A stretch of DNA of 64,000 nucleotides from Desulfobacterales bacterium. Its GTDB lineage: Bacteria > Desulfobacterota > Desulfobacteria > Desulfobacterales > G020354645. Below the pieces are notes generated by a model. The model saw only the letters and a list, made by a program, of their open reading frames with translations, had not been told where the DNA came from and searched no databases. Both the position numbers and the translations under genes were made by a program. The stretch covers positions 4 through 64,003 of the forward strand of contig JASFTQ010000001.1 in assembly GCA_050053515.1 (NCBI GenBank), read 5' to 3'. Shown piece by piece: positions 1 through 64,000 of this stretch. Every line of letters starts with the position of its first letter. Positions within the stretch are counted from its first letter, which is position 1.

Positions 1-432
1 AAAGATATCAATGGTTTCCCCAAATGCGAACATTCCCAGCCCGAGCCCGACCACGAAAAAGAGCCCGTCCAGCTTTAGAGTCGACATTGACACCAGCGCC
101 GTACCGGGGCAATATCCGCCGACTACAAAACCAAAACCAAAAATAAATCCGCCGACAAGACCCGGCCACAAATAGGTAGTATTGATGTAAAGCCGGCTGT
201 AATTTAAAATGCCGAGGGCGTTGCACCAAAAAATGAGTAACATGGCGGTTACAATTGCAGTGAACATAACTTTTAGTACCCTCATATCCTTTAGGTAGAA
301 CTGGGCGGCCAGATTGCGGGAGTCACCGAAACCTGCGCGTTCCAGTGCAAACCCGAACCCGATACCGGTGATAAGGTAGAAAAAGTTCTGCCAAATGTGG
401 CCAAGGGATGCATTGATATCGAATGGCGCCAT
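1..432 (-). CDS. YeeE/YedE-family (DUF395, sulfur-compound transport) half-size membrane protein; the 3' end lies outside the window
   Basis: It is absent from the ORF track because it runs off the window edge. My translation of the minus strand from ATG 432-430 gives MAPFDINASLGHIWQNFFYLITGIGFGFALERAGFGDSRNLAAQFYLKDMRVLKVMFTAIVTAMLLIFWCNALGILNYSRLYINTTYLWPGLVGGFIFGFGFVVGGYCPGTALVSMSTLKLDGLFFVVGLGLGMFAFGETIDIF, and the frame stays open to position 1. The protein is hydrophobic and carries the GGYCPG cysteine motif typical of this family. It starts 11 nt downstream of the first YeeE/YedE gene. Confidence 0.7.
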   Translation of the reverse strand, partial: MAPFDINASLGHIWQNFFYLITGIGFGFALERAGFGDSRNLAAQFYLKDMRVLKVMFTAIVTAMLLIFWCNALGILNYSRLYINTTYLWPGLVGGFIFGFGFVVGGYCPGTALVSMSTLKLDGLFFVVGLGLGMFAFGETIDIF

Positions 433-443
433 GGTTTGTCACC

Positions 444-962
444 TCAATTCCATAGTTTTTTAACAAAATAAGCAAGCAAATATGCTCCGGCAAAAACTGA
501 AAACATGAAGGCCCAACTGCCTGCCGCTAGAACCGCTCCGCCAGATAATGCCTGACTGGACGTGCACCCGCGGGCGATCCGGACACCATACCCCGCAAGC
601 CCACCACCAATAATGGCAGCGACCCAACGGGAGCGGTCACTGATATGCGGTCCCTTGAGGGTTTCAACTCCGATCCGACCGGCGAGAAGGCCGGACAGGA
701 ATCCTCCCATCATGATTCCGACGATTTCATAAACCAACCAATCGTCCAGAGGATGATCGCTGTCGCGCAACAGGCCGACCAGGTAAGCATTTCGATCCGT
801 ATGACTTGGATAAAGGGTATCTGTTAAAGCGCCGGTAACCTTGGCGATGCCGCCGGACGCCCCCAAACCGTGTCCGAATAAAACATAGGATATAAAAAGG
901 ATCACACCGAGCAGTATGCCGGCAACATACGGGTTCAGGTAAGATATCCGTTTGTTATTCAT
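444..962 (-). CDS. YeeE/YedE-family (DUF395) half-size membrane protein
   Basis: 172 aa with multiple hydrophobic segments and the conserved cysteine motif RIARGCTSSQALSGG. Its start overlaps the stop of the upstream cytochrome b gene as ATGA (959-962). Confidence 0.75.
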   Translation of the reverse strand: MNNKRISYLNPYVAGILLGVILFISYVLFGHGLGASGGIAKVTGALTDTLYPSHTDRNAYLVGLLRDSDHPLDDWLVYEIVGIMMGGFLSGLLAGRIGVETLKGPHISDRSRWVAAIIGGGLAGYGVRIARGCTSSQALSGGAVLAAGSWAFMFSVFAGAYLLAYFVKKLWN

Positions 963-1600
963 CTGATTTGTTCCTTTTTGCTGTTTTCTTCTATGAATTC
1001 ATAACCAGTAATCATGGAGACGATGCTTGACAATGGTGCGTGCCCGGTTGTGGTCATGTAAACATGCCCGATGACAAACGCTAAAAACAGCCAGGCGCCA
1101 AAACGATGAATCGGTCCCAGTATGCTGAGGCCGCCGAACATTTCGGCGTAAACCGGCGTAAATTTCATGCTCCATTTAAGCAGGCCGGTTATAACCATAA
1201 GGGGTAACAATCCATTGAGGACCATAAAGTAGGCAATTTTTTGTAGAGGAAGCAAGCGCTTGGCCGGTGTCTTATCGAACGGATGGGGGTCTCCCTTGAA
1301 GATGCCGTATAAGTAATAGCTGACATGCGTGAATCCCAGTGTAAAAAAATCCTCAATCCCCGGAATATAGCGCTTCAACAGTCCGCCGGCCGCATTGTAA
1401 AATAGGGCAAGAAAGGCATTCAGCATCACAATGATACCAATGGTGTTGTGCAGGGACACGGCGGCTTTAAATTCAATAAATGCAAACGGGCCGGAAAAAC
1501 TAATCATAAACCCGGTAAGCAATAGCATCGCTACGCCGACTGCCTGAACCCAGTGCCAAATGCGTTCATAAACCGAGTAAAAATACACTTTTTTCTTCAT
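959..1600 (-). CDS. membrane cytochrome b (cytochrome b561 / Ni-Fe-hydrogenase b-subunit-like family)
   Basis: 213 aa. The N-terminal YERIWHWVQAVGVAMLLLTG block is typical of this family, and there are four hydrophobic helices carrying His residues. It begins 6 nt after the heptaheme gene. Confidence 0.7.
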   Translation of the reverse strand: MKKKVYFYSVYERIWHWVQAVGVAMLLLTGFMISFSGPFAFIEFKAAVSLHNTIGIIVMLNAFLALFYNAAGGLLKRYIPGIEDFFTLGFTHVSYYLYGIFKGDPHPFDKTPAKRLLPLQKIAYFMVLNGLLPLMVITGLLKWSMKFTPVYAEMFGGLSILGPIHRFGAWLFLAFVIGHVYMTTTGHAPLSSIVSMITGYEFIEENSKKEQIR

Positions 1601-1606
1601 TAGCGT

Positions 1607-3739
1607 TTACCCTTCGGTTCGTTTTCTCACGGCCAAGATCCTCAAAGCGCCGTGTGCAATCACACCCATAATGGCACCGATTACAATGGCGATTCCGATC
1701 ATGTCGATCCACAGAGGACGAAGAGTTCCGTGTATATAAACCTCACCGGGATCAATGGCGGGCTTGAAAACGAGACCGCCAACTTGTGTTATTTGAACTG
1801 TTCCCAGCATTTTGGTATGTGAGTCCTTTACCGGCTCGGGGATAATACCGCCGGGAACATACGCGGCCAACTCGACTTCTTGATTGATCCTAGAATTTTC
1901 ACTGTGACACACCTGGCAATCCCTTAAGGCAAAATTGCCTCCGACAACGCTATGGCTGTGGGTGTAAGGCTGTATTTCGCCTTTTATTTGTGGGTTGTCG
2001 AATCCCAACTTTTTTAGTTTGGCAACAATCAGCATTACTTTTTTTTCCGTATCCAGTCTTAGCTCGTGGGACGACAGATCGCCGCTACGATTCTCGTCCA
2101 GCGCAATAACAATTTCCGGGTGATACTCTCCTTTTTCTGTTAAGAATGCCATCTTTAAGTCCGCCAGTCGCAATGGACGTTCCGGGTTTCCTGCCACCCA
2201 GAACCACGAAGTGATGAAATTATTTGGACCCAATCGATATTTTCCATCCAATTCCTCATGAAGCAGCAATGTCGGATAATATCCGTCAATGATAGAGGTC
2301 GGATCATTAATTTTTCCCTGTACACCTCTATGATCTACTGCGGGGCTACCGTCCGGATAGATAACCGTCCAGTCGGTGATTTTGCGGGCCGGTGAATAAA
2401 TTTTGGGGATATGACAGGTCTGACAACTCAACTTTTCAAAATGCACTGATTTATAGGGTAAAAAAACATGGGTTGCCTCGGCATTGTGACAATCGCGGCA
2501 ATCTCTCATACTGCCATCCAGTCTTCGGGCCACCGTCCCTTGAGCAGTGTGGCCTTTGACCAAATTGTGGTCCGGTTTCTTAAGATAGTCGTTGTTACTG
2601 AGTCTGCGAGAGTCAAATCGTAAATGGCGCGGTTTTGATTCTGCCAGCTCCTTTTCATTGTATTGGGGATTGTTCATGGCATAATGGCAGTTGACACATC
2701 CAAGCAGCCGCTCCGCATGCACATCCCAGGGCCGCGACAGAGATGATTTATCCTTAAGATTCATTCCGGATGTGAAAATTTTTGCCGGTGAAAATATTTC
2801 TCCTGTGGTTTCAGCAGCCCAATTTTCAAGGGAATTTTCGAATATTACAGGATCTGGACAACGGCAGGTTTTTGCGTGACATAACCGGCAATTGGCGCTT
2901 TTTGGGTCAGATATCATTAACATTTCCGAAGGTATTGATCCGTCAGGTTGAAACTTTTTTTCCAACCATATATAGCCCGTTAAAGCCGGTTTGACGAGTC
3001 CGGTTCCCACCAATGTGGCTGTTGAGGCCCACCGGAATTGTCCCTTTTTTATCTCTTCAATTCGTGCAGCGTTATTCGGATTATTCATATGACATATCAA
3101 GCAGTTTAGCTCCAGGATGCCACTTGCTTTCCAATTCCACTTGCGGGGATTTCCGGAAACCGGATCAACAACATGCGTCTCAGGATCGACAGAGTCGGAG
3201 GCTACCAGATCGGTGAGGCGTTTTTCGGAATAACGGCTGAATTCAGCGGGTCCGCTACCGACGTGCCGAGGTCCCATGGTCATGATCCATTCGGCTGTGC
3301 CCATGTCCAGCTGATTATTCCCCCTGGATGACAAGACCCGATAGGTCAGCGAACTCCACCGACCAAACATTCCCGGGCCAGTGTCCCAAGCTCTTTGACT
3401 TGGTCCTTTACCGGGTTGGTGCATTTCGTCCAAACCGACCTGGGCATGGTAATTGTTTTGAGCGATATAAGTTGTATCATGACAACCGCCGCAAGTTCTC
3501 ATAAGAGACAGGGGAGCCCCGGATTTCAGGACGTTTTTACCGTCCTGGTCGAGCAAGCGGAGGGAGGGATGAATTCGTTTCGTTGCTGCTTCAGGGATGG
3601 GTTTTAGCTGTTTGAGGGTCAGCGGGGGAAATTCCGACTCAGCCGGGGATCTATCCGAAGCTGATGATGGAGATATGCTCAGGACTCCAAAAAACAGCAA
3701 CGTTGAAAAAACCCTCAGTGGTATTTTCGGAATATACAT
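1607..3739 (-). CDS. periplasmic heptaheme c-type cytochrome with a C-terminal membrane anchor
   Basis: 710 aa with a signal-like N-terminus. It has seven CXXCH motifs (CGGCH, CLICH, CRLCH, CVNCH, CRDCH, CQTCH, CQVCH) and a C-terminal hydrophobic helix IGIAIVIGAIMGVIAHGAL followed by a basic tail. Its ATG overlaps the otr stop as TAATG at 3737-3741. Confidence 0.8.
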   Translation of the reverse strand: MYIPKIPLRVFSTLLFFGVLSISPSSASDRSPAESEFPPLTLKQLKPIPEAATKRIHPSLRLLDQDGKNVLKSGAPLSLMRTCGGCHDTTYIAQNNYHAQVGLDEMHQPGKGPSQRAWDTGPGMFGRWSSLTYRVLSSRGNNQLDMGTAEWIMTMGPRHVGSGPAEFSRYSEKRLTDLVASDSVDPETHVVDPVSGNPRKWNWKASGILELNCLICHMNNPNNAARIEEIKKGQFRWASTATLVGTGLVKPALTGYIWLEKKFQPDGSIPSEMLMISDPKSANCRLCHAKTCRCPDPVIFENSLENWAAETTGEIFSPAKIFTSGMNLKDKSSLSRPWDVHAERLLGCVNCHYAMNNPQYNEKELAESKPRHLRFDSRRLSNNDYLKKPDHNLVKGHTAQGTVARRLDGSMRDCRDCHNAEATHVFLPYKSVHFEKLSCQTCHIPKIYSPARKITDWTVIYPDGSPAVDHRGVQGKINDPTSIIDGYYPTLLLHEELDGKYRLGPNNFITSWFWVAGNPERPLRLADLKMAFLTEKGEYHPEIVIALDENRSGDLSSHELRLDTEKKVMLIVAKLKKLGFDNPQIKGEIQPYTHSHSVVGGNFALRDCQVCHSENSRINQEVELAAYVPGGIIPEPVKDSHTKMLGTVQITQVGGLVFKPAIDPGEVYIHGTLRPLWIDMIGIAIVIGAIMGVIAHGALRILAVRKRTEG

Positions 3740-5220
3740 TAATCCCTCCAGGGGCCTGATGCGATCACCCTTTTGTAACTTCTACCACCGGCCAAGGCAG
3801 GATCAGCAGAATAGCCCAGTTTCCGCCAATTTAAACGGCCATTTTCACCGTGGCAGTCGGTACATTGCAGCGCATACTCCTTGGGTGTTACCATATGGCT
3901 TAGTACCCAGAACATGCGGGTTTCGGCAAATCCCAGTTTCCCGCTGAAAGCCAGTCCACTGTATTTGCTGCCCAGCTTTACGGCCTTTTGCCAATCAAAT
4001 TCAGTCCAATACCCCCCTTCTCCAACAGTTTTAGGAACCAGCAGGTATCGATGTTTGATATCATAGGGCTGCTTGGCGTGATGGATCTTAAACGGCCAGA
4101 TTAATGCGAGCGGGTCGTTAATACGGCCCATGGGAAAATTAATGTTCGTTACCTGTTGCGGATCAATCATATCACCCTTGATGTAGCGTGCGGAGTCACC
4201 ATTGAACCAATAATATTCAGGGATAAGCTCTCTGGCATATAAAAAGCTTCCCTTGATTTTAAGATATTTATGCGGATCGCTGGCTTTTATGTTCTTTCCC
4301 GCCGTCGACCAGTCCCATGCAATTTTAGTTGGTTCCTTGGTGGCAACTACAGGGATATGACATGTCTGGCAGGCCACAGAGGTTAAGTGTTGATTGAGGC
4401 GGTCCGATAGGTGGGGTGGAGTCGAGTGACAGTCAGTACACTTAACACCAATAGTATTCCTGGCGCTGACGGATATAATTCCTCCCGATATTTTATGATT
4501 GCGGGTGCGATGGCAGTCAATACACTGAAAATTGTGTTTTCCCATGTGGACATCGATCCGTTCCACCGGTTTGGCCAATGACCCGTCCAGATCTCCGTGT
4601 TTGACCGCATTGCCCCCGCCACCGTTAAAATGGCACCAGCCGCAGTTGTCACGTGTCGGTCTCCCCACACTTTTAGCTGCTGCCAGCAAATCGACACCGT
4701 CAGCGGGCAGGCCGTTAATGGTTTTGGAATACCCGCCTGAATGGTCGTGGCAGACTAGACAGTCGACATTTTTCTGATCTGTGAAATCAAAATTTTGGTC
4801 TTTCCAGCCGTACCCCGCATGACAGGTTGTGCATTTGGGCCAGTTACCTTCAATGCTGATGCAAAAATTGTTTATCAGGTTTCGTTTGCCGATTCGCAGA
4901 GGTTTTTTATGTCCAGAAACAACGACTTCCTCACCAAGCCAGGTCCAATGGGATGTTTGCATCACTTCTTTTGCGGCATTTGGATGGCAGTTTAAGCAAG
5001 CTTTCGTCACTGACGGACCATCCGAGAAGGACTGAGCTTTGAAAAGATAATCATGTGGTGTTGGGGCTGGTTTTTTTGCAACTTTGTGCCAGGGGTTGAA
5101 CGAGCGTGTATTTTTGCTTTTTTTTGTATCGAGGAGCAACAGGCTGGGTACGAACACAATGAGAATAGCAAAAATAAGAGAAAAAATTGTACGCAACCTT
5201 CCAACCATAATTTCACCCAT
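3739..5220 (-). CDS. otr: octaheme c-type cytochrome, tetrathionate reductase (Otr) family
   Basis: 493 aa with an N-terminal hydrophobic anchor or signal and eight CXXCH motifs. The blocks HWTW, INNFCI, CTTCHAGYGW, VDCLVCHD, CGWCHFNGGGG..VKHGDLD, VACQTCHIP, PEYYWFNG, IWPFK...QPYD and HMVTPKEYALQCTDCH match my recollection of Shewanella Otr-type octahemes. Confidence 0.8.
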   Translation of the reverse strand: MGEIMVGRLRTIFSLIFAILIVFVPSLLLLDTKKSKNTRSFNPWHKVAKKPAPTPHDYLFKAQSFSDGPSVTKACLNCHPNAAKEVMQTSHWTWLGEEVVVSGHKKPLRIGKRNLINNFCISIEGNWPKCTTCHAGYGWKDQNFDFTDQKNVDCLVCHDHSGGYSKTINGLPADGVDLLAAAKSVGRPTRDNCGWCHFNGGGGNAVKHGDLDGSLAKPVERIDVHMGKHNFQCIDCHRTRNHKISGGIISVSARNTIGVKCTDCHSTPPHLSDRLNQHLTSVACQTCHIPVVATKEPTKIAWDWSTAGKNIKASDPHKYLKIKGSFLYARELIPEYYWFNGDSARYIKGDMIDPQQVTNINFPMGRINDPLALIWPFKIHHAKQPYDIKHRYLLVPKTVGEGGYWTEFDWQKAVKLGSKYSGLAFSGKLGFAETRMFWVLSHMVTPKEYALQCTDCHGENGRLNWRKLGYSADPALAGGRSYKRVIASGPWRD

Positions 5221-5363
5221 TCAGTAGTTAGATTGCCCTGTCAACCTCCCATAGCTTTTGGTATATAAATCGCTTACACTCTGATTTTATGGGGAATGAG
5301 TTCAAAATTTGGTGGCAAAAATAGACCCCTGGACAATTGATAAAACTTTTAGCGCATATTTAT

Positions 5364-7823
5364 TTACTTGCCTTCTTTTTTCTTTTTTTCTTCTTCGGCT
5401 TCACCGCCGAATTTTTTGATTTTCTCGGCAAGATCTTTGAGTTTTTGATCGACGAGAAAATTGATGGTTCCTTCAGGATACGCAGCATTCGGTCCCTTTT
5501 CACCCGCTGGTTGGCCGGTTAAGATCTCAATGCCTTCATCGATGGTTCCGACGGAATGAATATGGAATTTGCCGTCTTGAACGGCTTTGACAACATCCTT
5601 GCGCAGCATCAGATCTTTGACATTGCTGGCCGGGATCATTACGCCCTGGTTCCCGGTCAGCTCCTTTTGCCGGCAGCAATCAAAAAAACCTTCGATTTTC
5701 TGGTTGACACCGCCGATGGCCTGAATCTCTCCTTTCTGATTGACCGAGCCGGTTACGGCAATGTTTTGTTTGATCGGAATTCCCGAAAGGCTGGACAGCA
5801 GGGCATAGATTTCGGTAGAAGAAGCGCTGTCGCCGTCAACCCCGCTGTAGGACTGTTCAAAAGCAATGCTGGCGCTCATGGTCAGCGGTTTTTCTTGTGC
5901 GTATTTGTGGCGCAGATACCCGCCCAGGATCAAAACACCTTTGTTGTGCGTGTTGCCGGACATGTCGGCTTCGCGTTCGATGTTGATCACCCCGGCCCGC
6001 CCCATGGACGTTGAAGCCGTGATGCGGGAGGGTTTGCCGAACATGTAATCCCCCAGTGAATAGACCGCCAATCCGTTGACCTGCCCGACGACCTCACCGT
6101 CCCTGTCGATCATCAGGGTGCCGCGATCGATCATTTCCTGAATATGCTGTTCGACTAAATTCGAGCGGTAAATTTTGGATTCGATGGCCTTGTCCACGTG
6201 TTTTTCCTGGACCACTGCTGCGTTTTCCTCACCCGCCCAGAAATCGGCCTCTCGAATAAAATCGGTGATGGTCGGAAAGCTGGTGGAGATTTTTTCCTGC
6301 CGGCCGGTCATGCGGACGGCCTGTTCCACCAGGGCAGCTAGTGCAGTTCGATCAAATGCTTTTAAGGTTTCCTCGTCGCAGACCATCTTGACGAATTCCG
6401 CGAATTGCATAATGCTTTGTTCGTTTTTATCCATGGCTGTATCAAAGTCCGCCCGGACTTTAAAAATTTTTTTGACGTCTTCATCGTAATACAGCAGCAG
6501 ATGATACAAGTAGGCATCGGCCACGACAACCACCTTGGTATCCAGTTCGATGGGCTCTGGTTTTAACCCCGTGGTGGTGAAAAAATAAAAGGGATCATAC
6601 GTTTGAATCTCCAGTTTTTTGCTCTTGAGCGCCCGCTTCAACGCCGACCACACGCCGGGCTCTATGATAGCGTCCCGTAGATTGAGCACCAGGAAACCAC
6701 CGTTGGCCTGGATGAGAGAACCGACCTTAATCTTGCTGAAGTCCGTACGCCATACACCTTTGCGATCGACAATCCGCTCAATGCTGCCGAATATGTTGCG
6801 ATACGTGGGATAATCTTCTACCATCACCGGCGGACTTTTGCGACCGCTGTTGTCCACTATAAGATTGACCTCATAAGGCTGGAAAGCATTGGTATCCGGC
6901 ATTAACTGGGGCAGCCCCGGGATCTGTGGTTCCCCTTGAGGGCTGAAAATACTGAGATTGTCGGCCATATCTTCGAGCATATTTTGCAGGTATCTTTTGA
7001 TGATATCGTATTTGTATTGTTCGATGATCGGGGTGGCCATTTCGAAGGCGGTTTTCAAAAAGGTGGCCCGATCCATTTTTTCCATTTTTTGCGTTACATC
7101 TTTCTGCAGATCCCTGAGTTCCAGAAAGATCTGATCGATCTGGGTTTTTAGCGTTGCGTGCTTTTGCTTTAGCTGTTCATATTCCTCCTTGGGAAACCGG
7201 CCTTTTTCCACCAGGGACTCAAGCTGCTCGATTGGAACCGGTTTGCCGTCCACCAGAGGCATAACCGCCGGTCGCTTGAATTGACCGATCTGTACATCCA
7301 CAATGGTAAATCCTTCCTCTTTGACTTTCTGATCCAGAGCTTTGAAAAAGCTGCTGGCCTTTTGCTCATAGGCCTCCGTGATCTCTTTTTTCATATTGAT
7401 GTATTCCTGGCTTTCAAAAAGCTGGGGTATCTCTTTTTTGAGGGTATCCACCAGGTTCTTGACATCTTTTTTAAACGCAGCGCCGCTGCCGCCGGAAAGC
7501 CGGATTAAAATAGGACTTTCCGGATCTTTGAAATTATTGACGTAGCAAAGGTCATCGGGCACCCTGTCTTTTTTCGACATTTCTTCGAGCAATTTTTTGA
7601 CGGTCGCCATTCTGCCCGAACCGGCCATTCCGGTCACAAATACGTTGTAACCCGGTTTATCGATATTGATACCAAAACGAAAAGCCGCCACGCCTCTTTC
7701 TTGTCCGATGATTTTTTTCAGCGGTTGGAGATCTTGGGTGCTTTCAAAAGGAAGAGAGGCGGAATCGAGTCGCCATCTTAGTTTTTCCACCGGCACCTGT
7801 GCGGATGAATTAACTTGGGGCAT
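5364..7823 (-). CDS. Lon-like protease: degenerate AAA (AAA_32-type) domain plus a Lon S16 C-terminal proteolytic domain
   Basis: 819 aa. The P-loop-like motif VTGMAGSGRMAT has Arg (AGA) where the Walker A Lys is expected. The C-terminal Lon-type catalytic region is GVDGDSASSTEIYALLSSL ... IGGVNQKIEGFF. The gene lies 32 nt downstream of hsp20. Confidence 0.8.
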   Translation of the reverse strand: MPQVNSSAQVPVEKLRWRLDSASLPFESTQDLQPLKKIIGQERGVAAFRFGINIDKPGYNVFVTGMAGSGRMATVKKLLEEMSKKDRVPDDLCYVNNFKDPESPILIRLSGGSGAAFKKDVKNLVDTLKKEIPQLFESQEYINMKKEITEAYEQKASSFFKALDQKVKEEGFTIVDVQIGQFKRPAVMPLVDGKPVPIEQLESLVEKGRFPKEEYEQLKQKHATLKTQIDQIFLELRDLQKDVTQKMEKMDRATFLKTAFEMATPIIEQYKYDIIKRYLQNMLEDMADNLSIFSPQGEPQIPGLPQLMPDTNAFQPYEVNLIVDNSGRKSPPVMVEDYPTYRNIFGSIERIVDRKGVWRTDFSKIKVGSLIQANGGFLVLNLRDAIIEPGVWSALKRALKSKKLEIQTYDPFYFFTTTGLKPEPIELDTKVVVVADAYLYHLLLYYDEDVKKIFKVRADFDTAMDKNEQSIMQFAEFVKMVCDEETLKAFDRTALAALVEQAVRMTGRQEKISTSFPTITDFIREADFWAGEENAAVVQEKHVDKAIESKIYRSNLVEQHIQEMIDRGTLMIDRDGEVVGQVNGLAVYSLGDYMFGKPSRITASTSMGRAGVINIEREADMSGNTHNKGVLILGGYLRHKYAQEKPLTMSASIAFEQSYSGVDGDSASSTEIYALLSSLSGIPIKQNIAVTGSVNQKGEIQAIGGVNQKIEGFFDCCRQKELTGNQGVMIPASNVKDLMLRKDVVKAVQDGKFHIHSVGTIDEGIEILTGQPAGEKGPNAAYPEGTINFLVDQKLKDLAEKIKKFGGEAEEEKKKKEGK

Positions 7824-7855
7824 ATTTACCTCCTTTTTGTGTCATTCCAAAGATA

Positions 7856-8302
7856 TCATTTGACTGTAATGGTAATTCCGCGTGCTTCCCTGGGCTTGCA
7901 CTTCGGCAACACAATTTTCAAGGTGTCTTCCTCGTAAGTGGCTGTAACCTCATCGGTCAGTACCCGGCAAGGAAGGGTTATGGATCTGGCAAAAGAGCGC
8001 GAACTCGTCTGGATCCGCTGGTAATCTTGCCCCTTCTCGGTGGTTTTTTCGCTGATTTCTCCTTTGAAGGTCAAGGTGTCTTCGGTGACTGAGATCTGAA
8101 TATCCTCCGGTTGTAACCCCGGAAGCTTTGCCCTGATGGTCAGGGTTTCCTCCGTTTCGGAAAGATCCATGGTGAAGAATTCCGCCGCTCCCACCAAGCT
8201 GCGGGGCAAGCCAAAATCCCTGCGAAATCTTCTGAAAAGCTGCTCCAGCTCTTCCCGCATTTTATCGATTTCTTGCTTTTTCCATAAGATTAACTCGGCC
8301 AT
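7856..8302 (-). CDS. Hsp20/alpha-crystallin family small heat-shock protein
   Basis: 148 aa. The alpha-crystallin domain pattern is present (LTIRAKLPGLQPEDIQISVTEDTLTFKGE ... RSITLP ... ATYEEDTLKIVLPK). Confidence 0.9.
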   Translation of the reverse strand: MAELILWKKQEIDKMREELEQLFRRFRRDFGLPRSLVGAAEFFTMDLSETEETLTIRAKLPGLQPEDIQISVTEDTLTFKGEISEKTTEKGQDYQRIQTSSRSFARSITLPCRVLTDEVTATYEEDTLKIVLPKCKPREARGITITVK

Positions 8303-8372
8303 GCTAAATCTCCTTATCCTTGTGCTGATAAAATCTGTAAATTAAGATTGTCATGTCATTCGCGTAGAAACA

Positions 8373-8401
8373 ATTATCTTCTATACACGGCGTCATGACA
8401 A
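8373..8401 (-). promoter_or_regulatory. candidate sigma-70-type promoter of hsp20, bracketed by inverted ATTGTCATG repeats
   Basis: On the minus strand, TTGTCA (8401-8396) is followed by 17 nt and then GATAAT (8378-8373). Inverted copies of ATTGTCATG sit at 8347-8355 and 8394-8402. This rests on sequence pattern only. Confidence 0.25.
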
Positions 8402-8663
8402 TTCAGGCATTCGCCTTTTCAATCGCTGATTTTAAAGATACCGCATAGAATCAAAATGCAGCACGCTGTGTGGGTATGCGCAATGATTTATGCCATTCTG
8501 TATAATTGGAGCTCACCGCATTGAAGGGCGAGGCCCGCCATGCAGGGCTGGTCAATTTGAGTTTTTAGCATAAATATTGTTTAATCGAGATGCAACCATT
8601 TTTTGAAATTATGCTTTAACTTTCCGGACTTATTTAGTAGAAACTTAGCATCATTTAATAGTT

Positions 8664-8877
8664 GAGGGGTCGGGGTGTTTTTTTCACGACAAGATGATCG
8701 CCCCGGTGCTTCTAATGGACAGAGGGCGATTGCCGCCGAGAAAGGCAAAACGCGGTGTCGGTTCTTGTTGGAGTGAACGTTTTAATAGCTGGCAGTAAAA
8801 TGCAAGGTAGTTGCCGCTGTCTGGCTTGGCAGGCAACAACCCGGCATCTTGCCGTGAAAAAAATACCCCGGCCCCTC
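8664..8877. mobile_element. MITE-like element, family A, copy 1 (reverse orientation relative to copy 2)
   Basis: About 214 bp. The terminal inverted repeats of about 33 bp are GAGGGGTCGGGGTGTTTTTTTCACGACAAGATG on the left and, as reverse complement of the right end, GAGGGGCCGGGGTATTTTTTTCACGGCAAGATG. An identical 11-bp direct repeat ATTTAATAGTT flanks it at 8653-8663 and 8878-8888. It is near-identical over its full length to 48218-48432. Confidence 0.75.
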
Positions 8878-8922
8878 ATTTAATAGTTAACAAACGGAAA
8901 ACGAAAAAAGGGGTGCCGCAAA

Positions 8923-10242
8923 ATGTCGGACTGGGTGTATGATATTACCAAAATTCTCATCGCTTTATTGCTCGTTTTTATCAACGGCTTTTTTGTTGCC
9001 TCCGAATTCGCACTGGTAAAGATCAGGCGGGGCAGGCTCGAAGATCTGGTGAAAAATAGACGACCCTTTGCCGTTACAGCCCGCTGGTTGTCCTATCGGC
9101 TGGACGCTTCGCTTTCGGCCTGCCAACTGGGTATCACCATGGCATCTTTGGGGCTGGGATGGATCGGAGAACCGGCGGTAGCCCACCTGCTCAGACCGTT
9201 GCTCTTCGCCGTCGGCGTGAATTCCGAGATCATACTGCATACGGCAGCATTCATAATCGCTTTCACCGCGATTACCGCCGCCCATTTGGTATTGGGTGAG
9301 CAGGCACCGAAGATCGCAGCAATCAGAAGTCCGGAAACCGCTGCCCTCTGGAGTGCCGTCCCCCTTAAATTGTTTTATTATTTATCATACCCGTTGCTGG
9401 CATCTCTCAATGCGGCGACCTCGTTTTTGTTGCGCACCGCAGGAATTGCGGAAACCTCGGAGCTTGAAATTCCACACAGCGAGGAGGAAATACGAACCCT
9501 CGTACGACAAGCCCACATTCATGGAGAATTAACCCGGTCGGAACATCGGTTGATCAGTGCGGTATTTGATTTTGACGAACTCATATGCCGGCGGGTGATG
9601 GTACCGAGGATTGATGTGATTTTTCTGGACGTCAACAGCTCTTTATCGGATATTATGGCGGTGGCCAAGAGCGCCAAACACTCCCGGTATCCGGTATGTG
9701 AAGGCTCGATGGATAATGTTGTCGGTGTTGTCCATATCAAAGACCTGGTGGTAATGCCGTCTGAGGAAGGGTTCGATCTGCGATCGATTATGCGGCCGCC
9801 GCAATTTGTGCCGGAGACGCTGCCGGTTCGGCGCCTGTTGCGACAATTTCAAGCCACCCGCCAGCATATGGCCTTTGTCGTCGATGAACATGGAACGGTG
9901 ATGGGGATCGTAACACTCGAGAATGTTTTGGAGCCGATTGTGGGATCGGTGGAAGATGAATTTGACAACGAACCGCCGGAAATTGTAAGGATTGGAGATT
10001 TGAAGTACGTGGTGGTCGGTAGCACGCCGATTGAATTAATCAACCGCCAATTGGGGCTTAGCCTCGTGGCCGAAAGCATCGACACAATTTCCGGGCTGCT
10101 GATGGAAAAAGCAGACAAGCTCTTAGCGGTTGGTGATCGTGTTAAATTACCGGGGGTGGAAGCCGAAGTTGTGGAAGTCAAAGGTCGGCGCACCACCAAA
10201 ATCCGTCTTATACTCTCAAAACCACCGCCTGAAGAATTATAA
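8923..10242 (+). CDS. HlyC/CorC-family transporter (CNNM/DUF21 membrane domain, CBS pair and CorC_HlyC domain; CorB-like)
   Basis: 439 aa. The N-terminal DUF21 pattern is present (FFVASEFALVKIRRGRLE ... QLGITMASLGLGW). CBS-like segments and a C-terminal transporter-associated domain follow. Confidence 0.85.
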   Translation: MSDWVYDITKILIALLLVFINGFFVASEFALVKIRRGRLEDLVKNRRPFAVTARWLSYRLDASLSACQLGITMASLGLGWIGEPAVAHLLRPLLFAVGVNSEIILHTAAFIIAFTAITAAHLVLGEQAPKIAAIRSPETAALWSAVPLKLFYYLSYPLLASLNAATSFLLRTAGIAETSELEIPHSEEEIRTLVRQAHIHGELTRSEHRLISAVFDFDELICRRVMVPRIDVIFLDVNSSLSDIMAVAKSAKHSRYPVCEGSMDNVVGVVHIKDLVVMPSEEGFDLRSIMRPPQFVPETLPVRRLLRQFQATRQHMAFVVDEHGTVMGIVTLENVLEPIVGSVEDEFDNEPPEIVRIGDLKYVVVGSTPIELINRQLGLSLVAESIDTISGLLMEKADKLLAVGDRVKLPGVEAEVVEVKGRRTTKIRLILSKPPPEEL

Positions 10243-10500
10243 CAAAAGATAACTATTGTCCAAAATAAATAACAAAGATGATCGAAACCCATTGAACATA
10301 TAATTCAAATTTAGAATCCATCAAGCTGCAGTAATGGAGTAGTGAATGAATGGGAAAAACATCCAACACTCCAGCACTCCAAATCTCCATTACTCCTACT
10401 TCTTATGGGACAAAAGCTATTTTTCAGTAGATTGCTGGTCATTTTATAAATCATTTTGGACACTGATAGCCAGAGATATTTTTCACACGGGAATTAAACC

Positions 10501-11886
10501 ATGGAACACTATGATTTCATTGTTATCGGAAGCGGCCCCGCCGGTCAGAAGGGGTCCATCCAGGCTGCCAAACTGGGGAAAAAGGTAGCCATTATCGAAC
10601 GCAGGGCTGTGGTGGGGGGGGTGTCGGTCCACACCGGAACAATTCCAAGCAAGACATTGCGTGAAGCCGTGCTATATTTAACCGGCTGGGATCAGCGCGG
10701 TCTCTATGGTTACGGCTATCGCCTGAAGCCCAGGGTTTCGATTGAGGACCTCATGCAGCGGATACAAATCACCCTGCAGCACGAAATTGAAGTCATCCAG
10801 AATCAGCTCATACGAAACGGAGTGACTGTAATCGAGGGCTTAGCGTCTTTTGAAGACCCGCATTGTATTCGGGTGACGCTACCCAATAAGAAACCGGCGG
10901 TGTTTGAAGCAGAAAAAATTTTAATCAGCACCGGCACCCAACCGATGCGGCTCAAAAGGATTCCCTATGATGATGAGCGCATTATTGACAGCGACGGCCT
11001 TTTACGGCTCGAAGAAATTCCCAACTCCATGATCGTTGTGGGCGGTGGGGTCATTGGTGTCGAATATGCCTCCATTTTCAGCGTTTTGGACATCGAGGTC
11101 ACCGTGGTGGATGGGCGCACAACATTGTTGGAATTTCTGGATCGTGAAATCGTGGATGAGTTTATACATGAAATGCGGAATCGGGGGATCATTCTCAGGC
11201 TGGGGGAACGATTGGACAGGGTTGAAAAAAACACCAAAGGGCAAGTCGTCGCCATACTGGAAAGCGGCAAGAGGCTGCGAGCAGACCTCGTGTTGATTGC
11301 AGCCGGTCGTGTCGGAAACACACGAAGTCTCAAACTTAAAAATTGCGGTCTAGCTGCCGATGAACGTCACCGTATTAAAGTCAATAAAAACTATCAGACC
11401 GAATTACCCCACATTTACGCGGCGGGGGATGTGATCGGCTTCCCGAGTCTGGCATCAACCGCCATGGAGCAGGGACGATTGGCTGCTTGCCACGCCTTCA
11501 ATATCCCGGCGACGAGCCGGTCCGCTAATTTTCCGTTTGGCATTTATGGGATACCGGAGATGAGCATGGTGGGGGCAACCGAACAAGATCTCACAGAGAA
11601 AAAAATACCTTACGAGGTTGGAGTTGCCCGCCTCAGGGAAACAGCCCGCGGCCAGATCATGGGTCTCGAGGGGGGGTTGCTCAAAATGCTGATCGGTTTG
11701 GAGGACAGAAAAATCTTGGGGGCCCATATTATTGGAGAAGGTGCCGCCGAACTGATTCACATCGGCCAGGCCTCATTGGTTCTCGGGGGAACTTTAGATT
11801 ACTACCTGGAAAACGTATTCAATTATCCGACTTTGGCCGAAGCATACAAGATCGCTGCTTTGGATGCATGGAATCGGCTTTCCTGA
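10501..11886 (+). CDS. sthA: soluble pyridine nucleotide transhydrogenase (Si-specific NAD(P)+ transhydrogenase)
   Basis: 461 aa and collinear with E. coli SthA as I recall it. Matching blocks are DFIVIGSGPAG, GGVSVHTGTIPSKTLREAV (no CxxxxC disulfide), GDVIGFPSLAS, GIYGIPEMSMVG, VPYEVG and FNYPTLAEAYKIAALD. Confidence 0.85.
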   Translation: MEHYDFIVIGSGPAGQKGSIQAAKLGKKVAIIERRAVVGGVSVHTGTIPSKTLREAVLYLTGWDQRGLYGYGYRLKPRVSIEDLMQRIQITLQHEIEVIQNQLIRNGVTVIEGLASFEDPHCIRVTLPNKKPAVFEAEKILISTGTQPMRLKRIPYDDERIIDSDGLLRLEEIPNSMIVVGGGVIGVEYASIFSVLDIEVTVVDGRTTLLEFLDREIVDEFIHEMRNRGIILRLGERLDRVEKNTKGQVVAILESGKRLRADLVLIAAGRVGNTRSLKLKNCGLAADERHRIKVNKNYQTELPHIYAAGDVIGFPSLASTAMEQGRLAACHAFNIPATSRSANFPFGIYGIPEMSMVGATEQDLTEKKIPYEVGVARLRETARGQIMGLEGGLLKMLIGLEDRKILGAHIIGEGAAELIHIGQASLVLGGTLDYYLENVFNYPTLAEAYKIAALDAWNRLS

Positions 11887-11887
11887 A

Positions 11888-12808
11888 ATGATTGACCGCC
11901 TTCAGAAAACACTGTTAAGCAATCTAAAACTACGTGCCCGAATCATTCAGGCCATGCGCAGATTTTTTATCGATAATGACTATCTGGAAGTCGAGACACC
12001 TTACCGCATACCGGCTCCGGCCCCGGAGGAAAACATCGATGCTCAACCTTCGGGCAATTGGTTTTTGCATACTTCTCCGGAACTATCCATGAAACGACTT
12101 TTAGCAAGCGGTTACCCCCGCATCTTCCAAATCTGCAAATGCTTTCGCAAAAATGAAAGGGGAAGCAGACATCTTCCCGAACTGACGATGCTCGAATGGT
12201 ATACTGCCGGAAGCTCTTATCTTGATGTGATGGATCAGTGTGAAGAACTGCTGCAGTTTGTTGCCCGAAATATTGGGCATGAAAGATATATCCGTTTTCA
12301 GGGCACCAGAATTTCGCTGACTTCACCGTGGCCTAGCATTTCCGTGGCGGAAACATTTAATCAATTTGCTTCCTTGCCCATGGAGGTCGCTCTGAGGGAA
12401 AACCGATTCGATGAATTAATGGCCTGTGAAATCGAGCCGCGACTGGGTATCGAAAAACCGGTATTCATCTATGATTATCCGGCCTCCCGTGCTGCTCTGG
12501 CGAGATTAAAACCGGGTGATCGCTCGGTGGCTGAAAGATTTGAGCTTTATATCGGCGGGTTGGAACTATGCAATGGCTTTTCCGAACTCACGGATCCGGT
12601 TGAACAAAAAATGCGCTTTGAATGGGAGCAGGAAAGGCGAAGGTTTTCCGGCAAACCGCTTTATCCCATGCCGAAAAAATTTCTAAACGCGCTTCATGAT
12701 ATGCCGGATGCCGGTGGTAATGCCTTCGGCATTGACCGGCTGGTGATGGTATTCGCAGATACGCTGAATATCGATGATGTAGTGGCCTTCACGCCGGAAG
12801 ACCTGTGA
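11888..12808 (+). CDS. epmA: EF-P lysine aminoacylase (GenX/PoxA, class II LysRS-like)
   Basis: Matching blocks are [78 protein letters not shown] and FGIDRLVM. The track start at 11864 overlaps sthA by 23 nt. I prefer the in-frame ATG at 11888, but the start is uncertain. Confidence 0.8.
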   Translation: [306 protein letters not shown]

Positions 12809-12814
12809 TTCTTT

Positions 12815-13029
12815 GTATGCATTCAGGGGGAGGCCTTTTTCTCAAAACGATATTGGCGGAGTCCCTTCGTGCTTTCCATGATTTGGCAATGGGAGAGACC
12901 GCAGCCACCGAAGCGCAGCGCAGGTGGAATGCGGAGGGGGCAGGAATACCCCCATTGCCAAATCATAGCAAAAACCAGGGACGCAGACATCCGAAGTGAA
13001 GAGAATGAGGTCTCCCCCTGAATGCATAC
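12815..13029. mobile_element. MITE-like palindromic element, family C
   Basis: 215 bp. The 21-bp terminal inverted repeats are GTATGCATTCAGGGGGAGGCC and (reverse complement) GTATGCATTCAGGGGGAGACC. An inner inverted repeat has the core ATGATTTGGCAATGGG. The 8-bp flanking direct repeats are GATTCTTT (12807-12814, overlapping the epmA stop codon) and GATTCCTT (13030-13037). Confidence 0.65.
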
Positions 13030-13072
13030 GATTCCTTCATATCTTATGTAATGGCAGCTCGTGTTCATATTA

Positions 13073-13906
13073 CTACCGCACGGGAAGAGACTTTTTTTCT
13101 ACTTCATAGTTGACGCTCACCATCCAATCCGCATAATTGGAATCCAATTCCTTGAGTGATTGCACGATTTCCTGTTTCACCGTTGTTTCAATAATGGTGC
13201 CTCTGCCGGGCCAAATTCTGAATTTTATTCGCCAAAATACTTTACCGCTGCTGGTTTTCATTTTTCCCTCCGAAGAGGGTCCTTTGATGAAAATCCCGGA
13301 AAATTGTTCAACGGTCGCAGAAATGATGTCTTTGGCCTTCTGTAACATTTGATTGGCGATTTCAGGGTTGTTGTGCAAGGTGATATCCACCAGGCAACGG
13401 ATATAGCCCTTGGGATAATTGATGACATTGGTAACTGTGCGGTTTGGAATGAAGATATTTGCGCCCAGATGACTCTCCAGGACGATATATCTCATTCCTA
13501 TTTTTTTTACGATACCTGACTGACCGCCTATTTCAACCATATCGCCCAGATCTATAAGATCCGAAAATATAAGCGTGAGCCCGGTGACAACATCCTGAAC
13601 CAAACCCTGGGAGCCAAACCCTATGGCAAGACCGACCACCGAAGCACTCGCAAGGTAGGCTGTCAGAGAAACACCAAATTCCTTTAAGATCAATCCAATG
13701 GCACCAAAATAAAGCAAAAATACCAGGATGCTGGTGAACAGGCTCGTGATGGATCTGGCCTTGGAAAAAGCGGCATCCGGCAAAGACCTCAATAACCTGT
13801 CGCTGAGACGTCGGATGTTGATGACGATCAGATGCACGGCCACGGCGATAACCACAATCAATAAAATTCGCATTGGATCACTGAGACCTCTGATAAATGC
13901 AAACAT
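13073..13906 (-). CDS. small-conductance mechanosensitive channel (MscS family)
   Basis: 277 aa with three N-terminal TM helices followed by the MscS core (GFGSQGLVQDVVTGLTLIFSDLIDLGDMVEIGGQSGIVKKIGMRYIVL). Confidence 0.85.
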   Translation of the reverse strand: MFAFIRGLSDPMRILLIVVIAVAVHLIVINIRRLSDRLLRSLPDAAFSKARSITSLFTSILVFLLYFGAIGLILKEFGVSLTAYLASASVVGLAIGFGSQGLVQDVVTGLTLIFSDLIDLGDMVEIGGQSGIVKKIGMRYIVLESHLGANIFIPNRTVTNVINYPKGYIRCLVDITLHNNPEIANQMLQKAKDIISATVEQFSGIFIKGPSSEGKMKTSSGKVFWRIKFRIWPGRGTIIETTVKQEIVQSLKELDSNYADWMVSVNYEVEKKSLPVR

Positions 13907-13939
13907 ATTTCCCCCATTGATCGCTTGCTGGTAAGTTCA

Positions 13940-14100
13940 TTTTCCTTTCAGGGAAGCCCCGCTTATTTGGACCATAGGCGCTAATTTAAGCTCAGGGTCA
14001 TTCCTGCGAAAGCCGGAATCCATTTGGCCAAGATTATGTTATCACACTGGATTCCGGGTCCGTCATCCCGGACGTGATCCGGGACCGGAATGACAAAAAC
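13940..14100. repeat. hairpin-rich intergenic repeat, family D, copy 1
   Basis: It contains TTTCCTTTCAGGGAAGCCCCG, which is also at about 44284. A block of about 100 bp (13985-14098) is the reverse complement of 20834-20940, with shared motifs TCATTCCGGTCCCGGA..CACG..ATGACGGA and GATTCCGG..CCGGAATGAC. Confidence 0.55.
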
Positions 14101-14387
14101 AGGTGTGGTTTTGCGAATTGTGTCACAATCTGTTTTACAGGAATGACAACTCCAAAACCCTTAAATCGACGCATTTGCACTTTAGGCAGGGGGCTTCATT
14201 AAAAACCTCAGGGTCCGATATAGATAATCCTGCCTTATTCCTAATTCGAATTTATCACTTAGGCAAGGTTTTTGTGATTACCTCTTCCGGAAAGCGGTGA
14301 TCATCCATTAACTTTTATTTCTCGATTGACTCGATTGCAAAGACTTGTTTAAAAGAGAAATAATTTCTCACATTTGATTGCTGAAAA

Positions 14388-16982
14388 ATGGATGCTAAAA
14401 CAAACAAAAAGGACAAAACGCCGCCAAAAAGTGGAACGCTGGGAACCTTTGCCGGTGTTTTCACCCCCAGTGTACTCACTATCCTCGGTATTATTCTATT
14501 TATGCGCCTGGGGTATGTGGTCGGCAATGCCGGTCTGGGGCGCACCTTAATTATTCTGTTGGTGGCCAATAGTATTTCCGTACTGACCAGCGTTTCTTTA
14601 TCAGCAATCGCCACGAATTTAAAGGTTAAAGGCGGCGGTGATTATTATCTTATTTCCCGCACCCTGGGATTGGAATTTGGCGGTGCCATCGGTATTGTTT
14701 TGTATCTGGCCCAATCGGTTTCCATTGCTTTTTACTGCATCGGCTTTGGTGAAGTGCTGGCAGGCATATTGGGGACCGGCAGCAAAATAATGCCTCAAAT
14801 CATCGCCGCCTCGGCAGTCTCTTTGTTATTTATTTTTGCCTGGTTTGGGGCAGACGTGGCCACAAGATTCCAATATGTCGTCATGACAATATTGGGGATA
14901 GCGCTGCTTTCATTTTTTTGGGGGGGATTCAGCCGCTGGGACCATACGCTTTTGACCCAAAACTGGGCATCGCCGTCTTCCGGCCTGGCGTTTTGGGTGA
15001 TATTTGCAATTTTTTTTCCGGCGGTAACCGGTTTTACCCAGGGTGTGAGTATGTCGGGTGATTTGAAAGATCCCGGAAAAAGCCTGCCACAGGGGACTTT
15101 TTTAGCTGTTGGCCTTTCTATCGGTGTTTATTTTCTGGCTGCCGTCGTTTTTGCTGCATCCACAACCGGTGAGGTCATGCGCAGTGACTATAGTGTCATG
15201 CGGCGCGTGGCCGCCGTTGATTTTCTCATCACCGCCGGCGTGATTGCCGCGACACTATCATCGGCCATGGCGTCGTATTTAGGGGCGCCCCGTATCCTCC
15301 AATCACTGGCAACTGATCGGATCTTTCCGTTTCTCTTACCTTTTGCCAAAGGTCATGGCCCCACCGGAAACCCGCGGCGCGGCGTTTTACTTTCAACCGC
15401 ATTTGCCTTTGCTACCATTGCCCTCGGCAATTTGAATGTGATCGCACCGGTGGTGTCCATGTTCTTTTTGATTTCTTACGGTCTTCTCAACTATGCCACT
15501 TATTACGAAGCCCGTGCCGCCAGTCCGTCCTTTCGCCCCCGCTTTCGGTGGTACGATCTGCGAGCCAGTCTTGTTGGAGCGGCGGCCTGTCTGGGCGTCA
15601 TGCTGGCTATTGACTTAACCGCCGGTGTGATTGCGGTTGCTATCTTATTTTCAATCTATCAATACCTCAAGCGAACAGCCAGCCCGGCCCGCTGGGCCGA
15701 TAGCCGCCGTTCCTATCATCTGCAGCGAATTCGTGAACATCTCCTGGCTGCATCGCGGGAACAGGAGCATCCCAGAAATTGGCGTCCGCAAATTCTTTTA
15801 TTTTCTGATGACCCTCATCGGCGCCAACAACTATTTCAATTTGCCGCCTGGTGCGAAGGCGATAGCGGTTTTACCACAGTGGTCCGCATTCTTGAAGGCG
15901 AAGGGCTGAAGATGCTCAAACTCAGAACCGAATCCGAAGATGAGCTGCGTAAAGATATTGCAGACCATGATCTGGAGGCGTTTCCTCTGGTAATTATTGC
16001 CCAAAACCTCACCCAAGGGATCCAGACTTTGGTACAAGCTTACGGAATTGGGCCACTGCATGCAAATACCATTTTGCTGAATTGGTTTGAAAAAGTTCCG
16101 GAAATTAGTTTGGGATTTCGAGAAATCCTCTATGGTCAGCGACTGAGAACCGCTTTTCGGTTGGGTTGTAATATTGTGGTCTTAGATGCGAAGCAAAACG
16201 AATGGGAACAGTTGGAACCGATACCGGCGGAGCAGAGACGCATCGACGTTTGGTGGTGGAATGATGACAGCAGCCGGCTGATGCTTCTGTTGGCATACTT
16301 GATAACCCGCCATGAAACCTGGGATGGTGCAAAAATCAGGGTTTTAGCAACCTCTGTTGACGGTACGACAGGTGATACAGATAAAGTCCTTGGCCAAATT
16401 CTGGATGATGTCCGCATCGATGCCGAGCCGGTGGTATTGGCGGAACTTAATACGGATTTGATTACAGGCTATTCTAAAGATGCCGCTTTGGTTTTTCTAC
16501 CTTTTCGTTTGAAGGGCAACCAGCCGGTGGATCTATTTGGTGAACCTCTAAATCAAATTATTTCTCGCTTGCCGATTACGGCCCTGGTGATGGCAGCCGA
16601 AGATATCGACCTGGATGCCGAACCCGAAGAAGGAAAGGCCGGGGAGACCGCAGAGGCTATTGATGCCCTGGCGGATGCAGAAAAACGGGCGCGTGAGGCG
16701 CAAAAAGATGCTGCTGATGCCTCTGAGGCGGCCATTGCAGCAAAGGATAAGTTACGGCAGGTGCAGGAGAAAGCGACCGATACGGATGTGGATGAATCTG
16801 AAATCGAAGCGTTAAAAGCTTCTTTGGAAAAAGCCGAAAAAAATTCTGAAAAAGCTGCGCGACGATCTGCCAAGGCCGCAGCTAAAGTTGAGGCTGCCGC
16901 CCGGGTTGTCGAAGAGCTTGGTTTAAAGACCGAAAAAGACGAAGCAGACCCCTCCGATTCCGCTGATGAGGCCAAAACTTAA
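14388..16982 (+). CDS. cation-chloride cotransporter-like APC-superfamily permease (SLC12 type) with a cytoplasmic C-terminal domain and a charged tail
   Basis: 864 aa. About 12 TM segments show amino-acid-permease motifs (GTLGTFAGVFTPSVLTILGIILFMRLGYVVG). A soluble domain of about 250 aa follows, and then an Ala/Glu/Lys/Asp-rich tail. Confidence 0.75.
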   Translation: MDAKTNKKDKTPPKSGTLGTFAGVFTPSVLTILGIILFMRLGYVVGNAGLGRTLIILLVANSISVLTSVSLSAIATNLKVKGGGDYYLISRTLGLEFGGAIGIVLYLAQSVSIAFYCIGFGEVLAGILGTGSKIMPQIIAASAVSLLFIFAWFGADVATRFQYVVMTILGIALLSFFWGGFSRWDHTLLTQNWASPSSGLAFWVIFAIFFPAVTGFTQGVSMSGDLKDPGKSLPQGTFLAVGLSIGVYFLAAVVFAASTTGEVMRSDYSVMRRVAAVDFLITAGVIAATLSSAMASYLGAPRILQSLATDRIFPFLLPFAKGHGPTGNPRRGVLLSTAFAFATIALGNLNVIAPVVSMFFLISYGLLNYATYYEARAASPSFRPRFRWYDLRASLVGAAACLGVMLAIDLTAGVIAVAILFSIYQYLKRTASPARWADSRRSYHLQRIREHLLAASREQEHPRNWRPQILLFSDDPHRRQQLFQFAAWCEGDSGFTTVVRILEGEGLKMLKLRTESEDELRKDIADHDLEAFPLVIIAQNLTQGIQTLVQAYGIGPLHANTILLNWFEKVPEISLGFREILYGQRLRTAFRLGCNIVVLDAKQNEWEQLEPIPAEQRRIDVWWWNDDSSRLMLLLAYLITRHETWDGAKIRVLATSVDGTTGDTDKVLGQILDDVRIDAEPVVLAELNTDLITGYSKDAALVFLPFRLKGNQPVDLFGEPLNQIISRLPITALVMAAEDIDLDAEPEEGKAGETAEAIDALADAEKRAREAQKDAADASEAAIAAKDKLRQVQEKATDTDVDESEIEALKASLEKAEKNSEKAARRSAKAAAKVEAAARVVEELGLKTEKDEADPSDSADEAKT

Positions 16983-18941
16983 TTATGACTCAGAAATATC
17001 CAGCCACACAGCGCGATGATCATCCAGGATCAAATCACTGTTATCTGGAAGGACTTCTCCGTTCAACAAATTGATAACATCTCCTTTGATTCCGCAGGCT
17101 TTTAGTTGAGCCGCGTCCATCTGCTGAGGTTCATCCGCAAAATTGTTTACGATCAGTATTTTCTGGTTATCAAAGGCCCGAATATACCCGAACAGGTGCG
17201 GGTTTCCAGTATGAATGATCTCCATCCCGCCGTTTTGAAAGGCCGGTAATTTTTTGCGCAAATTGAACAGCTTGACCATTTCGTGGAAAAAGCGCCACTC
17301 CAGTGTGTCCTGATCGTTTAGATCTTCACGGGCTTCCCAGCGTTTCCTGGAGCGATGAACCCATCGGCTGTCATCGACTTTCGCGGGGTCGGTGAGGTAG
17401 GTGTAATCATTCAGCATCCCCCATTCATCACCGATGTAAAGCAGTGGAATACCGCCGATACTGACCTGAATGCTCCTCAGCAGGTTGATGCGCCGGACCG
17501 CCCGCTCGATCAATTCGCTGTCTTTTTTCTCAACGGCATCCTCCAGTCCCGCCAGGGATGAAAATGTTCCGGAGATTCGAACATCGCCCGTATCCGCGTT
17601 GAATTGAAAGGGAACGCCTTTTGAAAAAGAACCGGGATAATCCCCGGTGTAGAACTTGTTCAAAAACCTGCGATGACCGTCCGGATCGATACCGATTTGT
17701 TGGGCATCCTGGTCGTCAAAGGTCCATCCGATGTCGTCATGACAGCGGACATAGTTTATCCATGTGCATCCGGCGGGCGTTCGATAGCGGTTTCTCATGG
17801 AATGTTCAAGCAGCTTTACTTCCCGGGTTGCCAGTGCCTCCCACAACAGCGCCATGAGCAGGGGGTTGTAGGACAACTGACATTCATCGGGATGAATGTA
17901 ACGAATCACTTCATCCGGATGGACGATGGCTTCCGATTTAAACAGCAAACAGGGCGCAGCGATTTTCACCATAGCGTTAAAGGCCCGGATGATCGTGTGG
18001 GCTTCCGGTTGATTTTCGCAATTTGTGCCCAGCCTTTTCCAGATAAAAGCCACGGCGTCCAAGCGCAGCACTTCAACACCTTGATTGGCCAGATAGAGCA
18101 TTTCCTCGGCCATGGCACGAAACACTTCCGGGTTTGAATAATTCAGATCCCATTGAAAGCTGTTAAACGTGGTCCAAACCCAGCGTTTCATCTCCTCGCA
18201 CCACGTGAAACTTCCCTTCCTTACCGTAGGGAATATGTCTCTAAGATACTTCTGGAACTGATCCGGCAGCTCGCGATCCGGAAAGGTATAGTAGTAGGCC
18301 ATGAAATCCGGATCGCCGGACTTGGCCTTTTGGGCCCAGATGTGTTCATCGGATGTATGGTTGAACACGAAATCCAACACCAGGCTGATCCCTTCCCCAC
18401 GAAGCGCGGCCGCCAATTTGGCAAGCTCCTCCATGGTGCCGATATCCGGATTGATGGCACGGTAGTCGCTGACGGCGTAGCCGCCGTCATTGTCCCCTTT
18501 GGGGACTTCAAACAATGGCATCAGATGCAGGTAGGTCAGACCGAGTTTCTTAAAATAGGAGGTGTGATCATCCAGTTTTGCCAGGTTGTCGCTGAAAAGA
18601 TCGACATACAATACCCCGCCCGCCATTTTTTCGGATAAAAACCAGGCAGGATCGGCTTCCCGTTGCTCATCCAGCAGTTTCAGTTCGGCGGGCCGCTCCA
18701 GCCAGTATTGCACCAGTGATGTTAAAACCCGTTGAAGGGTATAAAAAAAATCATATTGCCACCCGTATAACTGATGCAGATAGGAAAACAGGCGTTCCCA
18801 TTCCCTGTGAAGCCTGTTTTTAAATTTATGCCAATCATGCGGTGACTGCTTAAGCTCAGCTGAAACCGCCTTTTCCACTTCGGGAAGAATGCGATCCAGA
18901 GACCTCCTGGCCTGTTCCGGTCTCCAGTCATATTCTATCAT
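16983..18941 (-). CDS. ams: amylosucrase (GH13 sucrose glucosyltransferase)
   Basis: 652 aa and collinear with Neisseria polysaccharea amylosucrase as I recall it. Matching blocks are YVDLF, LGLTYLHLMPLF, DGGYAVSDYR, DFVFNHTS, RWVWTTFNSFQWDLNYSNP, LRLDAVAFIWK (nucleophile Asp), FKSEAIVHPD (acid/base Glu) and RCHDDIGW. Confidence 0.9.
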   Translation of the reverse strand: MIEYDWRPEQARRSLDRILPEVEKAVSAELKQSPHDWHKFKNRLHREWERLFSYLHQLYGWQYDFFYTLQRVLTSLVQYWLERPAELKLLDEQREADPAWFLSEKMAGGVLYVDLFSDNLAKLDDHTSYFKKLGLTYLHLMPLFEVPKGDNDGGYAVSDYRAINPDIGTMEELAKLAAALRGEGISLVLDFVFNHTSDEHIWAQKAKSGDPDFMAYYYTFPDRELPDQFQKYLRDIFPTVRKGSFTWCEEMKRWVWTTFNSFQWDLNYSNPEVFRAMAEEMLYLANQGVEVLRLDAVAFIWKRLGTNCENQPEAHTIIRAFNAMVKIAAPCLLFKSEAIVHPDEVIRYIHPDECQLSYNPLLMALLWEALATREVKLLEHSMRNRYRTPAGCTWINYVRCHDDIGWTFDDQDAQQIGIDPDGHRRFLNKFYTGDYPGSFSKGVPFQFNADTGDVRISGTFSSLAGLEDAVEKKDSELIERAVRRINLLRSIQVSIGGIPLLYIGDEWGMLNDYTYLTDPAKVDDSRWVHRSRKRWEAREDLNDQDTLEWRFFHEMVKLFNLRKKLPAFQNGGMEIIHTGNPHLFGYIRAFDNQKILIVNNFADEPQQMDAAQLKACGIKGDVINLLNGEVLPDNSDLILDDHRAVWLDISES

Positions 18942-19033
18942 CGTCGCTTCCTTTCTGTTTTTAGAAACCTATCAGCACATTTATAAGAAGCTTTCAAATA
19001 ATTCTATGATAATGTTTGATTATCGCTGTTGCT

Positions 19034-20680
19034 TCACCCTTTGGTTTTTTCAATCTGTTTATCGCTCTGCCCCGCCAATTGTACATCACTGGATAAGCTT
19101 ATATGCAATGGCCTGCGATCGTCGTGAGCCAGATAGGTGGTGGTTGTCGGAAAAGCGAATTCAATGCCTTCTTTTTCAAAGGCTTGCATTATTTTCAAAT
19201 TGACTTTTTCAGAAAATTCCACGTAAGCCCAGTAATCAGCCGGGTGATACCAGTAGATCATCATGATGTTTAAGGAAGTATCGTTGAATTCAGTAAAATA
19301 AGCCCGAGGTGGAAAATCCGGGTGCATCCCTTCATGGTTGCCGAGGATTTCCCGGATGATTTCAAGTGCCCGCTCCACCTTTTCCGGCGGTGTATCGTAG
19401 GTAATGGTGATGTTGGTCAGGCGACGAATGTGGGGCCGCCGGCCGACGTTTTCGATAGCATTGGTTGCCATTTTTTCATTGGGAACTGTTACTAAATGAC
19501 CCGTCAGGGTTCGAACCCTTGTCGAACGAAAACCAATATTTTCAACCACACCATCATAGCTTTCCACCAACACTCTCTGGCCGACGCTAAAGGGTTTGTC
19601 CAACATGATCATGATGCTGCCGAAAAAATTCTTCAAGGTGTCCTGGGCTGCCAGTGCTACAGCCAAGCCACCGATTCCCAATCCGGCCAGCAGGGCACTC
19701 AATGGTTGACCCGACAATGCTCTCAAAAGGTAAATCGCGCCGACCACAATCACCACCACACGGGCGATTAGCCGGATCATCTGCACAAAGGTGCTGTCCA
19801 GCATATTGTCTTCTCGTTGGGCGAAACGATTCAGCTCATAAACCAGGAGTTCAATCAGCCGGTAGAGGAACACAACGATGGCCAGAGTGCTCAGCACTCC
19901 GATGGTGATGTCTGATATCTGAGTTATCGTCTTTGACAAGTCGAGAATTTCTTTGACTGCATAGACAGCCACGGAGATTAAAAGGAGGGCGATCGGCCAC
20001 ATCGCAGCTTTCAAAACAAGGTTTAACCGAACATTTTCTTCCGAATCCTTGAGAACCGTCGTGATATCGGAGACAAATTTGCCGATCACCCGAATGGCCT
20101 GATAGATCAGTACAAATATAGCAACAAGCAGAAGGTAACGCCACATCGGAGATGTCATCAGCCACTCCGGAAAAACATTGCGTTGATTATAGATGAAAAC
20201 GGCTATGACACCGATGAGAATGAAGAGTCGCAGCGTTTTTTTCAGCTTTGACAATGTTTTCTGCGGAAATCTTTCCTGTAGCTCTGCAGGCATGGTGAGC
20301 CGGACATTATCCAGCAAGGCCACCAGCTGAAAAGCAAGCACAACAATTGCTAATGCCAACAAAAAAGCTTCCAGCCCGTGAAGAAGTTGCGCCAGCCGTT
20401 CAGGGACAACCAGCGGCTCTTCCGCTATGCGGAGTAAGACGGCGAATATCGCCAAACGCAGGGGTGGCAGAAATGCTTGCAACCGCCACAGTTTCGGAGA
20501 TCTACCCTTGTCTTCCAGGGATTTTTGAATCCGTTGTCGCGTCTTTCGGAAAAGAATCTCTAAAATTATGTATCCGATAACGATAATTGCCAGCGAAATT
20601 AACAGGCGCCCGGTGACATTCCCTGAAATGGTTTGCTCAACCAATTGATCAATTTGAATATTGGTTGTTAGTGGATTCAT
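19034..20680 (-). CDS. mechanosensitive ion channel family protein (MscS core with an extended multi-TM N-terminus)
   Basis: 548 aa. Several N-terminal TM helices are followed by AAQDTLKNFFGSIMIMLDKPFSVGQRVLVESYDGVVENIGFRSTRVRTLTGHLVTVPN. Confidence 0.85.
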   Translation of the reverse strand: MNPLTTNIQIDQLVEQTISGNVTGRLLISLAIIVIGYIILEILFRKTRQRIQKSLEDKGRSPKLWRLQAFLPPLRLAIFAVLLRIAEEPLVVPERLAQLLHGLEAFLLALAIVVLAFQLVALLDNVRLTMPAELQERFPQKTLSKLKKTLRLFILIGVIAVFIYNQRNVFPEWLMTSPMWRYLLLVAIFVLIYQAIRVIGKFVSDITTVLKDSEENVRLNLVLKAAMWPIALLLISVAVYAVKEILDLSKTITQISDITIGVLSTLAIVVFLYRLIELLVYELNRFAQREDNMLDSTFVQMIRLIARVVVIVVGAIYLLRALSGQPLSALLAGLGIGGLAVALAAQDTLKNFFGSIMIMLDKPFSVGQRVLVESYDGVVENIGFRSTRVRTLTGHLVTVPNEKMATNAIENVGRRPHIRRLTNITITYDTPPEKVERALEIIREILGNHEGMHPDFPPRAYFTEFNDTSLNIMMIYWYHPADYWAYVEFSEKVNLKIMQAFEKEGIEFAFPTTTTYLAHDDRRPLHISLSSDVQLAGQSDKQIEKTKG

Positions 20681-20833
20681 TGTGTTAACCTCCTTTAACT
20701 GTTGAAAATTGAGACTGTATGGGAATCTGTTGTTCTGGACGAGTTCACGATAGGTTAGCGAGATCTGCGATTCGACAGGCTCACCACCGACAGAGGGGCT
20801 TTGCCGCAGTAGAAAGAAAAGTGATTATTGCTT

Positions 20834-20995
20834 GATCATGCCGGTCCCGGAGCACGACCTGAATGACGGATACGGCATCCAGGTGGCTGAGCCCATGTAA
20901 TCAAGATAGATTCCGGGTCAAGCCCGGAATGACCGCTTCGCTTCCCTGTTCAAAGGGAAGCTGGCTGAATCAAATATTTTCCTTTCCGGGCTGAG
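20834..20995. repeat. hairpin-rich intergenic repeat, family D, copy 2
   Basis: It shares a block of about 100 bp with 13985-14098 in inverted orientation. It also shares the motif CCCTGTTCAAAGGGAAGCT with 44117-44135 and TTTTCCTTTCCGGG with 13940 and 44284. Confidence 0.55.
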
Positions 20996-21045
20996 AAGCA
21001 TTGCCGAACGGCAGAACCCCCGCTCTTTAGGGCGGGGAACTCCAT

Positions 21046-22110
21046 TTAAAGCCATTTTTTTCTTTTAAACCAGAATACCATCGCGACAAATATGGCAATT
21101 AAAATGACCCACAGGACTGGGTAAGACCAGTGCCATTTCAATTCCGGCATGAATTCGAAGTTCATGCCGTAAATACCGGCGATAAAGGTCAGGGGGATGA
21201 ATATGGTCGCCATGATTGTGAGCACCTTCATCACTTCGTTCATTTTGTTGCTGACACTGGATAGATAGATATCCAGCATCCCGGAGAGCATGTCCCTGAA
21301 AGTCTCGGCCGTGTCGATGACCTGGATGGTGTGGTCGTAGACGTCCCTGAGATAAGGCAATATATCTCCTTTTATCAGGTCAGACTCGAGTCTCAGCAAA
21401 CCGCTGACGATTTCCCGCAACGGCCAGATCGACTTGCGAATGAAAATCATTTCTCGCTTAAGGTTTTGGATAGCCTGAAGGATTTTCGGTGAAGGATGCT
21501 CCAGAACCTCTTCTTGCAGCTGCTCTATTTTTTCTCCGATTTCCTCAAAGATCTTAAAATAGTGGTCAACGACCGTGTCGATAAGGGCATAGGCCAGATA
21601 ATCCGTGCCGGATTTGCGGATACGCCCCTTGCCCTTTCGAATCCTTTGCCTGACGGGATCAAAAACGTCACCTTCTTTTTCCTGGAGCGAGATGACTACG
21701 CTGGGGGTAACGATTAAACTGATCTGTTCGTGTTGGATGACATGATTTTCGCCCTCGGAGTAAAGCATTTTCAATATGACAAACAGATAATCATCATAAT
21801 CTTCCAGTTTCGGGCGCTGCTCGGTGTTTACAATATCTTCCATCAGGAGGGGGTGCAGGTTGAATTTTTCACCCATTTTTTCGATGATCTCGACATCGTG
21901 GAGGCCTGAAACGTTAACCCAAGAAACGGATTTTTTGTCCCTGTAGGCCAGACAGTTATCGACGCTGGCGACTTCTGTTTCTTGCAGGTTATCGGCATCG
22001 TAGTCGATGATCGTAAATTTGACTTTTTCGACCTTCTTTTCACCCACAAACACAAGGGTCCCCGGCGCTGAGCCTGCCTTTTTGGATGATCTTCTGATAA
22101 ACTTTCGCAT
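21046..22110 (-). CDS. corA: magnesium/cobalt transporter CorA
   Basis: 354 aa with a cytoplasmic N-domain and two C-terminal TM helices carrying the YGMNFEFMPEL signature. Confidence 0.9.
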   Translation of the reverse strand: MRKFIRRSSKKAGSAPGTLVFVGEKKVEKVKFTIIDYDADNLQETEVASVDNCLAYRDKKSVSWVNVSGLHDVEIIEKMGEKFNLHPLLMEDIVNTEQRPKLEDYDDYLFVILKMLYSEGENHVIQHEQISLIVTPSVVISLQEKEGDVFDPVRQRIRKGKGRIRKSGTDYLAYALIDTVVDHYFKIFEEIGEKIEQLQEEVLEHPSPKILQAIQNLKREMIFIRKSIWPLREIVSGLLRLESDLIKGDILPYLRDVYDHTIQVIDTAETFRDMLSGMLDIYLSSVSNKMNEVMKVLTIMATIFIPLTFIAGIYGMNFEFMPELKWHWSYPVLWVILIAIFVAMVFWFKRKKWL

Positions 22111-22234
22111 GTGTTTAAACTCCCCTTGGCTAAATTGATAATGGTATTTGAGAATGTAGCAAAAAATTATAGGGGAATAATCAGATTCTTTTTGTCATTA
22201 TCCGATTAAAAGGTAGAAAATATTTCTGCCGGCT

Positions 22235-22771
22235 TTACATTCCGGATTGTTCTTTTAGAGCGCCGACGATGTCGATACTCTGCTTGAATAAATCAAGGGT
22301 TGTCTGAATCGTGTATTTTTCTTTTTCGATGATATATCCCTCCGACGGATCGTGGGAGATCAGGGCATGATTGATTTTGATCTGCTCGTACATAATGTTG
22401 ACCTGCTGAGCTGAGGTTGCCAAGCTGCGCTGTCTCACATTGTAAAAGCGGCGACGGTTTTTTTCTCTTAACTCAATGAATAGTGTCAACAAGGCGTGTT
22501 CATACTCACAGATTGACCTGATCGCGGAGATGGACAGTACAGAGGAAAGCCAGATATTCTTTTGTTCATTGTAGTTTTCATTGGCTATGCTCATCTTATC
22601 CAAATCGCTTTGAATATTTTCGAGCCGGTCGATGTTATCAGATAGAGCGGCTAAAATGGCGTCCGCTTTTTTGAGTATCGCCAGTGTTTCCGGGGGAATT
22701 TTTTGAGACAGCGACGTTTGCGGGACGAAAAATAGCAGTAAGAGTGCATATGCGGCGATAGCTTTATACAT
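22235..22771 (-). CDS. hypothetical secreted all-helical protein
   Basis: I prefer the internal ATG at 22771, which is preceded by AGAAAGGAA. It gives MYKAIAAYALLLLFFVPQTSLSQ, a signal-peptide-like start. I recognise no family. The gene is visibly AT-richer than its neighbours. Confidence 0.5.
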   Translation of the reverse strand: MYKAIAAYALLLLFFVPQTSLSQKIPPETLAILKKADAILAALSDNIDRLENIQSDLDKMSIANENYNEQKNIWLSSVLSISAIRSICEYEHALLTLFIELREKNRRRFYNVRQRSLATSAQQVNIMYEQIKINHALISHDPSEGYIIEKEKYTIQTTLDLFKQSIDIVGALKEQSGM

Positions 22772-23146
22772 GGAAGGGTTCCTTTCTCTGATAAAACTGT
22801 ATTGTTCAGTAATTTCACCTATCATCGCAGCTTTGTCAAGGGCAACAGAAATTGTATTGTAGGTTCCCCTGAAAGGCAAACTGCACTCCGACCATCAGAT
22901 TTAGCCGGCTGCGTCGAATCCATCGTTATTGCTGAATCTTAAAGGAATCGTGGTGTTCGCATTGAGTCTCACCGGGCCATATGTTATGCTGAATTACTTC
23001 AACGCATCTCGAGGCGAAGGCCCATCATACGGTGAGTTACCGAAACCGGCCGGCATTGTTTAAGTCTCGGTTTATAAATGTGAAGCCCCCCGGCCCAAAG
23101 GGCGGGGCTTGCTGGGAAACGAACCGGTCGAAAGGAGTAGCAGGTC

Positions 23147-25654
23147 ATGGACAAAAGCCAACCCCCCGTGGTTAAACAATCGCTTTTTTCGTGGGTATTT
23201 TCGGTAAAAACCAATCTCCAGGTGCTGTTGGTTGTTGTCATTTTAGCTGCTGTGTTTGCCCGGGTTTTGCCTCTCGAGATGCAAAAGCGAGTGGTAAATG
23301 AGGCTATTAAACTGAAGAAAATAGACCTGTTATTTTTTTACTGCGGTGTTTACCTGGCAGCGGTAGTCAGCGCCAACGGACTCAAATACCTCATTAATAT
23401 TCTCCAGACGGTGATCGGCCAGAGGGTTGGTGCCGATATGCGAAAAGGGTTGTATCATCATATTCTGACCCTTCCCCTGAGTTTTTTTAGAAGGACCCAA
23501 CCCGGTATGGTCGTTTCATCACTGGTCAACGAACTGGCCACCGCCGGAGATTTTGTGGGGCAGGCCGTAGCAGTTCCCTTGAGCAATACGCTGACGCTGC
23601 TGGCCGTCACAGGATACCTGCTCTGGCTAAACCCGCTGTTGGCCGCCGTATCTTTTTCCATTTACCCGCTTGGACTATTTCTGGTGACGCGGCTTCAGAA
23701 ACGCGCCAACCGTGCAAACAGCCAACGGGTGGATCAAGCACGTCAGGTCAGCAGCAAGATAGCAGAGTCCGTGACCGGCATTCAAGAGATCCAGGCCCAC
23801 GGGGCTTATCGAATCGAAAACCGCAAGTTCGACACGTTGGTGGATCAACTGATGAAAACCAGGGTCCTTTGGAATTTGTACCGATTTGGTATCAAAGTGA
23901 GCAACAATGTCTCCACCAGTATCAGCCAGTTTCTCATTTTCATCATCGGTGGTTATCTGGCCATTAACGGTCGGCTGGAACTGGGGGCTTTGGTAGCATT
24001 TTTATCCGCCCAGGAAAAACTCTACGACCCCTGGAGGGAACTGGTTGATTTTTACCAGGATTACCAGGACGCTTCTGTCAGTTACTATCGAACGATGGAT
24101 TATTTCAACGTTCAACCCGAACACAAACTCGAACCCGAAGACAGGAACCCTTATGCACTGGATGGCAGCATCGAGGTCAAAGATTTGTCATTTGCGACGG
24201 AAACCGGCGTTAGGCTATTGGATGATATCAAATTCTCACTGAAGCCCGGCCAGCAATTGGGTCTTGTCGGGTTTTCCGGCAGCGGCAAAAGCACTCTGGC
24301 CCAGTGTGTCGGGCAGCTTTATAAATATACAGGCGGACAGATCCGGATCGGCAACCAGGAGGTATCGGGTTTGACCAAAAAGGATATTGCTTACAACCTT
24401 GGCTTTGTATCGCAAACACCCTTTATTTTCGATGGAACCTTTCAGGAAAATTTGCTTTATTCTGTTGCGGCTAAACTCGACGGCAACGGCTCTGCTGAGA
24501 TGCCCAGTCTGGATGATATGATCAATGTAATACAGCAAACGGGTCTTTTTACCGATGTCCTGCGGTTTGGCCTCAATACGGTTTTAGATGTTGAAAGATA
24601 TAAAAATCTTATACCTCATCTGATTCGGGTTCGGACAAAATTGAGCCGCAGGCTGAAAGTATCACTGGCCGACTATGTTGAGTTTTTCGATAAAGGAACC
24701 TATCTTTATTATTCCAGTGTAGCAAAGAATCTGACATTCGGATTTGCCACCGATCCGGCATTCGTTAAAGAAAGATTACCTGAAAATAGATTTTTTCTAA
24801 GCTATCTGGCGGAAAATGATTTGATACAGCCACTTCTGTTTCTTGGTGCCGAGCTTTGTAAAATAACCGTCGATATATTAACCCCCCTGGCACCGGATGA
24901 ATCATTGTTCGAGCAAAGTCCCATAACGGTCGATGAGATGAATGATTATCTAGCGGTCGCCGGGCGGATTAGAGGTTCCGACTTGGATCGGCTTGCTGAC
25001 CGGGAGCGGCAAATGCTTTTGAAACTGGCTTTGCGTTTCACACCGGGGCGGCATAAAATGGTTGCACTGCCTAAAAAATTAGAACAGAAAATACTGGAGG
25101 CACGGACTCAATTCAGAAAGAAAATTTCCGGTGAATATCCGGACACCTTCTCGTTTTATCGCAAGAGGGAATACATTTATTCACACACCATCCTAAATAA
25201 TATTTTTTTTGGAAGATTAAAAACAGAAAATCCCTCCTTATTTGATAAAATCAATCAACACATTATTCAAATTCTGATAGAAGAGGGCGTGCTGGAAGCT
25301 ATCGTCGAAATCGGTATGCAGTTTCAGGTGGGTAGCAAAGGAGATCGACTCTCGGGAGGTCAGCGCCAGAAACTGGCTATTGCCAGGGCCTTTTTAAAAA
25401 ATCCGCGAATTTTGATAATGGATGAAGCCACCGCCGCACTGGACAATAAGTCACAATCGCGCATTCAAAATATTCTGGACACCCACTGGAGGAAAAAGAG
25501 CACCCTGATAGCTGTCGCCCACCGCCTGGACATAGTCAAAGGCTACGATAAAATTGCAGTTATGAAGGCAGGTAAAATAGGTGAAATAGGTGCCTATGAC
25601 GAACTGCTCGCCCAAAGAGGCTTGTTATATGAACTTATCACGGGCGGTCGGTAA
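23147..25654 (+). CDS. fused ABC exporter (6-TM permease plus ATPase) with a large insertion inside the ATPase domain
   Basis: 835 aa. Walker A GFSGSGKST is encoded near 24271-24297 and the Q-loop VSQTPFIF near 24410. The signature LSGGQRQKLAIARAF appears only near 25349-25390, followed by Walker B ILIMDEATAALD. Confidence 0.85.
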   Translation: MDKSQPPVVKQSLFSWVFSVKTNLQVLLVVVILAAVFARVLPLEMQKRVVNEAIKLKKIDLLFFYCGVYLAAVVSANGLKYLINILQTVIGQRVGADMRKGLYHHILTLPLSFFRRTQPGMVVSSLVNELATAGDFVGQAVAVPLSNTLTLLAVTGYLLWLNPLLAAVSFSIYPLGLFLVTRLQKRANRANSQRVDQARQVSSKIAESVTGIQEIQAHGAYRIENRKFDTLVDQLMKTRVLWNLYRFGIKVSNNVSTSISQFLIFIIGGYLAINGRLELGALVAFLSAQEKLYDPWRELVDFYQDYQDASVSYYRTMDYFNVQPEHKLEPEDRNPYALDGSIEVKDLSFATETGVRLLDDIKFSLKPGQQLGLVGFSGSGKSTLAQCVGQLYKYTGGQIRIGNQEVSGLTKKDIAYNLGFVSQTPFIFDGTFQENLLYSVAAKLDGNGSAEMPSLDDMINVIQQTGLFTDVLRFGLNTVLDVERYKNLIPHLIRVRTKLSRRLKVSLADYVEFFDKGTYLYYSSVAKNLTFGFATDPAFVKERLPENRFFLSYLAENDLIQPLLFLGAELCKITVDILTPLAPDESLFEQSPITVDEMNDYLAVAGRIRGSDLDRLADRERQMLLKLALRFTPGRHKMVALPKKLEQKILEARTQFRKKISGEYPDTFSFYRKREYIYSHTILNNIFFGRLKTENPSLFDKINQHIIQILIEEGVLEAIVEIGMQFQVGSKGDRLSGGQRQKLAIARAFLKNPRILIMDEATAALDNKSQSRIQNILDTHWRKKSTLIAVAHRLDIVKGYDKIAVMKAGKIGEIGAYDELLAQRGLLYELITGGR

Positions 25655-25709
25655 ATCTAATTCACAAATCAATTTATAGGTTTAATCAGATAAAGCCGGA
25701 AATGCCATA

Positions 25710-26249
25710 ATGGTTGAATACCCACTTAAATGGATTACAAAGGACTTGGCTGTCGGTTATGCTCCCCGGTCTTATGATGACTTACACAGCTTAAAACAAC
25801 AAGGGATAAACGCTGTCATCAATTTGTGTGCAGAGTGTTACGACTTGTATGAGATCGAGCAGTCGGCGGGAATTGACGTGTATTACCTCCCCATAGCGGA
25901 TGAGGATGCCCCCAATCTCGACGATATGGCTCAAGCCCTCGACTGGTTGGAGGCCCGTCTTGCCGAAGGTAAAAAGATACTGGTTCATTGTCGGTTTGGT
26001 ATCGGGCGCACCGGAACCTTGATGACTGCCTATCTATTGAAAAACGGATTCAGCCTGAGGGAAGCCCATGAGAAGATGCGCCACACACCAGCTGCTCCGG
26101 CATCGCGAATACAATGGGATTTTTTAGATGAATTCAGTAAAAAATTGGGATTGTCAAAAATAAAAAGATCCGTCGGCGAAGATAAAAAGTCATTTGACCT
26201 GGGGAAATTTTTTGAGAAATACAAGAAGATGAAAGAGTGGCTTGACTAA
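25710..26249 (+). CDS. dual-specificity (Cys-based) protein phosphatase
   Basis: 179 aa with the HCX5R active-site loop VHCRFGIGRTGT in a DSP-sized fold. Confidence 0.75.
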   Translation: MVEYPLKWITKDLAVGYAPRSYDDLHSLKQQGINAVINLCAECYDLYEIEQSAGIDVYYLPIADEDAPNLDDMAQALDWLEARLAEGKKILVHCRFGIGRTGTLMTAYLLKNGFSLREAHEKMRHTPAAPASRIQWDFLDEFSKKLGLSKIKRSVGEDKKSFDLGKFFEKYKKMKEWLD

Positions 26250-26290
26250 ATTTAAACAGTTCAGCGCTGAAGGCCAAAAGGAAAAAACGG

Positions 26291-26917
26291 ATGAACATAT
26301 CAAAACTGGCGGTATCAATTCTCATCTCTCCCTTGTTATCGGTATCTGTCGTTGAAGCCACACCGCCGCCGGATATGATCATGGTGCCCATCAAAAAGAC
26401 CATCGCTATTTTGAGAAATCCTGATTATCGGAAATCCGGCCATAAAGATTTACTGTGGCAGAAAATTCGAAACGTTATTCGCAACGATATTGATTTCACC
26501 CCATTTAGTAGGCAAACGCTGGGTAAGTACTGGAAAACCTTTACCACTCAACAAAAACGAGAATTTAAAGCTGCATTTTTCGAATTCCTTGCGTGCGTGT
26601 ACATACCAAAGTTAATAATAGGGTATAAAGGCCAGAAAGTTTATTATGACGATATGGAAGTAAAGTTAAATAAGGTGGCTTGGATAAGAATAAAATTTGA
26701 GGACTTACCGAATCCGATATTTCTGACGTTTAACATTGTTAATCATGATGGTTTCTGGAAGATATATGACGTGCGCATCGCTGGAGCGAGTCTGGCTGAA
26801 AAATATCGAAAACCTTTCGCAGCAGCGCTAACAAAAGAATCGCCGCAAAGACTCATCTGCTGGCTAAAAAAAAGAGTAAAAGAGCAACAGAGATCCGGCC
26901 GATGCCCTGTGCCATAA
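26291..26917 (+). CDS. MlaC/Ttg2D-like periplasmic lipid-binding protein
   Basis: 208 aa with a signal peptide. The block DFTPFSRQTLGKYWKTFTTQQKREFKAAFFEFLACVY resembles the MlaC family core. There are no adjacent mlaDEF genes. Confidence 0.6.
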   Translation: MNISKLAVSILISPLLSVSVVEATPPPDMIMVPIKKTIAILRNPDYRKSGHKDLLWQKIRNVIRNDIDFTPFSRQTLGKYWKTFTTQQKREFKAAFFEFLACVYIPKLIIGYKGQKVYYDDMEVKLNKVAWIRIKFEDLPNPIFLTFNIVNHDGFWKIYDVRIAGASLAEKYRKPFAAALTKESPQRLICWLKKRVKEQQRSGRCPVP

Positions 26918-26998
26918 ACCGCAGGCTTCGACAGGCTTAACACAATATCCGGTTTTCCCATAAGCATCAGGGGTGATGGTCTTTTGGAAAATGCAACC

Positions 26999-27029
26999 GT
27001 TGCGAGTTGCGTGTTACGGGTCGTGGGTT
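26999..27029. repeat. short tandem heptanucleotide repeat (GTTGCGA GTTGCGT GTTACGG GTCGTGG GTT)
   Basis: The 7-nt periodicity is read directly from the sequence, in the convergent intergenic region between the MlaC-like and CaCA genes. Confidence 0.6.
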
Positions 27030-27170
27030 AAAAAAACGCGCAACGCCTAACCTGCCACGATCGCTTTTGCCAATACCCTACCACTCAGAGGTTACCGTTT
27101 AAAGGATACTATACTTGTAAAATATTCAGCGGGATATGATCCTAGTTAGTGTTTATTTTTTAGCTAGCTT

Positions 27171-28130
27171 CTACTGTAATATAGCGATAACTGCGACATA
27201 TACGCCGTATAGAAAAACGAAAACGATGCCCTCCCGTCTGTCCAAAGACCGTTTTTTCCCCGTGAACATAAAACCGAACAAGAGCAGACTGGAGAGGACC
27301 ACGACCACAATATCAAGGTTGCGTGCCGGTTGAAAAGGTAGCGGTTTTATCAGGGCACTGATTCCCAGGATAAATAGAATATTGAAAATATTTGATCCCA
27401 CTACATTGCCCACGGCGATCTCAACGTTTCTCTTGTAAGCTGCCATTGCCGAAGTAGCCAGTTCCGGTAGCGAGGTGCCAACCGCAACAATGGTCAGCCC
27501 CACAAGCGATTGGCTTACCCCTAAATGGGTTGCAATGGTCAAGGCACCAGCCACAATCCATTTCCCGCCCAGGATCAAACCGAACAATCCCAGTATGATA
27601 AATACTAAGGATCTTAATAAACCATATTTTTTTGTTGGGATATGCTCCTGCACCCCTTGAATTTCTGTGGCAATGTTAACGGTGTAAAAAAGAAATATGA
27701 TGAAAAAGGAAAGAAATATCAGACCATCGGAATGCTTCAAAATGGCGGTTGGCGCCGCGTCTATTAAAATATCATTGGCCAGGATACCCATAACAACCGC
27801 TGCCAGCAGACTAAATGGAATTTCTTTCCATACGGTGCCTTTTGTCACAGATAATGGATAAATAATAGAGGATATGCCGAGGATCAGAAGTATATTGGCG
27901 ACATTGCTTCCCAATATATTTCCAATCGCAATCGCGGTATTCCCTTGAAAACTGGCAACAAGGTTGACAAAAAGTTCAGGCGTTGAGGTTCCAAAAGCGA
28001 CTACCGTCAAACCGATTGCCAGTTCAGAGACCTTTAGCCGTCGTGCTACGGAAGAGGCGCCCGTCACAAGTAAATCGGCACTCTTTATCAGAATTGTAAA
28101 GCCTACAAGTAGCAATACATATGGTATCAT
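27171..28130 (-). CDS. Ca2+/cation antiporter (CaCA / YrbG family)
   Basis: 319 aa with two internal alpha-repeats (GTSTPELFVNL ... GNILGSNVANILLILG and GTSLPELATS ... GNVVGSNIFNILFILG). Confidence 0.85.
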   Translation of the reverse strand: MIPYVLLLVGFTILIKSADLLVTGASSVARRLKVSELAIGLTVVAFGTSTPELFVNLVASFQGNTAIAIGNILGSNVANILLILGISSIIYPLSVTKGTVWKEIPFSLLAAVVMGILANDILIDAAPTAILKHSDGLIFLSFFIIFLFYTVNIATEIQGVQEHIPTKKYGLLRSLVFIILGLFGLILGGKWIVAGALTIATHLGVSQSLVGLTIVAVGTSLPELATSAMAAYKRNVEIAVGNVVGSNIFNILFILGISALIKPLPFQPARNLDIVVVVLSSLLLFGFMFTGKKRSLDRREGIVFVFLYGVYVAVIAILQ

Positions 28131-28199
28131 ATTAACGATAAAAATTTGTCCCCTGCCTGCACCTCAGGTAATCGGCATGCGGTTTTAACAATCACTCTG
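28131..28199. repeat. solo arm of MITE-like family B
   Basis: ATTAACGATAAAAATTTGTCCCCTGCCTGCACCTCAGG...TTTTAACAATCACTCTG aligns with the right arm of family B (CTTGACGACAAAAATTTACCCCCTGCCGACACCTCGGG...TTTTGACAAGCACTATA at 57115-57184). It directly abuts the CaCA start codon. Confidence 0.5.
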
Positions 28200-28323
28200 T
28201 GTGCAAAAAAAACCTGAAGGAGTATCGATCATGTGGAAAAATTTGCCGTTTAATATAATAATGTGTTAAAGCTGGTTTAAGGTTTCACATGTTAATCAAT
28301 ATTTAATTGAAAGGTAAAAAGAG

Positions 28324-28938
28324 ATGGACCGTTTAAAATCCTTTATTAAGACCTCAATTATAGGTGGTTTGGCGGTAATTCTGCCCACCGCCCTTTTGAT
28401 TATTATTTTCAAATGGCTATTTGTCAAAATAACCGACATAATTCAACCCCTGACAAATCTTTTTGTCACCAAAACAAAATTTCAGGAGGCTGCTGCCGAT
28501 GTGATCGTTATCGCCATAATGTTGGCTGTATTCTTTACTGTCGGTATATTTGTCAGAACCAAAATCGGCCAGCTGATACAGGAGTATTTTGAAGGCCACC
28601 TTTTAAAAATAGCTCCGGGCTATACGACGATTAAAGCCATTGTCACCCAATTTTTTAACCGCAAAAAATCGCCTTTTTCCACGGTTGCCCTGGTGCAGGC
28701 CTTTGAAAATGACACCTTAATGACGGCCTTCATCACCGATCAACACGACAGCGGCCTTTATACCGTATTTGTTCCTACAGGCCCCAACCCGACCACCGGC
28801 TTTGTGTTCCATCTTAAAGAACAATACGTCCATCCGATTGGTGTGTCGGTTCAGGAAGCCTTTCAGACCATCATTGGCTGCGGTGCGGGCTCCGATAACA
28901 TTATCAATTCTTACACACAACAAGTTTCGGATCTTTAG
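28324..28938 (+). CDS. DUF502-family membrane protein
   Basis: 204 aa with two N-terminal TM helices (IIGGLAVILPTALLIIIFKWLF) and a conserved C-terminal PNPTTGF-type block. Confidence 0.65.
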   Translation: MDRLKSFIKTSIIGGLAVILPTALLIIIFKWLFVKITDIIQPLTNLFVTKTKFQEAAADVIVIAIMLAVFFTVGIFVRTKIGQLIQEYFEGHLLKIAPGYTTIKAIVTQFFNRKKSPFSTVALVQAFENDTLMTAFITDQHDSGLYTVFVPTGPNPTTGFVFHLKEQYVHPIGVSVQEAFQTIIGCGAGSDNIINSYTQQVSDL

Positions 28939-29002
28939 GTTGTGATTCCCCTGCACCAAAATGCCCCGTTTATGGTTGCAAGGAGCTCCCCTGAATCAAG
29001 TT

Positions 29003-30022
29003 TTAAATACCTTGCAGCAGACGTCCTAAGATATCCGCGCCGGTTATCACCCGCCTTTCACCCTTTGCCCAGACTAAAATGATGTCGCGATCGATGACTA
29101 CCTTACCGGTGCGCTGAGAATGTGATTTTAAATGTAAAAGAACTTTTCCCAATGGAAGTTTTGTGTCTTTTACAATGACGGGTCGATGGCAGTAGCAGTG
29201 AGGATCAATTTCTCCTGATTCAAAAAGAACATCTCTCAAAAAGCCGTCAGAGTCCAGAACCAGGTAAGGTTCTTCTGTAGTATCCGTAATTAGCACCCAT
29301 TTTTTTCCTGAAACCTCGATTTTTTTTAAAAACGGATCGTCAGTTGTGCGTTCAAATTTCGGGAAAATAGGCAGACTATTTTCAACAGGAAGGGCAATTA
29401 TACTTTTAGGATCGATCTTTTCTCCCTCTTCAATTACCAACAGGTCATCTATGGCTAAGAAATTTAATGCACCTATTCCTTCCAAACGATCAATTTCAGA
29501 CCTATTTGTCTCAATATGTTTTTTTATCACTTCCCGCAAACCTCTTTCGCGGAAATATTGGATGCTTTCGGCACCGAGCCACATGTCCAGAACTTTTGCT
29601 GTAGACTTGGCCGCCGGATACAAAAGGATTTGATAGAGCCGCAACAGCGGTGCAAGCCTCGACGCCATGCGCATGGCATGGCGCGAAAAATAAGCCTGGG
29701 GCATTATCTCACCGACAAAGGTGATCACCACGGTTGAAAACAAAAATGCCCAAACTCCGGTCATTACTGAATTTGAAATCAATGTCAGCAAGACGTTGAT
29801 TCCGACATTTCCCCAAAGTATGGTTGTTAACAGAAAATTCGAGTCTTGTCTCATATGGAGGATTTTTATAGCATCGCGATTTCCAGTGGATGCTTCCACC
29901 TCCAGTCTGAGCCGGCTGATGCTAAACAGTGCTAAATTAAGGCCGGAGAACATAGCGGATTGGGTGATGCAAAAAAAAATGCCTGCCCAAGTGCCTGCTG
30001 AAGTGAAATACGGTTCATTCAT
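29003..30022 (-). CDS. CNNM/DUF21-domain membrane protein lacking the CorC_HlyC C-terminal domain
   Basis: 339 aa. The DUF21 pattern is present (MFSGLNLALFSISRLRLEVE ... LLTTILWGNVGINVLL), followed by a divergent soluble region. Confidence 0.7.
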   Translation of the reverse strand: MNEPYFTSAGTWAGIFFCITQSAMFSGLNLALFSISRLRLEVEASTGNRDAIKILHMRQDSNFLLTTILWGNVGINVLLTLISNSVMTGVWAFLFSTVVITFVGEIMPQAYFSRHAMRMASRLAPLLRLYQILLYPAAKSTAKVLDMWLGAESIQYFRERGLREVIKKHIETNRSEIDRLEGIGALNFLAIDDLLVIEEGEKIDPKSIIALPVENSLPIFPKFERTTDDPFLKKIEVSGKKWVLITDTTEEPYLVLDSDGFLRDVLFESGEIDPHCYCHRPVIVKDTKLPLGKVLLHLKSHSQRTGKVVIDRDIILVWAKGERRVITGADILGRLLQGI

Positions 30023-30229
30023 TTTGCCAAATCTCCCAAAGCTGGTTTCAAAATATTACTTTTTATCTGCCTGTGACGAGCTCAGTCAAGACATTTGCGA
30101 CTTTCGATGCCGCCATAGCTCTTTGGCGTCTGAAGCTTGTTCCACAAATTTGGGGAACTCGGGCTGACTTACTTAAAGAGTGTCAACCAGATGTAATCCA
30201 ATTATTAAATTACGACATTTTTGATTCGG

Positions 30230-31566
30230 CTACCCAGAGAGCTTTGGAAGTAAAAACGAAGCGAAGCTCAGAACGAAAAAAAACCGCACATATCGGTGAT
30301 TGTCGTCAGTAGGGGGCCGGATGCCAAAGCCGGGTCGGTTCTCATACCGCGTAAGATTAATGGAGCAAGTCCGCCAAAACTCACTGCAACCAGTGTATTG
30401 GCAGCCAGCGAGACGCTGACAACCAAACCCAGATAGGGATTACCTTTCCACAGCAATGCTGCCCCACCGAGTAGACATCCGAGCACAATGCCGTTTATGA
30501 TTCCAATTGAGGATTCTTTCGTTAAAACACGTATCAATTCGCGAGGCCGAACCAATCCCAGCGTCAACTCTCGAATGCTGACAGCCACCGCTTGATTGCC
30601 GGAACAGCCGCTCATATCCGATATGATGGGGAGAAAAACTGCAAGCACGATCGCCTTTTCCAGAGGGTCCTGATATAATGCGATTACACTGGCGGCAATG
30701 ATGTTGAGTACGATGTTGATGCTGAGCCATGAAAGCCGGCGTGAAGATCTTTTGAACAAAGGCATCGTTCTATGTTCTTCGCCACCCACGATACCGGCAA
30801 ATTTTAAAAACAACTGGTTGTTTTGCCGGTTGGCGGCCTCTCTGACCGAAACACTCCGAACGACACCCATAAGTACTCCGTCATCGCTGACAACTGGTAC
30901 CCCTAGAAAGGAATATTGTCGGAAAAAATCCTTTAAGTCGCTTAATGACGTTTTGACATTTACGTGGAGGGGTTTTTTGATCATAATCTCACTGATACTC
31001 TTGCTTCGGGGGGCCATCAGAAGATCCAGCAGCCGCAGGACTCCGATTAGCCGGGCTGAGCCGGAAACCACATATGCATACTGTGGATATCGTAATCCGA
31101 GTATGCCTCACCCTGGGCACGAAGATCATCCAACACATCTTTGACCAGCATATCCCCGCCGTAGGACAGATATTCGTTAATCATCAAAGCGCCGGCAGTG
31201 TTTTCAGGACAGCTCGTCAATTGCCGGATTTCTTTGGCCCTATTGGGTTTGATATCCTGCAATATCAACTCGGCATCGTCTTGCCTGAGTTTTCTGAGGA
31301 TACGGGCCTGCTGGCCGCTGCCCATTTCCCGAACAATCGGTACTGCATCTGAAGGGATTAAACGCTCGACGACGCCGGACGCGCCCAATCCTGATATTTT
31401 TGAAATGAGAGCAGCCGATCTTTCCGGTCCTATCAATTCAAGCCGGCGGGCTTGATCTTATTGATCTAGGCGGGTGATATAGGGCAATTTGTGCCGATGA
31501 TAATTTTTCGAGAAAGGCTATAATTTGCGGGCCGTTTCTCGTCTGAATCACATGATATAGGGTCAT
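30230..31566 (-). pseudogene. mgtE: magnesium transporter MgtE, disrupted by frameshifts and an in-frame stop
   Basis: MgtE homology is spread over at least three frames. The N-terminal piece from ATG 31566 ends at a TGA (31443-31441) and the homology continues in another frame, which contains an in-frame TAA near 31459-31461. The N-domain and first CBS part lie in ORF 31047-31436. The rest of the CBS pair plus the TM domain lie in ORF 30268-31071, with the frame change near 31075-31085 (..YSDYDIHS / YAYVVSGSARLIGVLRLLDLL). The C-terminus is cut at an A8 run (30276-30283). One extra base there would restore GFFFVLSFASFLLPKLSG*. Confidence 0.6.
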
Positions 31567-31687
31567 GCGGTTATCTTCCGTTTCTTTTTCAACCTCTACT
31601 GTCATATTATATCTCCCGCTCCATAATTGGCCTTATCTGATTATTCGTCTCGGTCATAACCCCCCGAATGGCATCAGCATGCTTTTC

Positions 31688-32629
31688 TTAACTCGGTACG
31701 TATCGCAGGTGGATGGTAAAAAAAAGAACCACCGCTATGAAACAAGCGATGGACGGTGTTAAAAACCAGCCGATCAGAATGCTGACCAGTTTACGCCGGT
31801 TGACGGTATTGATTCCCTTGACAAGACCCACCCCCAGAACCGCTCCTATTACCGCCTGGGATGTTGAAACCGGAACGCCTACAAAGGTGTAGAAATGCAC
31901 CGTAACGGCCTCGGCCAAAACGACGACCATCGCCGAAAAAGGATCTAAACGCACCAGCCCTCGGCCCACAGTTTCCATTACGGGCCGGCTGAATGTCAAA
32001 ATGCCCAGACCAATACTTAAACCACCAATCAGAGTGGCCGAAAATACATTCAACCGGCCGGCCCCGACAAAGACCGCAGTTACATTGGCAACATTGTTGG
32101 CACCCAGTGCATAAGCCGCATATGATCCGGCAACAATCAAAGCGATTCGGATACAGATATCGGACTTAAATAAGTCGATACGGAGTCTGCTATATGCAGC
32201 CGCCAATATCTTGTAGGCCATAATTGCCGTCAGCATGCCCCCGATAGGGGTGCCAAACCAGCAGGCAACCACTTTGCCCAATCCTGTAAAATCAACCAAA
32301 CGGTTGAGAAATCCAATGCCCAGGATCGCGCCTACGGTAGCTTGAGAAGTTGAAATCGGCAGCCCGATCAGCGTCATTAACGTCACTGTAAAGGCTGCAG
32401 CCACAGACGCGACAACCGCTGCTTTAAGGGTCAGCCGAGTGAGGCCCGTAAGGGTTTCAATACCCGCCCCACCCTCCAAGAGCGCTCCCATTAATACAAA
32501 AAAAGCCGCTAACAACGCTGCAGACCAGAACTTCAGCATCCTGGAAGATACGGCGGAACCGAATGCATTTGCAGCGTCATTGGCGCCCAGCGACCATCCC
32601 AGAAAAATCCCACCCAGAAGAGAAAGCAC
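31688..32629 (-). CDS. inorganic phosphate transporter, PiT family
   Basis: 313 aa. The duplicated GANDAAN/GANNVAN motifs are present (LGANDAANAFGSAVSSR and ALGANNVANVTAVF). Confidence 0.9.
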   Translation of the reverse strand: MLSLLGGIFLGWSLGANDAANAFGSAVSSRMLKFWSAALLAAFFVLMGALLEGGAGIETLTGLTRLTLKAAVVASVAAAFTVTLMTLIGLPISTSQATVGAILGIGFLNRLVDFTGLGKVVACWFGTPIGGMLTAIMAYKILAAAYSRLRIDLFKSDICIRIALIVAGSYAAYALGANNVANVTAVFVGAGRLNVFSATLIGGLSIGLGILTFSRPVMETVGRGLVRLDPFSAMVVVLAEAVTVHFYTFVGVPVSTSQAVIGAVLGVGLVKGINTVNRRKLVSILIGWFLTPSIACFIAVVLFFTIHLRYVPS

Positions 32630-33309
32630 TAGATTCGCCTTTTCAGGTTAATTATATTTACCCGTTTCGATACGCGGTCTGCCTGATCCGAAATTTCACC
32701 CATTACAATAACCATCTCTTTTAGCTGCAACTTGAGAAAGGGCTCGAGATCGGAGTCGAAAAGTTTGATGATGATTCGACGCTCAATATGGTCACAATGA
32801 CTCTCGTTTTGATCAATGGTCGAAAGCAATGTCTTGATCCCCTCCTTTTTCTTGAGCATCACATCAATTTGCTTGATCATCAGATCGCAACTTTCCAGCG
32901 AAACCCGGATAAGCTCCTGGATGTCCAGCTTGAGGAATTCCGGAAAAAAGAGCTTTTGGGTGCGGAGCATATTCAAAATTTGCTCAAAAGAGCGCGGGAT
33001 CTCATCAACTTTTTCCAGCAGGCCCATGATATCCTCGCGCGACTCGGGAATCAGTGCCCGGCTGTACATCAGTTGATTAATTTCTTCCCGAATTTCATCG
33101 GCTACGGATTCAAATTTGTGGGTCTGGTCCATCAGAAAACAAAAATCGTCACTGACGCCCTCCTTCAGGCAAAGATTCATGGCCTTGGCAAAATGGTCTT
33201 GAATCATACCAAGGTTTTCCAGGTAGTCGTAAATCAATTTTTCCAGTTGGTGCTCTTTTCGAAATAAAAAATTTAACATAATCGGCTCCAATTCAGGTCT
33301 GATTAACAA
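32629..33309 (-). CDS. DUF47 / TIGR00153-type PhoU-like protein, the usual partner of PiT transporters
   Basis: 226 aa and helical. It sits immediately upstream of PiT with a 1-nt overlap, which is the usual DUF47-PiT pairing. Confidence 0.75.
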   Translation of the reverse strand: MLIRPELEPIMLNFLFRKEHQLEKLIYDYLENLGMIQDHFAKAMNLCLKEGVSDDFCFLMDQTHKFESVADEIREEINQLMYSRALIPESREDIMGLLEKVDEIPRSFEQILNMLRTQKLFFPEFLKLDIQELIRVSLESCDLMIKQIDVMLKKKEGIKTLLSTIDQNESHCDHIERRIIIKLFDSDLEPFLKLQLKEMVIVMGEISDQADRVSKRVNIINLKRRI

Positions 33310-33923
33310 ACCGGATATTTTCCCTGCGCAAGCTCCAGGCAGAATCTGTTGATATCGCCAAACGCTTGATTAAAGATTTCTTTAACTTCCCTGGATACAC
33401 CCCGCAATGTCTGGCCCTTCTCCAGAAGAAGCCGAGCATTGGCCATTTTGGATTTGCCGATCTGGCTCAAAAGCAGGACATAAACTTCATTGACCCCTTC
33501 AACACTTTGACATATTTTTTTTGCAAGCTGATGGGCAAGCACATTGTATACCTTACCGACATGGCTGACGGGATTCTTGCCGGCGGCAGCTTCCGTTCCC
33601 ATGGGCCGGTTCATACTGATCAAACCGTTGACCCGGTTGTCCCGGCCGACCTGTCCCGAATCCGCATCTTCGGCTGAAGTGCCGGTCAGGCTCAGATAGA
33701 TTCCGCCGATTCCTCTGTCTTTGTGGTCGAGGGTGTTATGGTTCAAGGATATTTTACGAAACACGCCTTTAGAGAGGCTTGATAAGAAATCCGATATCGC
33801 CTCCATCACGGCATCGCAGATATAATCCGGATGCCCCCTACCTTTGCGCTCGACGATTTCGACGCTCTGCCGCGTGACGGTTTGCTGCCCTTTGAGTGTT
33901 TCTATAAGAATCATTGTGATCAC
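33303..33923 (-). CDS. archaeal-type S-adenosylmethionine synthetase homolog with a large internal deletion (mini-MAT)
   Basis: 206 aa. The N-terminal block is EIVERKGRGHPDYICDAVMEAIS. The C-terminal blocks are LSLTGTSAEDADSGQVGRDNRVNGLISMNRPMGTEAAAGKNPVSHVGKVYNVLA and VLLLSQIGK. Both match archaeal MAT (about 400 aa in Methanocaldococcus as I recall), but roughly 200 central residues are absent. Confidence 0.6.
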   Translation of the reverse strand: MITMILIETLKGQQTVTRQSVEIVERKGRGHPDYICDAVMEAISDFLSSLSKGVFRKISLNHNTLDHKDRGIGGIYLSLTGTSAEDADSGQVGRDNRVNGLISMNRPMGTEAAAGKNPVSHVGKVYNVLAHQLAKKICQSVEGVNEVYVLLLSQIGKSKMANARLLLEKGQTLRGVSREVKEIFNQAFGDINRFCLELAQGKYPVC

Positions 33924-34001
33924 CTGTTAGAGTTAGCCGTTAAAAAATTTTTACACCAGCGCCCCGGTTTGAAAAAAGACGCACACGATTTTACTTCTCA
34001 G

Positions 34002-34016
34002 GCAATTGGCATGCCA
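34002..34016 (-). promoter_or_regulatory. sigma-54 (-24/-12) promoter match upstream of the mini-MAT / DUF47 / PiT operon
   Basis: The minus strand reads TGGCAT-GCCAA-TTGC with canonical GG-N10-GC spacing. It lies about 80 nt upstream of ATG 33923. Confidence 0.6.
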
Positions 34017-34275
34017 GGTTGTCGTCCATAATCGCCATGCCGGGGTCAACCTATATGGCTCTCGTATGAATATATCAATTAGATTGGTAAAAATGATAAA
34101 TTTAAGGAAAATCGTATATAAAAAAACATCGAGATGAAGCTAAGAGATCCTGAGAATTTAAAAAAGCAGAACTTCGAGTTCTGATATTTATCAATAGCGG
34201 AATTCCTTTTTCCTCTTAAAGCGACGCAGGACCAAGAACAACTGACCCACTGAGCGCTTTCGCTCTCAATATATC

Positions 34276-34291
34276 TGGCACGGGTATTGCT
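34276..34291 (+). promoter_or_regulatory. sigma-54 (-24/-12) promoter match upstream of the clpP-like gene
   Basis: The plus strand reads TGGCAC-GGGTA-TTGCT. It lies about 100 nt upstream of the GTG 34393 start. Confidence 0.6.
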
Positions 34292-34392
34292 CTCCATATA
34301 ATATAAGAGGATTGCTGTCGAACGAAAACCGGTATTTGGCGTCGTCATTAAAATCCGCAGTGAAAAATTACACAGGGTTTAAGGGGGTTGCC

Positions 34393-35010
34393 GTGGCCAT
34401 TATCATACCCATGATCATCGAACGAGACAGTCGTGGCGAGCGCGCTTATGATATATACTCCCGACTGCTGAAAGATCGGATTATTATTTTAGGGGCCGCC
34501 TTGAATGATGAGGTGGCCAATTTGCTCATCGCCCAACTGCTTTTTCTGGAATCCGAAGACCCGGATAAAGACATTAATTTTTATATCAATTCACCGGGTG
34601 GGTTGGTCACTTCAGGCCTGGCCGTGTATGACACGATGCAGTACATCAATCCTGACATCACTACGGTTTGCCTGGGGCAAGCCACCAGCATGGCGGCTTT
34701 TTTGCTGGCTGCCGGCACCAAGGGCAAACGCTATTCACTGCCGAATTCCAGGATATTAATCCGCCAACCGATGGGTTCATTTCGAGGACAGGCATCTGAT
34801 ATCGAAATTCACGCCAAGGAAATTATTCGAATGAAAGAGACCTTAAACCGTATCCTAGCCAGACACACCGACAGATCATATGAGCAAATTCAGGCGGATA
34901 CGGATCGGGACTATTATATGAGCAGCGAGGAAGCCAAGGTCTATGGTCTAATTGATTTTGTCATCAGAAATCGGAACGATCTCTTTCAGTTGCAGCAGAA
35001 AGCAGCCTAA
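34393..35010 (+). CDS. clpP: ClpP-family protease subunit with catalytic His replaced by Arg (ClpR-like)
   Basis: ClpP blocks are [41 protein letters not shown] and [14 protein letters not shown] (Ser present). The MIHQP motif reads LIRQP, with codon CGC at 34762-34764. The Asp region DTDRDYYMS is present. I chose GTG 34393, which follows AAGGGGG, because the track ATG at 34312 lies too close to the sigma-54 promoter and lacks an RBS. Confidence 0.8.
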
Positions 35011-35095
35011 AGGCGAATTAGAATACCGCTACTCGGCAGAAAACGATTTATTTCAAGCAGAAACGAGTCCTAACACAAAAAGGAGTAGCCAATCG

Positions 35096-36967
35096 ATGAT
35101 ACCCAGGAATTTGAAAGCGTATCTAAAGGAGCATCTTCCGGAAACCGCCATTAAAAACCGCACCATACGTGAAAAAGGGAGGTGTTTCATGGAATTCGGT
35201 TATATGGACGAACACCTTCTCTATCGCATGGGTATCAACCGTGACAGACTCGGTCCCAGACTGGTTGTCTGCATGTGGGATGAAAGCTCCCCTTTGGAAG
35301 TCGGTGGCTATCTGGTGGTGGATAATCTGGCCATGGGAAGCCCTGCCATGGGAGGAATCCGGATGCTCCCCGATATAACACCGGTTGATATTCATAATTT
35401 GGCACGGGGGATGACACTAAAAAACGCGGCAGCCGATCTGCCCTATGGGGGAGGCAAAGCCGGTATTGTGGCCGAACCCGGCACGTCTGCGGAGGAGCAC
35501 ACCGCCATTGTAAGGGATTTTGCCCACCTGATCGGCCGCTACCGAGATATCTATGTACCCGGTCCGGACGTCGGGACCAATGATGCCGACATGATGACAA
35601 TTGCCATACAAAATGGCATCGACAGTGCTGTGTCCAAACCCGCCGCCATGGGTGGCAACCGCATTGATGAATTAGGGGCGGCAGCCGGCGGTTTAATTGT
35701 TGCGCTCGAGAGACTGTTGGAAATTATGCCGCGATTGACCGTATTGCCCCAGTTTGCCCAATTGAAGGTACCTTCCCCGGAAGAACTGACGGTCATCATA
35801 CAGGGGTTTGGGGCCGTTGGAGCGCATACGGCAAAGTATTTGACCGAAAGGTTCCCCCGGGCAAAAGTAACCGGTATCAGCGATCTTCAGGGTTATCTCT
35901 ATGACACTGCGGGCTTGCCGGTGGATAAACTCTTCAGTCTGGCAAAGCAGCGGGGTTTGGTCACGCGCCGCTACTATGAGGAAGAGATTGCGTCAAAAGA
36001 TTACCGCCATCCCACCAAATTTTCTACGGACACCAACAAACTACTCAGAGAATCGGCGTTTTGTTTCATACCGGCCTCACCTGTCTTTAATTACCTGGGC
36101 GTGCTTCCCACAGAGTCATGTTCAATGAGCATAGATCAAATGGGAAGATGGTCGGTAATTATTGAGGGTGCCAATACCTACTCACCGGATCCGAACCGTA
36201 AGGCCGCTCGCACCCGCATGGAGCAGGCCGTCTATCGTCGAAAAGGGGTGATGATTGCCAATGACTATTTGGTTAACTCGGGTGGTGTCATATTTGCCGC
36301 CCAGGAACACATTATCCCAACGCCCGTGCATCTTCAAATTCCCGATGAAATACGCGGCAACCCGACCGCTGTGGAGGCCTGGCTTTTCGGAAAGGAAACA
36401 GAGTTCGCTGAAATATCTGAAAAACGATTAAACGCCGGGATTGAATACAGGGAAAACTCGATTCGGCACAATATGACGGAGTTGGTCGACCTGCTGGCTT
36501 CCAACCCGGACTTGCTGCCCGGTCAGGCTGCAGAACGTATCGGCATTCAGCGGCTCACCGAAAAAGAAAGTGAACGCACCGCCAAAGGTATTATGGAACC
36601 GATACCCACCATCAGCATTAAAGCCAGTCTACAGGAAGCCGCGTCTCTGATCGTAGAATCCCAAAGCAACATCGTTGCCGTGCTTACGCAAGATGGCAAA
36701 CTTGCGGGAGTTCTGACTCCCTGGGATATCACCCGGGCCATTTCCGAAGGGGTTTGTGAAGAAAGTGTCGAAAAAATTATGACCGTTAAAGTGATTTCGG
36801 CAGATCCTTCCTGCAGTATCCTGGATGTCGTGACTGACCTGGAACAGAACAAAATTTCGGCGATGCCGGTGGTAGAAGACGGGATCGTTTTGGGAATGGT
36901 CAGCTCCGATTTGTTGGCTCAGCAGTATCTGTTGCGGCTGCTGCGGCCGCAGGCAAAGAGCTCATAA
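35096..36967 (+). CDS. Glu/Leu/Phe/Val dehydrogenase-family enzyme fused to a C-terminal CBS pair
   Basis: The GDH core is present (GGIRMLPDITPVDIHNLARGMTLKNAAADLPYGGGKAGI and the Rossmann segment IQGFGAVGAHTA). Two C-terminal CBS-like segments follow (IVAVLTQDGKLAGVLTPWDI and ISAMPVVEDGIVLGMVSSDLL). The chosen start is ATG 35096, preceded by AGGAG. Confidence 0.8.
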   Translation: MIPRNLKAYLKEHLPETAIKNRTIREKGRCFMEFGYMDEHLLYRMGINRDRLGPRLVVCMWDESSPLEVGGYLVVDNLAMGSPAMGGIRMLPDITPVDIHNLARGMTLKNAAADLPYGGGKAGIVAEPGTSAEEHTAIVRDFAHLIGRYRDIYVPGPDVGTNDADMMTIAIQNGIDSAVSKPAAMGGNRIDELGAAAGGLIVALERLLEIMPRLTVLPQFAQLKVPSPEELTVIIQGFGAVGAHTAKYLTERFPRAKVTGISDLQGYLYDTAGLPVDKLFSLAKQRGLVTRRYYEEEIASKDYRHPTKFSTDTNKLLRESAFCFIPASPVFNYLGVLPTESCSMSIDQMGRWSVIIEGANTYSPDPNRKAARTRMEQAVYRRKGVMIANDYLVNSGGVIFAAQEHIIPTPVHLQIPDEIRGNPTAVEAWLFGKETEFAEISEKRLNAGIEYRENSIRHNMTELVDLLASNPDLLPGQAAERIGIQRLTEKESERTAKGIMEPIPTISIKASLQEAASLIVESQSNIVAVLTQDGKLAGVLTPWDITRAISEGVCEESVEKIMTVKVISADPSCSILDVVTDLEQNKISAMPVVEDGIVLGMVSSDLLAQQYLLRLLRPQAKSS

Positions 36968-37014
36968 AGAAAACCCCTTAGGTCTTTGCTGATACATTTT
37001 TGGGGTTCTACGGA

Positions 37015-38412
37015 TTATTTCAGGTGAGAATTATTTTCCCCTTCTTTTTTATCCACTGCTATGAAAGGATGCAACAGTGGATTGAATCCATTCGATGTGT
37101 TTAGGCCACGGACATTTCTCAATATTCGGATGAGTTGACCGACAGTGACTTCTTCAGGTTCGCGCACCCTGCGCAGCAATTGCAGGCTGAAGAATCGAAA
37201 AACCGTTGAGATAGCAAAAATAAATTGCAAGGGAAGAATTTTTTCGGAAAGAAAAGTCATATCGGCTGAGCTGAACAGTTTAAGGATCAAACCTGCTATG
37301 ATAGGGCTTATGGCTGCCCCAACACCGGCGACAATATTATGGGTAGATATGAACAGGGCCCGCTGCTGTTTCGGAGAAATCCGCAGAATCAAATTATTGC
37401 TGCACAGTTGAATACCCGCCCAGAATCCGCCGCCCAGGATATGAAGAATTATTGGCATCAAGGTACTGCCGGGGCGAACGAATATCCACATGAAGGGCAG
37501 AAAAACCGCCACCCAACTCGAAATCTGTATGATGGCCTTGTTTTTGATCCGATCCGAAATTTTCCCCCACAGCTTCATGGCAATCAAGTCAGAGCCCGAC
37601 GAAATCATGGCCAGGGTCGATACAAAACCAAGACTGAAAGTTAAATCCCGCAGCATATAAAGGGAAAAGAAGGGGCCGGCAAAATTCACCGATAAATTCC
37701 AGCAAAGTGAAAAAAGCAATAGCTTACGAAAATTTGTTTCCTGCAGCGGCCCCAAAAGGTTTTCTTGTGGGGAGGGGTAGCTCGCAGACAAATCTTTTTG
37801 CGGTTCTGAAATACGAAGCAAAAAGACCAGGCTCACCAATCCAGCCAGAACCGCTGTGCCGATGATGAAGCCAAAGCCGATGGTTAATCCTCCGGGAATA
37901 TGCAGCTTGGCAAAATCAAGTAGATGTCCGAAAACAATTATAGCGAGCATTCCTGCAATACCGTTTAGCATATTACGGGTTCCAAAAAAGTTACCCAGGC
38001 TCCCTTCGGGTATCAGGTCCGATGTCCAAGACAGCCAAGATACGTAGCTGATGGCTATAAATGAATGGGACAGAAAAAATAACCCTAAGACTATAGAGGA
38101 CTTGGCAGGAAGCGATAGCACCGGCAAAAGGGCAACAATCAGAATTAACACCCACAGCAAGCGGGCAATGGCGGCATTTAGATAGGCTATCCTTTTCCTT
38201 CCCCCTTTTTTGGTGATGAAAACCGATGCCGGCAATTGTAAAAGAGTGGCAACATACGGGATTGAAGCCAGGAGTCCAATCAAAGACTCGTTCATTCCGA
38301 GGTACAGCGCAAAAGCAGTCAGAAACACGCCGCCGGTGAGGTTTGCGAATACGGATGCGAAAACACCGTCATAAAGAGAATATTTAAGATTTTTATTCCT
38401 CAATATTTCCAT
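37015..38412 (-). CDS. MFS transporter
   Basis: 465 aa with about 12 TM segments and a basic loop motif (TKKGGRKRIAY) after TM2. Confidence 0.8.
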   Translation of the reverse strand: MEILRNKNLKYSLYDGVFASVFANLTGGVFLTAFALYLGMNESLIGLLASIPYVATLLQLPASVFITKKGGRKRIAYLNAAIARLLWVLILIVALLPVLSLPAKSSIVLGLFFLSHSFIAISYVSWLSWTSDLIPEGSLGNFFGTRNMLNGIAGMLAIIVFGHLLDFAKLHIPGGLTIGFGFIIGTAVLAGLVSLVFLLRISEPQKDLSASYPSPQENLLGPLQETNFRKLLLFSLCWNLSVNFAGPFFSLYMLRDLTFSLGFVSTLAMISSGSDLIAMKLWGKISDRIKNKAIIQISSWVAVFLPFMWIFVRPGSTLMPIILHILGGGFWAGIQLCSNNLILRISPKQQRALFISTHNIVAGVGAAISPIIAGLILKLFSSADMTFLSEKILPLQFIFAISTVFRFFSLQLLRRVREPEEVTVGQLIRILRNVRGLNTSNGFNPLLHPFIAVDKKEGENNSHLK

Positions 38413-38593
38413 GAGACCACTTCAACAGCTAAAAATATTGGAACAATATCATCGCACCGTACTGTCTTCAAGATAGACTTAACCTAAAATACAGGCACAG
38501 GATAATCGCTTTTGTTCGATTTTGATCATATTGCACGATTTTTGCTTACTATTTTAACGTTAAGGTTAACTCGATGATAATTAAGCACCGAGA

Positions 38594-38899
38594 ATTATAG
38601 TGATTGGCAAAATAACGTTCAGATTGCCCGAGGGTCAGGCAGGGCGTAAATTTTTATCGACAAGCTGATTACCCCGGTGGTGCTAAGTGACAAAAGGGGA
38701 TTGCTGCCTGGATGAGCAACCGACGGTGAGTCTTTGTGCTAACCACCATGGGTTAACTGGCAGGGGGGCAGTTGATGGGAAGTGGCCAACTCCAAGCAAA
38801 GGTGGCGGTGATTGTGCATCTTGACGAAAAAATTTACCCCCTGCCTGCCCCTCTTCATTCTGCTCTATTTCGGAATATTATTTTGACATCCGCTATAGG
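38594..38899. mobile_element. MITE-like element, family B, copy 1
   Basis: About 306 bp with long imperfect inverted arms of about 75 bp (TTATAGTGATTGGCAAAATAACGTT...GGCAGGGCGTAAATTTTTATCGACAAGCTGAT and its inverted counterpart ending ...TTTTGACATCCGCTATAGG). It is collinear with 56886-57185 throughout. Confidence 0.65.
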
Positions 38900-38975
38900 T
38901 TTGGAAAAAGTAACTATCGACGGGATCGTTGGAAAAAATAAGAACGGCTATAAAAATATCGAACAGGAGTGAAAA

Positions 38976-41402
38976 ATGATTGGATTTATGCAACCAGAAT
39001 ATCTTAAAAAAAGCCTGGCAGAAATACCAAAAGACCTTTCTATCTTACCCCTGCGAAATATCGTTGCCTTTCCTTTCATGATGCTGCCTTTGTCGGTTGG
39101 AATTCCGCGGTCGGTTAGACTGATCGAAGATGCATTAAAAGGCGATCATTTGATCGGACTTCTGGCCAGCAAAGACGGATCGATTGACGAACCGGTGCCG
39201 GGCCAGATTTACGAAATCGGGACAGTGGCGAAATTGCACCATGCCGTACGAAGCCATGAAGAACATATGCACGTCGTGGTTGAAGGGCTAGAGCGCTTTC
39301 GGTTGAAGCACTGGCTGACCACCGAACCTTATCTCCAAGCCTCTATTGATCTTTCTCCAGATATCGTTGAGCCAGGGATTGAACTGGATGCCTTGATGCA
39401 CAGCTTGCGTGATTTAGCCAAGCAAATTATTACTCTCTTGCCGAATTTACCGGAAGATGTCGGCAATTTCCTTGATCAAGTAGAAGAACCACGATACCTT
39501 ATTTACATGGTTGCAGCCAATTCACGGCTCAATATGAAAACCAATCAGCGGCTATTAGAAATGGATCATCTCAAGGATAAATATCAAGCATTAATCTATC
39601 AACTAACGCGACAGAAAGAAGTATTAACTCTTGGCCGCAAGATTCAAACCGAAGTTCGAGAAAAAATGAGCAAGGCTCAACGGGAATACTACCTGCGCGA
39701 ACAACTCAAGGCCATTAAAAAAGAACTTGGCGAAACGGATGATATTGAATCTGAAGCCGTCGAATATGCCGTAAAAATTGAAAAAACGGATATGTCCGAA
39801 GAAGCCAGGAAAGAGGCGCAGCGAGAATTAAAACGGATGAAAGGGATGGCTCCGCAAGCAGCAGAATATGCGGTGATTAAAACCTATCTGGACTGGCTGC
39901 TGGAACTTCCTTGGAATGTGACCAGCCAGGATCAGTTGGATGTCAACGACGCCCGCAGTGTGCTGGATGAAGATCATTATGATTTGCAGGACGTCAAAAA
40001 TCGAATCATTGAATATCTTGCGGTACGCAAGCTGGTCTGCGAACGTGAGGAAGAATTTAAGCCTGAAACCTGTGTCTTCGACGACAAGGCCATGGGTGCT
40101 ATTCTCTGTTTCGTCGGACCCCCCGGTGTCGGCAAGACCAGCCTGGGGCAAAGTATTGCCAGAGCTCTGGGGCGAAAATTTACCCGCATGAGCCTGGGCG
40201 GCATGCGAGATGAAGCCGAAATTCGGGGACATCGCCGCACCTATATCGGGGCCATGCCGGGCCGTATCATCCAGGCGATCAAGCGAGCAGGCACCCGCAA
40301 TCCGGTCTTCATGCTGGATGAAGTGGACAAAATCGGAACAGATTGGCGTGGAGATCCTAGCAGCGCACTGCTGGAGGTCCTTGATCCCGCCCAAAACCAT
40401 GCTTTTCGCGATCACTACCTGGATGTAGACTTTGATCTGAGTGATGTGATGTTTATTACCACGGCCAACCAACTTGAGACCATTCCACCACCCTTGCGTG
40501 ACCGAATGGAAATTATTCATCTGGAAGGATATACAGAGTATGAGAAGATCCATATTGCCAAGAATTTTCTGGTGCCCCGGCAGCTTAAAGCAAATGGGCT
40601 GCGCAAAGAAGAAGCAATATTCACCACAGACGCTTTGCGAAAAATTATACAAAGTTACACCCGGGAGGCCGGGGTGCGAACCCTGGAGCGCCAGATTGGG
40701 ACAGTTTGTCGTAAAGTTGTTGTAAAAATTGCCGCCGGGGAATCAATTCATGAAGAAGTTACACCGACCGCCGTGCGAGGATATCTCAAAAAAGAAAAAT
40801 TCGAATCCGAAGCTTCCGAGATAATCGACACTCCGGGGATTGCCACTGGCCTAGCGGTAACGGCTACCGGTGGTGACATTTTATTTATCGAAGCCACCCG
40901 CATGCCGGGTAAAGGCAAGCTGACTTTAACCGGTCAACTGGGCGACGTCATGCGTGAAAGTGCTCAAATTGCCCACAGCTACGTGCGGTCAAAGACTGCT
41001 CAGTTGGAAATTAATTCAGAAGATTTCGAAAAAAATGATGTGCATTTGCATGTGCCGGCCGGCGCCATTCCTAAAGACGGCCCCTCGGCAGGCATTGCAA
41101 TGGTAACCGCCATCGCAAGCCTATTCAGTGGGAAACCCGTACATGGCGATGTCGGTATGACCGGCGAAGTAACATTACGGGGCCGAGTGCTGTCGGTCGG
41201 TGGTATTAAAATGAAGGTTCTGGCTGCCCATCGCGCCGGAATTACCACTGTGGTCCTGCCCAGAAAAAACGAACCTGATCTGGAGGAATTACCGGAAGAT
41301 GTGCGTAACGACATAAACTTTATTCCTATCGAGCAAATCGATGAAGCCCTGAAAGTGGCACTGGCCGCTGACAGGTTAAATGAAAAAAACAAGAAGAGTT
41401 AA
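38976..41402 (+). CDS. lon: ATP-dependent protease La (Lon)
   Basis: 808 aa. It has the LON N-domain, Walker A GPPGVGKTS, Walker B FMLDEVDK and the catalytic PKDGPSAGIAM ... GGIKMKVLAAHRAG region. Confidence 0.95.
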   Translation: MIGFMQPEYLKKSLAEIPKDLSILPLRNIVAFPFMMLPLSVGIPRSVRLIEDALKGDHLIGLLASKDGSIDEPVPGQIYEIGTVAKLHHAVRSHEEHMHVVVEGLERFRLKHWLTTEPYLQASIDLSPDIVEPGIELDALMHSLRDLAKQIITLLPNLPEDVGNFLDQVEEPRYLIYMVAANSRLNMKTNQRLLEMDHLKDKYQALIYQLTRQKEVLTLGRKIQTEVREKMSKAQREYYLREQLKAIKKELGETDDIESEAVEYAVKIEKTDMSEEARKEAQRELKRMKGMAPQAAEYAVIKTYLDWLLELPWNVTSQDQLDVNDARSVLDEDHYDLQDVKNRIIEYLAVRKLVCEREEEFKPETCVFDDKAMGAILCFVGPPGVGKTSLGQSIARALGRKFTRMSLGGMRDEAEIRGHRRTYIGAMPGRIIQAIKRAGTRNPVFMLDEVDKIGTDWRGDPSSALLEVLDPAQNHAFRDHYLDVDFDLSDVMFITTANQLETIPPPLRDRMEIIHLEGYTEYEKIHIAKNFLVPRQLKANGLRKEEAIFTTDALRKIIQSYTREAGVRTLERQIGTVCRKVVVKIAAGESIHEEVTPTAVRGYLKKEKFESEASEIIDTPGIATGLAVTATGGDILFIEATRMPGKGKLTLTGQLGDVMRESAQIAHSYVRSKTAQLEINSEDFEKNDVHLHVPAGAIPKDGPSAGIAMVTAIASLFSGKPVHGDVGMTGEVTLRGRVLSVGGIKMKVLAAHRAGITTVVLPRKNEPDLEELPEDVRNDINFIPIEQIDEALKVALAADRLNEKNKKS

Positions 41403-41409
41403 AAGTAAC

Positions 41410-41441
41410 GCCGGAACAGGAATTATCACACCTGTCCCGGC
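41410..41441. terminator. hairpin between the convergent lon and small secreted protein genes
   Basis: GCCGGAACAGG - 10 nt - CCTGTCCCGGC forms an 11-bp stem with one mismatch, 8 nt after the lon stop. Confidence 0.45.
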
Positions 41442-41499
41442 ATTGGTAACTCTTTGCTCAGGAATCCGACCGTAAACAAAGGCCGGACTTCAAAGAAAT

Positions 41500-41823
41500 T
41501 TATCCGGATAGTCCTTCGATGGTGTGCCCCGTTTCCGTAACCCGCCACCGCACGTTTACGGTTTCGCCCACTTTAAAATCGTCAAGCGTCGCGGGGCGAT
41601 TGCCCTTTGTCACTTTTGCGTTGGGGGCCAAGGCTCCGCCCACCGTCATCGAGTCATTTGGCACCGGGATTTCGATCACAACCACATTATCTAGTAGGTT
41701 AATAGCGGATATTTTACCACCCCGGCTATATACTCGGTCGCCTGCCAAAACTAGAGATGCGATTAAAAGTACTAGGACAAAGGTCCCTAAAAAAATCGCT
41801 GATTTCGTTTTAAATGTGTTCAT
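41500..41823 (-). CDS. small secreted or membrane-anchored protein of unknown function
   Basis: 107 aa. An N-terminal hydrophobic segment (AIFLGTFVLVLLIASLVLAG) is followed by a beta-rich region of about 75 aa. It has a strong RBS (AAAGGAGGA) and a sigma-54 promoter about 45 nt upstream. Confidence 0.6.
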   Translation of the reverse strand: MNTFKTKSAIFLGTFVLVLLIASLVLAGDRVYSRGGKISAINLLDNVVVIEIPVPNDSMTVGGALAPNAKVTKGNRPATLDDFKVGETVNVRWRVTETGHTIEGLSG

Positions 41824-41868
41824 AATATCCTCCTTTAGTTATTTTTTCATAATTTAATCAATAAGTGA

Positions 41869-41884
41869 TGCAATCGATATGCCA
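41869..41884 (-). promoter_or_regulatory. sigma-54 (-24/-12) promoter match for the small secreted protein gene
   Basis: The minus strand reads TGGCAT-ATCGA-TTGCA. It sits between the NtrC-type activator gene and ATG 41823. Confidence 0.65.
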
Positions 41885-42150
41885 CATTAAAACTAATTGA
41901 ATTTATTATAATTATTGACAGTCATCGATATTAGCAGAACTGCTTGTTCCTTTTTCGGATCGACTGCAGTTATACAATCACAATTGGGTTCGAATATATG
42001 AAGATAATATGCTGAATACAAACCGAATAACTAACAGGAACTCGCGGTTCTTTCAGTGAAATAATCGGAATAACGAATTCTTTAAAAAAATCTGTTGTTT
42101 GAGTCGGGGTCAGTGGAGGGTGAAAAAATAGAAGGGAGCAAAGATATACC

Positions 42151-43542
42151 TCAGGGTTTGAAGATCTCTTTGCGAATTGCGTATTTTAACATCAACTTAT
42201 TTAGTTGACGGGTCGTAATGCCGGCTTCATCAGCAGAGACTTTTACCTTTCCTCGGTTTCTCGAAAGAAGCTCCTTAAGATACTGTCTTTCAAATTCTTC
42301 GACCGCTTGTTTTCTGGCTTCAGCAAGTGTTGTATCCGGGTGAATCGGTAATATGGCGCTTTCGGGATCTTTTTTGAATAGCTCCTCGGGAAAGTTTTCA
42401 GGTGTTAATGCCGGTGTAGATTCAAGCAGGTAAGCTCTTTCCATAAGGTTTTCGAGCTCACGAATGTTACCGGGCCACATATATTTCTCAAGGGCTGCAG
42501 TAACGGTCGGATGTATTCGATTGATTTTTTTGCCGTACGTACCGTCAAGCCTTTTCAAAATCGTGTTCATCAGAAAGGGAATGTCATCCTTGCGCTCCCT
42601 TAATGAAGGTAGCTCGATGGGCAATACATTCAGCCGGTAATAAAGATCCTTTCTGAAGGTTCCGTCTTCCCTCTTCTGTTGGAGATCGGCGTTGGTGGCG
42701 GCAATAATCCTGGCATCGGTTTTAAAAGTTTCTTCACCGCCCACGGGGCTGAAAGTTCCATCCTGTAAAACCTGCAGCAGTTTTATTTGTGATCCCGGTG
42801 AAATGGTGCCGACTTCATCTAAAAAGATCGTTCCGCCTTTGGCGATTTCAAACTTTCCGAGTTTTTTGCGATGGGCACCGGTAAATGCTCCTTTTTCGTG
42901 GCCGAACAGTTCGCTCTCCAGGAGGGTATCTGGGATGGCGCCGCAATGGACACTTATAAAGGGGGCATCACGCCGGTGGCTGTGAATGTGGATTAATCGC
43001 GCCAAAACGCCCTTGCCGGTTCCTGTTTCACCACTGAGCAGGATAGTGGCTTTGGTTGCCGCCACTGCGCGGATTTTTTCATAAACCATCCGCATGGCAG
43101 CACTTTCGGTGTGAATCGTATCCAGTGCATCAGGTCGCCAGAACTTATCTCTTAAATAGTCGAGCTCCAGGTTTTTTATGACGGTTTTTTCGGCAGACGC
43201 TGCAACTAAACAGACTTCTTCAGCATTGAGGGGAAGGAGAACGTAATCGCTGGCGCCGGCTTTCAAAATCTTGACTGTTTTTCGTATCCACTTCGCCGGT
43301 GTCACCAGAATAAGTTCCACGCTGGGGTATAGATTGACGAAAGGCTCCAGAGCTTCCTGATAATCCTCGGATTCAGAAAAAAGATCGATGTCTATAAATG
43401 CTAGCGCGTGATCTCTGGCCCTAAGTATATTGACCGCCGCTTCCCGGTTATCGGCATTATCGACGGTGTATTCCGAGCCCAGTGCGGAAATGATTTGTTT
43501 GCTGTGTTCTTCAACAGAGGAGACGACTAGAACAGACCGCAT
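42151..43542 (-). CDS. sigma-54-dependent transcriptional activator (NtrC family) with an atypical receiver domain
   Basis: 463 aa. It has an N-terminal REC-like domain, an AAA+ domain with GETGTGKG, GAFTGA and Walker B TIFLDEVG, and a C-terminal Fis-type HTH (AGITTRQLNKLMLKY). Confidence 0.9.
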   Translation of the reverse strand: MRSVLVVSSVEEHSKQIISALGSEYTVDNADNREAAVNILRARDHALAFIDIDLFSESEDYQEALEPFVNLYPSVELILVTPAKWIRKTVKILKAGASDYVLLPLNAEEVCLVAASAEKTVIKNLELDYLRDKFWRPDALDTIHTESAAMRMVYEKIRAVAATKATILLSGETGTGKGVLARLIHIHSHRRDAPFISVHCGAIPDTLLESELFGHEKGAFTGAHRKKLGKFEIAKGGTIFLDEVGTISPGSQIKLLQVLQDGTFSPVGGEETFKTDARIIAATNADLQQKREDGTFRKDLYYRLNVLPIELPSLRERKDDIPFLMNTILKRLDGTYGKKINRIHPTVTAALEKYMWPGNIRELENLMERAYLLESTPALTPENFPEELFKKDPESAILPIHPDTTLAEARKQAVEEFERQYLKELLSRNRGKVKVSADEAGITTRQLNKLMLKYAIRKEIFKP

Positions 43543-43629
43543 TTTACATTTTGGAGGGTTAGTATTTTACATGAATTGATTCAACCAATGATCCGCTAAT
43601 CTATTTCATACTAGTCGTAAGTGTGAATG

Positions 43630-44070
43630 TCAATCCAATTCGAAAAAGGATCTTACCCTGGCGATCATTTGCCCTTCAGTCATTTTATCTTGCGTTTCCA
43701 CCTTTAGGATTTTTTGGGCCAATTCTTTCGATTTTTCGATTTCTTTTTTCAATTCCTTTTTGGCTTCCCCGGGCCCCATAATCACAACCCTATCAACTTG
43801 TTGTACTGTTTTAATCAGTTCACGGTAGTATTTTTTAAGCTGTTGCTTGCGGCGATCCTCCATTTTACCATCCACCGCAACCTCCTGTGGTCCCCATGGT
43901 GTCTTGCGTGTTCGGGATCCCCCGGACAGCCGAACGCGGCGCTCAACATCTGAGACTATTCTGGTGATCGTTTCCGCCTCCTGTTGTTTTTCATGTCTAT
44001 GTTCAGCCCTTGCGATAGTGACGATGTAGGCCTTTTTGTGGTCCACCCAGATTCCGACAAATTTTTTCAT
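43630..44070 (-). CDS. small cytoplasmic protein, possibly eRF1/Pelota-like (Host_attach / baeRF-type)
   Basis: 146 aa. The layout resembles host-attachment-protein / bacterial eRF1-like families as I recall them: N-terminal GIWVDHKKAYIV strand, central RVVIMGPGEAKKELKKEI and C-terminal DKMTEGQMIARVRSFF. The gene itself is credible (RBS, codon usage). The family call is tentative. Confidence 0.4.
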   Translation of the reverse strand: MKKFVGIWVDHKKAYIVTIARAEHRHEKQQEAETITRIVSDVERRVRLSGGSRTRKTPWGPQEVAVDGKMEDRRKQQLKKYYRELIKTVQQVDRVVIMGPGEAKKELKKEIEKSKELAQKILKVETQDKMTEGQMIARVRSFFELD

Positions 44071-44114
44071 TTTTTCTCACACCTTTTTTTTATATTTTAG
44101 TTTCAACGGTTCAC

Positions 44115-44305
44115 CTCCCTGTTCATAGGGAAGCTATCTGAAGCCAACGGCCATCCCGTGCCCAGCACGGGGTGGCTTGGATTTTTAGCCTTTGGCTGAA
44201 AAGGCAAAAGCACATCAGTGTTTTAAACGTTGCACTTGCAACCGGGTGTGAAGCACCCGGTATGTATGGCAAGAAACAGATAGTTTCCTTTCCGGGAAGC
44301 CCCGT
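44115..44305. repeat. hairpin-rich intergenic repeat, family D, copy 3
   Basis: It contains CCCTGTTCATAGGGAAGCT and TTTCCTTTCCGGGAAGCCCCG, both shared with 20944 and 13941. It also has strong local hairpins (CCCGTGC-CCA-GCACGGG and ACCGGGTG-TGAAG-CACCCGGT). Confidence 0.5.
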
Positions 44306-44360
44306 CCTAAAGTGCAGAGAGCCTCACTACACTCGCATCTGCTGTCTTGCAATCACCAAA

Positions 44361-44375
44361 GCAACCGTTATGCCA
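44361..44375 (-). promoter_or_regulatory. sigma-54 (-24/-12) promoter match far upstream of the eRF1-like / activator operon
   Basis: The minus strand reads TGGCAT-AACGG-TTGCT. It lies about 290 nt upstream of ATG 44070. Confidence 0.5.
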
Positions 44376-44801
44376 GATTTTTCCCTAATCATCGGATCTC
44401 GCTAGATATCAGTGTTATCGATATGGCAAGTCCCTGAAATCATACTAATAAATTCAGACACACAGTTGACTATTCGATATGAAAGAACTGAGTTGCCGCG
44501 GCCTTGTAAAACAGATAGCAGTCCAATGGAGAACTTCAGGTTCCGATTATTACGGTAAAAGAATTCTCAAATCCTTTTTTTGGGATTCATGCCCCGCCGT
44601 GGAGTAGCCGTCGACAAATAAAACATGTGATTTTAACAACTTAATCATTTTGGCTCACTAATTGCTTTATTTTGAGATGGGAGTCTCGCATTGATCATAA
44701 AAACAATGGGAGCGAATACCCATTTTATTTTGGGCGCAAAAATATTTCGGCGATATCCAGTAGCTTTTCTTAGTATTAGTAATCGGGACAACCAAAAGTG
44801 A

Positions 44802-44921
44802 GGTGATAATAGTGCAGCACCGGTGGACGGCTTGATGATCACCACCGAAGCCCTGGTTTCTGAAAAGCCGGAGAAGAAAAAGAAACCGGCAATGCCGGAG
44901 ATGGATGAAGAAAGATATTAA
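44802..44921 (+). pseudogene. groEL: relic of a groEL 3' end (C-terminal about 35 codons only)
   Basis: This 39-codon open frame has no usable start. It translates to GDNSAAPVDGLMITTEALVSEKPEKKKKPAMPEMDEERY*. The AA.V.GLMITTE..V...P core matches the conserved GroEL C-terminus (E. coli [20 protein letters not shown]) followed by a PAMP..M tail. I saw no GroEL homology upstream. Confidence 0.5.
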
Positions 44922-45078
44922 ACCAATTAATTTCAACAAACTTGTCACAAAATAGTAAATATACACGCTGCGCTAATGTTGGAAGTAGTGGATTAATTGA
45001 TAATTAAAACAACCCTATTACTCTAACTATTGGCGCAGCGAAATCTTATCTTAAGAATCTTATCTCAAGGAGAAGAAA

Positions 45079-45591
45079 TTGAATAGAATCCGCATTTATC
45101 TCCCGTGTATATTTTTAGCAATGATTTTCGGATCTGAAACTGTCGTAATTGGTCAAGGACCTGCTGAAAAAATGTGTATCCCGAAAATTATTATAATTCA
45201 GCCCCCTGAAACGGTAGAGGCCAAAAGAAATTCAGTTGAATTTCCACATACCAGTCACTTCAAATTCCCCTGCAGAAAGTGTCACCATACATGGAAAGGG
45301 GATGCTGCCATCGTTAATTGTACAACCTCCGGTTGTCATGATGTGACCGTTTCGCCCATTAAGTCTAAAAAGAAAGGCTCAAAGAAAGTAAAAGCGATGA
45401 GGTACTATAAGACAGCTTACCATACCCTGTGTATAGGATGCCATCGAGATATTAAACTTAAAAACAAAGCACTGGAGGAGTCAAATCGGAAACTAATTTA
45501 CAAACTGCGTTATCCCGGGCGGAAACCAACTTACAAACTGCAGTATCACGGCCCCACCAGCTGTAGTAGGTGTCATCCGAAGGAAAAATAA
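45079..45591 (+). CDS. tetraheme cytochrome c3 family protein
   Basis: 170 aa with a signal peptide. The heme sites are CRKCH, CTTSGCH (CX4CH), CIGCH and CSRCH. It has a TTG start preceded by AAGGAG. Confidence 0.8.
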   Translation: MNRIRIYLPCIFLAMIFGSETVVIGQGPAEKMCIPKIIIIQPPETVEAKRNSVEFPHTSHFKFPCRKCHHTWKGDAAIVNCTTSGCHDVTVSPIKSKKKGSKKVKAMRYYKTAYHTLCIGCHRDIKLKNKALEESNRKLIYKLRYPGRKPTYKLQYHGPTSCSRCHPKEK

Positions 45592-45627
45592 TTCGTGAAA
45601 GGGAGAAGCAAAAGTGAGGTGATAATA

Positions 45628-46566
45628 ATGCAGCCCCGAGATCAAAAGACGTTGCTGGTGGCAATGGACGTATCCGAGCGAAGTAAAAACACTGTTAAGC
45701 AGTTGGCTAGAATCGATCGCTTCCGAGAATACAAGATTGTTTTATTTCATGTTTTCAATCCAATACAGGAAATTTATTGGGATCTAGAAATAGATCCTAA
45801 GGCGATTGTGTCTGAGAAAGACATTTTTGCTTGGGAAGCTGAGAAGGAAAAGAAGACGACCGATTTCATGGAACAGGCACAAAACCTTCTTGTACGCAGC
45901 GGGTTTAATAAGGATTTCTTAGCGGTAAAAATTCAGCCACGTTTAAAAGGAGCCGCTAGAGATTTCATCGCTGAAGCTCGGCGAGGATACCATGTTTCGG
46001 CAATTCGACGACGCGGAATGTTACAAGACACATCCGGCATCGTGGGGAGTGTATTCAGCAAACTTGTTGAAGCGATCTCTTTTGTTCCTTTGCTAATTAT
46101 CGGCAAGCAACCTTTTTCCGGTAATATTATCATCGGGATTGATGGTTCTGAAAACGCTTTGCGAGCAGTTGATTTCGTAGGCGAGTTACTGGGGGGATCT
46201 GACTGCAGGGTGCATTTATTAAGTGTTGTGCGCAGGATTCAAGGTTTCGGACAGAAGCAACATCAGTGGCAGACGCTAAGTAAAATGATTGAGCCCTTTT
46301 TCAAAAGAAAACTGACGGCATCGCTTGAGGAATCCAAAAAACGGTTAATGGTAGCTGGATTTACCAGTGAACAGCTATCCGCCAAGGTCATCACAGGCGA
46401 GGACAGTCGTGCCGGCTGCCTTGTTCAGGAAGCCGAAAGGTTTGGCTGTGATACCATTGCGCTGGGAAGAAAAGGCTTATCGCAAGTAATGGATTTCTCC
46501 ATGGGAGGTGTGACGAGAAAGGTTATCCAACTGGCCCAAGATAAAAGCATCTGGGTGATAAATTAA
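45628..46566 (+). CDS. universal stress protein with tandem USP domains
   Basis: It has two USP domains, and the second carries the ATP motif LGRKGLSQVMDFSMGGVTRKV. I prefer ATG 45628, preceded by GAGGTG, over the track GTG at 45595. Confidence 0.85.
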   Translation: MQPRDQKTLLVAMDVSERSKNTVKQLARIDRFREYKIVLFHVFNPIQEIYWDLEIDPKAIVSEKDIFAWEAEKEKKTTDFMEQAQNLLVRSGFNKDFLAVKIQPRLKGAARDFIAEARRGYHVSAIRRRGMLQDTSGIVGSVFSKLVEAISFVPLLIIGKQPFSGNIIIGIDGSENALRAVDFVGELLGGSDCRVHLLSVVRRIQGFGQKQHQWQTLSKMIEPFFKRKLTASLEESKKRLMVAGFTSEQLSAKVITGEDSRAGCLVQEAERFGCDTIALGRKGLSQVMDFSMGGVTRKVIQLAQDKSIWVIN

Positions 46567-46705
46567 TGCCGCAAAAAAGCAAGCTTTGGAATGAATTCAA
46601 CAACGGCTTCAGGTTCTGTAAATCGGGATCGGATGTTCCGGCAGGGTGTCTTTGAATTCTATAAAAAACTAAATAACAAATATTTACAGTCCATTAATTA
46701 CAGTT

Positions 46706-46721
46706 TGGCACGCTAGTTGCT
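46706..46721 (+). promoter_or_regulatory. sigma-54 (-24/-12) promoter match upstream of the YeiH-family gene
   Basis: The plus strand reads TGGCAC-GCTAG-TTGCT, about 72 nt upstream of ATG 46792. Confidence 0.65.
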
Positions 46722-46791
46722 TTTAATTAATGGGGGCGTTTTTTAATTCTTAACCCTAAAAAATACTTTTAACATCACGGAGGGTGGACAT

Positions 46792-48147
46792 ATGAGTAAC
46801 GAAACCAAAACACGCCAAATAGTCTTTTGGAAAAGTGAGGATTGGTGGGCCTGTTATCTGGGGTGGTTTATTTTACTGCTGGCCATCATCGGGTTAAAAG
46901 AAATTGAAGCCGGCAAATGGGTGGTCCAATTGTTGCCCGAAGGTCCCAAAATCGGCAAGAATTGGACATCTCTGGCAGCCATATTCCCCAAAGGCTGGGC
47001 GACCGTCTGGGCGGCTGTCGGCATGTTCATATTTATGGCTGTCATTACATCCATCGGCGGTTTAGTTATGAAACTGGACCTGAAACGTTACCTGCCGGGC
47101 TTCCTCGTCATTTTCGCTCTGGCTTACGTGGCATTGATCCTATCGAATCAGAAATTCTTCAACAAATGGGGAATAGAATACGTGATTTTTGCACTGGCTT
47201 TCGGACTGCTTATTAGCAACCTTTTTAAAGTGCCGGAAATTCTGAAAGTCGGCGGACGCACCGAATATTTCATCAAAATTGGCCTGGTGTGTATGGGAGC
47301 GGATATCTTTTTTGGTGATATTATCCGGGGCGGTTTCATCGGCCTGGTCCAGGCGGTGCTCGTCGCTTCCAGCGTTTGGTTTATGACCTATTGGATTTGC
47401 CGCAAATTCATGGTTTCCGAGCGTTTCAGCGCCATTATTGCCTCGGCCAACGCAATTTGCGGAGTGTCCGCCACTATTGCCGCCGGCGGTGCGATCCAGG
47501 GCGACAAGAAGGAAATCAGCTATATGATTGCCTGGGTGCTGGTCTGTGCGGTGGTGCTGATTCTGATCATGCCGCCGATTGCCAAATGGATGAATCTGCC
47601 CAACAATTGGGCCGGTGCCTGGGTCGGCGGGGTGATCGACAATACCGGTGCGGTAGTGGCGGCCGGGGGAATTATCGGGGGTGATGCCGCCTACAAAACG
47701 GCTGCATTGGTTAAAATGTCCCAGAACGTGCTCATCGGTTTAGCGGCCTTTTTAATCGCCCTGTGGGCCACCATGAGCCTGGATCGCAAGGAGACCCCAA
47801 CAGCGGAAAGGCCTTCCTTTATGGAAATTTGGTACCGCTTCCCGAAATTCGTGCTGGGGTTTGTGGTAGCCTCCCTGATAGTCTCTTTTATCGCCGAACC
47901 GGTGTGGGGCGAGAAGGTGGCCAAGCTAGTTGGCAATGCCTGTAAGACTTACCGCAACTGGTTTTTTGCGCTTTGCTTTGTCTCCATCGGACTCGAGACC
48001 AACTTCAAGGAGCTGGTATCCGTCGGCGGGGGAAGACCGGCGATTGCTTACTGGATTTCCCAAACCGCCAATGCCGTCTGGACTCTGTTCATCACCTGGA
48101 TTCTGTGGTCCGGCACGTTCTTTACCCCAGCCATTCCTGCGGACTGA
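46792..48147 (+). CDS. YeiH/UPF0324-family membrane protein (putative sulfate-exporter family) with an N-terminal extension
   Basis: 451 aa and collinear with E. coli YeiH as I recall it. Corresponding blocks are FGLLISN, YFIKIGLVCMG, NAICGVSATIAAGGAI, GGVIDNTGAVVAAGG, FPKFVLGFVVASL and FALCFVSIGLETNFKEL. Confidence 0.7.
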   Translation: MSNETKTRQIVFWKSEDWWACYLGWFILLLAIIGLKEIEAGKWVVQLLPEGPKIGKNWTSLAAIFPKGWATVWAAVGMFIFMAVITSIGGLVMKLDLKRYLPGFLVIFALAYVALILSNQKFFNKWGIEYVIFALAFGLLISNLFKVPEILKVGGRTEYFIKIGLVCMGADIFFGDIIRGGFIGLVQAVLVASSVWFMTYWICRKFMVSERFSAIIASANAICGVSATIAAGGAIQGDKKEISYMIAWVLVCAVVLILIMPPIAKWMNLPNNWAGAWVGGVIDNTGAVVAAGGIIGGDAAYKTAALVKMSQNVLIGLAAFLIALWATMSLDRKETPTAERPSFMEIWYRFPKFVLGFVVASLIVSFIAEPVWGEKVAKLVGNACKTYRNWFFALCFVSIGLETNFKELVSVGGGRPAIAYWISQTANAVWTLFITWILWSGTFFTPAIPAD

Positions 48148-48217
48148 TAGCTGACCTACCACAGGGGAGACGTTCCATTGCGAACGTCTCCCCCAATTTT
48201 ATACGAAATAGATAATT

Positions 48218-48432
48218 CAGGGGCCGGGGTATTTTTTTCACGGCAAGATGCCGGGTTGTTGCCTGCCAAGCCTGACAGCGGCAACTGCCTTGCATTTTAC
48301 TGCTAACTATTTAAAACTTTCACACCAACAAGAACCGACACCGGGTTTTGCCTTTCTCGGCGGCAATAGCCCTCTGCCCCTTTGAAGCACAGGGGCGATC
48401 ATCTTGTCGTGAAAAAAACACCCCGACCCCTC
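48218..48432. mobile_element. MITE-like element, family A, copy 2
   Basis: It is a full-length counterpart of 8664-8877 in the opposite orientation and lies between convergent genes. The flanks (GATAATT / AAATATT) are AT-rich but not an exact duplication. Confidence 0.7.
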
Positions 48433-48442
48433 AAATATTCTG

Positions 48443-49390
48443 TTATGTTGTCGCGCTAAAATGCTTTTTCGAAAAGGCGACTCGCTCCTCAATCGCCGTC
48501 AGGTTATGGTGATGCTGTTCAACCAGCTTTAGACGCGGCAGCAATCCTGATCGGTTGGCGATTTGAATATTGAGACCCGGACGGGCGTTCAGCTCCAAAA
48601 TTAACGGCCCTTTATCTTTGTCCAGCACAAGATCAACACCGATGTATCCCAGACCAATCAGCTCATAACAACGGGATGCAATATGAAGCAGTGTATCCCA
48701 GCTCGCAATTTGAACACCGGTAACAGGGTTTCCGGTATCCGGGTGCTCGGTAACAATATTATCTCGCCACACCGCGGTTAGGGTTGTTCCGGTAGTGATA
48801 TCAATTCCGGCGCCAAGCGCCCCCTGGTGTAAGTTGGCTTTGCCGCCGGACATGCGGGTTGGCAGCCGTACCATGGACATCACCGGCACCCCCAGAAAAA
48901 CGATCACCCGAATATCCGGCACTCCCTGATAACTGATGGCTTCGAATACGGGATCAAATTGCACCCGATATTCGATCAAGACTTTATCCGGCTGCCCGCC
49001 TAAACTATAGATACCGCTGATGATATTAAACAGATGATAGGCGACTTCTTCAGGGTTCAACAGTGTACCGTCGACTTTGCGATACATATTCTTGGAGCAT
49101 CCGGAGATGACCAAAATGCCTTCCCCGCCTGAACCTCTGGATGGCTTTATGGCAAATTCCGAATAAGATTTCAGCAACGCCTCGATATGCCGAACCTGAT
49201 ATTCCGTCTCCACCACTTCATAAAGCTCCGGTACGGCAATACCGGCTTTCAAGGCAATTTTTTTGGTCTGCAGCTTGTCATCCACAAGCGGAAATAAGCG
49301 GCGCGGATTGTAGCGCAGGGTATATTCGGCGTTGCGGCGGTTGATGCCCAGCACACCCATTTCGGCGATGCGTTTCTTTATCCTAAACAT
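48443..49390 (-). CDS. alpha-L-glutamate ligase-related ATP-grasp protein (RimK-related)
   Basis: 315 aa with ATP-grasp blocks (FAIKPSRGSGGEGILV ... ILELNARPGLNIQIANR). It overlaps the upstream 7TM gene by 8 nt. Confidence 0.75.
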   Translation of the reverse strand: MFRIKKRIAEMGVLGINRRNAEYTLRYNPRRLFPLVDDKLQTKKIALKAGIAVPELYEVVETEYQVRHIEALLKSYSEFAIKPSRGSGGEGILVISGCSKNMYRKVDGTLLNPEEVAYHLFNIISGIYSLGGQPDKVLIEYRVQFDPVFEAISYQGVPDIRVIVFLGVPVMSMVRLPTRMSGGKANLHQGALGAGIDITTGTTLTAVWRDNIVTEHPDTGNPVTGVQIASWDTLLHIASRCYELIGLGYIGVDLVLDKDKGPLILELNARPGLNIQIANRSGLLPRLKLVEQHHHNLTAIEERVAFSKKHFSATT

Positions 49391-50918
49391 CGGATTTTAT
49401 CTCGGTTAAAGCCTTAAAACGGCGAAGTTCCATTAACCTGAAACCGGAATAGCGTCCCAGCAATATGGTTGCGGCAAGCAATATCAGAAGCAATTCGGGA
49501 AATACAAACACCAGATGTTCAACCAATTTAATGCTCATTATCAGATAGGCGATCACTGCTGCGACAATTGATCCGACCCCCTGTTTGATGGTTTCAAAAG
49601 CCCCCAGCTCATCCCATACGATGGACATCCGTTCGATGGTCATGGTTAAAATGACCATGGGAAACAGCGCCACGGAGAGCCCTCGCTCAAGCCCGAGTTT
49701 GTTTGTCAGCACACTGAGAAATGCCATCAAACCGATCACGACAATTAATATTGCCGCTAATCGCGGTACCACCAGTAATTTCAAATGGTCAAAGTATAAA
49801 CGAATCAGCAGCCCGATGCCGACCACCGTGGAAAATAAAAAAACACCCCACAGCAGCCGGGTCTCTCTAAATGAAAGGGCAATCAAAACCGGCATAAACG
49901 TGCCGAATGTCCGGATACCGATAACATTGCGAAGAATAACCAGAAACAAAACACCGACGGGAACCAGCAATGCCACTCGATATACGGCCTGGGTTTTGGC
50001 TGGCAGGCTGAACAGGGAGAAATCCAGCAAAAACGGCTTTTTGATGATGCCCTTTTCAACCGCCAGCTGCAGAGCGGCTTCCTCACCGCGCACAACCGAT
50101 AACGATACCCGCAGATTTTTTACTCCTAGGGCCTGCACCAGCGGTTCCACGCCTTTCCACCATGCCAGATAGTCTTCAGGCACGTCACGCTCTCCCGAAA
50201 GCGGTTCGTAGGAAATCCAGCGGTTCTTATCATAAACCTCCAGCCAGTGTATAATGGGAGCCTCTCTTCGTTGCGCTTCCAACCGCAGGCCGTGTACAGC
50301 ACGGGCGTGGATGCCGGCCAGGGCCAGCAATTGAACGGCAAGGTCGACCTTCTTTTGAACCGTCGCTTTTTTACCTAAAAACAAGGCGACATTATCCCCC
50401 GGTTGCGAAGCGTTCAGCTGTTTTAATAATGCTGCCACCAGACTGTCCGTATCTGCCGACTTTTCACGGACATCGAATAGGATCGCCCGGGATGCCTCGC
50501 GATAGGCACCGCTAAAATCAGGTTGGCTCGGTTCGGCTTTGACCGGCTGGGTTGATTTGATATCTCGATCTACCCGATATACCGATGCCTTATAAAACAG
50601 GGTTTGCGATCCTCGGGCCTTGCGAATCGACCAGATGACCTTGCGCTTTCCTTCCTCGGTGGAAACGTCAACCCCGTACCCGCGGGATATGAAATTTTCG
50701 TTCACGATAGTAAAACGCTTCGAAGTGCGCGGGATGCGCATGGCAACCTTTACAGGTGTGTCACCGGCCTCGAATGTGAGGTGAGCCTCGATGTCCCAAA
50801 CATAGGTCAGGGTCTCAGGGATCAGGGGGAAATCTAAGACCAGGATTTTATATAAAAAAAGCGCAAGGCCCACGGCAGTTAAAAATCCCGATAAAAAATA
50901 CAAGTGGCGCTTGTTCAT
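49383..50918 (-). CDS. inactive-transglutaminase-like periplasmic domain fused to a 7-TM module
   Basis: 511 aa. An N-terminal TM is followed by a soluble region of about 270 aa and then about seven closely packed TM helices. This architecture co-occurs with RimK-related ligases. Confidence 0.65.
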   Translation of the reverse strand: MNKRHLYFLSGFLTAVGLALFLYKILVLDFPLIPETLTYVWDIEAHLTFEAGDTPVKVAMRIPRTSKRFTIVNENFISRGYGVDVSTEEGKRKVIWSIRKARGSQTLFYKASVYRVDRDIKSTQPVKAEPSQPDFSGAYREASRAILFDVREKSADTDSLVAALLKQLNASQPGDNVALFLGKKATVQKKVDLAVQLLALAGIHARAVHGLRLEAQRREAPIIHWLEVYDKNRWISYEPLSGERDVPEDYLAWWKGVEPLVQALGVKNLRVSLSVVRGEEAALQLAVEKGIIKKPFLLDFSLFSLPAKTQAVYRVALLVPVGVLFLVILRNVIGIRTFGTFMPVLIALSFRETRLLWGVFLFSTVVGIGLLIRLYFDHLKLLVVPRLAAILIVVIGLMAFLSVLTNKLGLERGLSVALFPMVILTMTIERMSIVWDELGAFETIKQGVGSIVAAVIAYLIMSIKLVEHLVFVFPELLLILLAATILLGRYSGFRLMELRRFKALTEIKSDV

Positions 50919-51436
50919 TCATCCGATCCTTCCCGGCAGCTTGGTTTAATGGTGAAGGTAAGCCCCGGATCGACAATAAATGATCCTCTAAGAAAGCTCC
51001 GGCCGATCAGCATCTGGTAATTAAAGCCACTGCGGTCCTCCAGGTTGACTTCGACTTTTTTGTATGTGTTTCCAACACAGATTCCGAGTTTGATCACCGG
51101 GCGTATGTCGGCTTTTTGGCCAGTCTGTTTGATCTTGGCTGTCCGGATGACCTCCGCTTCAAGTGTCTCTATGCGATTTTTGTAATTGCGAAGATCAAAC
51201 CGTACCCAGGTTTCACCATCTCGTGTAAATCGTTCCAAATGCTTTGCATTCAGCGAAGAATTTCTGGCCCCGGTGTCCAGTTTGGCCTTGATTTTCATAT
51301 TTCCGGGATGAATGCTGACCGTTTCAATCCACCCGACGATGCGTTTTTCCGCAGCCACAGCAAAGATCGACAGGCCAACAGAGATGGATACGATCAGTAC
51401 CAGAATTTTTGATAATCTTGCCATCATTTTAATCAT
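50915..51436 (-). CDS. retropepsin-like aspartic protease (DUF785 / RimB-like) with an N-terminal signal or anchor
   Basis: 173 aa. The KLDTGARNSSL motif is a D-T-G aspartyl-protease signature. The start of the downstream 7TM gene overlaps this gene's stop as ATGA (50915-50918). Confidence 0.65.
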   Translation of the reverse strand: MIKMMARLSKILVLIVSISVGLSIFAVAAEKRIVGWIETVSIHPGNMKIKAKLDTGARNSSLNAKHLERFTRDGETWVRFDLRNYKNRIETLEAEVIRTAKIKQTGQKADIRPVIKLGICVGNTYKKVEVNLEDRSGFNYQMLIGRSFLRGSFIVDPGLTFTIKPSCREGSDE

Positions 51437-51538
51437 TTCCTCATGCCGTTTCCGGCTACCTGTGCGGCTGATTCCCGATGGGTTTCCCCCCTGACTTCAA
51501 TGGTTTCCGTGACCACCCCAAAGGCTTCGGGATCAATT

Positions 51539-53830
51539 TTAGGGGTGATCTTTTTTTTCATCAATAAGTCTCAGTTCCAGGGGTTTCTGCGTGTCCAGAT
51601 GAACATCACGTTGGGGAAACGCGATTACCAGGCCTGCCTCACGGAAAAGTGCATCGACACGAAAGCGAACACTGCTTTCGATCTTGCGGCGTTCGATGAT
51701 CTGGCGAATACTAATCCAGAAATAAACATCGAAAATCAGTGCGTTATCGCCAAAATCATTAAACAGCACGAAAGGCTCTGGCTCCGGAAGTAGATTTTCA
51801 ATTCCTTTGGTAGCTTCCAAGAGCAGCTTTTTAACACACTCAACCGGAGATCCATAGATGACACCTACGGTTACACGGGTTCGAATTTTTTTATCGGATA
51901 GGGTCCAGTTGGTAATGTTTTTTTCAAGGAAACTGCTGTTGGGTACCAAGATGTGAATATTTTCTCCCGTGCGAACCCTTGTGCTTCGTGCCCCAATATC
52001 TTCAACTTGTCCCAAAATGCCCTCGATCTCAATCAGATCCCCGATGCTGATAGGACGCTCGGCCATTATGATGAATCCGCTGATAAAATTGTTGATCAAA
52101 TTCTGGGCCCCGAAACCCACACCAATGGCGATGGCACCGCCTAAAAATGCAAATGCTGCCACAGGAATATTGACCATACGCAGGGCAAACAGAAAAACAA
52201 GCAGATAGGCTAGAAACAAAAGCATTTTTTGAAAGGCCGAGGCCGTGGTTTCTTTAAGCCGCGCAAAGGAAAGCAGTCGCCGGGTCAGGATGCGAACCAA
52301 ATACTTGGCGATCAGAATGCCGATAATCAGAATAAAAAAAGAAACAATCAGCTTTCTGACCGTTACCGGTCGATTATCGATGACCCAAATCTCAAAATTC
52401 CAAATACTTTGAATTTCATCCCAAATTCGAGAAGCCTTCCGTCCAATGGGAATTTTATCGAGCTTTAATGAAATCTCTTCTACAAGCCGGCTGTCCACCT
52501 GCTCGGTCAACAAAATTGTAGAAATATATTCGAAGCGATGATTTGCCAGTGTTTGCATGGCTCCCAGTTGATTTTCCAAATGGTTTTTAACTTCTGCACC
52601 AAACTCCCCTTCTGCAATTTCTTTTTCGAGGGTGGAAATTTGAGACTGCAAATTGGCCTGGTAATTCTGCTGCAGGGTGATGGCATTTTCGAGGTTTGCA
52701 AGGTAATCCTCGGCTTCCTCATTCCAGCCGGTAAGTTTTTGGGTATCGACTTCCCCCCTGATGAGAGTATGACGCTTTCGGACGGTATCCTCCTGATGCC
52801 CGAGAAGTCTTGATGTATCTTCCATTTGTTCGATGATATTTTGATAGGTTGTATGCCAGGCTTGGCGTGCTTTTAAGGCGGCTTCCGCGATGATTGACTC
52901 ATTTTGATTCCTGGCCATCTTTAATTTTTTTAATGCTTCGAGCCAGGCCTCTTCTGCCTTTTTTTGTTCACGAGTGAGTTTTTCTAAATTTTCGGCCAAC
53001 ACCTTTCTCTTATTGGTAAGTGAGTTGAGCTGCTTTTGCAGGTCGGCTTCGTTAAAGGTAAGGTGGTTACGGACCCAAACTACTTGTTGCAAATATAACT
53101 GTTCCCGAAGCTTTGCGATCTGCAATTCGATTTCTTGGTTTTCCTGAGTTGCCTTCTCCAGGTAAAAGAGGGCTTCAAGATAGTCCTTTTCCGCCTCTGC
53201 CTTTTCAAACCTCCATGCAAGACTCCGGGACACTGCCTCTGGCGGCTGGATCTCAATTTGTTCTTTTAACGTTCGCCACTGTCCCGCCGCTTTTTCAAAC
53301 CGCGAGGTTATATTTTCCGATGATTTTTTCGCAAACTTTACCGCAAAAGCCAAAGTTGATTTCTGCTGTTGGGCGGCCGACAGCTCCCCTAATAGGTTGT
53401 CGTAAAAGCTCAAAAAATAGGGGGGGTCTTGAGAAACGCCTTTCTTTTCTTGAGTAGAAAGTTTTTGCAGTAAAAAATTTTCTTCTTCTTTTAAAGCGAT
53501 TTTCTTTTTTACAGCCGTTAAAAGCTGCATATAGATCGATTGCGTAGCCTCTAATGTCGCAGTTTGTTCCCGAATCTCTTTTAATGAAACCCCCAGCTGA
53601 TTGGCGGATTTTTCGGTCTCCGTCTTTTGGGCTAATAGAATTTTTTCCTTTAACGCCTGTACCTTTTCTTGAATTTCATCTGGCATGGGGAGTTTAAAAT
53701 TTGCACGCTTAGCCGGGAGACCAACAGGTATTTCCTTGACCTGGGCACCAGTTGAATGTGACCAGTTGAAAATAGCGCATAAAAAAGCCAGCCCTATAGC
53801 CATTCGATTCGATAAATCTGAGCATCGCAT
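51539..53830 (-). CDS. MscK/KefA-like mechanosensitive channel with a long periplasmic coiled-coil N-domain
   Basis: 763 aa. A signal peptide is followed by a heptad-rich region of about 440 aa, TM helices and the MscS core (GAQNLINNFISGFIIMAERPISIGDLIEIEGILGQVEDIGARSTRVRT). Confidence 0.85.
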   Translation of the reverse strand: MRCSDLSNRMAIGLAFLCAIFNWSHSTGAQVKEIPVGLPAKRANFKLPMPDEIQEKVQALKEKILLAQKTETEKSANQLGVSLKEIREQTATLEATQSIYMQLLTAVKKKIALKEEENFLLQKLSTQEKKGVSQDPPYFLSFYDNLLGELSAAQQQKSTLAFAVKFAKKSSENITSRFEKAAGQWRTLKEQIEIQPPEAVSRSLAWRFEKAEAEKDYLEALFYLEKATQENQEIELQIAKLREQLYLQQVVWVRNHLTFNEADLQKQLNSLTNKRKVLAENLEKLTREQKKAEEAWLEALKKLKMARNQNESIIAEAALKARQAWHTTYQNIIEQMEDTSRLLGHQEDTVRKRHTLIRGEVDTQKLTGWNEEAEDYLANLENAITLQQNYQANLQSQISTLEKEIAEGEFGAEVKNHLENQLGAMQTLANHRFEYISTILLTEQVDSRLVEEISLKLDKIPIGRKASRIWDEIQSIWNFEIWVIDNRPVTVRKLIVSFFILIIGILIAKYLVRILTRRLLSFARLKETTASAFQKMLLFLAYLLVFLFALRMVNIPVAAFAFLGGAIAIGVGFGAQNLINNFISGFIIMAERPISIGDLIEIEGILGQVEDIGARSTRVRTGENIHILVPNSSFLEKNITNWTLSDKKIRTRVTVGVIYGSPVECVKKLLLEATKGIENLLPEPEPFVLFNDFGDNALIFDVYFWISIRQIIERRKIESSVRFRVDALFREAGLVIAFPQRDVHLDTQKPLELRLIDEKKDHP

Positions 53831-53957
53831 GAGATCAGACTCTTTTCTACGGGTTCTATAAGTTTTTTATCGTAGCCTACATTGAGCGTTTTTTTTCCGG
53901 CCATTGCGAGCAACCGATCCAGTCGGTGGCGAGGCAATCCCAAAAGCCGGGTCGAGT

Positions 53958-56573
53958 TTAGTTTGGACTGTAGTGGTCCACATCGATTTTATTGTCCTTG
54001 AGGTCAACCCGGATGACGTTCCCTTCAGGGATGTCGCCAGCGATCAAGGCCCGACCGATGCGGGTTTCCAGCTCCCTTTGAATATATCTGCGCAGCGGAC
54101 GCGCACCATATACCGGATCATACCCTGATTCAGCAATAAACCGGCGGGCAGCTTCGGTTATTTCCACCTTCACGTGCTGCTCCTCCAGACGTTTAGAGAG
54201 ATCTTGGGTCAACAATCCGACGATTTGTTCAACCTCATCTAGCGTCAAGGGTTTAAATAAAACGATATCATCGACGCGGTTGAGAAATTCCGGGCGAAAT
54301 TGCTGCCTGAGCTCACCCATGACCCTTTTTTTAGCGGATTCTTCGATTTCACCCCGATCCGTGACGCTTTCCAGCAGATAATGGGAGCCGATATTGCTGG
54401 TCATGATGATCACGGTGTTCTTGAAATCAACCGTGCGCCCCTGCCCGTCGGTGAGGCGGCCGTCATCGAAAATTTGCAGCAGCACACCAAACACATCGTG
54501 GTGGGCTTTTTCGATTTCGTCGAACAGAATCACGCAATACGGTTTACGGCGCACGGCTTCAGTCAGTTGCCCGCCTTCTTCATAACCCACATATCCGGGA
54601 GGTGCTCCGAGCAATCGCGATACCGTGTGTTTTTCCATATACTCGCTCATGTCGATGCGCACCATGCTTTCTTCGGAGTCAAACAGCGCTTGGGCCAGGG
54701 TTTTGGCAAGTTCCGTTTTACCCACGCCCGTTGGACCCAGAAAAATGAATGTCCCAATGGGCCGCCGGGGATCCTTAATGCCGGAGCGTGCCCGGATGAC
54801 GGCATCCGCTACCAGTTGGACGGCTTCGTTCTGTCCGATTACCCGTTCATGGAGCACTTCGTCCAGACGCAATATTTTTTCCCGCTCGCCTTCCATCAGC
54901 CGGGAGACCGGAATTCCCGTCCAGCGTGAGATGATTTCGGCGATTTCCTCTTCAGAGACTTCTTCACGAAGCAGGCGTTCGCCCGCATGCCTTTGAGAAA
55001 TCATTTCCTCCTCGGTTTTCATCTGGCGCTCCAGATCAGCCAGCCGTCCGTATTTTAATTCCGCAGCGCGATTGAGATCATACTTTCTTTCGGCCACTTC
55101 GATCTCATGACGAATTTTTTCAATCTCTTCGCGGATGGCCTGGACTTTTTTGATCGCCTCCTTCTCGGTTTCCCATTGAGCGCGCATGGCACTGTTCTTT
55201 TCCCTGAGATCAGCCAGCTCTTTTTGCAGCGTATTGAGCCGATCCTTACTGGAGCGGTCGCGCTCTTTTTTAAGAGCGGCTTCCTCGATTTCCAGCTGCA
55301 TTATCCTGCGGGAAACCTCGTCCAACTCGGTGGGCATGGAGTCGATTTCGGTACGGATCATGGCGCAAGCCTCGTCCACCAGATCAATGGCCTTGTCCGG
55401 TAGAAATCGGTCACTCACGTACCGGTTGGAAAGGGTGGCGGCGGCCACCAGCGCAGCATCCTGGATTTTAACACCGTGATGGACCTCATAGCGCTCCTTG
55501 ATGCCGCGCAGAATGGAAATGGTGTCTTCCACGGTGGGTTCGGACACCACAACGGGTTGAAAACGTCTTTCCAAGGCCTTGTCTTTTTCGATGTATTTGC
55601 GGTATTCATCCAAGGTGGTGGCCCCGATACAGTGCAACTCCCCCCGGGCCAGCATCGGTTTGAGCATGTTGCCGGCATCGATGGCTCCTTCAGCCTTACC
55701 GGCCCCCACGATGGTGTGGAGCTCATCGATAAACAGCAGGATACCGCCTTCAGATTCTTTGATCTCCTGCAACACCGCCTTGAGGCGTTCTTCGAATTCA
55801 CCGCGGTATTTGGCACCGGCTACCAGGGCACCCATATCCAGGGCGAAGATGGATTTATCTTTCAACCCTTCCGGTACGTCCTGGCGCACGATCCGGTGAG
55901 CCAGTCCCTCGGCAATCGCTGTTTTACCGACCCCGGGGTCGCCGATCAGCACCGGATTGTTCTTGGTTTTACGGCTGAGAATCCGGATGACCCTGCGAAT
56001 TTCGCCGTCGCGACCAACCACCGGATCGAGTTTGCCTTTGCGGGCTTCCTGGACCAGATCCCTACCGTATTTCTGTAATGCTTCGTAAGTACCCTCCGGA
56101 TCGGCGCTTGTCACCCGCTGGTGTCCGCGCACCGTGGACAGGGTTTTCAGGAGGGAATCGCGCGTGATGCCAAATTCCTCGAGCACTTTTCCGGACGGCG
56201 TAGTGCCGCCCTCATCAATAAAAGCCAGCAGGATATGCTCTACGGACACATATTCGTCTTTCAGCTTGCGAGCTTCATCCTGGGCTTTGACCAACAGCTT
56301 ATTTAGCCTCTGGGTGACATATACCTTGCCGGGCTCGATGCCGGGACCACTGACGCGCGGCTTTTTTTCAAGCTCCTGTTGCAGCCGACCCCGGAATGAA
56401 TCCACAGGGATTTCCAATCGCTGCAACAGTCGCAGAAAAAGCCCGTCGGACTGCTCTGTCAGAGCCAACAGAAGGTGCTCTCCATCAACCTCCTGGTGGC
56501 CGAAGTTTATGGCCTGGGTTTGAGCCTCCTGCAGAGCTTCTTGTGATTTGATGGTAAATTTGTTGAGATCCAT
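53958..56573 (-). CDS. clpB: ATP-dependent disaggregase ClpB
   Basis: 871 aa. It has the Clp N-domain, two AAA+ modules (GDPGVGKTA and GPTGVGKTE) and a long middle coiled coil. Confidence 0.95.
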
Positions 56574-56597
56574 TGTTGTAACCTCCTGAAAAGTAGC

Positions 56598-56731
56598 TAA
56601 ACCTGTTTTTCCAGTTCGCGAATGCTGGCTTCCAGCTCCTCGATGCGGTCCAACAGGTCCAGGACCTCACCGATGCCGGAATAATTGATGCCCAGGTCAT
56701 TTCGAAGTCTTAAAATTCTTTCACTATTTGA
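56598..56731 (-). pseudogene. relic of a MerR-type heat-shock regulator / chaperone modulator (HspR/CbpM/DafA-like), C-terminal part only
   Basis: This open frame has no start codon. It translates to [44 protein letters not shown] and ends 24 nt before the clpB ATG. The pattern RL..DLG.N..G......LLDR...L resembles C-termini of HspR/CbpM-type proteins, which in several bacteria sit directly upstream of clpB. I could find no HTH-encoding 5' part. Confidence 0.4.
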
Positions 56732-56885
56732 TCATATATCTTTACATGATTTATTGGTTTTTAACCCCGGCAGGCATATTTAGTCAAGATAGGTTTTACT
56801 CTCAATACACCATCTTATGTGATTAACATTCGTTATTTCATTATTCCACAATTACACCCTGCCAACATTTCCTCCAGGGCTGAGG

Positions 56886-57185
56886 TTATAGTGATTGTCA
56901 AAATGATGTTCCGATAGCCCGAGGTGCAGGCTGGGGGTAAATTTTTATCGACAAGCTGATTTCCCCGGTGATGCTAAGCGACAAAGGGTTGTTGCTGCCT
57001 GGTTGGGCAAACAGCGGTGAGTCTTTGTGTTAACCACAATACTCTGGTAACTGGCAGGGGGGGGCAATTGATAGGAAGTGGCCATTTCCAAGCCAATGGG
57101 GCAGTATTTGTGCATCTTGACGACAAAAATTTACCCCCTGCCGACACCTCGGGCAGTCATAATGTTATTTTGACAAGCACTATAA
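56886..57185. mobile_element. MITE-like element, family B, copy 2
   Basis: It is about 300 bp and collinear with 38594-38899 in the same orientation. The arms are TTATAGTGATTGTCAAAATGATGTT...GGGGGTAAATTTTTATCGACAAGCTGAT and ...CTTGACGACAAAAATTTACCCCC...TTTTGACAAGCACTATAA. Confidence 0.65.
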
Positions 57186-57259
57186 AAGCAGCCGGGTTTG
57201 ATAACGACGATGATGGATGAAAGTCACAAAAGGAGGGGGCTAAGGTTATGTTGGATTAT

Positions 57260-59545
57260 TTAGAATTCCATTTCATCCAATGCTTTGCGAACACCAGTGA
57301 CCGTGGTTTCAGACAGGAGCCGTTTTGCAAAAGTTTCAGCATCTGATAACCTGAGGCTCGCAATGAACTTCTGTATGCCCGGCAGAAACCCTGGATATAC
57401 GCTGAGACTGCGTATTCCAATACCAAGTAAAAATGGAATATAATCCGTTTCATGAGCCATCTCACCACACACCGAAAGCTCCTTTTTTTGCTTTTTTGCC
57501 GCCCGAGCTGTTTTTGCAAGCCCTCTTAGGACTGCCGGATGGTAGGGTCGGTAATAGTGGGCTACTTTTTCATTGCCCCGATCGACTGCCAGCATGTACT
57601 GAATAAAATCGTTTGTGCCGATCGATAGAAAATCGACCGCGTTTGCAAGTTCATCGATGATTTCCAGCACGCAGGGCAGCTCGATCATCGCTCCGATCCG
57701 GGGTTTGGGGTGATGGGCTAGATCTTCACGCTGCAAGGCGTCGATGCAATCATAAACCTCACGTTGTGCCTCCTGGTACTCATCCAACGAAGAAATCATG
57801 GGAAACATAATGCTCACTGTTTCCGTTTCTGAACCGGCCCTTAAGATTGCCCGCAGTTGTTGGCGGAACATCTCGCGGTGGTACAGGGTAAAACGTATGG
57901 CTCTGAGTCCGAGATCAGGATTGTCCTCTTGCGGGGTGGCTGCATATGCCGGCATTTTTTTGCCGCCGAGATCCAGGGTCCGAATCGTTACATTTTTTCC
58001 CCGCATACCATCAAACAGCTGTTTATAGACAATATATTGTTCTTCTTCAGAAGGAACGGATGATCGAATCAGAAACGGAAATTCGCTCCTGTACAACCCT
58101 ACTCCCTCGGCTTTCAATTCTCTGGCAAGCGAGAGGTCCCGCAGAATATTGACGTTTGCCAGAAGTTGAATGCGAACCCCGTCTTTTGTGTGGGTTTTGG
58201 AAGACATGGATTTGGCCGCGACCGTGGTATCCAAGGGTAATGGTTTTTGAGGCGCATACTCATGGATAATTGATTCAGAAGGATTGATGTATATTTCACC
58301 AACGCCGGCATCCATGATTAAATGCGTGTTGAAGGGCAAATCCAATAGCTCCTGCCGATCAGCAACAATCATTGGAATTTGTAAGGACTGGGCTAAAATT
58401 GAGACGTGTGATGTGATTCCGCCATGTAATAAAATAATTCCCTTAACTCCCTCGGATGCCAGTTTAAGAACATCGGAGGGATATAACTCCCGCGCAATAA
58501 CAATCCGATTTTCACCCCAAAGTGATATATCATGCTCACCCGGCTCGAAATTTTCCAGAATCCGTCCGGCAAGGTCCTTAACATCATTGGCTTTTTCCCT
58601 GATGTGGACGAAAGGACTTTCCGAGAATAATTTGACGTAGCGCTCGGCGACCAATTTGACAGCCGCCATTGGAGCCGTACCTTCCCGGATCAGATTTTCC
58701 ATCTGATTTACAAACCGAACATCTTTCAGAATCATTAAATGAGCCGTAAAAATAAGGGAGGCACTCTCCGGCATTTGATGGACGAATCGTGCCTGGAGTT
58801 CTGTGATTTGATCGACCGTGGCGCGAATTGCACGATGAAAGTCTTTAAGGGTATACTTGAAATCGTATTCAACGTTTGGGTCGAGCAACATGTCATAAAC
58901 TCTATCGATTACGATAACCGTTGCATGGGCATAACCCGGGGAAGCAACCTGACCTTTGATTATCTGGAGATCATCAGGAATTGGTTTTTTGATGTACTTA
59001 TCCTTTTTCCGGCCGAGGTCTTTTAAAAGTCGTGCATTACCGACCACGCCTGCCAGTTGTGAGGCAATGGCTCGCATGACGATAATATCAAGTTCATCAA
59101 AATGATCGCTCTTCTCATGCTGGACCACCAAAACGCCAATTTTCTCTAGACCCCTGAGAATCGGCACCGACAGAAAAGATTTGAATCGATCCTCATGGGC
59201 TTCCGTAAAATATTTGAATTTTGGATTGCGGTCCGCAAAGGCTTCTATTGTCGGCTCGAGTTTCTCCAAGGTAAGTCCCACCAAGCCTTCGCCAATTTTC
59301 ATTCGAATCTTGCCAATCGCTTCCGGGTTCAGCCCCCTGGTGGCAGTTAAAATCAGCTCACGGGATGGATCATCATAAAGATAGATAGAGCAGACATCGG
59401 CATCCATATGCCCGGCAACCATTTCTACGGTACGCTGCAGAAAGGTTTCAATGTTTTCGCTGCCTGTCAGCAATGCGGCAAGTTCCCCGATATCGCAAAC
59501 CAGGCTAAGGTGGGCATGATCCTTTTTTATTATGGTACGATCCAT
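57260..59545 (-). CDS. ptsP: GAF-domain phosphoenolpyruvate-protein phosphotransferase (EI-Ntr)
   Basis: 761 aa. It has an N-terminal GAF domain and the EI core with the phospho-His region LLHGGITSHVSILAQSL, GTNDFIQY and the active Cys in LSVCGEMA. Confidence 0.9.
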   Translation of the reverse strand: MDRTIIKKDHAHLSLVCDIGELAALLTGSENIETFLQRTVEMVAGHMDADVCSIYLYDDPSRELILTATRGLNPEAIGKIRMKIGEGLVGLTLEKLEPTIEAFADRNPKFKYFTEAHEDRFKSFLSVPILRGLEKIGVLVVQHEKSDHFDELDIIVMRAIASQLAGVVGNARLLKDLGRKKDKYIKKPIPDDLQIIKGQVASPGYAHATVIVIDRVYDMLLDPNVEYDFKYTLKDFHRAIRATVDQITELQARFVHQMPESASLIFTAHLMILKDVRFVNQMENLIREGTAPMAAVKLVAERYVKLFSESPFVHIREKANDVKDLAGRILENFEPGEHDISLWGENRIVIARELYPSDVLKLASEGVKGIILLHGGITSHVSILAQSLQIPMIVADRQELLDLPFNTHLIMDAGVGEIYINPSESIIHEYAPQKPLPLDTTVAAKSMSSKTHTKDGVRIQLLANVNILRDLSLARELKAEGVGLYRSEFPFLIRSSVPSEEEQYIVYKQLFDGMRGKNVTIRTLDLGGKKMPAYAATPQEDNPDLGLRAIRFTLYHREMFRQQLRAILRAGSETETVSIMFPMISSLDEYQEAQREVYDCIDALQREDLAHHPKPRIGAMIELPCVLEIIDELANAVDFLSIGTNDFIQYMLAVDRGNEKVAHYYRPYHPAVLRGLAKTARAAKKQKKELSVCGEMAHETDYIPFLLGIGIRSLSVYPGFLPGIQKFIASLRLSDAETFAKRLLSETTVTGVRKALDEMEF

Positions 59546-60474
59546 ACGGCCATGTCGGTGCAGTCTTCGATTACTTTGCGGGTAATGCTGCCCATGGTGA
59601 ATTCGGCCTCATTGGAAACGCCGCGTCTACCCATAACAATGGTGCCGCATTCGTGACGTTTCGCTTCGCGAAGGATGTCTTTTGCCGGTCTGCGGCTTCC
59701 ATCGGCAACCCTTGCCGAAATCAGAGCTGCATCGACGCCCGCATCTATCAGCGTCTGATGGGCTTTTTTCATATAGGGGGTGATCTCCTCTTCGGCGGTT
59801 TGCTGCCAGAGTTCTTCAAGCTCTGAAGCCCCTTCAAATATCTCTTTGGGGATAAACCGGTTGAGATTTCGTTTGCTGTGAAAAAAGTGAATTTTGCAAG
59901 TGGTTGCGGAAAGCATAAATCCGGCATGATCCACCGCCCGCAGGGTATTTTCTGAGCAATCCAGGGCAATAAGGATGTTTTTGGCTTTGACGGATCCTTT
60001 TATCATCCAGATCGGACACCCGCGACAGAGTTCCAGTACCTTGTTCGAGACCTCCCCCATAAATAAAGCCTCCAGGCGACTTTTTCCCCGGGTTGTCATT
60101 AGAACCGTATCCGCCTTTTTTTCATGCACCCAGGTGCAGATGTCCCGGGCAACCCCCACCTCTTTGTTACGGAAAGTGGTGTGAATGGATTTGTCACTAC
60201 AGCCTTTGGTTATCAGTCTTGTTTTGGCCTCATGAAGGATATGTTCGGCAAGTTCAATATTGTTCTTTTCAATTTTTTTCAGCTGCGCTGCCGTTTGCCG
60301 GTTTTTTTTGCTTTCCTCGACCAGAATAGGCGGCAATGCAGGCAATATGTAAAGTAAGGATAGATTTATCCTGTGACCCGATTCATACAAAAGTTTTATA
60401 TAGTCTACGGAATGCAGGGCGTTTTTAGAACCATCAACTGGTACTGCAATCATTTTACTTGTTTCCGTTTCCAT
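59530..60474 (-). CDS. universal stress protein with tandem USP domains
   Basis: 314 aa with two USP domains. The second has the ATP motif MGRRGVSNEAEFTMGSITRKV. It overlaps the ptsP start by 16 nt. Confidence 0.85.
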   Translation of the reverse strand: METETSKMIAVPVDGSKNALHSVDYIKLLYESGHRINLSLLYILPALPPILVEESKKNRQTAAQLKKIEKNNIELAEHILHEAKTRLITKGCSDKSIHTTFRNKEVGVARDICTWVHEKKADTVLMTTRGKSRLEALFMGEVSNKVLELCRGCPIWMIKGSVKAKNILIALDCSENTLRAVDHAGFMLSATTCKIHFFHSKRNLNRFIPKEIFEGASELEELWQQTAEEEITPYMKKAHQTLIDAGVDAALISARVADGSRRPAKDILREAKRHECGTIVMGRRGVSNEAEFTMGSITRKVIEDCTDMAVWIVP

Positions 60475-60507
60475 GCGGTTGACCCCCTCATTTTGCTTTT
60501 ATTAATT

Positions 60508-60633
60508 CAGGGGTCGGGGTATTTTTTTCACGGCAAGATGCCGGGTTGTTGCCTGCCAAGCCTGACAGCAGCAACTGCCTTACATTTTACGGTCGGTTGT
60601 TTAAAACTTTTACTCCAAAACACCCCGACCCCT
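60508..60633. mobile_element. MITE-like element, family A, copy 3 (internally deleted)
   Basis: 126 bp. The first ~80 bp match 48218-48300 and the last ~20 bp match the other terminus. The central part is missing. TTAATT is present on both flanks (60502-60507 and 60635-60640). Confidence 0.65.
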
Positions 60634-60718
60634 TTTAATTATCCTATGACGATCATATCCGTCTAAAAACCATTTTCCAGATGAGTATGAGCTATTACAG
60701 TTTATCCGATTCCAAATT

Positions 60719-62344
60719 TTAAAGAATGAAATCAGTTGATAAAAAGTTTGATTTATGTCCCCGCACGATATCCTTAATAATTCTTTTATTGGTTTCGACT
60801 CCCTTGGTTGCGACCAGGGTGCGAATTGAAAAAACCCGCAAAGCATCTGAAACCGAAAGAGTGCCTTCCGCTGAATCCTTCCGGCCGGTGAAGGGAAAAG
60901 TATCCGGCCCCCGCTGGCATTGGCTGTTGATATTTACCCGACAGACCTGGTTTACCAGAGGATCAATAAGGTCTGCGATCATATCGGGGTCATTCCCGAA
61001 AATACTGATTTGCTGTCCATAATCGGATGATACAACATATTGCACGGGGGTTTCGATATCATCAAAGGAAAGCACCGGAATTACCGGACCGAATTGTTCT
61101 TCGTTGTAGATCCGCATCTTTTCGTTGACGGGATATAAAAGTGCCGGGTAAAAAAATGAGTTGTTTACCGTTCCTCCCGCAGGGTTAATAACTTTAGCAC
61201 CCGTTTGGATCGCATCCTGAACCAAATCACTTAAATAAGCCGGTTTGTCCGGTTCCGGCAAAGGTGTGATAAAAACGTCGTCTTGCCATGGCATGCCAAA
61301 CCTTAAATTGTTAATTGTCCTTGAAAAACGATCCAGAAAGTCATCCGCAATTTTAGCATGTATGAATACTATTTTTATAGCGGTGCAGCGCTGGCCGTTG
61401 AAGGAGAGGCAACCCAGTATGCATTCGCGCACCGTAAAATCCAGGTCGGCATCCGGCAATATAATCGCGGCATTTTTAGCTTCCATCCCAAGGACGCACC
61501 TCAGTCGGTGTGGTTTCGGATGCTGCCTGCGAAGGATATTTGCAGCCTTGCTGGTGCCGATAAAGGCCAGGACATTGATAAGACCCGAGGACATCAGTGG
61601 CGGCAGAATCTCGCGACCCTCACCAAATACAATATTGGCCACCCCTTTTGGAAATGATTTTTGGAAAGCTTTCAAAAGCGGCTGATACAACAGGGCACCA
61701 TGTTTGGGTGGTTTGAATATAACAGTGTTACCCATGATCAATGCCGGAATGAGAGTGGCAAAAGTTTCATTCAGGGGATAATTATATGGACCCAAACAAA
61801 GGACGACACCGAGCGGAGCCCTACGAATTTGGCCGATAATTCCTTCTTCGATGACAAATCTGGATGAAATTCGATCGAGTTCTTTGAGGGCATCGATGGT
61901 GTCTTGGACATAAGTGACGGTGCGATCAAATTCTTTTTGCGAATCCGAGAAGGATTTTCCCACCTCCCACATTAAAAGATTAACAACTTCTTCTTTTCGC
62001 GAATTCATTTGGAAAATAAATTCCTGCAGATGGGAGATTCTCTCGGCGACGGTCATGGTCGGCCAAATCCCACGGCCGTTATCGTAGGCCTTCACCGCAG
62101 AATCCAGAATATCATTGGCTATGCGTTGCGACATTAGGGGGTAGCTGCCGATACGAATGGCTGAAGCACCCGAGCCGTGCTTCACACAGACGGGGGATAA
62201 AACCTCTTGAACAGGACCCTGCCAGATTTTCAGGTCATTGTCTTGAAGGTAATGGATATTTTCAACGGGTATGTTGAAAGTGAATTGAGATGGGATTTCT
62301 TCATCAGAGGGGAACACATTTTCAATATTTTCGATCAGGGACAT
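60719..62344 (-). CDS. aldehyde dehydrogenase family protein (GapN-like, non-phosphorylating)
   Basis: ALDH blocks are FKPPKHGAL, the catalytic Glu region LGMEAKNAAIILPDAD, the catalytic Cys in FNGQRCTAIK, and EEQFGPVIPV. I prefer ATG 62344, preceded by GGAGAGGAGAG, over the track start at 62383. Confidence 0.8.
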   Translation of the reverse strand: MSLIENIENVFPSDEEIPSQFTFNIPVENIHYLQDNDLKIWQGPVQEVLSPVCVKHGSGASAIRIGSYPLMSQRIANDILDSAVKAYDNGRGIWPTMTVAERISHLQEFIFQMNSRKEEVVNLLMWEVGKSFSDSQKEFDRTVTYVQDTIDALKELDRISSRFVIEEGIIGQIRRAPLGVVLCLGPYNYPLNETFATLIPALIMGNTVIFKPPKHGALLYQPLLKAFQKSFPKGVANIVFGEGREILPPLMSSGLINVLAFIGTSKAANILRRQHPKPHRLRCVLGMEAKNAAIILPDADLDFTVRECILGCLSFNGQRCTAIKIVFIHAKIADDFLDRFSRTINNLRFGMPWQDDVFITPLPEPDKPAYLSDLVQDAIQTGAKVINPAGGTVNNSFFYPALLYPVNEKMRIYNEEQFGPVIPVLSFDDIETPVQYVVSSDYGQQISIFGNDPDMIADLIDPLVNQVCRVNINSQCQRGPDTFPFTGRKDSAEGTLSVSDALRVFSIRTLVATKGVETNKRIIKDIVRGHKSNFLSTDFIL

Positions 62345-62407
62345 GCTATCTCTCCTCTCCCTCATAGCCTTTACATTCACCATGGCAGTGCGAGACTCAA
62401 GACGGCC

Positions 62408-64000
62408 TCAGGTTTGCGCGCCTTTGAGCGCTTCTTGATAAAATTTGCTGACATATTCTTTGACCATCCGGCGGGCGGAAAACTTCGCGGCATTGCTCTT
62501 TATGGATTCTTTCATGACCTTTACCCACCCAAACGGTATGCCCTCTTCAGACACATGGTAATATAACGGGATAATTTCTTCTTCAATGATACGATAAACT
62601 TCGTTGGCATCATGTTGATCTCGATTTCCTTGGACTTCTTCATGACCAAGGGCCCAACCGTTTTTTTGGTTGTATCCTTCCAGCCACCAGCCATCCAGAA
62701 TGCTCAGCTGAGGGACACCGTTGAGCGCGGCTTTCATACCACTGGTGCCGCTGGCTTCCATGGGCGGCAGCGGATTGTTCAGCCAGACATCCACCCCGTG
62801 AACAAGATACTGGGCCAGTTGTTCACCGTAGTCTTCGACAAATGCAATGCGCCCCCCCATATCCGGGTTGCGGCTGTCATTGAATATTCTTTGCAGGATC
62901 CGTTTGCCGGGATCATCTGCGGGGTGAGCCTTACCGGCGAATATGATCTGGATCGGACGCCAGCGGTCATTGAGGAGTCTTTTTAAACGCTCGATGTCAT
63001 AAAAAATGAGATCGGCCCGCTTGTAGGTTGCAAATCGGCGTGCAAAACCAAAAGTCAAAATTGACGGATCAAGCAGAGCCCCGCCGGCAAAAACGATTGA
63101 GGGATTGGCACGGTCCCTGGCCCAGCGCAGGCGGGATCGCTCCCGAATGGCATCGATCAGTTTGATTTTCAGCCAATAGTGGGTTTTCCATAAATCATCG
63201 TCCGGTATTTTTTCAATCAGCTCCCAAACAAAGGGATTATCGTGATCCTCCAGCCAGCCCGAAACAAAATATTTATTGAACAGCAACATCATTTTCGGTT
63301 CCAACCATGTCGGCACGTGCACACCGTTGGTTACATGATCAATCGGCACATTATCGACCGGTACATCCGGCCAGAGACTTTGCCACATGTGTCGCGACAC
63401 CTCGGCGTGTTTTTTACTGACGGCATTATGATAGGCAGAGGCCTTAACGGCGAAGGCCGTCATATTGAAACCCGATTGGGAATCACCGGGATGAACGCCC
63501 ATTTGAAGGAACCTGTCGCGATCAATTCCCAGGGCCGGCCAGTAGGAATGAAAATATTTTTCCATCAAATAGAAGGGGAATACATCATGGCCGGCCGGTA
63601 CCGGAGTGTGGGTTGTAAAAACACTGGAATTGCGAACCTGATTAAAAGCCTCTTCAAATGTCATCCCGCCTTGAACGCGATCTCTAATCCGTTCTAAAAG
63701 GGCAAAAGCTGCATGCCCCTCATTGAGATGCAAAACGGAATATTTTATGCCCAGAACATCCAAAATTTCCGCCCCACCGATGCCCAGAACAATTTCCTGG
63801 CGCAAGCGCTGCTCGATATCTCCGATATATAAACGAGCCGATATTTCCCGGTTCCAGGGTTCATTTAGCTCGATATCCGTATCCATCAAATAAAGTGATA
63901 ACCGGCCGACGGCCACTTTCCAAACGGCAACCTGTATGGGGGGGTCGATAAATGGAACCTTTACCACCAGCTGGTTTCCATCTTCGGTCAAGACCCTGGA
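62408..64000 (-). CDS. glgP: alpha-glucan phosphorylase (GlgP family); the N-terminus lies outside the window
   Basis: The frame stays open to position 64000. The PLP-lysine region is EASGTSGMKAALNG, with surrounding blocks FARRFATYKR and IIFAGKAHPAD. It lies 24 nt upstream of the ALDH gene. Confidence 0.85.
   Translation of the reverse strand, partial: SRVLTEDGNQLVVKVPFIDPPIQVAVWKVAVGRLSLYLMDTDIELNEPWNREISARLYIGDIEQRLRQEIVLGIGGAEILDVLGIKYSVLHLNEGHAAFALLERIRDRVQGGMTFEEAFNQVRNSSVFTTHTPVPAGHDVFPFYLMEKYFHSYWPALGIDRDRFLQMGVHPGDSQSGFNMTAFAVKASAYHNAVSKKHAEVSRHMWQSLWPDVPVDNVPIDHVTNGVHVPTWLEPKMMLLFNKYFVSGWLEDHDNPFVWELIEKIPDDDLWKTHYWLKIKLIDAIRERSRLRWARDRANPSIVFAGGALLDPSILTFGFARRFATYKRADLIFYDIERLKRLLNDRWRPIQIIFAGKAHPADDPGKRILQRIFNDSRNPDMGGRIAFVEDYGEQLAQYLVHGVDVWLNNPLPPMEASGTSGMKAALNGVPQLSILDGWWLEGYNQKNGWALGHEEVQGNRDQHDANEVYRIIEEEIIPLYYHVSEEGIPFGWVKVMKESIKSNAAKFSARRMVKEYVSKFYQEALKGAQT

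Follow-up and report, generated by a model that had tools for sequence, protein, structure and literature searches.

The first 5,220 nucleotides of the window, as we call the whole 64,000-nucleotide stretch of Desulfobacterales DNA analyzed here, are best explained as carrying five genes of a conserved membrane complex that six genes encode; no experiment has been done on any operon-type member of it. A preliminary description had interpreted this region as a periplasmic redox module that is linked to quinol, acts on a sulfur oxyanion and is coupled to a channel for sulfur compounds. This is still the best reading, with substrate and electron-flow direction being inferred. In its specific form, which we hold with about even confidence, the complex would be a quinol-fed periplasmic reductase that acts on tetrathionate or carrier-bound thiosulfonate and passes thiosulfate-level sulfur to the channel.

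Organization and conservation of the gene cluster

The five genes are tightly coupled and co-directional on the minus strand:

3739–5220, minus strand: g1, Otr-family octaheme cytochrome c, 493 aa, eight CXXCH motifs
1607–3739, minus strand: g2, heptaheme cytochrome c, 710 aa, seven CXXCH motifs, signal peptide and C-terminal TM helix
959–1600, minus strand: g3, diheme cytochrome b of the FdnI/HyaC/PhsC type, 213 aa, no Cys
444–962, minus strand: g4, half-size YeeE/YedE protein, 172 aa, single Cys in RGCTS
1–432, minus strand: g5, second half-size YeeE/YedE protein, 144 of 202 codons in the window, GGYCPG
5221–5363, minus strand: intergenic region upstream of g1, 143 nt, presumed promoter region of the unit

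Overlaps join g1 to g2 (TAATG, 3741–3737) and g3 to g4 (ATGA, 962–959), and gaps of 6 nt (1601–1606) and 11 nt (433–443) separate g2 from g3 and g4 from g5. The preliminary description had located all features that it claimed in 1–5220, including these four junctions, correctly. The 143-nt gap is the only sizeable one in the region; a simple sigma-70 scan of it returned nothing above chance, and the promoter was not located. g5 starts at 432 and runs off the start of the window. On an identical 10.3-kb JGI metagenome contig, it extends to 202 aa, and its stop is overlapped by the start of a sixth gene encoding a 213-aa PF00581 rhodanese. The proposed five-gene unit was thus right in gene order and incomplete in extent, since g5 is cut at the window edge and the rhodanese-like gene lies beyond it. 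The truncation and the sixth gene were absent from that description, as were the Otr paralogy of g2 and the lack of such a context around the Otr studied so far.

In other lineages, fusions join the products of neighboring genes: a g2-type heptaheme cytochrome with cytochrome b (~916 aa, in Chloroflexota, Actinomycetota and other phyla), the g5 homolog with the rhodanese-like carrier (in most phyla) and, seen once, Otr with the heptaheme cytochrome in a protein with 15 CXXCH motifs. Because stops and starts overlap and neighbors are fused elsewhere, co-transcription of the unit is very likely, although this judgment rests on sequence alone.

All six functions were encoded on one strand in 52 of the 54 eligible loci (genome loci with enough flank) from one seeding and in 63/63 from a second. 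When the two seedings, which have a few contigs in common, were pooled, the arrangement was present in 115/117 eligible loci, and one of the two exceptions contained a run of N precisely at the expected place of the missing genes. The six-function loci span at least ten phyla. This recurrence is far beyond chance, and the synteny of the YeeE/YedE genes with the cytochrome genes, to which the preliminary description had pointed, proved to be conserved. All operon-type loci recovered came from metagenome-assembled genomes. In contrast, no heptaheme, cytochrome b, YeeE or rhodanese gene was found within 9 kb of otr in about 60 Shewanella and Ferrimonas genomes; the characterized Shewanella Otr is a stand-alone gene without the six-gene context.

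An ArsR-family regulator is encoded directly upstream of the unit in 11 Chloroflexota loci, and SQR-like flavoproteins and a four-domain rhodanese are encoded near it in some relatives. Where present, the recurring extra genes beside the unit are sulfur-related. The flanks of the unit contained no recurring nitrogen-metabolism gene, no SoxB-, SoxCD- or SoxZ-like partner and no selD or yedF partner.

These data bear on the possibility that the cytochrome module reduces nitrite or hydroxylamine with electrons from quinol, in an ammonifying or detoxifying role, and that the channel and carrier are unrelated or accessory to it. Nitrite and hydroxylamine are further in vitro substrates of Shewanella Otr, whose physiological substrate is unsettled (Atkinson 2007, cited in PMC11237559), and Otr has been invoked for nitrite reduction in several genome papers. 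We nevertheless give this possibility little credence, as the YeeE halves and the carrier are translationally coupled, are found in at least ten phyla and are co-linear with the cytochromes in those 115/117 loci, and it is sulfur-related and not nitrogen-metabolism genes that recur in the flanks.

The cytochrome subunits

The assignment of the 493-aa protein to the Otr family was confirmed by a profile search, in which g1 scored 565 bits against TIGR04315 (cut-off 375), and by its end-to-end alignment with 1SP3, the structure of OTR from S. oneidensis (E = 1e-140). Its identity to Shewanella Otr is roughly 50–57%, and in the alignment its K112 and C120 stand opposite K56 and C64 of 1SP3:

4885–4887, minus strand: codon of the active-site Lys112 of g1, by alignment with 1SP3 K56
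4861–4863, minus strand: codon of Cys120 of g1, by alignment with 1SP3 C64

The equivalents of both residues are invariant in the operon-type Otr sequences (78/78), and stand-alone sequences have C64 in 79/79 and K56 in 78/79 cases. The alignments showed that operon-type Otr retains the Lys-ligated catalytic heme environment and the adjacent Cys. The likeness to S. oneidensis Otr thus comprises full-length homology, eight CXXCH motifs and the heme-2 Lys ligand with its neighboring Cys. g1 was placed in an operon-type clade separate from that of the characterized Shewanella Otr, however, and whereas the stand-alone proteins of Shewanella and Ferrimonas are soluble, operon-type Otr is predicted to be membrane-tethered via a TM helix or a lipobox. 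On the strength of these comparisons, g1, which a hydrophobic helix at its N terminus keeps at the membrane, is the catalytic subunit; catalysis itself is inferred.

Octaheme relatives such as MccA are known to carry out six-electron sulfite reduction, and Otr might in the same way reduce sulfite, or S-sulfonate bound to the carrier arm described below, to sulfide or persulfide, with the channel moving sulfite or the sulfane product. Electron storage in fifteen hemes and an arm that could hold intermediates would suit such a reaction. We consider it highly improbable: g1 is Otr and not MccA, matching 1SP3 over its full length with the Lys/Cys site, it contains only standard CXXCH motifs, and it showed no match to Mcc-type partners.

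For the reduction of tetrathionate or bound thiosulfonate that we prefer, we propose that g2 conducts the electrons that pass from cytochrome b to the octaheme subunit. Alignment of g2 with Otr by hhalign gave a probability of 97.5%, with residues 269–620 of g2 corresponding to residues 178–465 of Otr and spanning hemes 4–8. The sole significant match of its AF2 model (pLDDT 88.5) in a Foldseek search against the PDB was 1SP3 (E = 3e-6). As far as the alignment and the predicted model can tell, g2 is a remote Otr paralog without the catalytic module; it was shown to be a degenerate Otr copy in which the five C-terminal hemes are kept and the active site is gone. Its C-terminal TM helix (residues about 676–709, nt 1613–1714) contains an invariant His and ties this periplasmic protein to the cytochrome b in the membrane. 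The third gene matched PF01292 at 3e-27, in agreement with its description as a b-type cytochrome, and its best NCBIfam match was the PhsC model (111 bits, below the cut-off of 204). Its four heme-ligand His residues are 97–100% conserved among 66 homologs, and we propose that g3 provides the quinol/quinone site.

1652–1654, minus strand: invariant His696 in the TM helix of g2
1553–1555, minus strand: heme-ligand His16 of g3
1448–1450, minus strand: heme-ligand His51 of g3
1106–1108, minus strand: heme-ligand His165 of g3
1064–1066, minus strand: heme-ligand His179 of g3

This architecture resembles that of FdnGHI, Hya hydrogenase and PhsABC, in which the electron-transfer subunit is periplasmic, has a C-terminal helix and accompanies a PF01292 diheme cytochrome b with four His ligands. 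In the present complex, however, the electron-transfer subunit is an Otr-derived heptaheme cytochrome c instead of an Fe-S protein, and the catalytic subunit is heme-based and not Mo- or Ni-based.

The split channel and the rhodanese-like carrier

Both g4 (2e-19, profile positions 176–310) and g5 (8e-12, profile positions 7–105) matched PF04143, as expected for the half-size YeeE/YedE proteins that the preliminary description had recognized. g4 is the counterpart of the C-terminal half of YeeE (PmpA-like) and g5 that of the N-terminal half plus H7 (PmpB-like), a split within the YeeE family described for PmpA/PmpB (PMC11582611). A g4 homolog was present in every complete locus; the topology of g4 was read from its sequence and the published topology of YeeE (PMC7449682). 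Judged by the aligned residues, the two halves were shown to restore, between them, a thiosulfate-type YeeE channel that retains the two essential cysteines:

564–566, minus strand: codon of g4 Cys133 in RGCTS, equivalent to the periplasm-side essential Cys293 of S. thermophila YeeE
109–111, minus strand: codon of g5 Cys108 in GGYCPG, equivalent to the essential Cys91

The product of the sixth gene is anchored via one helix or fused to the channel. Its rhodanese loop reads SNDE, without Cys; this comparison showed that the active-site Cys is lost, and we infer that the domain is catalytically dead. A Lys-rich tail follows the domain and ends in Gly-Gly-Cys-Gly. The G[GS]CG terminus was found in 58/59 separate carrier proteins and in all 120 fused ones, and its Cys is the sole Cys of most separate carriers. 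That the lineage of the window itself has this arm is an inference from relatives, in which the heptaheme protein shares about 60% identity with g2. Because a linker, GGKDPKKAPKARY, and a TM helix lie between the two parts of the channel–carrier fusion, the rhodanese domain would be outside the cytoplasm; its location on the outer (periplasmic) face is predicted from the charge distribution and the published YeeE topology. AF2 modeled the fusion poorly (pLDDT 60). In four Anaerolineae loci, TGA-GGC/AGC-stop replaces TGC-GGN-stop at the arm Cys codon, and a conserved hairpin lies 13–14 nt downstream. The arm Cys is probably replaced by Sec in some genomes, and the UGA and hairpin at this codon point to a redox-active residue. 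From its sequence features and by analogy, we inferred that the carrier is a swinging-cysteine-arm protein built on a rhodanese scaffold.

The combination of a channel with a small Cys-bearing partner, sometimes fused to it, recalls YeeE(TsuA)/YeeD(TsuB), and the C- and N-terminal halves with the two essential Cys are just as described for PmpA/PmpB. Unlike YeeD, which has a TusA fold and acts at the cytoplasmic face, the partner here has a rhodanese fold, is predicted to face outward and bears its Cys on a C-terminal tail, and the unit as a whole forms part of an operon for respiratory cytochromes. Sud is the polysulfide-sulfur transferase of Wolinella, and there too a periplasmic rhodanese-fold protein offers bound sulfur to a quinol-linked reductase, polysulfide reductase; Sud is soluble with a canonical rhodanese Cys, whereas here that Cys is lost and the sole Cys is in the C-terminal tail.

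The presumed Sec also raises the question of a selenium (or tellurium) oxyanion system, in which Otr would reduce selenite, the arm would hold a selenotrisulfide or perselenide and the YedE-like channel would act in import. YedE-like proteins have been implicated in selenium transport (PMC11582611), and the g4/g5 halves weakly matched two models for YedE selenium transporters, NF033796 (42 bits) and TIGR04112 (26 bits). These scores are far under the curated cut-offs of 350 and 200, respectively, however, and Sec use by some loci is uninformative on the substrate if the residue is catalytic. A 15-heme quinol-linked complex would be oversized for a trace element, and neither selD nor yedF was seen in the flanks. 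We regard a selenium system as very improbable.

Proposed reaction and direction of electron flow

In the reductive reading that we favor, cytochrome b would oxidize menaquinol, and the 7 + 8 hemes would carry the electrons to the Otr active site, which would reduce an S–S-bonded sulfur oxyanion. The substrate may be free tetrathionate or a Cys-S-thiosulfonate formed by attack of the arm thiolate or selenolate on tetrathionate. The thiosulfate-level product would then be released, or the arm would deliver it where the channel opens outward, at the site of the Cys293-type residue, and the channel would take it into the cytoplasm. A protein Cys is known to react with tetrathionate to form Cys-S-thiosulfonate, which is transferable from protein to protein and whose reductive release requires two electrons (PMC4175335). 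Transcripts of otr in an acidobacterial metagenome-assembled genome were 36-fold up with tetrathionate (10.1101/2020.10.01.322446); this gene is no voucher for the operon type, because it is divergent (197 bits) and its neighborhood is unread.

The operon type may relate to stand-alone Otr as SoxAX–SoxY relates to the carrier-free TsdA, performing the same two-electron S–S chemistry with the carrier supplying one partner thiol. As in SoxYZ/SoxAX, the sulfur-binding Cys would sit on a Gly-rich C-terminal swinging arm, with a multiheme or c-type cytochrome as partner and two-electron S–S chemistry, here inferred, on thiosulfate-level sulfur. The scaffold is nevertheless a rhodanese domain and not the beta-sandwich of SoxY, SoxZ is missing, the cytochrome is unrelated to SoxA, and the direction is likely reductive. 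Carriers with a covalent Cys arm are most familiar from oxidative pathways, that of SoxY among them, and the anatomy therefore does not fix the direction of electron flow. The same complex could run oxidatively, with thiosulfate or channel-exported sulfane sulfur loaded on the arm Cys and oxidized or conjugated by Otr, as SoxAX does with SoxY, and with electrons passing via the heptaheme cytochrome and cytochrome b to the quinone pool. The G-G-C-G arm is like the SoxY arm (reviewed in PMC11237559), a divergent soxY adjoins otr in lucinid symbionts, FdnI-type cytochromes b are normally quinone-reducing, and some loci have SQR-like genes nearby. We consider this direction unlikely, though not to be dismissed: at about +200 mV, the tetrathionate/thiosulfate couple is by established values too positive to reduce menaquinone (about -75 mV), which the host phyla Chloroflexota, Desulfobacterota and Actinomycetota use; the Sox-like partners that would finish the pathway were not seen in the flanks; and Otr has been characterized as a reductase.

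The preliminary description knew of no account of this unit, and we likewise found no paper describing the six-gene unit in the searchable literature. It is widely conserved, apparently undescribed and so far known from uncultivated anaerobes only, and it offers the first testable idea of the natural role of the Otr family.

Gene layout and conservation of the six-gene unit

The five minus-strand genes and the junctions between them claimed in the preliminary description were all recovered at the coordinates listed below. In order from the Otr octaheme gene (g1) to the second YeeE/YedE gene (g5), the first and third junctions are overlaps (TAATG and ATGA, respectively), and the second and fourth are gaps of 6 and 11 nt. 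The families assigned to them were also borne out, with matches of g1 to TIGR04315, of the cytochrome b (g3) to PF01292, and of g4 and g5 to PF04143.

Genes of the unit and its upstream flank (window coordinates)
5220..3739, minus strand: g1, Otr octaheme, 493 aa, eight CXXCH motifs
3739..1607, minus strand: g2, heptaheme, 710 aa, seven CXXCH motifs, signal peptide, C-terminal hydrophobic helix
1600..959, minus strand: g3, cytochrome b, 213 aa, PF01292
962..444, minus strand: g4, half-size YeeE/YedE protein, 172 aa, single Cys in RGCTS
start at 432, running past the window start, minus strand: g5, half-size YeeE/YedE protein, GGYCPG motif, 202 aa in full
5364-7823, minus strand: Lon-related protease homologue, 819 aa, weak LonB match (133 bits vs a cut-off of 517)
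7856-8302, minus strand: Hsp20-family small heat-shock protein, upstream of the unit

These five genes stand as a unit, but its proposed end at g5 does not. The window start cuts g5, whose full length was read on an identical 10.3-kb metagenome (JGI) contig; there, a sixth gene encoding a 213-aa rhodanese-domain protein begins in overlap with the g5 stop and is followed by a 185-nt gap and unrelated RND/ABC genes. On the other side, the protease and Hsp20 genes share the strand of the unit and lie 143 nt from it, and this neighbourhood is not conserved in relatives. NCBIfam searches of ten further window genes returned housekeeping and transport functions only and revealed no further sulfur genes in the vicinity. 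Promoter and terminator scans of window positions 1-5600 stayed at chance level, and an Rfam scan of the window detected no RNA family.

The heptaheme was chosen as the most specific probe for related loci. A single-protein search of genome contigs with g2 yielded no relatives, unlike an alignment-based search, which recovered g2-family relatives in 369 species-level genomes. Among the 369 genome matches, the best 80 per scan were examined by calling ORFs in the fetched loci (L numbers), against which the window proteins were then run. A single strand carried, in this order, Otr, heptaheme, cytochrome b, YeeE-half A, YeeE-half B, and rhodanese (the halves corresponding to g4 and g5) in 52 of the 54 loci with enough flank and, in an independent second seeding that had a few contigs in common with the first, in 63 of 63. 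The association of the YeeE/YedE genes with the cytochrome genes, put forward in the preliminary description from a single genome, is thus conserved in related genomes. Of the two exceptions, one, a Latescibacterota chromosome (L044), was rejected as a true break in synteny, since the apparent absence of its channel and carrier genes reflects an N run (a masked stretch or scaffold gap, ~11700-11800) directly after cytochrome b.

Hosts of the unit belong to Desulfobacterota, Myxococcota, Chloroflexota (mostly Anaerolineae), Actinomycetota, Planctomycetota, Acidobacteriota, and Calditrichota, as well as KSB1, Zixibacteria, Eisenbacteria, and one bin labelled archaeon. Every one of them is a metagenome-assembled genome (MAG), without a cultured-strain label. 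The second seeding, made with a Calditrichia homologue in search of a cultivated carrier, did not recover Caldithrix abyssi, and all of its matches were MAGs. In metagenomes, g2 homologues number in the hundreds, and the family forms 281 clusters at 50% identity (E < 1e-30; 1.84 billion metagenome representatives); the window g2 is closest to Desulfobacterota bins (60-66% identity).

Several gene fusions were observed. The heptaheme and cytochrome b form one protein of ~916 aa in most non-proteobacterial lineages, YeeE-half B and the rhodanese form one protein of ~410 aa with thousands of examples in metagenomes, and one protein (P0038) is a clean Otr-heptaheme fusion of 1123 aa with 15 CXXCH motifs. 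Given these Rosetta-stone fusions and the translational coupling of the genes, the most economical reading of the sequence data is that the six products form a physical complex.

In 11 Chloroflexota loci, the gene directly upstream of otr, on the same strand, encodes an ArsR-family (PF01022) regulator whose motif LHAxxCSALADP holds a conserved Cys.

ArsR-family regulator genes upstream of otr (locus coordinates)
L019 6941-7306
L021 7094-7459
L022 7013-7402
L025 3120-3524
L029 6949-7335
L031 7022-7399
L037 7027-7431
also in L048, L053, L055, and L068

It is possible that this regulator is a sulfur-responsive repressor of the unit. Some Chloroflexota loci have additional genes near the unit: one for an SQR-like FAD-dependent oxidoreductase, accompanied by a DUF1641 protein; one for another ArsR regulator; and one for a secreted protein whose four rhodanese domains retain their Cys.

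SQR-like, ArsR, and four-rhodanese accessory genes (locus coordinates)
L014 14140-16053
L022 4069-5986
L031 3716-4948
L037 3844-5805
L019, L020, and L023 ~2400-4300, minus strand

These accessory genes add sulfur context to the Chloroflexota loci; none of them (upstream ArsR, SQR-like, DUF1641, or four-domain rhodanese genes) is present in the window.

The Otr octaheme and its heptaheme and cytochrome b partners

The whole g1 protein scored 565.1 bits on TIGR04315 (cut-off 375; profile positions 8-440 of 440), and its CXXCH motifs lie at residues 75, 130, 154, 193, 233, 261, 284, and 453. The structure of Shewanella oneidensis OTR (1SP3) aligns with it end to end (E 1e-140), with K112 and C120 of g1 corresponding to the unusual active-site haem-2 ligand Lys56 and to the adjacent Cys64 (GKKNSINNFC vs GKRNLINNFC in the alignment). 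A neighbour-joining tree of 157 Otr sequences split cleanly into 78 operon-type sequences, which accompany the six-gene unit, and 79 stand-alone sequences. Both residue equivalents are kept in 78/78 operon-type sequences; in the stand-alone clade, Cys64 is present in 79/79 and Lys56 in 78/79. With Cys64 invariant and Lys56 found in all but one sequence, the two clades probably share the same chemistry. They differ in surroundings and anchoring: operon-type Otr is tethered to the membrane by an uncleaved N-terminal helix or a lipobox vs a cleavable signal peptide in Shewanella Otr, and otr stands alone in the loci of the closest relatives of the Shewanella enzyme: within 9 kb of it, ~60 Shewanella and Ferrimonas genomes lack genes for a heptaheme, a cytochrome b, YeeE, or a rhodanese. 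No tetrathionate reductase assay of any operon-type Otr was found in the searchable literature, so this activity is inferred; MccA-like sulfite reduction is a different possible activity and is not excluded.

Several variant loci were encountered. In a Desulfatibacillum bin (L160 8782-11148) and a Bacteroidales bin (L161 6317-9492), an Otr of the stand-alone clade is followed by cytochrome b only, without heptaheme, channel, or carrier, an arrangement that may represent a less elaborate quinol-linked form of Otr. A second, longer Otr-like gene adjoins the unit at L154 8740-11055 (plus strand) and L032 938-3220, and tandem Otr genes occur in a Desulfuromonadales bin (L146 7100-8551). The published qPCR primer for the tetrathionate-induced otr of Ca. 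Sulfomarinibacter matches a divergent Otr (L170, 197 bits) with too little sequence beyond it to tie this gene to the unit.

The heptaheme had no homologue in a sequence search of the PDB. Its AF2 model, a confident one (pLDDT 88.5), gave a sole significant Foldseek match in the PDB, namely 1SP3 (E 3e-6), and hhalign of g2 against Otr returned a probability of 97.5% (E 7.6e-12), with five g2 haem motifs in register with Otr haems 4-8. This homology spans the haem 4-8 core and the C-terminal domain. The N-terminal 268 residues of g2 do not align to Otr and hold two haems in place of three, so that the Otr catalytic module (haems 1-3 and the Lys/Cys site) is missing and a two-haem module stands in its stead. 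Because g2 reached only 25 bits on TIGR04315 (cut-off 375) and has this unalignable two-haem N-terminus, the sequence and model comparisons identify it as a degenerate Otr paralogue and not an Otr. Its most likely role is that of an electron conduit. A second catalytic subunit is disfavoured, though not excluded: the Otr Lys/Cys module is lacking, and the conserved His residues are numerous enough to give each of the seven haems two His ligands. Many remote members of the heptaheme family (P0307 onward among the metagenome proteins) align only from about residue 205, the first haem module being missing or replaced, and the family may hold further architectural variants.

The cytochrome b scored 95.8 bits on PF01292 (cut-off 30.1). 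Four His residues for two haems b, one in TM1, one in TM2, and two in TM4, define the FdnI-HyaC-PhsC criterion of this family; each of the g3 ligands H16, H51, H165, and H179 is kept in 97-100% of 66 sequences. With 110.7 bits on the PhsC model NF011582, below the equivalog cut-off of 204, g3 is by its profile scores a relative of PhsC rather than PhsC itself. The C-terminal TM helix of the heptaheme (residues 676-709, window 1613-1714) carries His696 and Arg700, both invariant across 119 homologues, which is unexpected for a plain anchor. This helix might ligate or touch a haem b, or touch the quinone site of the cytochrome b partner. Together with the four-helix cytochrome b, it resembles FdnH/FdnI and the anchors formed by hydrogenase small subunits and cytochrome b.

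The split YeeE-type channel and the proposed rhodanese-scaffold carrier

On PF04143 (cut-off 27), g4 scored 70.7 bits at profile positions 176-310 and g5 scored 45.7 bits at positions 7-105. The former represents the C-half of YeeE with a Cys293-type residue (RGCTS), and the latter the N-half plus helix H7 with a Cys91-type residue (GGYCPG); these equivalences were assigned from PMC7449682 and PMC11582611. YeeE has an N-out, C-in topology with two inverted halves joined by H7, and in S. thermophila YeeE the essential Cys91 and Cys293 lie on the inner and outer side, respectively (PMC7449682). An equivalent of Cys22, which is dispensable in StYeeE (PMC7449682), is missing from g4/g5. For half proteins of the PmpA/PmpB type, a heterodimer that makes up this same channel has been proposed (PMC11582611), and the charge distribution of g4 and g5, as far as it can be read from the sequence, agrees with the published YeeE topology. 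The models for thiosulfate (TsuA/YeeE; NF041049, NF052577) and selenium (YedE; NF033796, TIGR04112) transporters gave at best 17-42 bits vs cut-offs of 200-645; therefore, the transported species cannot be read from them, and selenium as the substrate is not excluded. A second YeeE-half pair with a long fusion adjoins the unit in one locus (L063 15750-18351).

For the sixth gene of the window's own unit, PF00581 is recorded on the identical JGI contig, and the relatives P0241 and P0122 scored 40.9 and 47.5 bits on this model (cut-off 22.2). The catalytic Cys of the rhodanese loop (C-X5-R) is lost in relatives, in which the loop reads [VM]SN[DG]E.. (SNDE); without this Cys, the protein is not a classical sulfurtransferase. 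Instead, G-[GS]-C-G-stop follows a Lys-rich tail in 58/59 separate and 120/120 fused homologues, and this penultimate Cys is the only Cys in most separate homologues. The N-terminus of the separate protein is a signal-anchor helix; in the fused forms, the rhodanese domain comes after a strongly basic linker (GGKDPKKAPKARY) and an additional TM helix. Because of these elements the domain should, like Otr, face the periplasm. The AF2 model of the YeeE-half/rhodanese fusion (pLDDT 60) was too poor for a fold search or an assignment of orientation.

In four Anaerolineae loci with the YeeE-rhodanese fusion, the codon of the arm Cys is TGA, followed by GGC or AGC (Gly/Ser) and a true stop. A GC-rich hairpin, GCCGC(A)G-UU(U)-GCGGC with a G-U-containing loop, is conserved 13-14 nt downstream in all four.

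TGA arm and hairpin (locus coordinates)
L056 13484-13520
L066 13488-13525 (contig recurring as L205)
L077 13558-13595 (contig recurring as L188)
L078 13540-13577 (contig recurring as L189)

Rfam scans of two of the candidate selenocysteine (Sec) loci found no SECIS family, only weak terminator-like matches further downstream; L066 has a separate terminator-like element downstream of the hairpin. The TGA codon with its hairpin is the signature of a Cys/Sec pair and points to the arm residue as chemically active. On these sequence grounds, the fusion ending in G-G-U-G is a probable new selenoprotein, with Sec insertion not proven. A selenoproteome review (PMC13188914) counts Otr, YeeE, and several forms of rhodanese among the selenoproteins and has no entry for the C-terminal GGUG arm.

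A Gly-rich extreme C-terminal arm with a sulfur-binding Cys is also a feature of SoxY; the sixth protein differs from it in having a PF00581 rhodanese domain and no SoxY fold, and no SoxZ-like gene recurs in the flanks of the loci. By analogy, the sixth protein may function as SoxY does, without being a SoxY itself. The SoxY swinging arm, and a divergent soxY beside otr in lucinid symbionts, are described in PMC11237559.

A proposed function for the unit

The composition, order, and fusions of the unit, its conserved catalytic and ligand residues, and the kinship among its parts were established directly; the scheme that follows is inferred. Menaquinol would be oxidised at cytochrome b, electrons would pass through the seven haems of g2 and then the eight of g1 to the Otr site, an S-S-bonded sulfur oxyanion would be reduced there, and the product would enter the cell via the channel. 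Established redox potentials favour this reductive direction with menaquinone; the same complex working in oxidative mode is not excluded. The Cys/Sec of the arm could attack tetrathionate to give an S-thiosulfonate, which would be either reduced by Otr or passed to the outer Cys of the channel. There is experimental precedent for a protein thiosulfonate forming with tetrathionate, for its passage from one protein to another, and for its reductive release with two electrons (PMC4175335).

We offer only tentatively, as an idea that may well prove wrong, that operon-type Otr acts on a protein-bound sulfur adduct rather than on a free anion, with the tethered carrier ferrying the adduct (thiosulfonate or sulfane) between the Otr site and the mouth of the channel on the outer face. 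If true, redox chemistry in the periplasm and the passage of sulfur across the membrane would be parts of a single, covalently channelled process. Driven by quinol and running reductively, it would be a counterpart of the Sox carrier system, widespread in uncultivated anaerobes of at least 10 phyla.

The physiological role of Otr has been unclear since 2004. To our knowledge, the only Otr enzyme studied is that of Shewanella, where the gene stands alone. Full-text literature searches for Otr together with YeeE, rhodanese, cytochrome b, heptaheme, or gene cluster returned otr only as a single marker or in passing; as such a marker of "tetrathionate reduction", it is widely used in metagenome surveys (e.g. 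PMC9040765). The parts of the unit belong to known families; what appears to be undescribed is their assembly, in which an Otr of the operon-type clade is combined with an Otr-derived heptaheme, a cytochrome b anchor, a split YeeE channel, and a Cys/Sec arm on a dead rhodanese.

The common environmental form of Otr would be a different machine, membrane-bound, quinol-linked, and wired to a sulfur channel and a Cys/Sec arm. The unit, which is common in anoxic environments, provides a concrete hypothesis for Otr function and bears on the long-open question of its natural role; in lineages with the unit it argues for sulfur rather than nitrogen chemistry, nitrogen substrates not being excluded. 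It also contributes a new scaffold for a carrier arm and what is probably a new selenoprotein, and suggests a new link between periplasmic turnover of sulfur intermediates and cytoplasmic sulfur metabolism in Anaerolineae, Desulfobacterota, Myxococcota, Planctomycetota, Actinomycetota, and others.

Follow-up and report, generated by a model that had tools for sequence, protein, structure and literature searches.

Arginine in place of the catalytic histidine in a Desulfobacterales ClpP paralog: a possible newly non-catalytic, ClpR-like subunit

Is a ClpP paralog that has lost only its catalytic histidine a protease subunit on its way to becoming a modulator, a gene on its way out, or a peptidase that still works? 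Knowledge of non-catalytic ClpP-like subunits comes chiefly from cyanobacteria, plastids and apicoplasts; there they are of great age, and for this reason the origin of ClpR-type subunits is hard to see. The question is raised by a clpP paralog, here called clpP(Arg), on a contig of a Desulfobacterales bacterium, of which a stretch of 64 kb (the window) was analysed. The gene (34393-35010, + strand; 205 amino acids, GTG start) encodes a protein with the triad Ser99-Arg124-Asp173, and a first-pass annotation made from the sequence had suggested a ClpR-like regulatory subunit. It may represent an event caught early, a lone His-to-Arg change in a ClpP paralog that is unchanged in other respects, for which the sister lineages with His would provide natural controls for the effect of a dead subunit and for the reason why Arg replaces His.

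The protein gives a full-length, gap-free match to PF00574 (278.8 bits against a cutoff of 20.2) and passes the equivalog model TIGR00493 (316.1 bits against 308.6). Its residues 4-197 align without gaps with solved ClpPs, to which it is about 69% identical, enough to leave no doubt about the fold, and it is this gap-free alignment that places Arg124 at the catalytic His position. The Ser-His-Asp triad of ClpP is thus incomplete. The nucleophile Ser99 (AGC, 34687-34689, + strand, within GQATSMAAF) and Asp173 (GAC, 34909-34911, + strand, within DTDRDYYMS and part of the D-R-D ring-ring sensor motif) are kept, and His is replaced by Arg124, whose CGC codon (34762-34764, + strand) is one A-to-G transition away from the CAC of the orthologs; the initial description of a Ser-Arg-Asp ClpP one base removed from His therefore holds. 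The GTG at 34393 and its ribosome binding site align with the ortholog starts, and hence there is no propeptide to process. At the sequence level, the residues of the unfoldase IGF/LGF-loop pocket, the N-terminal gating region, the oxyanion hole and the ring-ring contacts are those of canonical Desulfobacterales ClpPs, the sole departure among functional-surface residues being a conservative V-to-I change in the N-terminal loop. Next to the nucleophile, residue 98 is Thr in the window strain and Ala in the strain from metagenome run X6, in P0002, a protein of a JGI metagenome, as well as in 99% of homologs. Since Arg cannot act as a general base, the subunit is most likely peptidase-dead.

The CGC codon is genuine and not a sequencing error. 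Run X1 yields a 10-kb Logan contig, at depth 8.6, that is identical to the window sequence; a 316-bp contig from another sample, run X2, also shows no difference; and in run X6 (2023) a 250-bp contig of a diverged strain differs at six positions, none of them in the Arg124 codon. P0002, which is 92% identical, has Arg too. The first-pass annotation had held that CAC at 34762-34764 would undo its case, and it is CGC that is present in the contigs of all three runs, this evidence being assembled contigs and not raw reads.

The change appears to be recent. His occupies the catalytic column in 118 of the 120 closest homologs and in 147 of 148 diverse ClpP cluster representatives. The protein belongs to group A, a monophyletic, Desulfobacterales-specific ClpP clade that occurs in part of the order and whose members never adjoin clpX; with ordinary ClpP of Desulfobacterales the protein shares 77-80% identity, and its position is within the His-bearing clade. 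The Arg clade itself is shallow (at least 92% amino-acid identity). Because the other members of group A have His without exception (37/37), and because CAC encodes it in all three orthologs whose DNA was compared (L001, L002 and L176), Arg is best seen as a single recent transition, CAC to CGC, in a species- or genus-level lineage. The annotation had asked whether orthologs share Arg, taking His in all of them as a sign of strain-specific inactivation. His in nearly all of them is what is found, Arg being kept only in the 92%-identical P0002 and in the X6 strain variant, and this limited distribution points to a recent lineage-specific change. The protein scores below the cutoff of NF009204 (199.7 against 263), which we take to be a ClpR-type model, and which at least one cyanobacterial protein with Arg at the His column, L298 (G-R-I), passes. 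Judged by this score, by its identity to ordinary ClpP and by its nesting among His-bearers, clpP(Arg) is neither a member of the ClpR family nor an old dedicated regulatory paralog.

A predicted sigma-54 (-24/-12) promoter, TGGCACGGGTATTGC (34276-34290, + strand), matches TGGCACG-N4-TTGC exactly and lies 102 nt before the clpP start. The window contains five sigma-54 matches at up to one mismatch, where 1.2 are expected and where none of 100 shuffles reached five. In L002 patatin-clpP is preceded by a site identical to TGGCACGGGTATTGC, and in L176 by TGGCATAGGTATTGC. The promoter, already proposed in the first-pass annotation, thus gains from the exact consensus, the enrichment and the conservation; it appears to be real and is conserved, and in the relatives it would drive patatin-clpP. 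The leader between promoter and gene (34291-34392, + strand) looks like what was left by deletion of the patatin ORF, with about 35 nt of ancestral 5' leader joined to about 30 nt carrying the clpP ribosome binding site AAGGGGG; its local alignments are to positions 4900-4956 and 5982-6020 of L002. A sigma-54-dependent response regulator (an enhancer-binding protein by NCBIfam match; 42151-43542, - strand) is a candidate activator. Among the RNA runs searched, none contained the clpP(Arg) gene. A divergent sigma-54-like site with one mismatch, TGGCATGCCAATTGC (34002-34016, - strand), faces the remnant of a SAM synthetase gene and is kept as TGGCATACCAATTGC in L002 and L176 and as TGGCATATCAATTGC in L001.

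The explanation we favour, at a probability of roughly 0.55, is that clpP(Arg) encodes a newly non-catalytic, still-maintained, ClpR-like modulator subunit. A ClpR-type functional reading is the best one because all the assembly and unfoldase-docking surfaces are kept. Of the original ClpR-like proposal, then, the functional part stands, with these surfaces kept and Arg present in other inactive clades, and the part that would imply ClpR family membership or old age does not. The ancestral state would have been a sigma-54-controlled group-A ClpP with an intact Ser-His-Asp triad, encoded behind a patatin-like lipase gene. The CAC-to-CGC transition would then have replaced His by Arg, with loss of catalysis. 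Once a sigma-54 activator has turned on the operon, the Arg subunit may co-assemble with the housekeeping ClpP, or stack its rings on those of ClpP, or bind its unfoldases, and the smaller number of active sites would tune Clp proteolysis in the manner of cyanobacterial and plastid ClpR. Arg124 would probably pair with Asp173 and so keep the active-site and handle region competent for assembly. The pairing, the co-assembly with active ClpP and the loss of catalysis are all inferred.

Known Clp systems provide several points of comparison. With canonical ClpP (such as Francisella 5g1q/3p2l and E. coli 1tyf) clpP(Arg) shares fold and length, and with the canonical ClpPs of Desulfobacterales also the docking pocket, the gating loop, the oxyanion hole and the ring sensor; it differs in having Arg for His, no clpX beside it, and a predicted sigma-54 promoter that is shared with patatin in the relatives. 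In Listeria, ClpP1 has an incomplete triad, with Asn for Asp, and regains activity in the heterocomplex, whereas the His-to-Arg change removes the general base itself. The ClpP1 isoform of Listeria monocytogenes functions together with ClpP2, in a heterocomplex (PMC9257651). Co-assembly of non-catalytic ClpP homologs with active ones is established (PMC6508832, PMC7966870). ClpR is likewise a ClpP homolog without catalytic residues, which sits in ClpP-type rings and modulates the protease (PMC6508832, PMC7966870), but it lacks the whole triad (PMC7966870), whereas clpP(Arg) has lost only His and keeps Ser and Asp. The ClpR family is also ancient and deeply diverged (plant ClpP and ClpR subunits are 24-48% identical among themselves; PMC6508832), and the origin of clpP(Arg) would be independent and recent. 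That atypical ClpP paralogs act as protease 'rheostats' is established too (PMC13056064, PMC12451819). ClpP2 of P. aeruginosa is, like clpP(Arg), unlinked to clpX; it is a second, conditionally expressed ClpP, as clpP(Arg) would be, and is thought to tune ClpXP through heterocomplexes with the housekeeping ClpP1 (PMC12451819, PMC13056064); it is, however, a diverged paralog with a complete triad that is active in the heterocomplex, whereas in clpP(Arg) His is gone and the functional surfaces are near-canonical.

At least three other ClpP clades have each acquired Arg at the catalytic column on their own and later lost Ser. These are an alphaproteobacterial S-R-D clade in which Arg is ancestral and present in 8 of 11 members, an N-R-D clade of 15 species (SAR324, Lambdaproteobacteria and 'Deltaproteobacteria' MAGs) and an A-R-D clade of 13 species (Melainabacteria). 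Of 39 sequences with Arg, 38 retain Asp, whereas Ser is usually lost; the nucleophile is gone in all N-R-D and A-R-D members and in at least some members of every older Arg clade. The N-R-D genes lie directly upstream of clpX and the alphaproteobacterial and melainabacterial genes are orphans. None of these proteins is closely related to that of the window (51-61% identity), and although they share with it the Arg column and the retained Asp, their clades are older and broader and have mostly lost Ser, those of the N-R-D and alphaproteobacterial type extending down to 63-69% identity. We tentatively propose, with the odds somewhat against it, that His-to-Arg is the first step of a recurrent route from ClpP to a scaffold or modulator, in which Arg pairs with Asp and Ser drifts later, and that ClpR-like subunits have had at least four origins in bacteria, including the N-R-D clade, whose genes take the place of the canonical clpP. 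ClpR-like subunits would then be no peculiarity of cyanobacteria and plastids. The recurrence of His-to-Arg in several unrelated phyla, sometimes in a clpX-linked gene, suggests that Clp cores with both active and inactive subunits are spread more widely among bacteria than annotation shows; annotation misses the inactive subunits because all are labelled simply ClpP.

The modulator reading has one substantial rival. clpP(Arg) may be a young loss-of-function allele in a sigma-54 operon that is becoming dispensable, with H124R as the first hit in a redundant ClpP paralog that will eventually be lost; the apparent constraint would then reflect how little time has passed, or else selection solely against a subunit that misfolds or is poisonous. 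His-to-Arg by a CAC-to-CGC transition is the commonest one-step mutational route, and the confinement of Arg to a clade of at least 92% identity, with His in every other group-A member, is what such an allele would give. The surroundings are in visible decay, which counts against the modulator reading. Patatin, the gene that precedes clpP in L001, L002 and L176, has no match anywhere in the window. The archaeal-type SAM synthetase remnant (33303-33923, - strand) is an in-frame fusion of residues 1-41 and 232-403, with an internal deletion of about 190 amino acids, as located by tblastn with the intact 403-residue L002 ortholog; its Pfam match covers only positions 247-395 of a 395-position profile, and the deletion junction is spanned by a zero-difference contig of run X2. 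An mgtE pseudogene (30233-31478, - strand), found by tblastn with the intact 457-residue L001 ortholog, is broken into three reading frames by two frameshifts; the same split gene calls occur in the independent Logan assembly L003, and a zero-difference X2 contig covers 31053-31270. Against this background, with patatin deleted, the SAM synthetase internally deleted and mgtE frameshifted, clpP(Arg), its ribosome binding site, its promoter and all its assembly surfaces are intact; the truly dispensable genes at the locus are visibly broken.

Sequence variation bears on the loss-of-function allele in both directions. Between the window and the X6 strain, both of which have CGC, there are nine synonymous and three non-synonymous differences, a pN/pS of 0.10 (binomial p = 2e-4 against neutrality) that rests on 12 differences from two depth-2 contigs; within the Arg lineage, these X6 differences are the only source of dN/dS, the matches listed from a metagenome scan for DNA of P0002 being canonical loci of at most 80% identity. 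Neighbouring genes give synonymous to non-synonymous ratios of 12:4 (PhoU-like), 4:0 (PHO4) and 9:9 (a dehydrogenase-CBS fusion), and clpP(Arg) is as constrained as these. Between P0001 and P0002 there are 15 residue differences and neither an indel nor a stop; window, X6 strain and P0002 alike are free of both. The share of these differences that falls at columns at least 90% conserved is 40%, against 76% expected under neutrality (p = 0.003), so conserved columns are avoided; in His-bearing pairs of equal divergence, however, the share is 8.5%, and only 2% of such pairs reach 40%. From columns that are at least 97% invariant, P0001 departs seven times and P0002 five times, against a mean of 0.57, and this excess at otherwise invariant columns is what an allele released from function would show. 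All three of the window strain's non-synonymous changes relative to X6 lie at columns at least 90% conserved elsewhere, two of them at columns at least 96% conserved, and include A98T beside the nucleophile. A relative-rate test detects no significant acceleration in the Arg lineage, and over the long term dN/dS lies at 0.07-0.17, the His-bearing orthologs giving 0.07-0.10 among themselves. Taken together, the comparisons indicate that the gene has been under purifying selection since the Arg change, with constraint partly relaxed. This level of constraint, the intact expression signals and the stable keeping of His-to-Arg in other, much broader clades make the loss-of-function allele somewhat unlikely. 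The Arg clade being so shallow, decay has had little time to become visible.

A still-working peptidase, in which Arg124 polarised by Asp173 serves as the general base or in which activity appears only in a heterocomplex, is improbable. The protein does keep Ser99, Asp173 and its oxyanion-hole residues, and other clan-SK peptidases use bases other than His, such as the Ser-Lys dyad of SppA, but Arg, given the pKa of its guanidinium group, is a poor general base. The near-universal His of both diverse and close ClpPs also speaks against it, and the loss of Ser in the older Arg clades implies that catalysis is no longer selected once Arg is in place. There is precedent for the heterocomplex variant in ClpP paralogs that are active only in such complexes (PMC12451819).

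The modulator reading presupposes an active ClpP elsewhere in the genome. clpP(Arg) is the only ClpP-like gene of the window, and the early remark that clpX and clpA are not linked to it was correct: neither occurs within the 64 kb, where a genuine ClpX used as tblastn query gives no more than weak AAA similarity, located within Lon. An 871-residue AAA+ protein was considered as a hidden ClpA or ClpC partner and rejected, being ClpB (TIGR03346, 1377 bits against a cutoff of 1232) and failing the ClpA model. All 80 related reference genomes, among which the window's species is not represented, have clpP-clpX, in most cases followed by lon. The window's Lon is 46-47% identical to the Lons of these genomes, which are 73-88% identical to one another within Desulfobacterales, and it would thus be a divergent extra paralog. 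From these two observations, which are indirect, we infer that a housekeeping clpP-clpX cluster lies elsewhere in the same genome.

It could instead be argued that clpP(Arg) is the organism's only ClpP, an ortholog moved away from clpX, in a lineage that has lost Clp proteolysis altogether. A search of run X1 for the canonical clpP-clpX locus gave more than 100 fragments from many organisms, none linkable to the window genome, so no such locus is tied to it, and groups A and B differ at just seven diagnostic positions. Group A is nevertheless distinct and monophyletic, with its own synteny (patatin upstream, a sigma-54 promoter, never clpX), the window's Lon is likewise an extra paralog, and a housekeeping protease made from a sigma-54 stress-type promoter alone would be unusual; with clpP-clpX in every reference genome, this scenario is very improbable. 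An artefact of sequencing or assembly at 34763 has a negligible chance, given CGC in the independent assemblies of X1, X2 and X6 and Arg in P0002 from another metagenome.

The patatin of the relatives is RssA-like, with weak generic phospholipase matches only, and a defence system of patatin and protease was rejected on this ground and because neither ClpP nor the downstream fusion protein has a PADLOC match. That protein, a 623-residue Glu/Leu/Phe/Val dehydrogenase-CBS fusion by Pfam match (GDH-CBS; 35096-36967, + strand), retains the GGGKA catalytic-Lys motif and the GFGAVG Rossmann motif. No terminator-like site is present on the + strand in the 85-nt gap between clpP and GDH-CBS, and the two genes are probably co-transcribed. 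The annotation was right to name GDH-CBS as the next gene, but it is not a fixed partner: the family, with 2930 matches, mostly occurs without clpP, the upstream gene usually being Usp, DUF2179 or a small ORF, and an obligate partnership was rejected. A single-sequence locus search for GDH-CBS in the reference genomes gave one distant match. The order clpP then GDH-CBS is the same in L001, and orthologs of the enhancer-binding protein (57% identity) lie near clpP or GDH-CBS loci in L176, L273, L276 and L279.

On sequence criteria, the 205-aa product of clpP(Arg) (34393-35010, + strand; GTG start, with an AAGGGGG ribosome binding site ahead) is unmistakably a ClpP. It scores 278.8 bits against PF00574 and 316.1 bits against the TIGR00493 equivalog (cutoff 308.6), and its residues 4-197 align without a gap to solved ClpPs, the best being Francisella ClpP (5g1q/3p2l). 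The first-pass annotation had described a protein collinear with ClpP that keeps the catalytic Ser and Asp and replaces His with Arg, and this is borne out by these matches and by the triad codons: Ser99 at the nucleophile position (AGC, 34687-34689), Arg124 at the His position (CGC, 34762-34764) and Asp173 (GAC, 34909-34911), all on the + strand. By sequence comparison, every residue of the unfoldase-docking pocket, the N-terminal gate, the oxyanion hole and the Asp-Arg-Asp ring sensor is canonical. Because the start codons and ribosome binding sites of the orthologs line up with those of the window gene, the protein is predicted to start where mature E. coli ClpP does and to need no autoprocessing (the E. 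coli sequence serves for numbering only).

The Arg codon is real. An independent Logan assembly of sequencing run X1 contains an identical 10-kb contig (depth 8.6), a different sample (run X2) gives a 316-bp contig across the codon with zero differences, and a 250-bp contig from a 2023 metagenome (run X6) has six differences, with the codon itself unchanged. P0002, a 92%-identical protein from a separate JGI metagenome, also reads LIRQP. Sequencing or assembly error is thus dismissed at the level of assembled contigs, a level compatible with rare His alleles. His is otherwise the rule, being found in 118 of the 120 closest homologs and in 147 of the 148 representatives of diverse ClpP clusters in which the column is aligned.

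Close homologs fall into two groups. Group B (motif 'HQPMGGFQGQA') is the housekeeping ClpP, with His in all 80 related reference-genome loci and a clpX-signature ORF directly 3' of clpP in 78 of them. Group A ('HQPMGxFRGQA') comprises 39 sequences, the window's protein among them, and is monophyletic; clpX was never seen directly after its clpP, and in three loci with His-bearing orthologs (L001, L002 and L176) a patatin-like (RssA-type) lipase gene lies immediately 5'. Group A is rare in reference genomes: of 185,579 species representatives covered by a pattern scan, L176 alone has it. Since consistent differences between the groups are confined to seven positions and are mostly conservative, group A is a recent duplicate in which the ClpP machinery is complete. 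His is present in all 37 remaining group A members, encoded by CAC, one base from CGC as first noticed, in the three with DNA compared (L001, L002 and L176), and the window protein (P0001) and P0002 are terminal sisters within the clade; the Arg is thus a recent single A-to-G transition. The concern that orthologs with His would mark a strain-specific mutation is therefore largely justified: P0002 and the X6 strain share the Arg, but the other 37 members do not. The proposed ClpR-like subunit stands in that the protein may work like ClpR, the non-catalytic ClpP homolog of cyanobacteria and plastids, but it is neither a member of the ClpR family nor ancient. The Arg lineage is species- or genus-level, and its Arg does not mark an old ClpR-like family.

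Arg at the His column recurs in ClpP-like proteins that appear, from their triad residues, to have abandoned catalysis. The tree indicates at least four independent origins, and Asp is retained in 38 of 39 Arg-bearing sequences. An alphaproteobacterial-type clade of orphan genes (P0294, P0393-P0401 and P0403; loci L280-L282; 69-91% mutual identity) has Arg in eight of 11 members, including both basal branches, and His, Ser or Gln in the others; Asp is kept in all, whilst Ser was exchanged on several occasions (for Ala, Asp or Gly in four members). These paralogs are 240-325 aa long and carry C-terminal extensions; their mean identity of 76%, against 86% in canonical alphaproteobacterial ClpP, marks them as faster evolving. 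Scanning all reference genomes for an Arg/Ser-QP motif gave 42 ClpP-like genes. A gene for Asn-Arg-Asp (motif 'GQARNIAA...NILLRQPM') was identified in SAR324, Lambdaproteobacteria, 'Deltaproteobacteria' MAGs and uncultured Pseudomonadota, 15 species in total (L283, L304, L307, L311-L316, L318, L321, L328, L329, L339 and L341). This gene takes the place of canonical clpP, directly 5' of clpX, in all 14 loci with enough flank, and the 8-kb loci showed no other clpP. Ala-Arg-Asp is encoded by an orphan gene in 13 species of Melainabacteria/Obscuribacterales (L288-L338), and Asp-Ser-Asp by a clpX-linked homolog in 12 Coleofasciculus-type cyanobacterial species (L285, L286, L289, L291, L308, L323, L325, L333-L335, L337 and L342). 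Gly-Arg-Asp/Ile is found in two cyanobacteria, one of which passes NF009204, presumably the cyanobacterial ClpR-type model. The scan found no Ser-Arg-Asp among reference genomes, so the state in the window looks transitional.

Signals of both decay and maintenance are found for clpP(Arg). We favour, at a probability of roughly 55%, a maintained non-catalytic modulator; recent loss of function heading for gene loss is a less probable but serious alternative. On the side of decay, the surroundings are eroding and the patatin gene is absent. An archaeal-type SAM synthetase (PF01941; 33303-33923, - strand) is a remnant in which residues 1-41 are fused in-frame to 232-403, a deletion of ~190 residues whose junction is present in an independent sample, and mgtE (30233-31478, - strand) is broken by two frameshifts into three reading frames; other-sample contigs across both checked lesions show zero differences. 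(The N-terminal part of mgtE is 51% identical to the L001 ortholog and the rest 84%.) In the protein, the Arg pair share changes at 97-100% invariant columns (V8I, F32I, K86N, H124R and D195N), Q11R, A98T, Q140H and G160D are further changes in the window strain, and 40% of P0001-P0002 differences fall at ≥90% conserved columns, against 8.5% in equally diverged His-bearing pairs. On the side of maintenance, an unconstrained protein would be expected to show 76%, far above that 40% (p = 0.003). Between the window and X6 strains, which both have CGC, there are nine synonymous and three non-synonymous differences (pN/pS 0.10, p = 2e-4 versus neutrality), a result comparable to or better than that for intact neighbour genes. 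No Arg variant compared has an indel or stop, the Arg lineage shows no significant rate acceleration, and promoter and ribosome binding site are intact. Partial relaxation with kept architecture is what would be expected if catalysis were lost while assembly was still selected. Residual activity, a sole ClpP or an artefact share the small remaining probability.

As first reported, there is no clpX nearby: searching all six frames of the 64-kb window with real ClpX picks up only weak AAA similarity inside Lon. The window has no ClpP-like gene besides clpP(Arg), and its 871-aa AAA+ protein is ClpB. The window Lon (38976-41402, + strand) scores above the cutoff of the Lon equivalog, yet it shares only 46-47% identity with each clpX-linked Lon of related genomes, and those share 73-88% within Desulfobacterales; it is therefore an extra paralog too. 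This is indirect evidence that a housekeeping clpP-clpX-lon cluster lies elsewhere in the genome. A LonC/LonB-like protease (AAA_32, LonC_helical, Lon_C) is encoded at 5364-7823 (- strand).

The sigma-54 promoter noticed upstream is upheld. The -24/-12 element TGGCACGGGTATTGC (34276-34290, + strand) is an exact consensus; the window has five matches with at most one mismatch, versus 1.2 expected, and no shuffle had five. The same sequence lies 5' of patatin-clpP in L002, and TGGCATAGGTATTGC is at the corresponding place in L176. In the window, a clean deletion has removed the patatin ORF (~1 kb), fusing the promoter and a ~35 nt leader to the ~30 nt preceding clpP. A sigma-54 enhancer-binding response regulator is encoded at 42151-43542, with orthologs near such loci in four relatives.

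Transcription dependent on sigma-54 and this type of activator would produce an Arg-type subunit that folds, joins or stacks on heptameric rings and docks ClpX/ClpA but is unable to deprotonate Ser99. Mixing with housekeeping ClpP might leave fewer active sites in a changed pattern, or unfoldases might be titrated, giving a conditional brake or tuner of Clp proteolysis. The near-universal retention of Asp beside Arg suggests an Arg124-Asp173 ion pair, which may keep intact the local structure through which the active site is coupled to ring-ring contacts. Parallels are ClpR in ClpP3/R cores and, for tuning, P. aeruginosa ClpP2, for which a 'rheostat' role has been argued (PMC13056064, PMC12451819). 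Non-catalytic ClpP paralogs are thus already known; the Ser-Arg-Asp ClpP would be an independently arisen and very young one.

The next gene is indeed a Glu/Leu/Phe/Val-dehydrogenase-CBS (GDH-CBS) fusion (35096-36967, + strand), intact with GGGKA and Rossmann motifs, and it likewise follows clpP in L001. The pairing is circumstantial, as the family is large and mostly without clpP. Scoring only 95 bits on true GDH equivalogs (cutoffs 620-750), the protein is assigned no predicted substrate. The family (P0123-P0242; L273-L279) has 2930 matches of ~622 aa, most with GGGKA; Desulfobacterales is the taxon that the sources name, and the usual surroundings are sigma-54 response regulator, Usp, MgtE, ClpB and LapA-domain genes. 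A second exact sigma-54 consensus, TGGCACGCTAGTTGC (46706-46720, + strand), lies 72 nt 5' of a Cons_hypoth698 gene (46792-48147); in L001 such a gene, with its own sigma-54 site, is immediately upstream of patatin-clpP. Ion-homeostasis and stress genes are unusually dense at 8900-31500 and 45000-56600 (three MscS-type channels, CorA, MgtE, two CNNM proteins, a Na/Ca exchanger, an SLC12-type transporter, PhoU/PHO4, Usp, ClpB and a GAF-PtsP-like protein). The window ClpB shares 93% identity with the ClpB of L276, a locus in which many such genes cluster with GDH-CBS. An 835-aa ABC exporter (23147-25654, + strand) matches MsbA-type models at residues 13-446 and ~667-830, suggesting a ~220-residue insertion between its transmembrane and ATP-binding parts.

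Follow-up and report, generated by a model that had tools for sequence, protein, structure and literature searches.

A kinase-less sigma-54 activator and its putative palindromic enhancer next to a stand-alone eRF1-like gene in Desulfobacterales: a candidate heat-shock-like regulon

A sigma-54 activator without a kinase nearby and a palindromic enhancer appear to drive a proteostasis regulon in a Desulfobacterales bacterium, and a 146-aa eRF1-like protein encoded beside the activator would be an effector directed to the ribosome. We hold this reading with moderate confidence. The window, that is the whole stretch of DNA analysed, comprises 64,000 nt (assembly GCA_050053515.1, contig JASFTQ010000001.1, positions 4 to 64,003 of the forward strand). 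ORF calling placed on its minus strand the genes of the 146-aa protein, of the 463-aa activator and of a 107-aa protein (Table 1). An earlier note on this DNA had described these genes as a self-contained unit, in which the eRF1-like protein controls the activator and the 107-aa protein is the output. These genes are not a self-contained unit: in relatives groEL, dnaK, hsp20 and further genes are preceded by the same arrangement of enhancer and promoter, which in the window also lies upstream of a ClpP gene. Moreover the set of three genes is not conserved, the 107-aa gene being replaced in relatives by three hsp20 genes or by a CBM48 gene.

Table 1. Features of the module and of the sites related to it (positions in the window; UAS, upstream activator site; AF2, AlphaFold)
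Feature	Position	Strand	Basis or remark
146-aa single-domain eRF1 middle-domain (RNase H fold) protein, baeRF-1/Balon-like	43630..44070	-	AF2 and Foldseek
463-aa sigma-54 enhancer-binding protein	42151..43542	-	pseudo-receiver (1 to ~125), ELDYLRDKFW linker, AAA+ with GAFTGA, weak Fis-type HTH
107-aa exported or membrane-anchored protein, CusF-like OB-fold barrel, near-orphan	41500..41823	-	AF2 and Foldseek
5' leader, 289 nt	44071..44359	-	between the TGGCATAACGGTTGCT promoter and the 146-aa gene
Sigma-54 (-24/-12) promoter TGGCATAACGGTTGCT, eRF1-like/activator operon	44360..44375	-	pattern match; conserved in relatives
Sigma-54 promoter TGGCATATCGATTGCA, 107-aa gene	41869..41884	-	pattern match
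UAS AGAACTTCAGGTTCC	44530..44544	none	exact RGAAC-N5-GTTCY match, divergent intergenic region
Distal UAS GGAACTCGCGGTTCT, 107-aa gene promoter	42037..42051	none	160 nt upstream of the -24 element
Proximal UAS AGAACTGCTTGTTCC, 107-aa gene promoter	41936..41950	none	59 nt upstream of the -24 element
Sigma-54-like promoter TGGCTCACTAATTGCT	44651..44666	+	10/11 consensus positions; divergent, facing cytochrome c3/Usp genes
groEL 3'-end remnant (...VDGLMITTEALVSEKPEKKKKPAMPEMDEERY*)	44802..44921	+	matches the GroEL C-termini of L010, L020 and L054
UAS AGAACTTCGAGTTCT	34168..34182	none	between the ClpP gene promoter and a divergent promoter-like site
Sigma-54 promoter TGGCACGGGTATTGCT	34276..34291	+	36 nt upstream of a ClpP-family protease gene (34312-35010)

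The 146-aa protein had been likened to eRF1/Pelota and to Host_attach proteins. The first likeness is confirmed by its fold, which is that of the eRF1 middle domain. The AlphaFold model (pLDDT 76.9) has as its top PDB matches in Foldseek eRF1/aRF1 chains and the isolated human eRF1 middle domain (2hst), with E of about 5e-6 to 6e-5, and it also matches Balon (9e-5), Pelota and, much more weakly than eRF1, Vms1 (E=0.035). In sequence the protein matches eRF1_2 at E=0.02 (15.6 bits, cut-off 27.1) and baeRF_family5 at E=0.07 (13.6 bits, cut-off 27). None of the Pfam baeRF/eRF1 models reaches its gathering score for this protein or for 49 diverse members of the family, 15 of which match eRF1_2 (best E 6e-4) and 6 baeRF_family10 (best 3e-3), all weakly. 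The Host_attach likeness was not found again: PF10116 gives no match at E up to 1 for the 146-aa protein, and it is not among the 25 families listed of the 32 matched by the 49 members. The PADLOC defence-system models did not match the 146-aa or the 107-aa protein. The conserved loop of the 146-aa protein reads R47-L-S-G-G-S-R...P-W-G-P-Q62; among 135 representatives G50 is kept in 85%, G51 in 80% and Q62, the end of G60-P61-Q62, in 65%, with no contiguous GGQ, the catalytic motif expected at the loop tip before the long helix. This region of the model is of low confidence (pLDDT <50 at 46-53 and 60-63).

Vms1/ANKZF1 (VLRF-1), which belongs to eukaryotic ribosome quality control, has an eRF1-like catalytic core that acts without stop-codon decoding on dissociated large subunits. 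The 146-aa protein shares such a core and its long loop contains Gly and Gln, although the zinc-finger, ankyrin and VIM modules are missing and its own activity is putative. Stand-alone single-domain baeRF-1 families have been described, and a role at the ribosomal A site was proposed for them (Burroughs & Aravind 2019, PMC6514570). This clade of the aeRF1 superfamily and the 146-aa protein have in common the RNase H-like fold of the eRF1 middle domain, whereas the loop of the protein reads GG-x-R...G-P-Q in place of GGQ. Genes of the three-domain ribosome hibernation factor Balon are typically located in stress operons with Hsp20, DnaK and DnaJ (PMC10901736), and the 146-aa gene is likewise found in a chaperone stress-gene setting in relatives. 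Nevertheless Balon has, in its three domains, an HP motif for the decoding centre and a hairpin that binds EF-Tu, neither of which can be present in the 146-aa protein, since it is a middle domain alone, without the N (decoding) and C (GTPase-binding) domains. No link of baeRF-1 or Balon to sigma-54 or to an enhancer-binding protein was found in PMC6514570 or PMC10901736.

In the window and in the related loci L001-L012 the eRF1-like gene is placed immediately upstream of the activator gene and is predicted to be co-transcribed with it, whereas in L020 and L054 it directly follows the activator gene. This adjacency is restricted to a Desulfobacterales clade. The family as a whole has at least 2,440 cluster representatives at 50% identity in many phyla, and elsewhere it mostly has no activator as neighbour. 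An RNase II/R gene lies upstream of the eRF1-like gene in 5 of 64 loci, in Desulfosarcina widdelii it is followed by DnaJ and MerR_2 genes, and in a related metagenome contig (P0026) it comes after a glycogen phosphorylase gene, with no activator.

These distributions bear on the proposal of the earlier note that the eRF1-like protein may control the activator. The protein would then supply the signal input, as an anti- or co-activator in the manner of PspA-PspF or FleN-FleQ, and would close a feedback loop with the other genes as outputs. The proposal agrees with the gene adjacency, and the activator, having neither a working phospho-acceptor pocket nor a kinase nearby, needs some other input. 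There is also a precedent in PspA, whose gene comes first in a stress operon driven by sigma-54 and which inhibits the activator. We nevertheless consider it unlikely. In an activator-centred survey only 2 of 30 well-flanked loci had the eRF1-like gene near the activator gene, compared with 15 of 30 for the gene of the small protein p96; the family is found in many phyla and in the P0026 locus without the activator, and both the fold and the conserved loop point to the ribosome. A family so widely distributed could still have a local regulatory role, as PspA is also widespread without PspF. Taken with an adjacency limited to one clade, however, the wide distribution makes a stress-induced factor acting on ribosomes more likely than a controller, and in its modelled fold the protein is a single-domain relative of baeRF-1 and Balon. 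A role as target or effector is therefore more plausible for it than that of a dedicated controller, with a PspA-like dual role possible. It is quite improbable that it is both an effector on the ribosome and the feedback sensor of the regulon, keeping the activator inactive or active while free and flipping the state of the activator once recruited to stalled or heat-damaged ribosomes. If this were true, transcription of chaperone and protease genes would respond directly to the state of translation, in a sigma-54 'ribosome-stress' circuit of a lineage whose groESL lacks CIRCE.

The 463-aa protein is, as had been noted, an activator of the NtrC family, with Sigma54_activat (PF00158) matching at E=7e-67 over the full profile length and the GAFTGA motif present in 'EKGAFTGA'. 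Its Response_reg score is 26.3 bits, below the Pfam cut-off of 30.2, and its C-terminal HTH_8 scores 16.7 bits, below the cut-off of 22. No NCBIfam equivalog model reaches its cut-off, and in PADLOC just the generic AAA+/HTH part of RtcR-type models is matched, not the CARF domain. Of the pocket of a phosphorylatable receiver (D11, D12, D54, T82 and K104) only the D54 equivalent, D51, is kept; in the alignment with E. coli NtrC D11/D12 are replaced by S/S and K104 by L. The acidic pair, which binds Mg2+, and the conserved Lys are absent in all nine relatives compared (the K104 position being Y or H in eight), and Asp51 is invariant. No histidine kinase gene was called within 10 kb on either side of the module in the window, nor was any kinase found among the called Pfam-annotated genes adjoining it in the related loci. 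The absence of an adjacent kinase and the pseudo-receiver reported earlier are both upheld, and the best explanation of this residue pattern is a receiver-like domain that has lost the usual means of phosphorylation.

Regulators of the FleQ/FlrA type have a pseudo-REC, an AAA+ and an HTH domain, no cognate kinase, and are controlled by a partner protein or a ligand. The activator has the same layout and also no cognate kinase, although it has no FleQ-domain match in Pfam, its putative regulon is a different one and no FleN-like ATPase is encoded nearby. The PspF/PspA system resembles the proposed one in its sigma-54 stress regulon, in the control of its activator by means other than phosphorylation and in having a small protein first in the operon. 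However, PspF has no N-terminal domain, whereas here there is a pseudo-receiver of about 125 aa, and the Psp regulon consists of membrane-stress genes whereas the genes that would be controlled here encode cytoplasmic chaperones. In Pfam none of the 146-aa, 463-aa and 107-aa proteins matches the PspA family.

A conventional response regulator, with Asp51 phosphorylated by an orphan histidine kinase encoded elsewhere, would explain why this residue is invariant. It would resemble HsfA/HsfB of Myxococcus xanthus, a sigma-54 two-component system that controls the heat-shock gene lonD (Ueki & Inouye, cited in PMC3892784), and HsfA is likewise an NtrC-type activator driving a heat-shock gene from a sigma-54 promoter. 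Nevertheless HsfA is phosphorylated by the adjacent kinase HsfB, and the degenerate pocket, the low Response_reg score and the absence of a kinase gene within 10 kb in the window and beside the module in the related loci leave this explanation with little probability.

The pattern TGGCAY-N5-TTGCW has 4 matches in the window compared with 0.24 expected, and 4 or more were found in 0 of 100 shuffles. The pattern scan recovered, at the same positions, both sigma-54 promoters of the earlier note; they have the form TGGCAC-N5-TTGCW, with GG and GC 10 nt apart, upstream of a gene, and the sites are conserved in relatives. The element TGGCATAACGGTTGCT is identical in the close relatives L005, L006 and L007 and has one change in L008, and TGGCATATCGATTGCA is followed about 45 nt downstream by an AAGGAGG ribosome-binding site and the ATG of the 107-aa gene. 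The palindrome RGAAC-N5-GTTCY has 4 exact matches in the window (0.27 expected), all intergenic and 59-162 nt upstream of sigma-54 promoter matches. One of them, AGAACTTCAGGTTCC, is common to two divergent promoters, at 162 nt from 44375(-) and 114 nt from 44651(+). L005 and L008 keep this spacing to both promoters (112-114 nt on the divergent side), and the divergent promoter is conserved in them as TGGCCCAC..ATTGCT. The groEL 3' remnant of the window sits behind this divergent promoter. The palindrome AGAACTTCGAGTTCT precedes the 34276(+) promoter by 101 nt and is separated by 159 nt from a site at 34016(-), and the gene that follows the former matches Pfam CLP_protease at E=4e-83. The Lon and ClpB genes of the window have no recognisable sigma-54 promoter.

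The spacing was surveyed in 80 activator-centred metagenome loci (510 kb), which had been retrieved solely by the signature of the N-terminal part and linker of the activator. They contain 75 exact palindromes where about 2 would be expected at uniform base composition, an enrichment of about 40-fold, and 48 of the 75 are near a sigma-54 promoter. The distances between site and promoter cluster at 60-69 nt (26 sites), 160-169 nt (17) and 190-199 nt (26), with at most 4 in any other 10-nt bin, so that upstream of the -24 element the palindromes fall at stereotyped distances of about 62, 165 and 195 nt. In the window the proximal site AGAACTGCTTGTTCC is close to the class of about 62 nt, and the ClpP-proximal (101 nt) and cytochrome-side (114 nt) sites are outside the three main classes. 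As we read the sequence, the promoter of the eRF1-like operon has one good site, the distal one, and its proximal position is degenerate.

In relatives the sigma-54 promoters that bear such sites precede groEL and an HSP70 fragment (both in L018), hsp20 (L005, L095, L123, L131 and L149), the eRF1-like gene (L005, L008, L018, L095 and L101, and also the window) and genes of small unknown proteins, namely p96 (18 promoters) and p120 (3). The groES/groEL promoters of L020 and L054 are each preceded by a single site, at distances of 109 and 164 nt. In addition, groES of L001 has a sigma-54 promoter and another adjoins groEL in L010. No CIRCE element was found in 1.57 Mb of related loci with up to 4 mismatches allowed. 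As the same palindrome and promoter layout precedes chaperone genes in relatives, the activator probably drives a heat-shock-like regulon, whose putative members are assigned by co-occurrence of the motifs. That a different regulator binds the palindrome, the adjacent activator serving unrelated promoters and the clustering being incidental, is very improbable: Desulfobacteria genomes encode 50-69 enhancer-binding proteins (PMC12316311), which makes confusion of paralogues possible, but the enriched loci were retrieved by the activator signature alone and the sites are at fixed distances from sigma-54 promoters that directly flank the activator gene.

The 107-aa gene had been taken for an output of the activator, and its promoter is indeed preceded by two palindromes at 59 and 160 nt, distances typical of the regulon, which makes it a likely target. 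The signal or anchor sequence reported for its product is also present, with a basic N-terminus, then about 20 hydrophobic residues and 'VLA|GD'; the model has a helix over residues 2-26. Only 2 homologues were found among 5.8 billion clusters. The AF2 model (pLDDT 79.9) matches CusF in Foldseek at E=1.5e-4 (TM 0.54-0.74), whereas in sequence Pfam CusF_Ec gives E=0.22 and 11.9 bits (cut-off 27), so the likeness is one of fold alone. CusF is a periplasmic Cu(I)/Ag(I) chaperone, and the 107-aa protein is similar to it as a small, predicted exported OB-fold barrel. The metal site of CusF is His/Met/Met (+Trp), with two Met ligands. M59, W93 and H100 are invariant in three homologues of the 107-aa protein; as M59 is the single Met of the mature part, the two-Met site of CusF is not evident.

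The leader between the TGGCATAACGGTTGCT promoter and the 146-aa gene had been described as repeat-rich and about 290 nt long. The length was correct; a search for repeats gave two inverted ones and no direct ones. About 220 nt of it (roughly 44099-44318) are a hairpin-rich insertion that is absent from close relatives, as seen in the alignment with L005 and L008, where the promoter is about 83-85 nt upstream of the ATG and the leader about 70 nt. The leader is strongly structured (folding z = -3.9) and has no match in Rfam. Partial copies of the ends of the insertion are found at 20934-20990 in the window and at 2389-2448 in L001. Judged by this alignment, the long leader is a lineage-specific insertion and not a conserved regulatory leader.

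In the reading that we favour, the 463-aa activator probably binds the palindrome and, from enhancer sites at the three stereotyped positions, would switch on a proteostasis, heat-shock-like regulon, with heat or proteotoxic stress as the presumed signal. In the window this regulon would comprise the operon of the eRF1-like gene and the activator, which implies positive autoregulation, and the gene of the 107-aa CusF-like protein, together with probably the divergent cytochrome c3/Usp genes and possibly the ClpP gene. In relatives it would include groEL/groESL, dnaK, hsp20 and the genes of a CBM48 protein, p96 and p120. The 146-aa protein, a stand-alone eRF1 middle domain, is most likely a stress-induced effector on ribosomes. 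Its conserved GG...GPQ loop may be inserted near the peptidyl-transferase centre, where it could free the peptidyl-tRNA of large subunits that have stalled or dissociated, or else park ribosomes. The pseudo-receiver may be controlled by titration of chaperones or by the small protein p96.

Heat-shock control in Proteobacteria and the former Deltaproteobacteria is usually ascribed to sigma-32 and to HrcA/CIRCE (PMC545781), and in a survey of sigma-54 regulons chaperone promoters were enriched mainly in Planctomycetota and Bacteroidota (PMC12316311). In Desulfobacterales a single kinase-less activator, working with sigma-54 from a rigid enhancer of three sites, appears to drive groEL/groESL, dnaK and hsp20. 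If confirmed, this would be a third route to chaperone induction in bacteria, with a compact enhancer grammar that is easy to recognise, and p96, p120 and the 107-aa CusF-like protein would become candidate stress factors. Moreover, a minimal eRF1-like domain within a heat-shock regulon would offer a tractable entry to the role of stand-alone baeRF-1 proteins on ribosomes.

Comparison of the regions upstream of the sigma-54 promoters brought out a palindrome, RGAAC-N5-GTTCY, which is a putative upstream activator site and which occurs in four exact copies in the window against 0.27 expected, all of them intergenic and upstream of sigma-54 promoter matches. The promoter pattern TGGCAY-N5-TTGCW itself has four matches in the 64 kb against 0.24 expected, a number reached by no shuffled sequence. 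For the activator side, metagenome contigs were searched with an alignment of the pseudo-receiver and linker, which gave 469 confirmed matches, and 80 loci were kept. These loci (510 kb) contain 75 exact palindromes against about 2 expected under uniform base composition, and 48 of the 75 lie near a sigma-54 promoter. When sites with up to one mismatch are counted, nearly all distances to the -24 element belong to three classes, namely 60-69 nt with 26 sites, 160-169 nt with 17 and 190-199 nt with 26, and every other 10-nt bin holds four sites or fewer.

Promoters, palindromes and open reading frames at the eRF1-like/activator locus and related positions of the window
Feature	Position	Strand	Remark
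Sigma-54 promoter match TGGCATAACGGTTGCT	44375-44360	-	eRF1-like/activator operon
Leader, 289 nt	between the 44375-44360 promoter and the eRF1-like ORF	-	
eRF1-like ORF, 146 aa	44070-43630	-	
Gap of 87 nt	eRF1-like ORF to activator ORF	-	
Activator ORF, 463 aa	43542-42151	-	
Sigma-54 promoter match TGGCATATCGATTGCA	41884-41869	-	precedes the 107-aa ORF
107-aa ORF	41823-41500	-	
Sigma-54 match	34276	+	upstream of ClpP-family gene
Sigma-54 match, perfect	46706-46721	+	upstream of gene for 451-aa Cons_hypoth698 membrane protein
Sigma-54-like match TGGCATGCCAATTGCC, weaker (9/11 positions)	34016-34001	-	faces archaeal-type AdoMet synthase gene, apparently split (ORFs 33303-33923 and 32629-33309)
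Palindrome	44530		162 nt from 44375(-) promoter; 114 nt from divergent 10/11 match at 44651(+)
Palindrome	42037		160 nt from 41884(-) promoter
Palindrome	41936		59 nt from 41884(-) promoter
Palindrome	34168		101 nt from ClpP promoter; 159 nt from weaker divergent match at 34016(-)

In the activator the sigma-54 interaction domain is complete (E=7e-67); a GAFTGA loop and an AAA lid are also present, and the Fis-type HTH is weak. The match to a receiver scores below the Pfam cut-off, and all NCBIfam equivalogs stay far from theirs. In an alignment of the N-terminal domains from nine relatives with E. coli NtrC, the acidic pair D11/D12 is missing in all nine, the K104 equivalent is L, Y or H and only the D54 equivalent is invariant. 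The linker motif ELDYLRDKFW is the hallmark of the subfamily. The Pfam-annotated gene calls within 10 kb on either side comprise ClpB, MscS, a RimB-like/7TM-transglutaminase/ATP-grasp trio, Cons_hypoth698, Usp, cytochrome c3, the three genes of interest, Lon, MFS, a GDH-CBS protein, ClpP and AdoMet synthase, with no histidine kinase among them. With this gene content and these features the earlier note's description of the ORFs, promoters, activator domains and kinase absence is therefore accurate, and the label of a kinase-less pseudo-receiver activator is a fair one. The trio lies at 48443-51436 (-), near the eRF1-like gene, and a contig from the same metagenome as the related P0026 locus carries the trio directly 3' of an eRF1-like gene.

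Some further promoter-like elements were also recorded. The Cons_hypoth698 promoter of the window has a palindrome copy with two mismatches, and that of its counterpart in L008 (L numbers denote related loci from other genomes or metagenomes), at 256-241 (-), has a palindrome with one mismatch 61 nt upstream. An identical sigma-54-like element, TGGCATTTAGATTGCT, lies antisense within the activator coding sequence of L001 (7620-7605, -), L009 (8605, -) and L010 (5529, -) and is not kept in the activator gene of the window; it could be due to chance under coding constraint or could be an antisense promoter. Between the eRF1-like and activator genes, a match to a sigma-70-like promoter (43627-43598) was discarded, since shuffled sequence gives such matches at least as often.

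In the metagenome set the genes downstream of site-bearing sigma-54 promoters encode p96 (18), p120 (3), hsp20 (4) and the eRF1-like protein (2). Promoters of this kind also precede groEL, an HSP70 fragment and a p120-p96 operon in L018, hsp20 in L005, and groES/groEL in L020 and L054, these last two with one upstream site each. The CIRCE operator, allowing up to 4 of 18 mismatches, was absent from the 1.57 Mb of loci examined, including those bearing groESL. In the 30 activator loci that have 1.5 kb or more of sequence on each side, the neighbours within 4 kb of the activator were p96 (15), p120 (9), CBM48, a glycogen-binding-module protein (4), the eRF1-like protein (2), and hsp20, ClpP and Lon (one each). 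In the window, tblastn revealed no homologues of p96, p120, GroES/EL or CBM48; an hsp20 gene is present at 7856-8302, where no sigma-54 promoter match is convincing.

The small protein p96, which has no Pfam match and carries the core motif TIRGIVIPVDWDEKGNV...EEYLV, is the most constant neighbour and predicted sigma-54 target of the activator subfamily. It is encoded at 5707-5997 of L001, and 40 ORFs in the loci examined match it by BLASTP (e.g. L018 102-404, L015 4237-4503 and L146, where it is first in a p96-groES-groEL operon). The second conserved small protein without a Pfam match, p120 (motif LGKNPDWVW...ILFEGWYDKK), is found in L018 (483-845), L096, L106, L130, L140, L142 and L151, often just 3' of the activator gene, and in all four loci reached by the enhancer scan it lies behind a sigma-54 promoter with palindrome sites. 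Control of the pseudo-receiver may be exerted by p96 or by chaperone titration, which are the obvious candidates. PADLOC gave no defence-system match for the 146-aa and 107-aa proteins, and membership of such a system was rejected.

Regarding gene order, the earlier note had suggested a neighbourhood of three genes, of which the eRF1-like/activator pair recurs near close homologues of the 146-aa protein but the third, 107-aa gene is replaced by others. In L001-L004 the order is sigma-54 promoter, p96 (96 aa), eRF1-like, activator, sigma-54 promoter and a 99-aa CBM48/AMPK-CBM protein, and L001-L003 also have a groES-groEL pair behind a sigma-54 promoter and an hsp20 close by. In L005, whose eRF1-like protein is 80% identical to that of the window, divergent cytochrome c3/Usp genes are followed by eRF1-like, activator, sigma-54 promoter and three hsp20 genes. 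The P0026 locus, a related metagenome contig without the activator, has the eRF1-like gene after CBM48 and glycogen phosphorylase and beside hsp20-groES-groEL. In Desulfosarcina widdelii PP31 (L015, chromosome 3160449-3174880) CBM48, eRF1-like, DnaJ and MerR_2 genes lie in a row, with a p96-activator operon about 3 kb away; this cultivated and fully sequenced carrier would be a practical experimental host. Outside the Desulfobacterales clade the neighbourhood is variable and has no activator, and a context conserved across the whole family was rejected.

The CBM48/AMPK-CBM protein of about 100 aa recurs near the eRF1-like gene, the activator gene or both (L001 8310-8609, L004 8278-8577, L009, L015 6632-6952, L165). 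A separate sigma-54 promoter precedes its gene in L001, L004 and L009, and in the P0026 locus the gene adjoins that of glycogen phosphorylase, which hints at a link between glycogen and the proposed stress regulon.

By sequence the 146-aa protein has weak matches to eRF1_2 (E=0.02) and baeRF_family5 (E=0.07) in Pfam and, in a profile search of PDB sequences, to Pelota (E=0.09). In the AlphaFold model (pLDDT 76.9, built on 20 homologues) three strands at the N-terminus lead into a long loop of low confidence (residues 40-67), after which come a long helix and a strand-helix-strand-helix arrangement. The top ten Foldseek matches in the PDB are eRF1/aRF1 chains (E about 5e-6 to 4e-5), followed by the isolated middle domain of human eRF1 (2hst, E=6e-5), Balon (E=9e-5), Pelota and Vms1. 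The model thus bears out the eRF1-like fold anticipated from the sequence and shows a protein made of an eRF1 middle domain alone. Three baeRF-1 families are likewise reduced to this core, and for such proteins a role at the ribosomal A site has been proposed, as catalysts or as blockers (Burroughs & Aravind, PMC6514570).

The family is large: the profile search yielded 2,440 representatives of 50%-identity clusters at E<=1e-3, of which 1,247 pass E<=1e-10, and none of the Pfam models captures it (49 diverse members scanned). A genome scan with the 20-member alignment found at least 580 loci in Desulfobacterota, Chloroflexota, Acidobacteriota, Bacteroidota, Planctomycetota, Omnitrophota, Spirochaetota and others. 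Cultivable carriers of the gene are, for example, Desulfosarcina widdelii PP31, Desulforhopalus vacuolatus and Desulfogranum marinum. Across 135 representatives the conserved residues are G6 (96%), W8 (97%), D10 (95%), S40 (94%), G99 (99%), P100 (98%), K104 (89%), D128 (88%) and Q134 (96%), with G50 (85%), G51 (80%), R53 (66%) and Q62 (65%) in the loop, and the loop sequence RLSGGSRT..PWGPQE is nearly invariant within the Desulfobacterales clade. From the partial Pfam alignment of the helix after the loop we infer that Q62 may lie near the position of the GGQ glutamine, in a loop that is poorly modelled. Among the JGI names given to some homologues, 'CcmK/EutM' is backed by neither fold nor Pfam and 'Dom34' agrees with the fold only loosely.

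The 107-aa protein has just two homologues in a database of 5.8 billion clusters. One (90% identity) is on a 1.5-kb contig with the same gene spacing, which suggests the arrangement of the window, and the other (64%) is in an unrelated context without the activator. The model (pLDDT 79.9) starts with a helix, predicted to be a signal peptide or anchor, and continues as a barrel of five strands; the best structural matches are CusF and SilF and then cold-shock and OB domains. The CusF Pfam model does not match and the two-Met metal site of CusF is not evident. A diverged p96 or p120 was dismissed (hhalign probability 0.2% for both), and the protein looks like a lineage-specific recruit to the proposed regulon.

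The leader of the operon differs from that in close relatives, where the promoter lies only 83-85 nt upstream of the ATG. In the window about 220 nt are added (roughly 44099-44318), a block with strong predicted folding (z = -3.9), the ends of which resemble an intergenic element at 20934-20990 and L001 2389-2448. The best reading of this block is a small inserted element rich in hairpins, and the partial copies of its ends in other intergenic regions suggest a small REP/MITE-like repeat family. The leader was previously called repeat-rich, which is not the case, as it has no direct repeats and only two 12-nt inverted repeats. Because most of it is an insertion specific to this lineage, the idea of a conserved riboswitch or thermosensor was rejected; Rfam returned nothing at gathering score for the whole window, nor at E up to 1 for 41400-44700. 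Across the shared 44530 site, the stretch from the 44651(+) promoter to the cytochrome c3 gene holds a groEL 3'-end remnant (...VDGLMITTEALVSEKPEKKKKPAMPEMDEERY and stop; 44802-44921, +), and the window contains no intact groESL. Upstream of the remnant, a 38-nt stretch (44785-44822) copies the Usp 5' end (89% identical to 45601-45638), suggesting duplication or rearrangement. These remnants beyond the shared 44530 site suggest that groESL was formerly divergent to the eRF1-like operon, as it still is in L001 and L020.

Each component of this system has precedent. FleQ is an example of a pseudo-receiver activator, and Psp is an example of a sigma-54 stress regulon. Another is HsfA/HsfB with lonD (Ueki & Inouye, cited in PMC3892784), and the stand-alone baeRF-1 domains are a precedent for the eRF1-like protein (PMC6514570). 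Delta-proteobacterial heat shock was attributed in a 2004 reconstruction to sigma-32 and HrcA (PMC545781), and a 2025 survey located the sigma-54 promoters of chaperone genes chiefly in Planctomycetota and Bacteroidota (PMC12316311). The searchable literature yielded no sigma-54 activator regulon over groESL, dnaK and hsp20 in Desulfobacterales, no fixed 62/165/195 enhancer layout and no minimal eRF1-like domain placed in such a regulon.

The simplest reading is that activators of this subfamily recognise the palindrome and, by way of an enhancer with three sites at stereotyped distances, switch on a proteostasis regulon. Its members within the window would include the operon of the activator itself and the 107-aa gene, and plausibly also the cytochrome c3/Usp genes and ClpP, both with atypically spaced promoters. 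By its predicted promoter and site pattern the eRF1-like gene belongs to the proposed regulon in several lineages, and the three-domain Balon genes, typically found beside Hsp20, DnaK and DnaJ genes, keep parallel stress-gene company (PMC10901736). The only recurrent neighbours of the eRF1-like gene are RNase II/R (upstream, 5/64 loci) and the activator (5/63, all in the Desulfobacterales clade). The earlier note proposed that the eRF1-like protein may control the activator; in the form of a PspA-like dual role as feedback regulator, we consider this unlikely. Because the gene is widespread without the activator, an autonomous, ribosome-directed stress function of the eRF1-like protein fits best.
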